Source: Candidatus Saccharimonadota bacterium (lineage in GTDB: Bacteria > Patescibacteriota > Microgenomatia > UBA1406 > GWC2-37-13). From it: 32,000 bases of DNA. This document shows positions 1 to 32,000 of this stretch, piece by piece; position 1 is the first letter of the stretch, and the number at the start of each line of letters is the position of its first letter. A program made the translations under genes and the position numbers. Location of the stretch: assembly GCA_001790095.1 (NCBI GenBank), contig MGBH01000001.1, positions 480,001-512,000 on the forward strand. The letters are read 5' to 3'. The notes below the pieces were generated by a model. It saw only the letters and a program-made list of their open reading frames with translations. It was not told the origin of the DNA and searched no databases.

Positions 1-433
1 CATCTTTACCAGGTACCCAAATATCATCTTTTTTCATACCTGCTTTAATATCCAATAGTTTCTTTCTATATTCTCCTAAATCAACTGTCGGTTTTTCTGC
101 TAATGTGGCCTTTATTTGCCAAGTTTCTTTTTCTTTTGCCTTAACAAGATCTATTTTAGGGGAAACAATAGGTTTTAAGCCTTCTTTCTTTATAATTTCC
201 TCATAAATACGGGGTAGCAATGTACGAATAAGTTGAGAATATACCTGATCTTTGGGAATGTGTTTTTGAGCAATTTGGCTTGGAACTTTTCCTTTACGAA
301 ACCCTTCGAAGCTAAATTCAGCAAGGATAAGATCAAATGCGGTTTTATATTCCTTTTCAATTTCATCCCACGATATCTCAATGATTATTTCAAATGTGTT
401 GGAGGGAAGTTTTTTGACTGTATGTTTTATCAT
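1..433 (-). CDS. tig: Trigger factor, N-terminal part (gene continues beyond the left edge)
   Basis: Own translation of the minus strand from ATG 433..431 gives MIKHTVKKLPSNTFEIIIEISWDEIEKEYKTAFDLILAEFSFEGFRKGKVPSQIAQKHIPKDQVYSQLIRTLLPRIYEEIIKKEGLKPIVSPKIDLVKAKEKETWQIKATLAEKPTVDLGEY..., open to position 1. The GFRKGKVP motif is typical of the trigger-factor ribosome-binding domain. It is absent from the ORF track because no stop lies in the window. Confidence 0.8.
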   Translation of the reverse strand, partial: MIKHTVKKLPSNTFEIIIEISWDEIEKEYKTAFDLILAEFSFEGFRKGKVPSQIAQKHIPKDQVYSQLIRTLLPRIYEEIIKKEGLKPIVSPKIDLVKAKEKETWQIKATLAEKPTVDLGEYRKKLLDIKAGMKKDDIWVPGKD

Positions 434-451
434 TCAATAATGTAAATTGGT

Positions 452-457
452 ATTATA
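452..457 (-). promoter_or_regulatory. Candidate -10 box (TATAAT on the minus strand) for tig
   Basis: Plus-strand attata 452-457 reads TATAAT on the minus strand, 18 nt upstream of the tig ATG (433). No clear -35 was found. Confidence 0.3.
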
Positions 458-464
458 CCTCGAA

Positions 465-481
465 GTCCCGCTTAGCGGGAC
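465..481 (-). other. Short GC-rich hairpin between the hydrolase gene and tig (possible weak terminator or processing site)
   Basis: GTCCCG (465-470), loop CTTAG, CGGGAC (476-481) form a perfect 6-bp GC-rich stem in an AT-rich spacer. It is flanked by direct CGAAG repeats. No U-tract follows on either strand. Confidence 0.3.
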
Positions 482-490
482 GAAGTGGCA

Positions 491-1054
491 TTATAATTCT
501 ACTGTATTGCCGTTCAAAAGCAATAGGTTTTTTTCTTCTTTTTTAAACTGTTCAATAAAGTAAGACACTTTTGAAGACCATGTATTACCCTCACAATAAA
601 TGTTTCCAATCTGTTCCACTGTAGTTGCCCCCTTATCAACATAATTTTCACGCAAACCTTTTCCAACAGTTAAAATCGCTCTATCATAACCGTCAAACTC
701 GATAAGGCCACGACCCCATCCGAACGGATTGTTTGTACCAGTCTTGATAAATTTGGCAAATGTAGATTCAACTCCTGATATAGCAGGCAATAAATAACAG
801 TCAAGGTTATACAACTGGCAAGCTTGAATAAAAGCATCTACATGATCAATGAGAGGAGTTTGAAATTTTGATAAATAGTTTTTTATCGCTCGCTTTTTTA
901 TAAAATAGGTCTGATCGTTTGTGAACGATGCGCCATCAGATTCTGTATAATACATATTTGCAGAGTTACCAGCCACCAAATCAGCACTTACTGGCTGTGT
1001 AAAGATAAGCAAAAGTATTGTCAGTAAAAGTCCTACAAAGTGTTTTATGTGCAT
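491..1054 (-). CDS. Secreted lysozyme-like / glucosaminidase-like peptidoglycan hydrolase (putative)
   Basis: 187-aa ORF with an N-terminal signal peptide (MHIKHFVGLLLTILLLIFTQPVSA|DL). The segment ISGVESTFAKF...NNPFGWG resembles the catalytic Glu plus NNxFG signature of GH73/lysozyme-like hydrolases. AGGA lies 7 nt upstream of the ATG. Confidence 0.6.
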   Translation of the reverse strand: MHIKHFVGLLLTILLLIFTQPVSADLVAGNSANMYYTESDGASFTNDQTYFIKKRAIKNYLSKFQTPLIDHVDAFIQACQLYNLDCYLLPAISGVESTFAKFIKTGTNNPFGWGRGLIEFDGYDRAILTVGKGLRENYVDKGATTVEQIGNIYCEGNTWSSKVSYFIEQFKKEEKNLLLLNGNTVEL

Positions 1055-1099
1055 AAAAAAATCCTAAAGCTTCTCTAGCAGGTAGAGGAACCTTAGGAT
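1055..1099 (-). promoter_or_regulatory. 5' UTR element: long hairpin followed by U7 immediately before the start codon (terminator-shaped, sequesters AGGA)
   Basis: The minus strand reads A-TCCTAAGGTTCCTCT-ACCTGCT-AGAGAAGCTTTAGGA-T, then TTTTTT, then ATG. The stem is about 15-16 bp with one mismatch and two G-U pairs. The only SD-like AGGA lies in its 3' arm. Confidence 0.55.
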
Positions 1100-1107
1100 C
1101 TTTGGTT

Positions 1108-1136
1108 ATTATAACACACTTAACAAATAAAGTCAA
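1108..1136 (-). promoter_or_regulatory. Sigma70-type promoter for the hydrolase gene (TTGACT - 17 nt - extended -10 TGTTATAAT)
   Basis: Read on the minus strand, the -35 TTGACT is plus 1136..1131 and the -10 TATAAT is plus 1113..1108, preceded by TGT (1116..1114). The spacer is 17 nt. The predicted TSS near 1100-1101 falls at the foot of the 5' UTR hairpin. Confidence 0.55.
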
Positions 1137-1148
1137 ATATCTTATAAT
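1120..1148 (+). promoter_or_regulatory. Candidate promoter for mtaB (TTAACA - 17 nt - TATAAT)
   Basis: TTAACA at 1120-1125, a 17-nt spacer, then TATAAT at 1143-1148. A second TATAAT at 1162-1167 lies only 4 nt before the ATG at 1172. Confidence 0.35.
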
Positions 1149-1171
1149 TATATGAAATCTATATAATCAAT

Positions 1172-2503
1172 ATGTATAAACAAATTCGATTTACCAGTTT
1201 TAGCTTTGGCTGTCGAGTTAATGAAGCAGAACGCATTGAAATGAACAGGGAGATGATTGCGGCGGGATTTATATTAGATCACAAGCGACCAGATCTTTTT
1301 ATTATTAATAGTTGTGCTGTTACAAACAAAGCGGAAAGGGAGGTCAGACAGCTTATCATGAAGCTAAAAAGAGATAATCCGAACCTAAGATTGGTTGTAA
1401 CTGGATGTGCAGCAACGTACTGGAGAAAAAACAAACTTTGGAAAAATATACCCATAGATCTTATTATAAGTAATAATCAGAAAACTTCCTTGATTTCTCA
1501 GATTAAGGAATATCATATAAGTAACCCATCAAACCTGGCTGTTTTCCAACCTAGACAGTCGAACAGCGATCAGTTACAGCAAGATAAATTCATATTGTCA
1601 GGCAGAGTTATGATAAAAATACAAGACGGTTGTCACAGATTTTGCAGTTACTGTATAGTTCCACACCTACGCGGCAAACCAAAATCAAGAAAAATATATG
1701 AAATTATACAAAGGGTCAGGGAAAATCAGCAAGGAAATCATATTAATGAAATTATATATACCGCCATTAATACCGAAGCTTTTGGAAAAGATACCGGTGA
1801 GTCTTTACTTCAGCTTATTAAGACATCGATACATCAAATAAAAGTACCCCGAATAAGTTTTGGTTCCATCCATCCATGGAGTATCACCAAAGAGTTTCTC
1901 GACTATTACCGAGTCAATATTGCTAGAAAAAGACTGAGTGATTTTTTTCATGTTCCAATCCAGTCGGGTTCAAATAAAATTCTCAAATATATGAATCGCG
2001 GATATTGTATTGAAGATATTGAAGAACGGCTTAATGAGATCCAAGAGATTAATCCTTTTGCGCTTATTGCAACTGATGTAATCGTTGGTTTTCCTGGTGA
2101 AACAGATACAGAGTTTCAAAATACTTATGAAGCTTTAAAATACTTACCTATAAGCAAGTTTCATATTTTTCGGTTCTCCCCACGTCGTGGCACAGCTGCA
2201 GATCTTTTACGCAAACAGCTTGGTGAACCAACATCTCAGGAAAAGCAAGACAGAGCAAGAATCCTCACGCAGTTGGGAAAGAAAAAATACCAAGAATTTT
2301 TGACTGAGCAAATTGGATCAACAAATACAGGATTATTTATCGGTAACAATAAAGATGCATTACAACAGGCATTGATGCACAATCAAATACCCGTAACCAT
2401 AAAAACAAACGAAGATTTAAATGGGAGAATGATGCAAATAAAAATACTTGAGAAAAAGAATGAAAGACTTTTTGGTGTTATTTGTGGACCTGACAGGACT
2501 TGA
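1172..2503 (+). CDS. mtaB: Radical-SAM methylthiotransferase, MtaB-like (tRNA ms2t6A37 type)
   Basis: 443 aa. The N-terminal MTTase domain has three Cys (FGCRVNEAE, NSCAV, TGCAA). The radical-SAM motif is CHRFCSYC. The C-terminal part is TRAM-like. FGC(K/R)VN.(Y/A)E is the MtaB-type rather than the MiaB or RimO N-terminus. Confidence 0.8.
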   Translation: MYKQIRFTSFSFGCRVNEAERIEMNREMIAAGFILDHKRPDLFIINSCAVTNKAEREVRQLIMKLKRDNPNLRLVVTGCAATYWRKNKLWKNIPIDLIISNNQKTSLISQIKEYHISNPSNLAVFQPRQSNSDQLQQDKFILSGRVMIKIQDGCHRFCSYCIVPHLRGKPKSRKIYEIIQRVRENQQGNHINEIIYTAINTEAFGKDTGESLLQLIKTSIHQIKVPRISFGSIHPWSITKEFLDYYRVNIARKRLSDFFHVPIQSGSNKILKYMNRGYCIEDIEERLNEIQEINPFALIATDVIVGFPGETDTEFQNTYEALKYLPISKFHIFRFSPRRGTAADLLRKQLGEPTSQEKQDRARILTQLGKKKYQEFLTEQIGSTNTGLFIGNNKDALQQALMHNQIPVTIKTNEDLNGRMMQIKILEKKNERLFGVICGPDRT

Positions 2504-2558
2504 ACCTGTGACCTTTTCAATGTCAATGAAACGCTCTAGCCAACTGAGCTACAGGTCC
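2485..2558 (-). tRNA. tRNA-Val (anticodon GAC), no encoded CCA
   Basis: The reverse complement GGACCTG-TA-GCTC-AGTTGGCTA-GAGC-G-TTTCA-TTGACAT-TGAAA-AGGTC-ACAGG-TTCAAGT-CCTGT-CAGGTCC-A folds as a canonical cloverleaf. Confidence 0.9.
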
Positions 2559-2564
2559 AGTGTG

Positions 2565-2638
2565 CGCGACCAAAGGGACTCGGACCCTCAACCTCTTCCG
2601 TGACAGGGAAGCGCTCTAGCCAATTGAGCTATGATCGC
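2565..2638 (-). tRNA. tRNA-Asp (anticodon GUC), no encoded CCA
   Basis: The reverse complement GCGATCA-TA-GCTC-AATTGGCTA-GAGC-G-CTTCC-CTGTCAC-GGAAG-AGGTT-GAGGG-TCCGAGT-CCCTT-TGGTCGC-G folds as a cloverleaf. The acceptor stem has one G-U pair. The T-loop reads TCCGAGT instead of TTCGAGT. Confidence 0.85.
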
Positions 2639-2651
2639 AGTCAAGAATAAT

Positions 2652-2657
2652 ATTATA
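2652..2657 (-). promoter_or_regulatory. Candidate -10 (TATAAT on the minus strand) for the tRNA-Asp/tRNA-Val unit
   Basis: Plus-strand attata 2652-2657 reads TATAAT on the minus strand, 13 nt upstream of the tRNA-Asp 5' end (2638). Confidence 0.35.
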
Positions 2658-2683
2658 CACAAATTATTCTAATTTGATATAAT
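2654..2683 (+). promoter_or_regulatory. Promoter of the thrS leader (TATACA - 15 nt - TGA - TATAAT, extended -10)
   Basis: The extended -10 TGATATAAT is at 2675-2683. A -35-like TATACA is at 2654-2659, 18 nt upstream of the -10 hexamer. The ATG at 2690 is the 7th nucleotide after the -10 hexamer, the predicted +1. Confidence 0.5.
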
Positions 2684-2689
2684 TATTTT

Positions 2690-2737
2690 ATGAGATTTTT
2701 CCTTGTAATGAAAACCACAACTACTATCTCCTGTTAA
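2690..2737 (+). CDS. Leader peptide MRFFLVMKTTTTISC with four consecutive Thr codons (attenuation leader for thrS)
   Basis: ATG AGA TTT TTC CTT GTA ATG AAA ACC ACA ACT ACT ATC TCC TGT TAA. The Thr codons are at 2714-2725. The stop at 2735-2737 lies 1 nt before antiterminator segment 2. It is too short to appear in the ORF track. Confidence 0.5.
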   Translation: MRFFLVMKTTTTISC

Positions 2738-2796
2738 GGAGGGTTTTTGTGTGTAGTTTACAAACCCTCCGAAAGGAGGGATTTTTTGTAACTACA
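2727..2796 (+). promoter_or_regulatory. Transcription attenuator: alternative 1:2, 2:3 (antiterminator) and 3:4 (terminator) pairings
   Basis: Segment 1 is TCTCC 2727-2731, segment 2 is GGAGGGTTT 2738-2746, segment 3 is AAACCCTCC 2762-2770 and segment 4 is GGAGGG 2775-2780. Pairing 2:3 is a perfect 9 bp. Pairing 3:4 is a 6-bp GC stem with a GAAA loop. Segments 2 and 4 lie in a direct repeat AAGGAGGG(T/A)TTTTTGT. Outer arms TGTAGT.TACAAA (2752-2764) and TTTGTA.ACTACA (2785-2796) can extend the terminator stem. Confidence 0.55.
2765..2787 (+). terminator. Intrinsic terminator (CCCTCC-GAAA-GGAGGG followed by A+T6) inside the thrS leader
   Basis: Perfect 6-bp G+C-rich stem, GNRA tetraloop, T-tract at 2782-2787. 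No upstream plus-strand gene needs this terminator, because the preceding genes are minus-strand tRNAs. Confidence 0.6.
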
Positions 2797-2842
2797 TTTT
2801 TAAAAAGTTCCATTTATAATTAAACTAAACTAAAAACAACTT

Positions 2843-4579
2843 ATGGAAAACCAACACCTAGAACCAATGCGACACTCATGCGAACATGTTTTACACCAAG
2901 CGATGACAGATTTATACCCTGGGCTAAAACGTGCGATGGGTCCTCCAACTGAAGATGGATTTTATTTTGATTTTGATTATGACGGAAAAATCTCTGAAGA
3001 AGATTTTCCAAAGATAGAAAAACGTATGAGAGAGCTTGTAAATAAGGATCTTCCGATCGTTAAAAAAGATATAACGCTACTGGAAGCAAAGGATTTATTT
3101 AAAGATAATCCATATAAGCTTGATTGGGTCTCAAAGATTGAACAAGAAGATGGAAGGGCAACGGTCTATTGGACGGGAAATCCTCAGGAAAAAGGATCTG
3201 ACGTAGATCTATGTAAAGGACCACACGTTGCCTCTACGGGCAAAATTGGGCCTTTCAAACTGCTTTCTGTAGCAGGCGCCTACTGGCATGGAGATGAAAA
3301 AAACAAAATGCTTACTCGGATTTACGGTACTTGTTTTCCAACAAAAGAGGAATTGGATGGATATCTAAAAATGATTGAAGAGGCAAAGAAAAGAGATCAT
3401 CGTAAACTCGGAAGGGAACTTGAACTATTTACTATGAACAATGAGGTTGGGCAAGGTATCACTGTTTGGCTACCAAATGGTTCTATAATACGGCGAGAAA
3501 TAGAAGATTACATGGTTACCGAGCAAATAAAGCTTGGTTTTAAGCATGTCTATAGTCCACACATTGGACAAAAATCATTATGGGAAAAAAGTGGGCATTG
3601 GGACTTATATCGGGAAAAGATGTACTCCCCCATGGATGTGGACGGGGTTGAGTACTTAGTCAAACCCATGACTTGTCCTATGCATATTCAATCATTTGAA
3701 TTCAGACCAAAGTCATATCGAGATTTACCCTACCGGATAGCAGAAATTGGATCAGTATACCGCTACGAACAGTCAGGCGAGCTTGCTGGACTTCTTCGGG
3801 TAAGAGCTTTTACTCAAGATGATGCGCATATTTTTTGTACTCAAGATCAGGCAGTTGATGAATTTTTATCTGTTTTTAATTTCATTAATAAACTGTATAA
3901 AATGTTTGGTTTTAAAGACTACCGAATACGTCTTGGTATCAGATCTAAAAAAGAAAAATATTTAGGTGAAGATGAGCTTTGGAACAAAGCTCAAGAAAAG
4001 GCTATTGAGGCTTTGAAAAAAAGTGGATCAGATTATTTTATTTCCGAGGGAGATGCAGCTTTTTACGGTCCTAAAGCTGACTTTCTTATTAAGGATGCCT
4101 TGGGTCGTGAATGGCAATGTGGCACTGTACAGATTGATTTTATGTTACCCGAACGATTCGGTTTAAAATATGTCGATCATGATGGAAAAGAGAAAGTGCC
4201 CGTTATGATCCACCGAGCGCCTCTTGGATCGCTTGAACGTTTTTTAGCCATCTTGATTGAACACTACGCGGGTGCATTTCCTCTATGGCTTGCTCCCGTA
4301 CAAGCAATCGTACTGCCTATCTCTGACAAACACAACGAATATGGGAAAAAGATAGTAGATGAATTAATAAGATCTGGTATAAGAACAGGTTTTGATCAAG
4401 AACCAGAACGAATAGGTAAAAAGATTAGAATTGCGACCTTGCAAAAAATACCCTATATGATTATAATTGGCGATAAGGAAGTAAATGAAGGATCTGTGTC
4501 GGTAAGGACTAGGGAAGGAAAAGATATCGGAACCACAAAAATTACAGAATTTATTCAAACACTAAAAAACAACCATTGA
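2843..4579 (+). CDS. thrS: Threonyl-tRNA synthetase (editing plus catalytic plus anticodon-binding domains; no N-terminal TGS domain)
   Basis: 578 aa. The editing-site motifs are HSCEHVLHQA and DLCKGPH. Also present are RDHRKLGRELELF and the class II motifs FRPKSYRDLP and RVRAFTQDDAHIF. An in-frame TAA at 2831-2833 excludes any N-terminal extension. Confidence 0.95.
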   Translation: MENQHLEPMRHSCEHVLHQAMTDLYPGLKRAMGPPTEDGFYFDFDYDGKISEEDFPKIEKRMRELVNKDLPIVKKDITLLEAKDLFKDNPYKLDWVSKIEQEDGRATVYWTGNPQEKGSDVDLCKGPHVASTGKIGPFKLLSVAGAYWHGDEKNKMLTRIYGTCFPTKEELDGYLKMIEEAKKRDHRKLGRELELFTMNNEVGQGITVWLPNGSIIRREIEDYMVTEQIKLGFKHVYSPHIGQKSLWEKSGHWDLYREKMYSPMDVDGVEYLVKPMTCPMHIQSFEFRPKSYRDLPYRIAEIGSVYRYEQSGELAGLLRVRAFTQDDAHIFCTQDQAVDEFLSVFNFINKLYKMFGFKDYRIRLGIRSKKEKYLGEDELWNKAQEKAIEALKKSGSDYFISEGDAAFYGPKADFLIKDALGREWQCGTVQIDFMLPERFGLKYVDHDGKEKVPVMIHRAPLGSLERFLAILIEHYAGAFPLWLAPVQAIVLPISDKHNEYGKKIVDELIRSGIRTGFDQEPERIGKKIRIATLQKIPYMIIIGDKEVNEGSVSVRTREGKDIGTTKITEFIQTLKNNH

Positions 4580-5109
4580 GAAATACCTATCATAGAAGTC
4601 CTCAACGTAAGTATTGGACGGTCAACTTCCGTATTACCGCTCCTCAACTGCGAGTCATTGATCATGAGGGTAAACAAGTAGGAGTCTTGAGTAAAGACGA
4701 CGCCTTAAGGATTGCACAGGAAAAAGAAATGGATTTGGTTCTTATTGCTGAAAGAGCACAACCGCCTGTTGCAAAAATTATAGATTTTAAGAAGTTTTTG
4801 TACCAAGAAGAAAAAAAACTAAAGGAAGCACGTAAAGGAATAAAAAGAAGTGTAGTAAAAGACGTCAAGTTATCTCTTTTTATCGGACCGGCTGATCTGG
4901 AAAGATTAGTCAATAAGTCAAAGGAATTTCTTAGCAAAGGTAGCCAAGTAAGAATAAATCTAACTTTAAAAGGAAGAGAGATGGGAAAAAGAGATATGGC
5001 TTTTGATCTTATCAAAAAATATCTTACTTCACTTGGTGAAATAAATATATCGAAGGAACCAAGGCTTGAGGGAAGAGTTATTCGTGCTGTTGTTGCCAGA
5101 AAGAAATGA
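4576..5109 (+). CDS. infC: Translation initiation factor IF-3 (non-AUG start; TTG 4576 or ATT 4549)
   Basis: VNFRITAPQLRVIDHEGKQVGVLS...PPVAKIIDFKKFLYQEEKK matches the IF-3 N-domain and linker. The first in-frame ATG is at about codon 52, inside the conserved domain. TTG 4576 overlaps the thrS stop (TTGA). Confidence 0.88.
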   Translation: MRNTYHRSPQRKYWTVNFRITAPQLRVIDHEGKQVGVLSKDDALRIAQEKEMDLVLIAERAQPPVAKIIDFKKFLYQEEKKLKEARKGIKRSVVKDVKLSLFIGPADLERLVNKSKEFLSKGSQVRINLTLKGREMGKRDMAFDLIKKYLTSLGEINISKEPRLEGRVIRAVVARKK

Positions 5110-5167
5110 TTTAATAATCAGCGCTTTACAGATTAATCCAAATAAGATATAATTGAGTTTTCATACT

Positions 5168-5368
5168 ATGAAAGTCAAACAAAAAACACATAAAGGCGCC
5201 TCAAAACGGTTTAAAATTACCAAAAAAGGAAAAATCCTTCATCGATCACAAAAGATTAGACATTTAAGAACTGTCAAGGGAAAAAGGAATATAAGGCGTT
5301 TAAAAACAATGAAGCAGATAAAAGGGACATTTGAAAAAAAAATGAAAAAGATGCTGGGAATTAGATAG
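5168..5368 (+). CDS. rpmI: Ribosomal protein L35
   Basis: MKVKQKTHKGASKRFKITKKGKILHRSQ... is the typical L35 N-terminus. The ORF-track start (TTG 5153) adds 5 non-conserved residues, so ATG 5168 is preferred. TATAAT at 5148-5153 lies upstream. Confidence 0.9.
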   Translation: MKVKQKTHKGASKRFKITKKGKILHRSQKIRHLRTVKGKRNIRRLKTMKQIKGTFEKKMKKMLGIR

Positions 5369-5395
5369 AGTTTACTAATTAGGAAATAATTTTAT

Positions 5396-5740
5396 ATGGT
5401 TAGAGTCAAGGGAGGAGTACATACAAGACGAAAACACAAAAAAGTATTGAAGATGGCGAAAGGTTTTTGGATGACTCGTCATAAACAGTTTAAAAAGGCA
5501 AAAGAAGCAGTGCTCCATGCTGGCCAATATGCTTATGATGGCCGCAAGCTGAAAAAAAGAAATTTTAAGACATTGTGGATCGTTAGATTGAACGCAGCTG
5601 TACGAACACTAGGACTAAACTATAATCAATTTATCCATAAACTTACAGAGAAGAACATAGTTCTCGATAGAAAAGTACTATCTCAAATAGCTGTCGAATA
5701 CCCCTCCGTTTTCTCAAAAATCATTGAGAAAATTAAATAA
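5396..5740 (+). CDS. rplT: Ribosomal protein L20
   Basis: MVRVKGGVHTRRKHKKVLKMAKGFWMTRHKQFKKAKEAV... matches L20. AGGAAA lies about 10 nt upstream. Confidence 0.95.
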   Translation: MVRVKGGVHTRRKHKKVLKMAKGFWMTRHKQFKKAKEAVLHAGQYAYDGRKLKKRNFKTLWIVRLNAAVRTLGLNYNQFIHKLTEKNIVLDRKVLSQIAVEYPSVFSKIIEKIK

Positions 5741-5745
5741 TCAAC

Positions 5746-5754
5746 TGCTATAAT
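5746..5754 (+). promoter_or_regulatory. Extended -10 (TGCTATAAT) 6 nt before the pheS ATG
   Basis: TGCTATAAT 5746-5754, then AATTAG, then ATG 5761. It sits in the 20-nt rplT-pheS spacer, which has no SD. Confidence 0.4.
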
Positions 5755-5760
5755 AATTAG

Positions 5761-6801
5761 ATGGAAGATATCGAAAGCATAAGTGCCTCCATACATGATG
5801 ATATAACAAAGGTAAAAAACCTCAAAGAACTTAGCACTCTTGAGACTCTTTATCTGGGTCGTAACGGTAAGATAAATGAGCTCCTTAAAAAAATGAAGGA
5901 CAAAGGACCAGAGGAAAGGAAAACATATGGACAGAGTGTTAATTTGATAAAGGAAAACTTCATTAAGCTACTTATTTCCAAAAAACAAGCGCTACTAACA
6001 ACTGCTAACAATGATGATTACATTGATGTCACTTTACCTGGAAACAAATATCCAAAAGGCAGTCTGCATTTGATCTCAGTGGCAGTAGAGGAGATAAGCC
6101 GAATTTTTGAAAAAATAAGTTTTATTAGAGTCTCGTATCCTGAGGTTGAGTACGAATTCTTTTCTTTTGAGTCATTAAACATGCCCAAAACTCACGCAGC
6201 ACGGGATGATTTTGAAACATCATTTATACAAGCCCCACAGCATCTTCAATATGGCAAGATGCTCCTTACTCCTCATACTTCCTCAGGTCAAGTAAGAGAA
6301 ATGTGGCGTGTAGGCACCCCACCCATTCGCATGATCAATATAGCTAAGACCTACCGCCCAAACTGGGACGCAACACATACTCCTATGTTTTTTCAGTTTG
6401 AAGGTCTGTGTATAGATACAGACATAAATATCACTCATTTAAAGGGTACTCTTGATTACTTTGTAAAAGCATATTTTGGCAATGATATAGAAGCGAGACT
6501 TCGACCTCATCACTTTCAGTTTACCGAACCTTCCTTTGAGGTCGATGTGACCTGTACGGTTTGCAAGGGTACTGCACTTGTTGACAAACAAAGATGTAGG
6601 GTGTGCAAATCTGGTTGGCTTGAGTTAGGAGGCACCGGGATGGTTCATCCAAATGTTCTTATTTCCGGAAAAATTGATCCAAATATATATTCAGGTTGGG
6701 CGTTTGGATTTGGTATCGAACGAGTAATAATGATGAAATATGGAATAGATGACATCAGGAATTATTATTCAGGTGACATCCGTTTTTTAGAGCAGTTTTA
6801 A
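5761..6801 (+). CDS. pheS: Phenylalanyl-tRNA synthetase alpha subunit
   Basis: 346 aa. Motifs are HHFQFTEPSFEVDV, a CxxC...CxxC zinc-ribbon insert (CTVCKG...CRVCKSGWLELGGTGMVHPNVL), and motif 3 GWAFGFGIERVIMMKYGIDDIR. Confidence 0.95.
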   Translation: MEDIESISASIHDDITKVKNLKELSTLETLYLGRNGKINELLKKMKDKGPEERKTYGQSVNLIKENFIKLLISKKQALLTTANNDDYIDVTLPGNKYPKGSLHLISVAVEEISRIFEKISFIRVSYPEVEYEFFSFESLNMPKTHAARDDFETSFIQAPQHLQYGKMLLTPHTSSGQVREMWRVGTPPIRMINIAKTYRPNWDATHTPMFFQFEGLCIDTDINITHLKGTLDYFVKAYFGNDIEARLRPHHFQFTEPSFEVDVTCTVCKGTALVDKQRCRVCKSGWLELGGTGMVHPNVLISGKIDPNIYSGWAFGFGIERVIMMKYGIDDIRNYYSGDIRFLEQF

Positions 6802-6810
6802 TACCTTTTT

Positions 6811-8793
6811 ATGAATACGAAAATCACGCATTCTTGGTTGTTGGAATATCTTGATACAAAGGCAACTCCTTTGGAAATCCAAAAATATCTTTCACTTTGT
6901 GGCCCATCAATAGAGAAAGTAGAGAAAACACAAGGGGGTGATTATGTGTATGATGTAGAAATCACCTCAAACAGAGTTGATACCGCCTCAGTAATGGGTA
7001 TCGCCCGAGAGGCAGCCACCATACTCACGCGATTTGGTATTAAGTCAGCATATAAACCACCAAGGCTTGAGTTCTCAAAACAAACCGCAGAGACCGGTTT
7101 GCCCCTTGATATTGTAGATAGTAAAGGCTTGTGTAAACGAATTATGGCTGTTGTCATGGACAATATCACTATCAAACCCTCACCAAAACTCATTCAAAAA
7201 AGATTGCAAGATGTAGGCATAAGATCATTAAACAACGTAGTTGATATAACCAATTATGTGATGACAGAAATTGGCCATCCAACTCATGTTTTTGATTATG
7301 ACCGAATAATGACACACAAACTTATCATTCGCAAAGCAAAGAATAATGAAGAGATAGTAACGCTTGATGAAAAAAAGTACTTGTTGTCAGATGAAGATGT
7401 CATCATTGATGATGGAACAGGTAGAGTAATAGACTTACCGGGAATCATGGGCACTGCCAATAGTGTGGTAACAAAAGAAACAAAACGTATTATATTTTTT
7501 ATTGAGTCAAATAGTCCTGTTGCAATTCGACGAAGTTCTATGAGATATGGTATACGGACCGTTGCTGCGACTATCAATGAAAAAGCACCGGATCCAGAAC
7601 TAGTAGAGGTTGCCCTTATAAAGGGCATTGATCTTTTCAAAGAAATGGCGGGTGCAAAAGTAAGCGGAGGTATAATAGATATTTTTCCAAAAAAACCGAC
7701 TAACACAATTATTAATATCAACCTTGAGTATATAAATAAAAAAATAGGCGTAGTTATATCGCTTGAGCAGGTCGTAAAGATACTTAAAGGGCTTCAGTTT
7801 GATGTAAAGGTAACTAAGGAGTCAATACTAAACATTAAAGTTCCCTCATTTAGGAGAAATGATGTACTTATCCGGGAAGATATAATTGAAGAAATAGCAC
7901 GAATCTATGGTTATCACAACCTTCCTAATAACTTATCACCCGCTCGTTACGTTAAGCAACCAAAAGAATTTGAAGATTTATTTGTGAATACCAACAAAAT
8001 AAAATTATTTCTTAAACATATAGGTCTTCATGAAGTACTTAACTACTCTATGATTTCTCTTTCGATGATACATAATTTTGGTCTCAATGAAAAGCAACAC
8101 TTGTATCTTTCAAATGTTTTGTCAGAAGATATCAAATACTTACGTATAACTCTTTTACCTTCGCTTGTCAAAAATATCAAAACCAATGAAGGCAGACAAA
8201 AAATCATGCGCTTTTTTGAACTTGCTAAAGTATATAAACCCAAGACAAACTCATTACCAGAGGAGTCCTATAAACTGGGAATTGCACTCAACACCTCCTT
8301 TGATGACTTAAAGGGTGTGGTTGAAGCTCTCCTTGATGAATTACATATCGATCAATATGCATTTAACCGGTCATCAAGCCCTTATTTCTCCACTACACAA
8401 GCAGCGCTTTTTATCAAAGGAGAAGAAGTTGGATTATTAGGTAAGCTTAAACCATCTTATCAAGAGTCAAACCTGCTTTCATATGAATGTATGTTGGCCG
8501 AAATTGACTTTGACCGTCTTATTCACCACGTAAAACAAGTATCAAACTATAAACCCCTTCACCCTTTCGCAATCATCAAACTTGATACATCATTTATTTT
8601 ATCATCAACACTTTCATATGAACAGTTCAGGGATAAAGCATTCAAAATGTCAAACTTGCTCAATAAGGTTGAGGTTGTTGATAGATATAAAAATAAGGTC
8701 ACTATCAGATTGTACTTTTCTTCACCACACAAAAACATCACTGAAGGTGAGGCAAAAGAAGCACTACAACTCATCAATCCATCAAGAGGATGA
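6811..8793 (+). CDS. pheT: Phenylalanyl-tRNA synthetase beta subunit (short form lacking the OB-fold/B2 tRNA-binding domain)
   Basis: 660 aa. The B1-like N-terminus runs directly into ...YDVEITSNRVDTASVMGIAREAA (the NR(A/V)D motif). B3/4, B5 and a C-terminal FDX-ACB-like domain follow. It is adjacent to pheS. Confidence 0.9.
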   Translation: MNTKITHSWLLEYLDTKATPLEIQKYLSLCGPSIEKVEKTQGGDYVYDVEITSNRVDTASVMGIAREAATILTRFGIKSAYKPPRLEFSKQTAETGLPLDIVDSKGLCKRIMAVVMDNITIKPSPKLIQKRLQDVGIRSLNNVVDITNYVMTEIGHPTHVFDYDRIMTHKLIIRKAKNNEEIVTLDEKKYLLSDEDVIIDDGTGRVIDLPGIMGTANSVVTKETKRIIFFIESNSPVAIRRSSMRYGIRTVAATINEKAPDPELVEVALIKGIDLFKEMAGAKVSGGIIDIFPKKPTNTIININLEYINKKIGVVISLEQVVKILKGLQFDVKVTKESILNIKVPSFRRNDVLIREDIIEEIARIYGYHNLPNNLSPARYVKQPKEFEDLFVNTNKIKLFLKHIGLHEVLNYSMISLSMIHNFGLNEKQHLYLSNVLSEDIKYLRITLLPSLVKNIKTNEGRQKIMRFFELAKVYKPKTNSLPEESYKLGIALNTSFDDLKGVVEALLDELHIDQYAFNRSSSPYFSTTQAALFIKGEEVGLLGKLKPSYQESNLLSYECMLAEIDFDRLIHHVKQVSNYKPLHPFAIIKLDTSFILSSTLSYEQFRDKAFKMSNLLNKVEVVDRYKNKVTIRLYFSSPHKNITEGEAKEALQLINPSRG

Positions 8794-11400
8794 GGAGCTT
8801 TGGCTACTTTCTGAGGAAGAAGATGAGGTGGGAATGAGTTGAGGAGTGTTAGTTGGACCTGAAGTCGGCGCTGCATAATCCCAAGGTTTATTCAAACCAA
8901 ATTTTATCATTGACTCACCTGATTTGTCTTTATCGTTGACCGCCCTTACTTTTAGTTCATATGTACCATCCGAATATCCGCTAAAGGTTTCATCTATCTC
9001 CCGTTTATCTTCATTATAATTTTTCACCTCATTGTTATTAATAAATATTTTGACATTTTTTAAACTATTTAAGGTAGTGATTTTTACTTTCACGTTTATA
9101 CTGTTGCCGTTTACCGTGGTTTTGTCCGAGGGAGACTTAATAGATACGAGCACATTCTCAGAGTTATTATCACTTATGTCTGTTGGACAGTGAAATTTAT
9201 CATCGGTCATCTCTTTACGCCAGGCATCAATGCCTTCCTGCCAACGATTCTTACCGTCGGTTGATATGGGATCGTTTTCAATAAGCACCACGCAGTCTTT
9301 TTCATCATAATTGCCCGATTTTATCTCTATATCATTTGCAAGTTTACCATTTGATTTACTTATCTTCAATTTTTTATATGCGGGAGAAACATCTTTTGGT
9401 TCGGTTCCCTCAATAAAATACTCACTCCTTGTTTGTTGACCATCTTTTGGTAACCCACCAAGCCAAGAATCAATAGTAAGAGCCTTAACTTTATCCGGCT
9501 TATCCATTATACCGTCTGGATATGTTTTGAGCAGGGCAATCATGGTTTTGTACCAAATAGGAGATGCTCCTGTTGATCCGGATGAGATATTTGGATTCAT
9601 CTTGCTGTTGTCATTGTTTCCAACCCATACCCCAACAGTTATACCCTTTGTAAAACCAATTGCCCAGTTGTCACGTTTATCATCGGTTGTACCTGTTTTG
9701 ACCGCAACAGTCTTACTAGGGACGTTAAGAAACGACCTTGTACCAAATACTTCAGCTCTTGCGTTGTTGTCTGACAGTATATGTGAGATCAAAAAAGAAA
9801 CTTCGGGAGAAAAAGGCTTGGTTTCTTTACCCCCCTTCGCGCGGTAAATTATGTGATTCCGGTGATCTTTTATCTCAAGTATTGACTGAGTTTCTTTTCT
9901 AATCCCACCACGAGCAAATACAGAGAAAGCGCCTGTTATATCAAGGAGGGTCACCTCGCCACCCCCAAGGGTAATTGACATACCAAAACGATTAAGATTC
10001 TCATTGGTGGGTGCAAGAGTCAAGAGACCTAAATCAGACGCTTTTTGTAGAAAATCTTTTATCCCAATCATTGCCAAAAGTTTTACTGCGGGTATATTGA
10101 TTGAATTAGCTAAGGCAAAACGAAGTTGTTGCGCACCCCTATACTTACCATCATAATTTACGGGAATATAATCCGGTTGATCCTTTACTGGAAAAACAGT
10201 CTTTACATCCATAAGTACCGTTGAGGGCGTGTATCCTTTTTCAAATGCAGTTGCATAAGTAATGGGTTTTATTGTTGATCCAGGCTGACGAAGTCCAAGA
10301 GCAGCATTAAATTTGCCATATTCGGGGTCATTAAAATCATATGAACCAACCATGGCAAGAACTTCATTTGACTGTGAATCCAGGACAACCGTTGCTCCGT
10401 TACCAACCTTATAATCATCTTTAATTTCATTAATTTCGTCTTTCACTATTTTTTCTACCTTCGTTTGTGTTTCAAGAGAAAGAGTAGTTTTTATTTTTAA
10501 ACCTTGATCCAATATCTTGGTTCCATATTCTTTTTCTATTTGTTCTTTTACGTAAAAGACAAAGTGGGGTGCATTGATAGACATCTTCGAAGAGGAAAAC
10601 TTTACTTTATCCAACTGTGTTAACGAGCCTGCTTCTTGTTTTTTTGTGATATAACCATCTTCTTTCATCCTGCGCAGTACATCTTTTGTTCTACTTTTCC
10701 AAGCGTCTTTTTTACCAATAAATGGCGAATAGTAACTAGGCAGTTGAGGTAAACCGGCAAGGATGGCCGATTCAGTGATGGTTAAATCTTTGGGAGACTT
10801 GTTGAAGTATCCTTTTGCTGCAGATCCAATACCAACAAAGCTTCCACCATATGGAATCTCATTTAGATACATCTCAAGAATCTGGTCTTTTGTGTATTTT
10901 CCTTCGACCGAAATAGCAAGTATTATTTCTTTTATTTTTCTTGAACCCGTCAGACTTGAATCCAAAAGGACATTTTTAATGAGCTGCTGAGTAATGGTTG
11001 AACCGCTTCCTTGAACGCTTCCCTTTAGAAGCATGTTAATAACTGAGCGTAGCATGCCGGTCTGTGAAATGCCTCCGTGTTTGTAAAATGACTTGTCCTC
11101 GATTGCGATCGTTGCATGTTTTAGATAATCGGAGATGTCCTTCATGGCAACGGGTAACCTGTTTTTGTCTTTATACATCTCAAATAGCACCTTGCCGTCT
11201 CTGTCATAAAAGACAGTCGCATTTTCTGAAATTTGGGAAAGTTTTCCAGGCTCAGGAAGATCTTTGGCATACCAAGCAAATAGAATAAATATAAAAAAAA
11301 GACCCAAAATAACAGCGCCAATGCAACCTATTCCAATATATTTGAATAGATGTTCTTTTTTTAAGCTAAATCTAACTCTTTTTCTTTTACTTACATACAT
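8782..11400 (-). CDS. Class A penicillin-binding protein (bifunctional GT51 transglycosylase / transpeptidase) with C-terminal Ig-like extension and Ser-rich tail
   Basis: GT51 motifs are EDKSFYKHGGIS, GSGSTITQQL and RKIKE. Transpeptidase motifs are STIKP (SxxK), SIN (SxN) and KTGTT. There is an N-terminal TM anchor. ATG 11400 (MYVSKRKR...) is preferred over the track's TTG 11442 because TGGTATACT (11415..11407) sits 6 nt upstream. Confidence 0.9.
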   Translation of the reverse strand: MYVSKRKRVRFSLKKEHLFKYIGIGCIGAVILGLFFIFILFAWYAKDLPEPGKLSQISENATVFYDRDGKVLFEMYKDKNRLPVAMKDISDYLKHATIAIEDKSFYKHGGISQTGMLRSVINMLLKGSVQGSGSTITQQLIKNVLLDSSLTGSRKIKEIILAISVEGKYTKDQILEMYLNEIPYGGSFVGIGSAAKGYFNKSPKDLTITESAILAGLPQLPSYYSPFIGKKDAWKSRTKDVLRRMKEDGYITKKQEAGSLTQLDKVKFSSSKMSINAPHFVFYVKEQIEKEYGTKILDQGLKIKTTLSLETQTKVEKIVKDEINEIKDDYKVGNGATVVLDSQSNEVLAMVGSYDFNDPEYGKFNAALGLRQPGSTIKPITYATAFEKGYTPSTVLMDVKTVFPVKDQPDYIPVNYDGKYRGAQQLRFALANSINIPAVKLLAMIGIKDFLQKASDLGLLTLAPTNENLNRFGMSITLGGGEVTLLDITGAFSVFARGGIRKETQSILEIKDHRNHIIYRAKGGKETKPFSPEVSFLISHILSDNNARAEVFGTRSFLNVPSKTVAVKTGTTDDKRDNWAIGFTKGITVGVWVGNNDNSKMNPNISSGSTGASPIWYKTMIALLKTYPDGIMDKPDKVKALTIDSWLGGLPKDGQQTRSEYFIEGTEPKDVSPAYKKLKISKSNGKLANDIEIKSGNYDEKDCVVLIENDPISTDGKNRWQEGIDAWRKEMTDDKFHCPTDISDNNSENVLVSIKSPSDKTTVNGNSINVKVKITTLNSLKNVKIFINNNEVKNYNEDKREIDETFSGYSDGTYELKVRAVNDKDKSGESMIKFGLNKPWDYAAPTSGPTNTPQLIPTSSSSSESSQSSSSS

Positions 11401-11406
11401 AGTTGT

Positions 11407-11415
11407 AGTATACCA
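11407..11415 (-). promoter_or_regulatory. Extended -10 (TGGTATACT, minus strand) 6 nt before the PBP ATG
   Basis: The minus strand reads TGGTATACT-ACAACT-ATG (ATG at 11400..11398). Confidence 0.4.
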
Positions 11416-11447
11416 ACTGAAAGAGTAAACCGCAAAAAACAAACTTT

Positions 11448-11456
11448 TGATATACT
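11448..11456 (+). promoter_or_regulatory. Extended -10 (TGATATACT) 7 nt before a small ORF upstream of recG
   Basis: TGATATACT 11448-11456, then ATAGTTT, then ATG 11464. Confidence 0.35.
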
Positions 11457-11463
11457 ATAGTTT

Positions 11464-11577
11464 ATGAAAATCGGAAAAGTAAAAATAAAAAAAGAGTTTA
11501 TTTGGAAAATAATCATGATCGTATCATCTATCTTACTTATTCTTTCTTCTCTTTCACCTATGTTGTTCATACGGTAA
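11464..11577 (+). CDS. Hypothetical 37-aa single-pass membrane peptide
   Basis: Own translation gives MKIGKVKIKKEFIWKIIMIVSSILLILSSLSPMLFIR*. It has a Lys-rich N-terminus followed by a hydrophobic stretch of about 20 aa, and leaderless-type promoter geometry. No homology could be recalled. Confidence 0.3.
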   Translation: MKIGKVKIKKEFIWKIIMIVSSILLILSSLSPMLFIR

Positions 11578-11599
11578 ATATAATATACTGTCTAAGTAT

Positions 11600-13666
11600 A
11601 TGATGATTCTTGACACTCCTATTGAATCTCTACCCGCAACAAGCCCTCTTACTATTAAACGTTTAAAATTAATAGGGATTGAAACTTATTGCGATCTTCT
11701 CAACTACTTTCCATATCGGTACGAAGATTACTCCATAATTAGTCCGATCATGAGCATCCAGGAAGGGGAAACCGTTACTATAAGGGGAACTGTCATCAAG
11801 TCAACCAATGAATACACCAAAAGAGGCTACAAACTGCAGAAAATTACATTGCAAGATAAAACAGGAAGTCTTCAAATCACATGGATAAATCAACCATATC
11901 TAGCGCATATATTTAAGACGGGGGTTACACTTTCTGTATCTGGGCTGGTAACCCGCTTTGCCGGTAAATTAACATTACAACCAAACGGATGGGAGATAAT
12001 TAAGGACGAATCAATGCACACGGGCAGAATCATCCCCGTCTATTCTGAGATACATGGACTTTCCACAAAAACACTTCGTGAAAAAGTATTCCATGTTATC
12101 TCTCACCTCAAAAATACACAGGAACCCCCGGAGAGTCTTCCCACAGAGGTCCTTATATATAACAACCTTATATCTTTCCATGAAGCATATATAGAAGTAC
12201 ACTACCCCTCGTCCAAAGAACGTTTAAAACAAGCTCGACTAAGATTGGGCTTTAATGAAATGCTTATTTTACAGTTATCTCTTCTCTTAAAAAAACATGA
12301 GCAAAAACAAAAAAAAGTTATGTATCAGTTTTCTTTAGACGATATAGAAAAGAAACAAAAAATAAAAAATTTCATAGAACGTCTTCCATTTAAGTTAACA
12401 AACGGCCAAAAAGAGGCAATATACGATATTGAACAAGATCTAAAAAAACAAAATCCTATGAATAGATTTCTCCAGGGAGATGTTGGTTCAGGAAAAACCG
12501 TGGTTGCCGCATTGGCTGCTTATATTACCTATCTAAATGGGTATCAAACCCTCATAATGGCTCCAACCGAGATCTTGGCGGATCAGCATTATCAAACAAT
12601 GCTACGTCTTTTTAAGGAAACGTCAGTAAAGATAGCTATCCAAACGGGATCAAAGAAAAATTTAAAAAAAGATTCCTCGAACTTTGATATCATAGTCGGA
12701 ACTCAGGCGCTACTCACTAAGTCTCTTATCTTTAACAAGGTTGGTTTTATCGTTATAGACGAACAACATAGATTTGGAGTGGCTCAGCGAGCCCTTTTAA
12801 AAGAAAAAGGTGGCGAACCACACCTGCTTACTATGACTGCAACACCTATACCTCGTACACTAGCGCTCACTCTTTATGGAGAAATTGACCTCACTGTTAT
12901 ATCTGAGATGCCTCAAGGCCGTCTGCCAGTAAAAACATATCTTGTACCCTCAAAAAAGCGACAAAAAGCCTATGAGTGGATCAAAAATAAAATCCTAACA
13001 GACAGATGTCAGACGTTCATTGTTTGTCCTTTGATAGAAGAATCAAAAGAAGAGACAAAAATATCAGTAAAGGCTGCAAAAAAGGAGTATGAACGTCTGC
13101 AAAAAAATGTTTTTCCTACTTTGCGAGTAGCGCTTTTACATGGAAAGCTTAAAAGTAAAGAAAAAACTGAGATTATGCAGGAATTTACCCGAAAAAAGTA
13201 TGATATTCTTGTATCTACGTCTGTTGTGGAAGTAGGTATAGATATTCCTGATGCAACGATCATGATCATTGAAGGAGCAGAGAAATACGGGTTAGCACAG
13301 CTTCACCAATTAAGAGGAAGAATTGGGCGAGGGAATAGACAATCATACTGCTATCTTTTTTCAGACAATCAAGAACCAGCCGTTCTTCACAGACTCAACT
13401 TTTTTTCCTCAACTACAAACGGAGCGGAGTTATCTGAGTATGATTTACATCACAGGGGACCCGGCAATATCTTCGGCACAAACCAGCATGGTTATTTAAA
13501 ACTTAAAATCGCTTCACTAAGCGATATCTCTCTCATAAAACAATCAAAAAATGCAGCAGATTACTTGATTAAAAAGTCGCCTGACCTTAAACTATTTCCA
13601 AAACTACTTTCTTCTTTAAATTCAAACCAACCGCAAACACACCTTGGCAAATCATCTACGATATGA
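11600..13666 (+). CDS. recG: ATP-dependent DNA helicase RecG
   Basis: 688 aa. N-terminal wedge/OB region, helicase motifs GDVGSGKT and DEQHRFG, MTATPIPRTL, QLHQLRGRIGRG. Confidence 0.93.
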   Translation: MMILDTPIESLPATSPLTIKRLKLIGIETYCDLLNYFPYRYEDYSIISPIMSIQEGETVTIRGTVIKSTNEYTKRGYKLQKITLQDKTGSLQITWINQPYLAHIFKTGVTLSVSGLVTRFAGKLTLQPNGWEIIKDESMHTGRIIPVYSEIHGLSTKTLREKVFHVISHLKNTQEPPESLPTEVLIYNNLISFHEAYIEVHYPSSKERLKQARLRLGFNEMLILQLSLLLKKHEQKQKKVMYQFSLDDIEKKQKIKNFIERLPFKLTNGQKEAIYDIEQDLKKQNPMNRFLQGDVGSGKTVVAALAAYITYLNGYQTLIMAPTEILADQHYQTMLRLFKETSVKIAIQTGSKKNLKKDSSNFDIIVGTQALLTKSLIFNKVGFIVIDEQHRFGVAQRALLKEKGGEPHLLTMTATPIPRTLALTLYGEIDLTVISEMPQGRLPVKTYLVPSKKRQKAYEWIKNKILTDRCQTFIVCPLIEESKEETKISVKAAKKEYERLQKNVFPTLRVALLHGKLKSKEKTEIMQEFTRKKYDILVSTSVVEVGIDIPDATIMIIEGAEKYGLAQLHQLRGRIGRGNRQSYCYLFSDNQEPAVLHRLNFFSSTTNGAELSEYDLHHRGPGNIFGTNQHGYLKLKIASLSDISLIKQSKNAADYLIKKSPDLKLFPKLLSSLNSNQPQTHLGKSSTI

Positions 13667-13672
13667 TATCAT
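13664..13672 (+). promoter_or_regulatory. Extended -10-like TGATATCAT 7 nt before the rpmF ATG
   Basis: TGATATCAT 13664-13672 overlaps the recG stop. It is followed by TTACTTT and then ATG 13680. Confidence 0.35.
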
Positions 13673-13679
13673 TTACTTT

Positions 13680-13829
13680 ATGGCACCACTACCAAAAAGA
13701 AAGCATTCAACAAGACGCAAAGGTAAGCGTAAAGCCCACAAAGGGATAGGTCTTCCCAAATTAGTTACTTGTAAAAACTGCGGAAAACCAAAGCGATCTC
13801 ATCGTATATGCAAGTATTGCAACAAATAA
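13680..13829 (+). CDS. rpmF: Ribosomal protein L32 (zinc-ribbon form)
   Basis: MAPLPKRKHSTRRKGKRKAH...CKNCG...HRICKYC. The track ORF starts 12 codons earlier inside recG, so ATG 13680 is preferred. Confidence 0.9.
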   Translation: MAPLPKRKHSTRRKGKRKAHKGIGLPKLVTCKNCGKPKRSHRICKYCNK

Positions 13830-13841
13830 TTTTGTTTTTGT

Positions 13842-14198
13842 ATGGATACAAGGCACAAAAAAAGAACTGAAATAGTTCAAAACCTTTTTGCATATACTTT
13901 TCAACCCTTATCGTCTAATCTTCCTTTCTCAAGCAATACTACAAAAAAAATTGTAGACAATATAAAAAAAATTGATTTAGTCATTTCTTCGCTTGCGCTC
14001 AAGTTTCCTATAGATAAAATAGCCAAAATCGATCTTTCCATACTAAGACTTGCCATTTTTGAATTGTCGATCGAACCACATGAACCAAAAAAAGTTATAA
14101 TTAACGAAGCTGTAGAACTTGCGAAGGAACTGGGTGGTGAAAAATCATATTCATTTATAAACGGTGTTTTGGGTAAACTCATAAAACATGAAGCGTAA
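13842..14198 (+). CDS. nusB: Transcription antitermination factor NusB (short form)
   Basis: 118 aa. [49 protein letters not shown] is the typical NusB C-terminal half. Confidence 0.8.
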
Positions 14199-14880
14199 AT
14201 TTTTGAGCCTGGAAAAAAAAATTGGCATCTCGTTTAAAAATGAGGTTTTGCTTGAAAATGTGTTTGTACACAGATCCTTTTTAAATGAACATAAGTCATT
14301 TTATCTTCCCTCCAATGAAAAGCTTGAGTTTTTGGGGGATAGCGTTCTATCTTTAATAACCTCAATCTTTTTATATAAAAACTATCCCGATCTTGATGAA
14401 GGCACATATACTGACATCAAGGCGTCGATCGTACGCACTGAAAGTCTGGCTGAGGTTGCAAAAAAAATTGGCCTGGGAGATCTTGTATATCTTTCCAAAG
14501 GAGAAGAACTCAATATGGGAAAAGATAACAAAAATATTCTTGCTGATTGTTTTGAGTCTTTGGTTGCTGCTATCTTTATTGACCAAGGATTTGACCAAAG
14601 CTATTCATTTATTCTCAATGTCTTGTTTAAAGAAAAACTTGATTATATTGTCAAGAATAAATTGTATCTGTCGCCAAAAAGCAGGCTTCAGGAACTGCTG
14701 CAAGCACAATATAAAATGCTACCTACCTATACTATCTCTAAAGAAGCAGGACCAGAGCATAAAAAAGAGTTTACTATCGATGTGTTTTTCGATGATAAAA
14801 AATTAGGCACAGGAGCAGGTCTCTCTAAAAAAGAAGCTGAAGAAAATGCTGCCAAAAATGCCCTGGAAAAAATGAAATAA
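14188..14880 (+). CDS. rnc: Ribonuclease III
   Basis: The RNase III signature is [14 protein letters not shown]-terminal dsRBD is present ([10 protein letters not shown]...[10 protein letters not shown]...[23 protein letters not shown]). It overlaps nusB by 11 nt. Confidence 0.93.
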
Positions 14881-14900
14881 AACATATATAATGTCTATCT

Positions 14901-15134
14901 ATGCCAGCAACAATAAGACTAATGAGATTCGGAAAAAAAGGGTATCCTACATATCGAATTGTAGTGCTTGATAAAAGAAAAAAAGCAGTTGGGTCATATC
15001 TCGAAAAGATAGGGACATATAATCCAATGAAAAATCCCGCAGAACTTATCATCGACAAACAACTACTTACTAAGTGGGAGCAGAAGGGTGCTGTTTTATC
15101 TAATGGAATGAAGAAAATACTCCATAAAAGTTAA
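14901..15134 (+). CDS. rpsP: Ribosomal protein S16
   Basis: MPATIRLMRFGKKGYPTYRIVVLDKRKK... matches S16. TATAAT at 14887-14892 lies 8 nt upstream of the ATG. Confidence 0.93.
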   Translation: MPATIRLMRFGKKGYPTYRIVVLDKRKKAVGSYLEKIGTYNPMKNPAELIIDKQLLTKWEQKGAVLSNGMKKILHKS

Positions 15135-15147
15135 TGTATCTAAAACA

Positions 15148-15831
15148 CTAAAAGGGGTTGTCTTTGGTTTCATATTCTTGAGGAGTGTCGCTTTCATCTT
15201 CTTTAAGCGTAATCTGAACTTTTTGTTTTATTTGCTCAAGTTTTTCTATGTCCTTTTTACTCAGTTGAGGAATGACCGATTCATTAAATGTAAATTTCTT
15301 GCTGTAAAAATTAAGAGATACTTTTGTATTAGTAAAATTCACACCAGAAAATTCAATCTTCTCACTGGTAATAAGCCTTCCTCCTGTATACTCATAGTTA
15401 CGTAAAAATATTAAAAAAGCAGACAAACTCCCTCTTCCTTCAATAATGATTGACATCTTTTCTCGTGAGGATTTTGATAAATTTATAGTATAGCTCGTTA
15501 TGGAAAATCCCGTTTTTTGAGATATGGTTTCAAGTGCATAGATAACTGAAAAATAATCTTCAGATTCTGGAATCAAAGAAGTCAGTATTTTGTTGTAAAT
15601 AATGATTTGATCTTCTGTAAGCGATTTGTTGAATTTAAGAGTATCGCTTCTGTTTTTCAGAAGATTTACTTCTTCCTTTAGGATAGCCTGCTGATTAGAA
15701 AGTTCTTTAAAGCTTTTATATGAGGAAGATACAAGTAAGATAATTACAACAATTGATACGAGGGTCAAAATAGTTGACCAGTAATCCCTTAAAAAAAACT
15801 TAATTTTGCGTATGTTAATTAGATTCTTCAT
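15148..15831 (-). CDS. pilO: Type IV pilus assembly protein, PilO-like
   Basis: 227 aa. Short N-terminus, one TM (ILTLVSIVVIILLV), a coiled-coil (NQQAILKEEVNLLKNRSDTL), then an alpha/beta domain. It is the third gene after pilM and pilN and overlaps pilN by 17 nt. The assignment rests on architecture and position only. Confidence 0.55.
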   Translation of the reverse strand: MKNLINIRKIKFFLRDYWSTILTLVSIVVIILLVSSSYKSFKELSNQQAILKEEVNLLKNRSDTLKFNKSLTEDQIIIYNKILTSLIPESEDYFSVIYALETISQKTGFSITSYTINLSKSSREKMSIIIEGRGSLSAFLIFLRNYEYTGGRLITSEKIEFSGVNFTNTKVSLNFYSKKFTFNESVIPQLSKKDIEKLEQIKQKVQITLKEDESDTPQEYETKDNPF

Positions 15832-16414
15832 TTAGTTCTTTAAATTTACCTTTAAATTGTAGTTGAAAATTTTTGTTTGCATAACGCGCAGTAGATACAA
15901 CAACAACGTCACGATTAAGACTAAGACTTGCCATCGATAGTTCATCAAAATTTTTTAGAAACTCTTCAGATTCAACGTATTTCAGAAAGGAAATCATGGT
16001 TTCATAATCCTTAAACTTAATAACAAAGCTTGTACTTCTTGTTTTATCAATTTCAATTGAGTCAAGTGTCGCTGAATCAGTGGAGGTATTGAGCATATCA
16101 AGAAGTATTGAATAATAAGGTGCAAAGCGGGCATCGTCTTTCTCATACGTATATAGTTGAGTTTGCTTTCCTTTAAAAAAACGTATATTGGCTTCAACGT
16201 CTTTTTCCTCCATGAGAAGAGATAAGTACAGTTGTTTCTTTTTTAACAGATCGTTCATTTCTGCCCGCAATATAATAGTCCTTGTTATGGTGATAACAAA
16301 TAATACAAAAAAAATGAGTCCGATAATTGTACCAAAACGCTTTATTTTATTTGCGTAAGAAGCAAAAGCGTTAAAGCGTTTCTTTTTACTAAATAGATTT
16401 AGTCTTTTTTTCAT
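15815..16414 (-). CDS. pilN: Type IV pilus assembly protein, PilN-like
   Basis: The start is set to ATG 16414, which gives an ATGA overlap with the pilM stop and has GGAGG 9 nt upstream. Basic N-terminus, one TM (GTIIGLIFFVLFVITI), then a periplasmic-type domain. Assigned by position downstream of pilM. Confidence 0.55.
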   Translation of the reverse strand: MKKRLNLFSKKKRFNAFASYANKIKRFGTIIGLIFFVLFVITITRTIILRAEMNDLLKKKQLYLSLLMEEKDVEANIRFFKGKQTQLYTYEKDDARFAPYYSILLDMLNTSTDSATLDSIEIDKTRSTSFVIKFKDYETMISFLKYVESEEFLKNFDELSMASLSLNRDVVVVSTARYANKNFQLQFKGKFKELNEESN

Positions 16415-17433
16415 CTTAATACGCCTCCGATTGCACAAATATATGATGGCATGTCTGTTGAGAAAGACTGTGATACGGGGTTGTTCACGAGAAACTCACG
16501 GAGATAAAGTGCTTCTGTATGTAAAAGAAGCACTTCTGAAATTTTTTTTTCAAAAGAAAGGATATTGCTGCTGTAATTAAACACAAATATCTTAGATACA
16601 GGAAGTGCATATTTTTCTTTCGAAAATATCATAAATTTGGATAGTTCTCCCATTAGTTCTTTCATCAGGGGGGCAACAATGGTAGAAGTATCATAAGATG
16701 CATTCTTTTCAAAGCCAATTGTTCGTAAAACTTCAATAGCCTTAGACTCCTGGAGTTCAAAGTTGAATTTAAGTTCTTTAAGAAATAAATCGTACCCGAC
16801 TTTAATCGTACGGGTTAACAAAATAAGCGATGTCTGTGTGTCAATTAGATATATTGAACTGCTAGCGAACCCGAAATTTAATACAAGGTACGTCCCTGAT
16901 CCTTGTTGTTTTAATACCTCAGAAAAAAGTCTTCCGAAAGAACTCATTTCGTTTTCAAGAGATTCGGGATTAAGCCCAGCCATTTCAATAGCTTTTTCAA
17001 CTCTGTCTACTGTTTTTTTTGGTGAGGCTACAATAAGTATAGTATTTTTTTTATTCTGCTTGTCTTCTTTCATGATCTCAATATCCAGCACAACCTCTTC
17101 AATAGACATGGGTATAAACTGATCTGATTGGTAACGGACTGCTGAAAGGAGCTCTTTTTCATTTAATTTTGCGAACTCAAGGATTTGAGAAAATGACTGA
17201 CTATCTGGAATAATTATATTGGCGTTTTTCTTGACTATTTTTAAATTTGCATACAGCTTTGATATTATCTCTGACTGGTTTTCAATACTTTTTTCCGTGT
17301 CGTCCGAAAAGAAATTCGGAATAGTGTTTTCTGTACCCATACACGATAGGTCTATCTTGCCATTTTTATAAGTAAGGTCAACTATACGAGTATATTTTTC
17401 ATTGATATCAATTGCAAAAGATGAATCTGTCAT
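16411..17433 (-). CDS. pilM: Type IV pilus assembly ATPase-fold protein PilM
   Basis: 340 aa with an actin/FtsA-like pattern (FAIDINEKYTRIVDL..., LVLNFGFASSSIYLID). It is followed by the PilN/O-like genes. Confidence 0.75.
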   Translation of the reverse strand: MTDSSFAIDINEKYTRIVDLTYKNGKIDLSCMGTENTIPNFFSDDTEKSIENQSEIISKLYANLKIVKKNANIIIPDSQSFSQILEFAKLNEKELLSAVRYQSDQFIPMSIEEVVLDIEIMKEDKQNKKNTILIVASPKKTVDRVEKAIEMAGLNPESLENEMSSFGRLFSEVLKQQGSGTYLVLNFGFASSSIYLIDTQTSLILLTRTIKVGYDLFLKELKFNFELQESKAIEVLRTIGFEKNASYDTSTIVAPLMKELMGELSKFMIFSKEKYALPVSKIFVFNYSSNILSFEKKISEVLLLHTEALYLREFLVNNPVSQSFSTDMPSYICAIGGVLR

Positions 17434-17442
17434 ATAGCTTTA

Positions 17443-17471
17443 AGTATCCAGAAAATTGGATCAAAAGTCAA
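17443..17471 (-). promoter_or_regulatory. Internal promoter for pilMNO (TTGACT - 17 nt - GATACT)
   Basis: On the minus strand the -35 TTGACT is plus 17471..17466, the spacer is 17 nt and the -10 GATACT is plus 17448..17443. The ATG at 17433 lies 9 nt downstream of the -10. Confidence 0.45.
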
Positions 17472-17486
17472 GCAAAAAAACCTACT

Positions 17487-18062
17487 CTAATAATTTCGTA
17501 GCTGAAACTTTGTACTGTATTGAAGTGGGGTTGGGTTCAATTCATTTGATCTTACCACATCAAATGACGTATAAACGACCGGTGGACTAAATATACTTGT
17601 CCGATAACAGGTAAACTTCAAGTTAGATACCTTTACTTTATCGTTTGTAAGATAAAGATTCTTTATTTCGTTTCCTGGGCTTTGAGAAGCTATCTTGTTG
17701 TCTAACAATTCATAGGAAAAACTTACCGAGTCTTTGTCAAAAAAAAATATGAAAGGCATTGTCGTTGGCATTGGAGTTGGATAAACAGGACAGATGTCAA
17801 TAATTGTTGGATATAGTGAACTTGGATATATGGAAGGGTTTGTGATTTTTTCTGCATATTGCTTAACTGTACCACGCATGGAGAAAAGCGCTTGGTCTCC
17901 TTGTTTTTTTACTTCTTGAAGGGAATAAATTCGCGCCTGTTGCTGAATAATAAGAAAGACTATAGCAAAAAGGATAGGCAATACAAACCCAATGACACCA
18001 ACCACAACCACCATTTCAATCAACGTAAAACCTTTTTTTTGGAAATTTATTTTTATTCCCAT
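17487..18062 (-). CDS. Minor (pseudo)pilin with prepilin N-terminal cleavage/methylation motif, GspJ/PilW-like
   Basis: From ATG 18062 the protein reads MGIKINFQKKG|FTLIEMVVVVGVIGFVLPILF, with the class III signal motif G|FTLIE. The track start at 18116 would overlap the upstream gene by 64 nt. Confidence 0.7.
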   Translation of the reverse strand: MGIKINFQKKGFTLIEMVVVVGVIGFVLPILFAIVFLIIQQQARIYSLQEVKKQGDQALFSMRGTVKQYAEKITNPSIYPSSLYPTIIDICPVYPTPMPTTMPFIFFFDKDSVSFSYELLDNKIASQSPGNEIKNLYLTNDKVKVSNLKFTCYRTSIFSPPVVYTSFDVVRSNELNPTPLQYSTKFQLRNY

Positions 18063-18562
18063 ACTGAATAAACAGCCTTTAACGGAACTGAATATAGATA
18101 ATTGCCATCTTTCCACTCAACAGAAAATCTAACACTAATTTGTTTAACAAAATTTCCTTCCATAAGGGTAGCTGAAAAGGTAGCCATTCTTCTATATTGA
18201 CCCTCTAGCTCAAAATAACAGCTACCAACACCCTTTGAAGGCCATGAGGGGGATAGAGGAGCAGTATTAAAACAAAACTCAGTTGATGCAGGTGTTGATT
18301 GAGTTACTTGTTCTGTGAAGTTTGTGATTAATCCTCCCGCATAAGTCGTCCCTCCCCAGTTGATTTCCTTTTCAGCCTGCAACCACTCACGTAGTTCTTC
18401 TGCATAATGAGTAGCAATCACTTTTTTTTGGTTTGCTTTGGTGATGCGCAAAGAAGTGGTAATTACAGACGCAGCAAGAACGAAAAAGAGAGAGAAAACT
18501 GTGGTAAAAATCATTACTTCTATAAGTGAAAATGCCTTTATTGGTACTGGTAGCTGTTTCAT
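18053..18562 (-). CDS. Minor (pseudo)pilin, GspI/PilV-like, atypical Ala at position -1
   Basis: MKQLPVPIKA|FSLIEVMIFTTVFSLFFVLAA has a prepilin-type hydrophobic N-terminus with Glu at position 5. Confidence 0.65.
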   Translation of the reverse strand: MKQLPVPIKAFSLIEVMIFTTVFSLFFVLAASVITTSLRITKANQKKVIATHYAEELREWLQAEKEINWGGTTYAGGLITNFTEQVTQSTPASTEFCFNTAPLSPSWPSKGVGSCYFELEGQYRRMATFSATLMEGNFVKQISVRFSVEWKDGNYLYSVPLKAVYSVWE

Positions 18563-18565
18563 GGA

Positions 18566-19087
18566 TTACGGGCAAATACTTGGACATGCGTCACAAGCAC
18601 TACACGCATCTTCACTGATAAGTCCTGTGCTTGAAACTTTGGTATATCTACACACACCGCTTCCACTTAGTGCTGTATTTTTTATGTAAATATAATCACA
18701 TTTTGCACCACCTGTGATAGGAAAAAAGGAAACTGAAAGGACGGGTGTTGGAAATACTATATTTGTTTCTGTTTTATATACAATTGGGCTTGGAGATCCC
18801 GCGCTACAGTTGGGCTGAAGTGAATATTCACTCGAAGATAAGATCTCAATACTATATGAGGCAATCTCTGCCCCAACACCACCACACATTGATGAATCAC
18901 CAGCTATTGTTTTGGCTCGGGCTAAACTTAGTATATTTGCTATTTTTTTTCCCGTATTTTCCAATTTTTTTTGCTCTGTGTATTGATTATAATAACCAAC
19001 TGAATAACCCGAAAAAAGGAGGATAAAAGAGATGACTACCAATAGTTCAATGAGAGTAAAGCCTGAATTTTTCTTCTGTCTTTCCAT
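18566..19087 (-). CDS. Minor (pseudo)pilin, GspH/FimT-like, Cys-rich C-terminus
   Basis: MERQKKNSG|FTLIELLVVISFILLFSG, then ...KKIANILSLARAKTIAG (a GspH-like motif). The C-terminus is ...DACSACDACPSICP. Confidence 0.7.
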   Translation of the reverse strand: MERQKKNSGFTLIELLVVISFILLFSGYSVGYYNQYTEQKKLENTGKKIANILSLARAKTIAGDSSMCGGVGAEIASYSIEILSSSEYSLQPNCSAGSPSPIVYKTETNIVFPTPVLSVSFFPITGGAKCDYIYIKNTALSGSGVCRYTKVSSTGLISEDACSACDACPSICP

Positions 19088-19093
19088 AAGTAG

Positions 19094-19567
19094 TTACGGT
19101 GGTACTATTTGACCATACGGACCCATACAGTAGTTACAGCTTGTAGCTCCAACAATAGCACAATCTCCGCACGAGGAGGTGCTTGACTGTTCAAGATAGG
19201 CCCCAAGTGTATAATCAATTCCATTACTCTCATAATAATAGGTATATTGAGCAGTCTTTGGATCGTTTGGCACTTTTCTTAAATAATATATACCCGATGT
19301 ACAGGTGGGCGGATCATCACAAATATCACCTCCAAATGTAACTTCTGAGGTAAGAGGATAACTATCATTTTTACTTTTATACATTTCAAGTGATGCTCTG
19401 ATTTGTTCTAGATCTCCTTTTCGTTTGGCATCACGTGACTTTTTTAGAAACTCGGTATAAGTAACCATACCGATAGTTGAAATAATCCCGATTATGGTAA
19501 CAACAACCAATATCTCTATAAAGGAAAAGCCGTGTCGCTTTTCTTTGTTTTGTAAATAATTAATCAT
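19094..19567 (-). CDS. GspG/PulG-like pilin paralog 3
   Basis: MINYLQNKEKRHG|FSFIEILVVVTIIGIIS...KKSRDAKRKGDLEQIRASLEMY is the GspG-type helix. The C-terminal Cys cluster is SSCGDCAIVGATSCNYC. Confidence 0.75.
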   Translation of the reverse strand: MINYLQNKEKRHGFSFIEILVVVTIIGIISTIGMVTYTEFLKKSRDAKRKGDLEQIRASLEMYKSKNDSYPLTSEVTFGGDICDDPPTCTSGIYYLRKVPNDPKTAQYTYYYESNGIDYTLGAYLEQSSTSSCGDCAIVGATSCNYCMGPYGQIVPP

Positions 19568-19570
19568 AGA

Positions 19571-19978
19571 TTATTGTTGGTTTGAAAGACAATATCCTGT
19601 TGGTGACTCGCTTTCAATAAGATATGAACAAATCCGATACATGCTACTTGAACTTGTCGGCATAAGATAGGGAGTACCACCTTTTGGATCAGCAGGTACA
19701 GTAGGCAAAAATACTGTTGCTGGATTCGAACAACCAATGGTCGGTACAAAACCAGAAGAACTAACGGGATAAGAATACCCGCACACCGAGTAATACTGCT
19801 CAAAAGCGTTTTGTATTACTTTCAAATCGCTTTTCCTTCGCGAATCACGAGACTTTTTTTGTGCGGTGGAATAAGATATGGAGGCAATCGTAATCACTAT
19901 GGAGATAATTGCCAGCACTATCAACATCTCAAGTAGAGTAAAACCTTTCTGTACCGAATTTTGTTTGATTTTAATCAT
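19571..19978 (-). CDS. GspG/PulG-like pilin paralog 2
   Basis: MIKIKQNSVQKG|FTLLEMLIVLAIISIVITIA...KKSRDSRRKSDLKVIQNAFEQYY. Confidence 0.75.
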   Translation of the reverse strand: MIKIKQNSVQKGFTLLEMLIVLAIISIVITIASISYSTAQKKSRDSRRKSDLKVIQNAFEQYYSVCGYSYPVSSSGFVPTIGCSNPATVFLPTVPADPKGGTPYLMPTSSSSMYRICSYLIESESPTGYCLSNQQ

Positions 19979-19995
19979 AGAAATAATTTAAACTG

Positions 19996-20481
19996 CTATG
20001 GTTGAGTAACTACATAACATTTTTTTGGCGATGTACAACCGTAGGTAGTAATAGTTGCAAAATCTGATGGACAACTGCCCCCTTCTGAATCAAGCGAATT
20101 ATCAAGACATGCGGCAAGCAGATACTCAAGTGTTTCTCCAGGAGTACCCGTTGGATTCCGATGATAATAATATTTTTTTGGTGTCGCACAGGATGCACTT
20201 GGATCGCCAGGCACCTTGGACATATATAAATAACCTGTTCCCGACCAACCTGTGCAAGGGGCGGGAAAGGAGGCGTCAATTGGGTAGGAGGGAGGCGATT
20301 GGTTTGATTTATAGAACTCAAGGGCTTTTTGAATCTGTCTTATATCTGATTTACGCTGAGCATCTCTAGCTCGTTCTCTTGCATCCATGAAATTGGGAAG
20401 TAGTATCACCACCATCCCCGCAAGAATAGCAATAACGACAAGTATTTCAATTAATGTGAAAGAAGATTCTGTGTTGTTCAT
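19996..20481 (-). CDS. GspG/PulG-like pilin paralog 1, atypical Ser at position -1
   Basis: MNNTESS|FTLIEILVVIAILAGMVVILLPNFMDARERARDAQRKSDIRQIQKALEFY. Four C-terminal Cys. Confidence 0.72.
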   Translation of the reverse strand: MNNTESSFTLIEILVVIAILAGMVVILLPNFMDARERARDAQRKSDIRQIQKALEFYKSNQSPPSYPIDASFPAPCTGWSGTGYLYMSKVPGDPSASCATPKKYYYHRNPTGTPGETLEYLLAACLDNSLDSEGGSCPSDFATITTYGCTSPKKCYVVTQP

Positions 20482-20486
20482 GCTCT

Positions 20487-21176
20487 TTACTTCATCGTAA
20501 CTGTTTTGTGGATAAAAATCAATAGATTGTCAAGAGCAAGCTGATGGCTGTGATTCAATAGAAGGATGTTGTTCTTTGTCTGGAACGCTTTATTCATGAT
20601 TGGTATAAGATCTATTTTTTTAGATTCAAGAAGTTTTTGTCTTAAAAACAAAATTAAATCATCAATAAGAATAATTGCTTCATCTCTTGTCTTTGTTAAC
20701 GTCAGATCGTTCTGTAAAAAACCGTAGCTTTCTTTTTTCTGAAGCTCATTAAACATTGTGTTAATTTTTTGAATTCTTTCTTTCTCTAGTACAGCGTTTT
20801 CTTTATCAAGATAGACTAAGCTAACTCTTGATTGTACCGTTGACAGTATCGATCTGTTATTTTTTGCACACAAAAAAAAGGTGTTTTCTTTTGTTTTTTC
20901 TTCTAACATTTTTAGAATCGCGTTTTGAGCCTCAATAGATGCAGTTTCAAAAGAATGAATAACGATTATTCTTTTTGATGTGGCTTTGGTGAAAACAAAA
21001 TAAGAAATGTCGCGTATTTCGTTAATTCCTAATTCTTGAGTCTTGGGAATTATATGTATCACGTCGTAAGATAAAACCGCGTTGTCCCGTATATAGCTTG
21101 CAATATAAGTGTTTATTTTTTTCTCGTCAAGAGAGATGATAAGTTGAGGAATCATATCCGTATTGAATTCTAACAA
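20487..21176 (-). CDS. DNA polymerase III delta-prime (HolB)-like protein without P-loop; start uncertain (TTG 21176 or ATG 21155)
   Basis: EAQNAILKMLEEKTKENTFFLCAKNNRSILSTVQSRVSLV matches the clamp-loader sensor region (AANALLKTLEEPP...TI.SRC). No GxxGxGK motif is present. It ends 5 nt before the first pilin gene. Confidence 0.5.
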   Translation of the reverse strand: MLEFNTDMIPQLIISLDEKKINTYIASYIRDNAVLSYDVIHIIPKTQELGINEIRDISYFVFTKATSKRIIVIHSFETASIEAQNAILKMLEEKTKENTFFLCAKNNRSILSTVQSRVSLVYLDKENAVLEKERIQKINTMFNELQKKESYGFLQNDLTLTKTRDEAIILIDDLILFLRQKLLESKKIDLIPIMNKAFQTKNNILLLNHSHQLALDNLLIFIHKTVTMK

Positions 21177-21183
21177 AATTCAA

Positions 21184-21197
21184 ACTATATTTATAGT
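21184..21197. promoter_or_regulatory. 14-bp palindrome ACTATA-TT-TATAGT: back-to-back divergent -10 boxes between the two pilus arms
   Basis: TATAGT at 21192-21197 on the plus strand lies 5 nt before the pilB ATG at 21203. TATAGT on the minus strand (21189..21184) lies 7 nt before TTG 21176. It is a perfect inverted repeat. Confidence 0.45.
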
Positions 21198-21202
21198 AAG
21201 TT

Positions 21203-22915
21203 ATGATTATCTCACCAAAACAATTTATAGCAAGGCTTGTCGAAAACCACGTTATTGATGGGGAGGCTGCAGACAGAATTGAGATTGATGCACTTAATAA
21301 GAATCTTCCTATATTTGATTATTTACTCAAGTATGGTAATGTCAAAAAAGAATCCGTACTTAAGGTGCAGGCCGATATTTTGAATGTTCCGTACATTGAC
21401 ATATCATCATCTGCAGCAGATCCACAGGCTTTAAATTTTATTCCTGAGTCCGTAGCTCGGACATATACTGTCATACCTTATGCGTATGACACTAAGACCG
21501 ATACAGTGTATATCGCCTCATCTGATCCGCTTAACTTCAATCTTAACGATTTTCTTGAAAAAAAAACAAAGAAGCGAGTTATCTTAGCTCTAGGAAATAT
21601 CGAAGACATACTTCGCGCCATTAGTATCTCTTATGCGCACGGGTTATCACCCGAAGTAAAAGAGGCACTTGCTGAGGTGTCAGACGATACTACTAAGGGA
21701 AAAGAAAAAGACACAGCAGTGATTAAAGAGGCTCCTATCGCTAAGATTGTAGACACTATACTTGAGTTTGCTGTGAAGGGAAGAGCATCAGATGTACACA
21801 TTGAAGCGGAGGAGGGTAAAACTCGGATACGATACCGCATCGATGGAGTTCTCCAGGAAAAATTAACCCTTCCCCGCACCATACACGACTCACTTGTATC
21901 GCGCATCAAAATACTTTCCGAAATGAAGATTGATGAAAGACGCATACCTCAAGATGGAAGATTTGGTTTTAAAATGGGAGAGGAAGAAGTGGATCTACGT
22001 GTATCAACACTACCAACTGTGCATGGAGAAAAAGTTGTTATGAGACTTCTCAAAAAAACAGGCGGGTTGCCGCTTTTAAGTGAACTAGGACTAAGAGGTC
22101 CGCAGTTTAAAGACTTGGAAGAAGCTGTCTCAAAACCATATGGTATTATTCTTGTCACGGGACCTACCGGCTCTGGAAAGACAACTACTTTATACTCCGT
22201 ATTAACAAAGCTTAATAAACCAACGGTAAATATAGTTACCCTTGAAGATCCTGTCGAATACCAAATTGAGGGTATAAACCAAGTTCAAATCAACCCACAG
22301 GCCGGTTTGACCTTTGCAACAGGTCTTCGTGCTTTTTTACGACAAGATCCAAACATTATTCTTGTTGGAGAAATCCGAGATAAGGAAACAACTCAGCTTG
22401 CAATTCAAGCAGCTCTTACCGGTCATCTTGTGTTTTCTACACTTCATACCAATGATGCAGCCACAGCGATACCGCGCCTTATTGATCTTGGCGGTGAGCC
22501 CTTTCTTATCTCTTCAGTATTAAATGCCTCGATAGCTCAAAGAATTGCGCGTCGTATATGTGAAAGTTGTAAAGAAACTTATCAGCCGACACCTCAAATA
22601 AAAGAAAATATTGTAAGCGTGCTCGGTCCGCTTTTGCCCTCTAAGTATTCAAAAGGGGAGGATGTAAAGCTTTCTCGTGGCAAGGGGTGTATTGAATGCA
22701 ATTTTTCGGGTTATTTAGGCAGAATTGCCATTTTTGAAGTACTAAAAATAACTCCAGCCATTAACAAAATGATACTTCGAGAAGCTTCTGCTAAGGAGAT
22801 AGAACAACAAGCTCGTACAACCGAAAGTCTTATTATTATGAAGCAAGATGGATACCTTAAGGCCCTTGATGGAATAACTACCATTGAAGAAGTATTACGC
22901 ATAGCTGAAGTATGA
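21203..22915 (+). CDS. pilB: Type IV pilus assembly (extension) ATPase PilB / GspE family
   Basis: 570 aa. N-terminal T2SSE_N/MshEN-type domain, Walker A GPTGSGKTTT, Walker B ILVGEIRD, GHLVFSTLHTND, and the tetracysteine CESC...CIEC. Confidence 0.93.
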   Translation: MIISPKQFIARLVENHVIDGEAADRIEIDALNKNLPIFDYLLKYGNVKKESVLKVQADILNVPYIDISSSAADPQALNFIPESVARTYTVIPYAYDTKTDTVYIASSDPLNFNLNDFLEKKTKKRVILALGNIEDILRAISISYAHGLSPEVKEALAEVSDDTTKGKEKDTAVIKEAPIAKIVDTILEFAVKGRASDVHIEAEEGKTRIRYRIDGVLQEKLTLPRTIHDSLVSRIKILSEMKIDERRIPQDGRFGFKMGEEEVDLRVSTLPTVHGEKVVMRLLKKTGGLPLLSELGLRGPQFKDLEEAVSKPYGIILVTGPTGSGKTTTLYSVLTKLNKPTVNIVTLEDPVEYQIEGINQVQINPQAGLTFATGLRAFLRQDPNIILVGEIRDKETTQLAIQAALTGHLVFSTLHTNDAATAIPRLIDLGGEPFLISSVLNASIAQRIARRICESCKETYQPTPQIKENIVSVLGPLLPSKYSKGEDVKLSRGKGCIECNFSGYLGRIAIFEVLKITPAINKMILREASAKEIEQQARTTESLIIMKQDGYLKALDGITTIEEVLRIAEV

Positions 22916-22937
22916 TGAACAATTATAGATTATATAT

Positions 22938-23990
22938 ATGGAAATAAATCAATTATTACAAGCCACAATAGAGAAAAAAGCCTCTGACCTTCATATTATC
23001 CCTGAGTATTTCCCATCTATCCGGATAAATAATGAACTTCTTTTTTTGAGAAGCTTTGGGGTTACAACCGGAGAAGATACGGAAAAACTAATCCTACCCC
23101 TTTTAACGGATAATCAACGAAACTATTTAAATGAAAATAAAGAAATCGATCTTGGATGGGATTACGAAGGTAATAGATTTAGAATCAATGTTTACACCAA
23201 CAAAAAAAAGCTTGGAGCTGCTTTTAGACTCATTCCTAATCATATCAAAACGATTGATGAGTTGAATTTACCATCCTTTTTCCATACATTTACTGCCTAT
23301 AAGCAGGGTTTGATTCTTTTTACTGGTCCAACAGGAGAAGGGAAGTCAACTTCGCTTGCCTCAATCATCAATGAAATCAATCAAAAAAAAGCTCGTCATA
23401 TTATCACTGTTGAGGATCCTATCGAATTTACCTATCCAAATGGCAAATCAATCGTCTCACAGCGAGAGTTACACCAAGATACTCTTTCGTGGCCAATCGC
23501 ACTCAAGTCTGTTTTACGAGAAGATCCAGACGTGGTGCTGGTTGGAGAGATGAGAGATTATGATACAGTACAGCTTGTTTTGACGATCGCTGAAACCGGA
23601 CACTTGGTTTTTTCTACATTGCACACTGGATCAACGAAAGAAGCAATCGATCGTATCGTTGACGTCTTTCCCTCGGGTCAACAAAACCAAATTCGTAATA
23701 CTTTGTCAACTACGCTCGTTGGAGTAGTTGCTCAACGTTTGATTCCTGACTCAACTGGAGTATCGCGCGTTCCTTGCTTTGAGATACTTATGAATACTCC
23801 CTCAGTCAGCTCAATCATTCGAGACGGTAAGAACTTCATGTTAGACAACGTGCTTGAAACAAGCGAAGATGAGGGTATGATCCTCTTTGAGAAATATCTT
23901 TCCAAACTCTATAAATCAGGACTCGTTACAAAAGAAGCTGCTCTTGATCATGCAATTCGTAAACAATTGCTCAGCAAATTCATAGGTTAA
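22938..23990 (+). CDS. pilT: Type IV pilus retraction ATPase PilT
   Basis: 350 aa. ASDLHI, GPTGEGKSTS, VVLVGEMRD, GHLVFSTLHT, SSIIRDGK (an AIRNLIRE-like motif). Confidence 0.9.
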   Translation: MEINQLLQATIEKKASDLHIIPEYFPSIRINNELLFLRSFGVTTGEDTEKLILPLLTDNQRNYLNENKEIDLGWDYEGNRFRINVYTNKKKLGAAFRLIPNHIKTIDELNLPSFFHTFTAYKQGLILFTGPTGEGKSTSLASIINEINQKKARHIITVEDPIEFTYPNGKSIVSQRELHQDTLSWPIALKSVLREDPDVVLVGEMRDYDTVQLVLTIAETGHLVFSTLHTGSTKEAIDRIVDVFPSGQQNQIRNTLSTTLVGVVAQRLIPDSTGVSRVPCFEILMNTPSVSSIIRDGKNFMLDNVLETSEDEGMILFEKYLSKLYKSGLVTKEAALDHAIRKQLLSKFIG

Positions 23991-23993
23991 CTT

Positions 23994-25193
23994 ATGCATT
24001 ATTGGTATAAAGCCCTCAAAAAAGACAAGATAAAAACAGGCACTATTGAGTCAACGTCGAAAGATGAGGTGGTTTATTTTCTTAAAAGAAACGGATACAT
24101 GCCTATTGAGGTAAAAAAAGCAGAGACCCTTTTTCCCCAAGTACAGGCTTTTTTTAATAAGGTTGGTTTTACTGACATCGTGGATTTTACCAGACAGCTT
24201 GCAATTATGTTGAATGCAGGCTTAACACTTATTGACTGTTTCAATATTTTGGAGAAACAGGTTAGCAAACCTGGTCTTCTTGCTCTTATCCAAAATATAA
24301 ACAAAGATATCATGTCGGGCAATACCTTTTCATCTGCGCTGCAGAAATATCCTGCTTATTTTCCAAATCTCTATGTCTCTCTCGTTAAGTCGGGTGAGGC
24401 ATCAGGAAAGTTAAGCGAGATTCTACTCAAACTTGCTGAGAATCTTGAAAAGCAACGTGAATTCCAGTCTAAAATAAAAAGCGCTCTTGCGTATCCAATC
24501 ATAGTCATTATTGGTATGTTTGGAGTCATGTTTGTTATGGTTACTTTTGTTATACCAAAACTGCTTAATTTGTATAAAGACTTCAATGTTGAATTACCCG
24601 TCACAACTAAAATTCTTATTGTCATTTCCAATTTTTCTTCAACGTTTTGGCCGCTTATTCTTGTTGGAATTTTTGTAACGGTAACTGCCTTTAAAAAATA
24701 TACGGCAACTAAAGCTGGACGACTGCTTTTTGACACCATGGCCTTAAGACTTCCTGCATTCGGTTCGTTGATCCAGATTTCCTCGCTTGTGGACGCTACC
24801 CGCACACTCGCCATTCTTATTGGATCTGGAGTATCAATACTTGACGGACTAAACATCATTATTGAAACAACTGGCAATATGGTGTTTCGAAACTCCTTTC
24901 AAAATATATATAAACAGGTGGAAAAAGGTTATTCTCTTGGGACTGCTTTGGGTAATGAAGGCATCTATCCTCCAATATTAGTCCAAATGACAACCGTCGG
25001 AGAACAAACAGGAAAGTTAGATGATACACTTCTGCGGATTTCCCACTACTTTGAGATGGAGTCTGAAATGGCTGTTAAAACCCTAACTACACTTATCGAA
25101 CCACTTATACTTGTTATTCTAGGTCTTGGAGTTGGGTTCTTAGTCATTTCTGTTATCACACCAATCTATAACCTAACATCTTCTTTTAAATGA
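23994..25193 (+). CDS. pilC: Type IV pilus platform protein PilC (GspF family)
   Basis: 399 aa. Two T2SSF repeats (FTRQLAIMLNAGLTLIDCF... and ATRTLAILIGSGVSILDGL...) and three TM segments. Confidence 0.9.
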   Translation: MHYWYKALKKDKIKTGTIESTSKDEVVYFLKRNGYMPIEVKKAETLFPQVQAFFNKVGFTDIVDFTRQLAIMLNAGLTLIDCFNILEKQVSKPGLLALIQNINKDIMSGNTFSSALQKYPAYFPNLYVSLVKSGEASGKLSEILLKLAENLEKQREFQSKIKSALAYPIIVIIGMFGVMFVMVTFVIPKLLNLYKDFNVELPVTTKILIVISNFSSTFWPLILVGIFVTVTAFKKYTATKAGRLLFDTMALRLPAFGSLIQISSLVDATRTLAILIGSGVSILDGLNIIIETTGNMVFRNSFQNIYKQVEKGYSLGTALGNEGIYPPILVQMTTVGEQTGKLDDTLLRISHYFEMESEMAVKTLTTLIEPLILVILGLGVGFLVISVITPIYNLTSSFK

Positions 25194-25218
25194 TCCATTT
25201 TGATATAAAAAGATGCTA

Positions 25219-25248
25219 TTGACATTGTGTAATAGTTTTTACTAATAT
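25219..25248 (+). promoter_or_regulatory. Strong sigma70-type promoter of the major pilin gene (TTGACA - 18 nt - TAATAT)
   Basis: Consensus -35 TTGACA at 25219-25224 and -10 TAATAT at 25243-25248. The ATG at 25258 lies 9 nt after the -10. Confidence 0.5.
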
Positions 25249-25257
25249 GAATATATT

Positions 25258-25800
25258 ATGAAAAACAAAACAAAAAAAGGGTTTACCCTCATTGAACTTC
25301 TGATCGTCATCGCACTTTTGGGTGCTTTAGCAGTTGCATTACTTGCCGCTCTTGATCCGCTTGAGCAGATAAAAAAAGGTACTGACACGGGCATTCGGAA
25401 TACTGCAGCCGAAATAGGCTCAGCATTTACACGTTATGCATCAGTCAAAGGTGGAAGTTTACCGTTTGACACCATTGCATGGGGTTCTGTCGGCACTGAT
25501 CCAGCAGGTACTGCATATGTAGCCATACAATCAGTTATCGATGCAGGAGAATTGAAGCAAGATTTCTTCACCTTAGCCCAAGATCAACTTGATAGAATCT
25601 ATATTTCGGCAGTCAACAACACAGGTACACAAAAAGCGTTTGTATGCTTTCAACCTGGATCTAAATCATTCAGAGTTGACGCAAATACCAAATTTGGAAC
25701 AGTAAACGGCGTAGATGGTACTATGACTGCATACACTGACTGTACAGCTGGCGGTACAAGCCAAACGGCAGGAGATGCATGTTATTGGTGCGTACAATAA
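25258..25800 (+). CDS. Major type IV pilin (prepilin with G|FTLIE motif)
   Basis: MKNKTKKG|FTLIELLIVIALLGALAVALLAAL. Three C-terminal Cys (C..., CYWC). It has its own promoter and terminator and appears visibly G+C-richer than its neighbours. Confidence 0.85.
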   Translation: MKNKTKKGFTLIELLIVIALLGALAVALLAALDPLEQIKKGTDTGIRNTAAEIGSAFTRYASVKGGSLPFDTIAWGSVGTDPAGTAYVAIQSVIDAGELKQDFFTLAQDQLDRIYISAVNNTGTQKAFVCFQPGSKSFRVDANTKFGTVNGVDGTMTAYTDCTAGGTSQTAGDACYWCVQ

Positions 25801-25813
25801 AATAAGAAACTTC

Positions 25814-25846
25814 ACCCGTCCTCCGATTCGGAGGGCGGGTTTTTTG
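25814..25846 (+). terminator. Intrinsic terminator after the pilin gene
   Basis: ACCCGTCCTCC (25814-25824), loop GATTC, GGAGGGCGGGT (25830-25840), forming an 11-bp stem with one G-U pair, followed by TTTTT. Confidence 0.8.
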
Positions 25847-25853
25847 TTATAAT
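25845..25853 (+). promoter_or_regulatory. Extended -10 (TGTTATAAT) 8 nt before the DUF2723-like gene
   Basis: TGTTATAAT 25845-25853, then CTATCACT, then ATG 25862. Confidence 0.4.
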
Positions 25854-25861
25854 CTATCACT

Positions 25862-27868
25862 ATGACATTCCTATATTATCTTTGTTTATGGATACTTTTA
25901 TTGTTTAATCAGTCACTTTATGTCTTTGGGGGAGACAGTGCGGAATTTTCTTTTGTTTCACAAAGCTTAAGCGTAGCTCACCCTCCAGGCTATCCTTTTT
26001 ATTCGTTGCTTGCAAATATTGTGGGAAGATCTATGCCTTTTTTTACCCCCCCTTGGCGAGTATCTTTGCTTTCTTCTATCCCAACTATCATAACCGCTTA
26101 TCTAATTTATCAAATATTGCTTAGAATGAAGTTGTCAAAGTTTGTAAGTATTTTATCATCAACTCTCTACATTTTTTTATTCCCTATATGGTCTTATGCT
26201 GTTATACCTGAAGTATTTGCACTTAATAATTTGTTTGTCTGTCTAATCACATTCTTGTTGTATATTTTTGAGAAAAGAAAGTCTGTTTCGATACTATATC
26301 TTTTTTCCTTACTTGTCGGATTAAGTGTTAGCCATCACCATATTTTTGTTTTATTCATCCCTGGATGGATATATCTCATGAGTGGAGAAAAAACTATACT
26401 TTTTCTGAGAAAAAATATTAGCAAAAGACGTGCTTTATACATCTTTATTTTTTTTCTTTTAGGATGCGGTTTTTACCTATATCCTCCTCTTGCAAGCAGA
26501 CTTTCTCCTCCACTTGACTGGGAAAATGCACAAACACTCTCAGGCTTTATTCGCCTTATTACCAGGTCAACATATGGCACCTTTAAAGCTTACTCTGGTT
26601 CTTCGGGCGATATTTTAAATCAGTTGTATGATGTTTTATCGCTTATTATCTTTGTTGTTCATGATTTTCGGATCATAGGTATTGTTTTGTTAGTAGCTGG
26701 TCTTGCGTGGCTTCATAAACAACAGCGACGAATGTTTACGTTTATTGGCATCACCATCCTTATGCATGTATTTTTCCTATTCTATACAAACTTCTTTCTT
26801 CATGGATCTTTTACTCTTGCTATGTATGAACGTTTCCTTATACCTATTTATCTGCTTTTTATTATTCCAGTTGGATACGGACTTGAACAGGTTATATCTT
26901 TTATTGGAAAATTTATAACTCTATACGTAAGAAATCGGGTTCTTATAAAACTTTGCAAAATCGCTGTTTATTTATTTGCTTTAAGTTATGTATTTATAGT
27001 TTTTTGGCAAAATTATAGAACCGTTGGAAAGATTAAAACCCTAGATGTCTTTGCCACTTACGCTAAGAATCTACTTGATACCGTACCAAGGGGGGGGATA
27101 TTCTTTGTAGGAAGTGATAACAGCTATTTCCCATCTGTCTATTATTTTTTTTCTCAGAATTATAGAAAAGACGTGAAATTTGTGTTCTTAAATATTCTTG
27201 AGAGAGAGCATTATAGAAAGAACTTAAAAAAATTATATCCAGAATTGTATGTTCCCACCCATTATCAAAAGAATAATAAAGACATCTCAGATTTCTTGGA
27301 AAAAAATGCACGTTTTGGCATTTATTTAGAGAATCCTCTCACATCATCACATACGTGGGAACCCTATGGTCTTTTGTGGAAATTTTATAAAACCAATAAG
27401 GAAGCGGCATCTGACAGCGCAAAATTAGTCAAGGCAAATAAAGATCTTTGGAACCATGTATATACTATCCCCAAACTCAACAAAGATCTAAAAAGCATAC
27501 TCCACTTGAATGTAGTGCAGGACAGTTATTTAAATGCTTACATGAATTATAGTAAGCTTCTCTTCGCTACAAACCATATGGATGAATCTATTCAAGTAAT
27601 TAAAAAATTAATTCGTGATTACCGGCCGCAAGATCAAAACTCAAAGATGATTCTTATGAATTTATTGGTAAGTCAAAAAAAGTGTACTGACGCCACTTTA
27701 CTACTTAATACTTTGAATTTAAGCAATCTAAAGACAGATGTACTATATATTCCATCATTTATTACTTATTATGAAACTTGTGACTCAAAGAGTCAGGAAA
27801 TAAACCGGTTAAAAAAGATGTATTTGGAAAAATCAAAAAAAAGCAAACCCAAGCTTACTGAGTTTTAA
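25862..27868 (+). CDS. Polytopic membrane protein, DUF2723/TMEM260-like GT-C glycosyltransferase with C-terminal soluble (TPR-like) region
   Basis: 668 aa. The N-terminal GGDSAEFSFVSQSLSVAHPPGYPFYSLL resembles the DUF2723 signature (GDSgE...HPPGYPL). About 10 or more TM segments are followed by a hydrophilic tail of about 250 aa. Confidence 0.6.
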   Translation: MTFLYYLCLWILLLFNQSLYVFGGDSAEFSFVSQSLSVAHPPGYPFYSLLANIVGRSMPFFTPPWRVSLLSSIPTIITAYLIYQILLRMKLSKFVSILSSTLYIFLFPIWSYAVIPEVFALNNLFVCLITFLLYIFEKRKSVSILYLFSLLVGLSVSHHHIFVLFIPGWIYLMSGEKTILFLRKNISKRRALYIFIFFLLGCGFYLYPPLASRLSPPLDWENAQTLSGFIRLITRSTYGTFKAYSGSSGDILNQLYDVLSLIIFVVHDFRIIGIVLLVAGLAWLHKQQRRMFTFIGITILMHVFFLFYTNFFLHGSFTLAMYERFLIPIYLLFIIPVGYGLEQVISFIGKFITLYVRNRVLIKLCKIAVYLFALSYVFIVFWQNYRTVGKIKTLDVFATYAKNLLDTVPRGGIFFVGSDNSYFPSVYYFFSQNYRKDVKFVFLNILEREHYRKNLKKLYPELYVPTHYQKNNKDISDFLEKNARFGIYLENPLTSSHTWEPYGLLWKFYKTNKEAASDSAKLVKANKDLWNHVYTIPKLNKDLKSILHLNVVQDSYLNAYMNYSKLLFATNHMDESIQVIKKLIRDYRPQDQNSKMILMNLLVSQKKCTDATLLLNTLNLSNLKTDVLYIPSFITYYETCDSKSQEINRLKKMYLEKSKKSKPKLTEF

Positions 27869-30059
27869 TTTTTCTGTAGATGACTAAAACGAGAGGGAAA
27901 ATAAGAACATAAATACTTCCCAAAAGCACTCCTAAATAGAAGGATGTCGGAGAGTAAGTTAGTGTAATTTTGTGACGACCAGATGGAACGCTCACCCCAA
28001 TATGTATAAGATTTACTCGTTTTCCAACAGTTCTTTTTCCATCGATCTGTATGGTCCAACCCGGGTACCAATTTTTTCTAAACACTATAAATGTATTTTT
28101 TGGTACATATACCTCAGCTATTAGCTTTGTATCTGTTTGTTCTGTGTTGTGAGATATAATATGGGTTTCTTGAGACAAGCTGTTTTGCTCCTCTAAGACA
28201 GCCTCAACCGTTGATATTTGTCCTGCCTCAAGAAGCGCATCAAACTCATCAATATATTCAATTTTTTTAAGTTTTGAGGGTACATAATACGGAGTTTCCT
28301 GCTTTGAAGATATCCGGTATAGATAGATCGTAGATCCACCGTTGGTGATACTATAAATTTGATTTTCTTTTTGCAATAAAGGATAAAGAGATACAATTGA
28401 GTCAACCCCCATTACAGATAATAGTTTTACTGCTGAATCTGTAGAAACTTTCTCGGTTGAAGGAAACACAAGCATATTTTCGACGGCATCAGTTAGGTAC
28501 TCTACTCTTTTTAATCTCAGCCCACCTGAATTGATTGTACTGCTTTGATAGCCAAAAATAAGGTTTGAGTTCGGTATTAATGAGTTGTTAAGAAATGAGT
28601 ACATATCAATATCTTTTTCCGTCATCCAACCATGCTTTGCAAAATATGAGTGCCATACCTTATCAAATCCTAGAGTTATATATCTTGTATCTTTACTTAG
28701 ATAAGTGGTTAGAGGTGGAGGAGATAACACGATCTTGTTTTTAATAAATATATGATAGTTTAGTGTTACTATTCCAAGCATAACAATATTAATAAATAAT
28801 GCAGCCATTATGAGTATTCTTAGAAATGAGTTTTTTGCAACAAGTAGAGTTTTCTCTATGATGAGCCCAGCGCCAATAACGCTAAAAAAAACTGCTATTA
28901 ATAAATATTTTGGTGGAGTGCGAAAAACATTAAAAGGAAAAATATCAAACAAGAAGTAAACGGGGGAGTTCTTACCCAAAGATATAAGGATAAATATAAA
29001 AACAATACACAAATAAACACTGATCTCTTTGTTGAGCTTCTTTTTAAAAAATAAATAGATAAGGCATGAAACAAAAACGACGATAAATAAGATCCCAATA
29101 TACGGGGTGTTTTCCCAAAAAATCCCCATGTTTGAAGGAAATTCTGGATAGGAACCTCTTTTGGGATTGCCAAATGGATAAGGAAATAAAAAAGATAGAA
29201 GATGACTCCATGGCATGGAAAAGGAGGTCGCATGAGCATACCCTCCCATAAGATTCCTTACCGAATATCGTATTAATTCAAACGTAGGAAGAAGTTGTGG
29301 CAACGAAATAATTGTGCCACTTATAACAACTGCAAATAAATGTATAAGTGTGTAGGACATTCCTATATACCATAAAAAAAGTCCAAACAAAGCTATAAAT
29401 ACAATCTGCATATGTCCTGCAAAAATCATCTGAGATAGAAAAAAGATACTCCAAATACCATATCTTAATTTCCTTGTTTTCTGTAATTCAAACATCATAA
29501 AAAAAAGAAGGGGAATAAGTGAGGCTGTTTGTATAACGTTTAAATGTATCCATCTAAACCCAATAGCACCAGAGAAAGTAAATGTATAGCTCAAAAAAAG
29601 AGCTAGAAGTGGTCTAATTGATTGTTTTTTCATAAAGAGGAATATCCCTAATGTCATTAAAAACAACGAAAACACAAAAAGTAAATTATAAGCCGTAGCA
29701 AAACCGAGTAAGCGGAAAAACACTATATTAGGGAGAAATAAAGCTCCAATCTGCCCCTCCGCAAATAAGGGAAATCCTCCTTGTAGTGCGTCTGTCCAAA
29801 ATGGAAGTGTGTTTTGGGCAAGGGATTTGGAGAGAAAATATTTAAGCGAAAGGTTGAAGTGAACAGCGTCGCTGCGATCAAAATCAGGAGTAAATAACAG
29901 CTTGTCTTTAATAAAAAAATAAAGAATAAGGTGTGTTACAATTATCAAAATGATCGGAAGATATGGAACAATGCTTATAGTTTTATTTTTTGCAACAGTA
30001 CCCAACCTTGGTTTTTTTACCCCTATATCCTTTGCTCTTATAACTTTTCTTTTTATCAT
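27855..30059 (-). CDS. Large polytopic membrane protein, YfhO-like GT-C family candidate (start uncertain)
   Basis: 734 aa. A K/R-rich N-terminus and many TM segments are followed by an extracytoplasmic domain of about 280 aa and a terminal TM (LGVLLGSIYVLIFPLVLVIY). This is the architecture of YfhO-type glycosyltransferases. The motif DFDRSDAVHFN...LPFWTDALQGGFPLFAEGQ is present. Confidence 0.45.
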   Translation of the reverse strand: MIKRKVIRAKDIGVKKPRLGTVAKNKTISIVPYLPIILIIVTHLILYFFIKDKLLFTPDFDRSDAVHFNLSLKYFLSKSLAQNTLPFWTDALQGGFPLFAEGQIGALFLPNIVFFRLLGFATAYNLLFVFSLFLMTLGIFLFMKKQSIRPLLALFLSYTFTFSGAIGFRWIHLNVIQTASLIPLLFFMMFELQKTRKLRYGIWSIFFLSQMIFAGHMQIVFIALFGLFLWYIGMSYTLIHLFAVVISGTIISLPQLLPTFELIRYSVRNLMGGYAHATSFSMPWSHLLSFLFPYPFGNPKRGSYPEFPSNMGIFWENTPYIGILFIVVFVSCLIYLFFKKKLNKEISVYLCIVFIFILISLGKNSPVYFLFDIFPFNVFRTPPKYLLIAVFFSVIGAGLIIEKTLLVAKNSFLRILIMAALFINIVMLGIVTLNYHIFIKNKIVLSPPPLTTYLSKDTRYITLGFDKVWHSYFAKHGWMTEKDIDMYSFLNNSLIPNSNLIFGYQSSTINSGGLRLKRVEYLTDAVENMLVFPSTEKVSTDSAVKLLSVMGVDSIVSLYPLLQKENQIYSITNGGSTIYLYRISSKQETPYYVPSKLKKIEYIDEFDALLEAGQISTVEAVLEEQNSLSQETHIISHNTEQTDTKLIAEVYVPKNTFIVFRKNWYPGWTIQIDGKRTVGKRVNLIHIGVSVPSGRHKITLTYSPTSFYLGVLLGSIYVLIFPLVLVIYRKIKTQ
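29934..29942 (+). promoter_or_regulatory. Extended -10-like TGTTACAAT 7 nt before ATG 29950
   Basis: TGTTACAAT 29934-29942, then TATCAAA, then ATG 29950. It lies inside the 5' coding part of the opposite-strand ORF. Confidence 0.35.
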
Positions 30060-31239
30060 TAGTATATTTGGAACTGGACTGCCGTCATCAAAAGTCCACT
30101 CTATAGCTGAGACATGCTTTGTTCTCCTCTTTTATGCTTGCATCTACTATGGAGGATTATATCAAAATAGTTTAAGTACGTTAATAGGCAGTATTACTTT
30201 ATCTTTTATAGTTGTTTTATTGGTTTTATCATACTTTTTTATTAAAAATAAAATCGATTTACTTTTTATTATTCTTCTTTTTTATATTGCTCTCTCTTTC
30301 TGGACACTAATCGGCTCACCAAAACCACTCGTTGACACGTTTGATGTTTTTCGTGAGGTCGCCGGAAAGATCATAAGCGGTGTTAATCCTTACTCTGCAG
30401 ATTTTTCAAGGACATATGCAGGAATAGACAACCATTTTCATTATCTTCCGTTCAGTTTCGTGTTTACTACACCATTTATGCTTATATTTGGAGATCCCAG
30501 AATAGCCATAATATTTGCCAATATTGTATCTGTACTGTGTCTTAGAAAAATATTTATGGACAGATTTGAAAAAAAGGATTTAAATCTTTTACTTGCTACT
30601 TTTTTATTTTTGCCTCGCTCATTTTACATACTTGAACATATGTATTTAGACCCTATTATTTTTATGTTTTTTCTTCTTTTTTACTTTAGTATGTTAAAAA
30701 AGAAAAGAAGATTTGCCATGATGTCACTTGGCTTATTTTTTTCATTCAAACAAAATCTGCTTATACTATTTCCACTTTTTCTCTTGAACTCTTTGGTCCG
30801 ACAATATCTTAAAAAAGAAATTCTATTTTTTTTAATGCCTTTTGCTCTTATAATTTTGTTTATAATTCTAAATCCCCCTTCATTTCTTATGCTCACATTT
30901 TTATCAATGTTTGGGGCAGTTTTTTATCCAGGTGCTCCAAAAAGTACACCGACCCACATAGCGCTCAGCTTCCAAGTGTTTATCAGATATGTTTTTCCAA
31001 ACATCAAAACCGCTTATCTCTATGTAATCTCAATATTATTATTAACCGTCGTTTATCTACGGGTTTTTGCACAAAAAAAGTATCGATTTATTGAGCGATT
31101 TGCTCTTATACTATTTGCTTTCGGGTATTTCATGCATCTTAGTTTTTTTAATCAATACTACTTTTTAGCCTTATTTTATTTCTTTAATTTTATGTTTGAA
31201 CAATCTTCCGGTCAAAAGAAAGATCAATCCTTCATATAG
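29950..31239 (+). CDS. Polytopic membrane protein, DUF2029/GT87-like GT-C glycosyltransferase candidate
   Basis: 429 aa and highly hydrophobic. DTFDVFREVAGKIISGVNPYS...FHYLPFSFVFTTPF resembles the D...Y...G.nPY...f.Y.P motif of the DUF2029/PimE-like family. Confidence 0.45.
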   Translation: MIGRYGTMLIVLFFATVPNLGFFTPISFALITFLFIISIFGTGLPSSKVHSIAETCFVLLFYACIYYGGLYQNSLSTLIGSITLSFIVVLLVLSYFFIKNKIDLLFIILLFYIALSFWTLIGSPKPLVDTFDVFREVAGKIISGVNPYSADFSRTYAGIDNHFHYLPFSFVFTTPFMLIFGDPRIAIIFANIVSVLCLRKIFMDRFEKKDLNLLLATFLFLPRSFYILEHMYLDPIIFMFFLLFYFSMLKKKRRFAMMSLGLFFSFKQNLLILFPLFLLNSLVRQYLKKEILFFLMPFALIILFIILNPPSFLMLTFLSMFGAVFYPGAPKSTPTHIALSFQVFIRYVFPNIKTAYLYVISILLLTVVYLRVFAQKKYRFIERFALILFAFGYFMHLSFFNQYYFLALFYFFNFMFEQSSGQKKDQSFI

Positions 31240-32000
31240 TCCTCGAAAATACCAATATAAAGAAATATACATACCTGTTCTCAAAAAAGTGATTACATAA
31301 TAAGATAAACGGATACAAAACTGACCTAAAGTCTGCGACATCTGTAAGAGGGGATTAGAAAATGATTTGATTATGATAAATGGATTTCGCGCAAAAAAAT
31401 AAGAACGAAGGGGCGTCATTAGATTTGATCCAATTTCCCCTGTGGTAGCTGATACCTTATGTAAAACTAATGACTGTTTTAATACATAGGTTAAAAAGCC
31501 TTTATCGTATGCTTTTAAGCAAAAATCAAGGTCTTCAAAATAATAACCGAATCGTCGATCAAGTAACCCTACTTTTTTAAAAACAGATGATCTTATCATC
31601 ATAGAGCAGCCTGTAACAAAATCTGTATAGCTGTTAGTGGAGGATTCTACATCATCGCCCATTTTAACGTGTTGGGTGAAACAAAAAGTTCGATTAAATT
31701 TACCTCCTGCAAACCATATCTTTCGAGGGTGCTTGTAGTAGGCAATAGTTGGGGATACTATACCCACATCCTTTTTTTTCTCAAGAAGGGTTGTAAGACG
31801 TGAGATAAGATTTTTATTGACAACAGTGTCATCATTAAGTAAAAGAATATAATCGCATTTTTTTTTAAGAAGGTATCTAATCCCAAGATTGTTACTATTT
31901 GCATATCCGTCGTTTTTTCTCCGATTGATAGTAGTGACTATAGATGGATATTCTCTTAGTAGTTTGGGGGTTTTATCTTTAGAGTTGTTATCCACTACAA
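31171..32000 (-). CDS. GT2-family glycosyltransferase (partial; N-terminus beyond the right edge)
   Basis: The frame stays open to the window edge (...VVDNNSKDKT). GT-A motifs are DNNSKD, NLGIRYL, LLLNDDTVV, FVTGCSMMIRSSVFKKVGLLDRRFGYYFEDLDFCLKA and LHKVS. The C-terminal tail is hydrophobic. Confidence 0.8.
   Translation of the reverse strand, partial: VVDNNSKDKTPKLLREYPSIVTTINRRKNDGYANSNNLGIRYLLKKKCDYILLLNDDTVVNKNLISRLTTLLEKKKDVGIVSPTIAYYKHPRKIWFAGGKFNRTFCFTQHVKMGDDVESSTNSYTDFVTGCSMMIRSSVFKKVGLLDRRFGYYFEDLDFCLKAYDKGFLTYVLKQSLVLHKVSATTGEIGSNLMTPLRSYFFARNPFIIIKSFSNPLLQMSQTLGQFCIRLSYYVITFLRTGMYISLYWYFRGLYEGLIFLLTGRLFKHKIKEIK

Follow-up and report, generated by a model that had tools for sequence, protein, structure and literature searches.

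A candidate transcription attenuator was found upstream of the threonyl-tRNA synthetase (ThrRS) gene thrS in the window (the whole stretch of DNA that was analysed, 32 kb). It is very probable that this element is ribosome-mediated, acting through a leader peptide, and that it tunes thrS to the supply of charged tRNA-Thr. The element combines a short open reading frame (ORF) with cognate codons, an intrinsic terminator, mutually exclusive helices and, as a prediction, the geometry in which the position of the ribosome selects the helix. By analogy, the mechanism would be of the classical trp/thr/pheST kind. This interpretation was put forward in the initial annotation; it is supported by comparison with related genomes and by constrained folds that reproduce the ribosome-position logic. 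From the sequence we infer the transcription start site, translation of the leader, actual termination or read-through, and the response to threonine.

Candidate leader and terminator upstream of thrS

The features of the locus are as follows.

2484..2638, minus strand: tRNA-Val(GAC) and tRNA-Asp(GUC) genes, divergent from thrS (context, outside the switch)
2654..2683, plus strand: candidate sigma-70-type promoter, with -35-like TATACA (2654-2659) or TACACA (2656-2661) and extended -10 box TGATATAAT (2675-2683)
2690..2737, plus strand: candidate leader ORF, thrL-like, 15 codons, MRFFLVMKTTTTISC and stop, without a Shine-Dalgarno sequence
2714..2725, plus strand: candidate regulatory codons ACC ACA ACT ACT, four consecutive Thr codons (direct reading)
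2714..2732, plus strand: segment 1, the Thr codons and AUCUCCU, pairing with segment 2 in minimum free energy (MFE) folds
2737..2754, plus strand: segment 2, (A)GGAGGGUUUUUGUGUGUA, pairing with segment 1 or segment 3; 5' strand of the candidate antiterminator, starting 1 nt after the stop
2759..2770, plus strand: segment 3, UACAAACCCUCC, pairing in folds with segment 2 (antiterminator) or segment 4 (terminator)
2765..2787, plus strand: candidate intrinsic terminator, the 3:4 hairpin CCCUCC-GAAA-GGAGGG with A and U6 after it (direct reading, terminator scan, folds)
2752..2796, plus strand: optional lengthening of the terminator hairpin by an outer stem, UGUAGUU (2752-2758) paired to AACUACA (2790-2796), -21.1 kcal/mol
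2843..4579, plus strand: thrS (ThrRS, 578 aa), Pfam and NCBIfam matches, presumed regulated gene
downstream of thrS up to 8793, plus strand: infC, rpmI, rplT, pheS, pheT, Pfam and NCBIfam matches

In a protein search, the ThrRS of the window was 100% identical to that of Candidatus Roizmanbacteria bacterium RIFOXYB2_FULL_38_10, a lineage that occurs in at least 24 assemblies and is found in aquifer and groundwater samples. The 700 bases around the element are identical, with zero differences, in three other metagenome assemblies, which excludes an assembly artefact. Since these three assemblies are identical, their comparison yielded no compensatory changes among strains. The initial annotation saw no plus-strand gene upstream that the terminator could serve. 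In fact a MtaB-like gene (1172-2503, plus strand) is upstream, although two minus-strand tRNA genes do intervene. The promoter of these divergent genes must lie within 2639-2690. In relatives the same tRNA-Val and tRNA-Asp genes are located on the thrS strand, immediately 5' of the leader.

All listed sequence features were recovered by direct reading, with two details one base off. The extended -10 box TGATATAAT reads directly at 2675-2683, and a promoter scan gave the same -10 box with the TG extension and, as -35-like hexamers, TATACA or TACACA. The spacer between it and ATG 2690 is TATTTT, exactly 6 nt as first described. The ORF opening at this ATG has 15 codons, reads MRFFLVMKTTTTISC and ends with the TAA stop at 2735-2737; its four consecutive Thr codons are at 2714-2725. 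It is the sole short ORF with an amino acid run and a terminator on the plus strand of the whole 32-kb window.

The promoter geometry makes it plausible that the leader ORF is leaderless or nearly so. In most related leaders a -10-like hexamer ends 6-11 nt 5' of the leader start codon, and in four of them (L081, L009, L014, L032) the gap is exactly 6 nt. In two other relatives the tRNA-Val gene ends 7 nt (L164) and 4 nt (L001) before the leader start codon, and thus a promoter-defined leaderless start is not general. Shine-Dalgarno sequences are nearly absent from the genome of the window (2 of 29 genes), so that nothing can be concluded from a leader without one. Two AAGGAGG motifs were considered as ribosome-binding sites and rejected, as the genome hardly uses Shine-Dalgarno sequences and the frames that follow are only TTG-TAA or a 14-codon frame starting with TTG.

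The segments of the switch were found as first annotated: segment 2 with GGAGGGTTT at 2738-2746, segment 3 with AAACCCTCC at 2762-2770, and segment 4, GGAGGG, at 2775-2780, with A and T6 (2782-2787) immediately after it. Segment 1 had been given as TCTCC; this motif is present at 2727-2731, but the segment is longer, as bases 2745-2754 pair with the Thr codons (2714-2725) too. In the folds the Thr codons thus belong to segment 1, a layout known from classical 1:2/2:3/3:4 attenuators. The direct repeat assigned to segments 2 and 4 is present as well, but its T-runs differ, GGAGGG being followed by T5 and GT in one copy and by A, T6 and GT in the other.

An independent terminator scan gave the 3:4 hairpin, CCCTCCGAAAGGAGGG+ATTTTTTGTA. 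The same scan also gave the 1:2 hairpin, TCTCCTGTTAAGGAGG+GTTTTTGTGT, which is followed by GUUUUUGUGU. This hairpin was considered as a first terminator or a pause site; its U-rich tail is not kept in the relatives L086 and L001, and therefore it is not counted as a core part of the element.

The fold of 2690-2800 has an energy of -35.5 kcal/mol (z = -4.4), and none of 200 shuffled sequences is as stable. The separate helices have -15.4 (2:3), -12.2 (3:4) and -13.4 kcal/mol (1:2). The antiterminator 2:3 and the terminator 3:4 are mutually exclusive, as are 1:2 and the antiterminator. The extended terminator hairpin forms in the folds only after the U tract and the downstream bases have been transcribed. 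The structure ends 55 nt 5' of the thrS AUG.

These features suggest the following sequence of events. Transcription would start at ATG 2690 or a few bases from it, and a ribosome would translate the 15-codon leader behind the advancing RNA polymerase. With ample Thr-tRNA, the ribosome would reach the TAA codon at 2735-2737 and mask segment 2 (2738-2750), freeing segment 3 for segment 4; the CCCUCC/GGAGGG hairpin with U6 would then form, and transcription would stop near 2787. With scarce Thr-tRNA, the ribosome would stall on the Thr codons at 2714-2725 and mask segment 1, so that segment 2 would stay free and pair with segment 3. The terminator would not form, and the polymerase would enter thrS and, we infer, probably also infC-rpmI-rplT-pheST. 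If no ribosome were present, 1:2 and 3:4 would both form, leading to termination.

Folding of the window element under masking gives the same states. The unmasked fold consists of 1:2 and the terminator (-29.9 kcal/mol). When the sequence is masked to 2731-2737, only the 2:3 antiterminator is left (-15.4 kcal/mol), and when it is masked to 2746-2750, the terminator returns.

Related leaders upstream of thrS

Genome and metagenome scans with ThrRS gave a top relative with no more than 73% identity, and a protein search with contig look-ups reached 76-81%. Short ORFs with a Thr run, which the initial annotation had proposed to look for in relatives, were observed with a terminator following in approximately 25 of approximately 156 related thrS loci. 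Among the relatives with ThrRS identity of at least 60% and enough upstream sequence, 8 of 16 have a Thr-run leader. Its presence is patchy; the leader is absent in L163, L165 and L166, and also in L161, which has 81% identity and just 80 nt of upstream sequence.

Of 149 regions upstream of thrS, 10 contain a stretch of four or more Thr codons; for every other amino acid the corresponding count is at most one, and on the reverse strand it is zero. The density of Thr runs upstream of thrS is 27-fold above that elsewhere in the loci. A detector of Thr-run short ORFs followed by terminators gave 20 hits in 336 kb on the plus strand upstream of thrS, none in 606 kb of plus strand beginning at the thrS start codon, and seven in 942 kb of reverse strands. 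Only the Thr run and its placement two to three codons before the stop are conserved among the leader ORFs. The distance from the stop to the U tract is 40-61 nt in most loci and 79-80 nt in L081 and L036.

These observations bear on an alternative in which the Thr-run frame has arisen by chance in A+T-rich DNA, the hairpin is a plain, possibly bidirectional terminator insulating the MtaB/tRNA region, and the thrS promoter is downstream of the terminator. Indeed, the 5' flank of the hairpin is rich in A, the hairpin can be extended to a long symmetric stem, and promoter-like hexamers are not commoner here than in shuffled sequence. A TATAAT box, first placed at 2814-2819, is present downstream of the terminator at 2815-2820; it has no good -35 box and is not in the promoter-scan list, but it could serve as a bypass promoter. 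However, the Thr run, the stop codon adjoining segment 2 and the terminator recur together in approximately 25 loci with unrelated flanks and different helices, the effect is confined to Thr, and the detector is silent on the plus strand past the start of thrS. This makes a fortuitous frame in front of an insulating terminator highly improbable, and argues for the attenuator.

The closest homologous leaders, MSIKFIITTTTISW (L164), MMDLSLILTTTTFSC (L001) and MNIKFIITTTTIS (L086), each ending with a stop codon, have the same architecture as the leader of the window and differ from it at third positions of Thr codons. The GGAGGG/CCCUCC helices are common to L164, L162, L001, L086, L002 and L169; the terminator hairpin itself (CCCUCC/GGAGGG) is identical in L086, L164, L162 and L001. 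Relative to the window, the Thr codons of these six leaders carry mostly synonymous third-position changes, and in L162 and L169 one of the four Thr is replaced in each.

In L002, a leader of this kind stands in front of an operon that holds genes for a dehydrogenase of the epimerase family and a Kbl-like glycine C-acetyltransferase, together with thrS. NCBIfam did not confirm the epimerase-family gene of L002 as threonine dehydrogenase (Tdh), and the Kbl-like gene was below the curated cut-off. The Tdh-like/Kbl-like pair behind a Thr leader may hint at threonine synthesis via the reversed degradation pathway.

When leaders of different subfamilies are aligned with MAFFT, their helices are out of register, and because of this column-wise covariation was dropped. 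In its place, we used spacer shuffles, comparison of cognate and non-cognate duplexes, and ribosome-masking folds. Co-variation of the 2:3 and 3:4 pairs, suggested as a check along with the Thr run, was found in the form of eight terminator stem types, each with a matching segment 2: the strand just 3' of the stop codon varies with the 5' arm of the terminator and stays complementary to it. Segment 2 starts 0-5 nt after the stop in most loci and 11 nt after it in L009, and the Thr codons pair with this antiterminator strand across loci. The mean energy of the 2:3 duplexes across loci is -14.7 kcal/mol for cognate and -8.4 +/- 2.4 kcal/mol for non-cognate strands (Mann-Whitney p = 8e-12). In most loci of the short class, both the 1:2 and the 2:3 duplex are more stable than with shuffled spacers (z of approximately -2 to -4).

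Masking folds of 17 loci predict the terminator in every case when the ribosome is placed at the stop codon; when the ribosome is placed at the second Thr codon instead, the terminator is lost in 16 of them. The unmasked MFE fold has no terminator in five of the 17.

A translated leader that senses Thr-tRNA could also have a different output, namely Rho-dependent polarity, mRNA stability or translational coupling. The Thr-run ORFs of L028, L122, L021 and L015 have no detectable terminator, the leader annotated as thrL in Streptomyces lividans has no clear one (PMC8079986), and the leaderless uORF attenuators of mycobacteria are reported to act on operon expression (10.1101/834739). However, in the window and in most relatives a hairpin is directly followed by 5-8 U and competes with an antiterminator, an arrangement that marks control by intrinsic termination. 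Such an output is therefore very unlikely for the element considered here, and transcription attenuation is the preferred reading.

Comparison with known regulatory systems

The thr operon leader of E. coli (thrL) contains a short leader ORF whose run of Thr codons senses Thr-tRNA, an intrinsic terminator, and 1:2, 2:3 and 3:4 pairings that are mutually exclusive. The element of the window resembles it (Rfam Thr_leader, RF00506) in the Thr-codon run, the exclusive pairings and the intrinsic terminator. However, thrL controls the biosynthetic operon thrABC and not a synthetase, has Ile codons in addition, and has its own ribosome-binding site. Neither sequence nor structure shows detectable homology to it, with no match to Thr_leader in the window (1-12000, E <= 1), nor among 14 related leader loci at the gathering score. 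More generally, Rfam scans of window positions 1-12000 (E <= 1) and of 20 related loci gave tRNAs only, and thus no known family can be assigned.

The pheM-pheST system of E. coli is a leader-peptide attenuator of an aminoacyl-tRNA synthetase operon in the thrS-infC-rpmI-rplT-pheST neighbourhood. The element of the window is like it in both respects, the predicted mechanism and the gene neighbourhood. Unlike it, pheM has Phe codons and is directly before pheS, whereas the candidate attenuator of the window heads the cluster, before thrS; the rplT-pheS gap of the window is only 20 nt.

The initial annotation knew of no leader-peptide attenuator described before thrS. For Patescibacteria none was found, but a weak precedent exists in S. 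lividans, where a leaderless thrL is listed upstream of thrS, together with leuS, trpS and alaS leaders (PMC8079986), and thus the pairing of genes is not wholly unprecedented. This annotation, derived from RNA-seq, was the only case found in the literature on leader-peptide attenuation of thrS, that on Patescibacteria/CPR included. The window shares with it the thrL-thrS pairing, and the S. lividans ORF is transcribed without a 5' UTR. However, its peptide MKRVRPFLETTPGFVPAR has only two Thr and no clear U-rich terminator follows (PMC8079986), and this actinobacterial leader is not homologous to that of the window.

In Bacilli, a histidine leader peptide was predicted computationally upstream of hisS paralogues (Naville and Gautheret 2010, PMC2965389). 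In both cases, each a computational prediction, a leader peptide with cognate codons replaces the T-box before a gene of a synthetase family; the amino acid, the phylum and the sequence are different. Leaderless polycysteine uORF attenuators of mycobacteria (bioRxiv 10.1101/834739) are similar to the proposed attenuator of the window in that a short ORF with a codon run for a single amino acid is the sensor for downstream genes. These actinobacterial uORFs differ in having Cys codons and in controlling metabolic genes.

An operator of the E. coli thrS type, where ThrRS binds leader hairpins resembling the anticodon arm and represses expression, was considered, as the loop of the 1:2 hairpin, UGUUAA, contains UGU, an anticodon of tRNA-Thr. 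However, this loop is the region of the stop codon and is not conserved, being UGAUAA in L086 and UGGUAA in L164. Moreover, the element, ending 55 nt before the thrS start codon, does not overlap the ribosome-binding region, and it contains a canonical terminator with a U tract. The element is almost certainly not a translational operator of this kind, and leader-peptide attenuation is retained as the explanation.

T-box riboswitches of Firmicutes thrS and thrZ are similar to the proposed attenuator in that low charging of tRNA-Thr favours an antiterminator before thrS, but their sensor is a contact between the RNA and tRNA, and not a translating ribosome. A sensor of this type in the window would need no translation; its ACC/ACA/ACU repeat would bind the anticodon of tRNA-Thr, and the antiterminator would gain stability from uncharged tRNA. 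Indeed, many related genomes have a compact T-box-like leader before thrS, and in L016, L095 and L036 both devices are observed in tandem. Other relatives carry the T-box-like leader at the same position in place of the Thr leader, with the UGGNACC bulge present in relatives such as L093 and L168. In the window, however, no match to the T-box family (RF00230) was found at E <= 1, and the UGGNACC motif is absent from 2639-2842. The Thr run always shares its frame with a start codon 6-11 nt past the -10 box and with a stop codon that follows two to three codons later and adjoins segment 2, and the changes between close relatives are mostly at third codon positions. An RNA-only sensor is thus very unlikely in the window, and the translated leader is the preferred one. 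As sister lineages have T-box-like leaders at this very position, the locus adds a clear case of sensor exchange before one gene.

Control of thrS in Patescibacteria

Patescibacteria have tiny genomes with few recognisable regulators. To our knowledge, native gene regulation in this group is essentially undescribed, and coupling of transcription and translation has not yet been demonstrated in it. A 2024 PNAS overview of Patescibacteria mentions riboswitches only as possible engineered tools.

It is possible, although rather doubtful, that Patescibacteria possess their own repertoire of devices before thrS that respond to tRNA-Thr charging and replace protein regulators. This repertoire would consist of Thr leader peptides without Shine-Dalgarno sequences, leaderless or linked to tRNA genes, and of compact T-box variants unrecognised by Rfam, sometimes in tandem, with some leaders co-transcribed with tRNA-Val. 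If this is true, 3' processing of tRNA-Val would produce the 5' end of the leader mRNA in some lineages, and the leaders would be the first evidence of coupling-dependent attenuation in the Patescibacteria radiation.

The element would offer a compact natural expression switch that can be tested in the few cultivable Patescibacteria, and annotators would gain a rule for flagging mini-ORFs with Thr runs. If the attenuator works as proposed, Patescibacteria cells monitor tRNA charging before an essential synthetase operon, their translation and transcription are coupled tightly enough for this control, and they initiate translation on leaders that have no Shine-Dalgarno sequence.

Candidate attenuator upstream of thrS

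Analysis of sequence and folding models suggests a classical ribosome-mediated attenuator as the best-supported reading of the thrS leader. All elements claimed by the initial annotation in 2654-2842 are present when the sequence is read directly:

2675-2683, plus strand, extended -10 box TGATATAAT
2690, plus strand, ATG, six bases after the -10 box, opening the leader ORF MRFFLVMKTTTTISC
2714-2725, plus strand, Thr codons ACC ACA ACT ACT
2727-2731, plus strand, TCTCC, part of segment 1
2735-2737, plus strand, TAA stop codon of the leader
2738-2746, plus strand, GGAGGGTTT, segment 2
2762-2770, plus strand, AAACCCTCC, segment 3
2775-2780, plus strand, GGAGGG, segment 4, followed by A and T6

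In a consensus scan the promoter before the leader has 10 of 12 matches plus the TG extension; the terminator before thrS was also picked up by a consensus scan of the window. The RNA of 2690-2800 folds with a predicted energy of -35.5 kcal/mol (z = -4.4), a stability reached by no sequence among 200 shuffles. The direct repeat was found in two copies, although with T-runs of unequal length. Segment 1 contains TCTCC, as described, but is longer and takes in the Thr codons themselves. The downstream TATAAT, previously placed at 2814-2819, is located at 2815-2820.

A ribosome completing the leader would cover segment 2, and the terminator would form. A ribosome stalled at the Thr codons would leave segment 2 free to form the antiterminator, and thrS would be transcribed. 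We infer the start site, leader translation, termination and threonine response of the window element. The hairpin formed by segments 1 and 2, TCTCC-TGTTAA-GGAGG (window 2727-2752), is followed by GTTTTTGTGT and was flagged by the terminator scan; it could be a polymerase pause site synchronising the ribosome and the polymerase. A U-rich tail after this hairpin is present in the related thrS loci L002 and L169 and absent from L086 and L001.

The leader is followed by thrS, infC, rpmI, rplT, pheS and pheT. Its immediate upstream neighbours are minus-strand tRNA genes, as annotated, yet farther upstream there is a plus-strand gene of an MtaB-like methylthiotransferase (1172-2503), with the minus-strand genes for tRNA-Val and tRNA-Asp between it and the leader. 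This ORF and tRNA-Val (2484-2558) overlap at their 3' ends by 20 bases (2484-2503). Other genes of the window encode type IV pilus components, a class A penicillin-binding protein, RecG, NusB and RNase III. Candidatus Roizmanbacteria bacterium RIFOXYB2_FULL_38_10 (Patescibacteria, CPR) has a ThrRS with 100% identity to that of the window, and the leader region has no differences in three other assemblies. The Rfam search of window positions 1-12000 at E <= 1 produced only the two tRNAs, and no Thr_leader, T-box or ribosomal-protein leader.

Threonine-run leaders and alternative structures in related loci

The comparison drew on genome and metagenome collections for 160 thrS loci and on protein look-ups for ten more. 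The conserved short ORF with a Thr run, proposed as a check of the initial annotation, was indeed observed: 21 of 149 loci have such an ORF with at least three consecutive Thr codons upstream of thrS. Four or more Thr codons in a row were counted in 10 of 149 upstream regions, compared to none on the reverse strand and at most one for any other amino acid. The density of Thr runs upstream of thrS is 27-fold above that in the rest of the loci, where several matches counted as "elsewhere" are leaders located farther upstream. Thr-run ORFs with a terminator were found 20 times in 336 kb upstream of thrS (plus strand), 0 times in 606 kb of the plus strand from the thrS start onward, and seven times in 942 kb of the reverse strand. 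These comparative data in practice exclude a chance ORF combined with an ordinary terminator. Among relatives with ThrRS identity of at least 60% and enough upstream sequence, eight have the leader, three have a T-box-like element, and five have neither. No Thr-run short ORF was found in the 450 nt upstream of thrS in the proteobacterial loci of the genome set (L037-L080).

Five loci listed here, together with the first leader of L169, have the homologous leaders closest to that of the window:

L164, MSIKFIITTTTISW
L001, MMDLSLILTTTTFSC
L086, MNIKFIITTTTIS
L162, MKIKIIHSITITTFP
L002, MKMNLNINGTTTTLV

All of them share GGAGGG/CCCUCC helices with the window. The Thr codons of L164, L001 and L086 differ from those of the window at synonymous third positions. 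Conservation of the leader peptides is limited to the Thr run, and this speaks against a functional micro-protein.

The same four-segment plan was observed in more than 12 loci. A G/U-rich "anti-Thr-codon" stretch 3' of the stop codon pairs with the Thr codons and overlaps a strand complementary to the 5' arm of the terminator. The terminator comes next, its U-tract 40-61 nt from the stop codon for the majority of loci (79-80 nt for L081 and L036). Column-wise covariation is unusable, since the leader subfamilies do not align. Spacer shuffles yielded z of about -2 to -4 for the 1:2 and 2:3 pairings in most short-class loci. In a test spanning eight different terminator stem types, duplexes of the spacer with its own terminator arm had a mean energy of -14.7 kcal/mol, versus -8.4 +/- 2.4 for other types (p = 8e-12); the cognate partner was unmatched by any non-cognate arm in 15 of 18 loci.

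The proposed dependence on ribosome position was reproduced by folds in which bases under a placed ribosome could not pair. With the ribosome at the stop codon, the terminator was in the predicted MFE structure in 17 of 17 loci; with the ribosome at the second Thr codon, it was missing in 16 of 17. The unmasked window RNA is predicted to form 1:2 and 3:4 (-29.9 kcal/mol), masking to 2731-2737 leaves 2:3 alone (-15.4 kcal/mol), and masking to 2746-2750 brings 3:4 back. Shuffles, cognate pairing and masking folds agree with one another. An output other than a terminator, via Rho or mRNA stability, may apply to those few loci that lack a terminator, but not to the window. It is unlikely that the window leader is a ThrRS operator of the E. 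coli type: the loop with UGU varies among relatives, and 55 nt separate the element from the thrS AUG. A tRNA sensor consisting of RNA only is unlikely as well: the window element has no UGGNACC bulge, the start-to-stop reading frame of the leader is conserved, and changes in close relatives are mostly at third codon positions.

Transcription and translation starts

Shine-Dalgarno-like motifs precede 2 of the 29 genes of the window, whereas TATAAT or TACAAT is located 4-8 nt before the ATG of several first genes (the starts examined include 1172, 5761, 11600, 25862 and 29950). The few Shine-Dalgarno motifs, together with TATAAT close to ATGs of first genes, suggest widespread leaderless mRNAs and initiation in this genome. 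Since the genome is nearly devoid of Shine-Dalgarno motifs, the absence of one at the leader is uninformative by itself. In most loci 6-11 nt separate the end of the -10 hexamer from the leader start codon, with a spacing of exactly 6 nt for the window, L081, L009, L014 and L032; from this geometry we infer a leaderless leader, as initially proposed. However, a leaderless start is not general, since tRNA-Val ends 7 nt before the leader start codon in L164 and 4 nt in L001, which implies co-transcription of these leaders with tRNA-Val.

The gene order MtaB-like, (tRNA-Asp), tRNA-Val(GAC), leader, thrS is kept among L164, L001, L165 and the window (L164:1219-1305, L001:126-207, L165:1125-1203, window 2484-2638). 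The tRNA-Val genes of L164 and L001 lie on the same strand as thrS, with no space for a promoter before the leader; in L165 tRNA-Val directly adjoins the ATG of thrS. The window has an inverted tRNA pair and a new extended -10 before the leader. In some lineages, the leader mRNA might thus obtain its 5' end from tRNA 3' processing.

Other putative sensors, known systems and adjacent genes

A compact leader resembling a T-box, about 140 nt long, occupies the same position upstream of thrS in about 28 related loci (L093:1342-1482, L168:1045-1183, L138:991-1133, L016:930-1071, L104:2218-2357, L109:2293-2437, L167:1009-1151, L088:565-702, and about 20 others). It contains a short stem I whose loop reads CUCACCAACCUC (ACC-A, resembling a Thr specifier), a small hairpin in the middle, and an antiterminator with the canonical 7-nt bulge UGGAACC, followed by a terminator. 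Of 26 pairs predicted by RNAalifold, 15 have compensatory changes. The Rfam T-box model reported none of these leaders at the gathering score or E <= 1. Such an element is directly followed by a Thr leader ORF in L016 (~930-1160; ORF MKKLVQYTTTTRSYFVRRCVRG), L095 (~2049-2200) and L036 (~2752-2895). L169 has two consecutive Thr leaders (302-355 and 407-472), with one terminator each.

The leader-peptide attenuators thrL and pheM-pheST of E. coli work by the same principle, and the window element would function like them, while it falls outside the Rfam Thr_leader family in the Rfam scan. The thrS T-box of Firmicutes induces the synthetase when its tRNA is poorly charged, which would be the logic of the window element too. 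Leader peptides were reported upstream of leuS, trpS, alaS and thrS in Streptomyces lividans (PMC8079986), the thrS leader there having just two Thr codons and lacking a clear terminator, and upstream of hisS paralogues in Bacilli (PMC2965389). Mycobacteria are known to have leaderless sensor uORFs (bioRxiv 10.1101/834739). Literature searches for such leaders in Patescibacteria or the candidate phyla radiation found no report, and a recent overview of the biology of Patescibacteria says nothing of native attenuation. The candidate attenuator of the window is solidly supported in silico.

A small ORF, 60-103 aa long and with no Pfam match, separates the Thr leader from thrS in several loci (L003:2612-2830, L081:1194-1412, L169:552-863, and downstream of the leaders in L016, L087 and L095). 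A strong GGAGGTG ribosome-binding motif precedes it in L016, L087, L095 and L169; the products of L081, L016 and L169 have no apparent relatedness by eye. In L001, a 73%-identical relative, the thrS frame (324-2582) encodes 752 aa, with an N-terminal aminoacyl-tRNA editing domain (Pfam tRNA_edit, YbaK/ProX-like) before the ThrRS domains, and is either a true fusion or two overlapping genes.

In L002 (667-3000) the Thr leader (667-714) and terminator head an operon of two ORFs (784-1743 and 1715-2998) and thrS (from 3007). The ORFs are tentatively assigned to an NAD-dependent epimerase-family dehydrogenase and a Kbl-like acyltransferase (glycine C-acetyltransferase/BioF family), as the NCBIfam scores are under the curated cut-offs. 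An aminotransferase-family gene is directly upstream of thrS in L170 (1-1112) too. Induction of a Tdh-like/Kbl-like pair by threonine starvation would be sensible if the pathway is reversed, producing threonine from glycine and acetyl-CoA.
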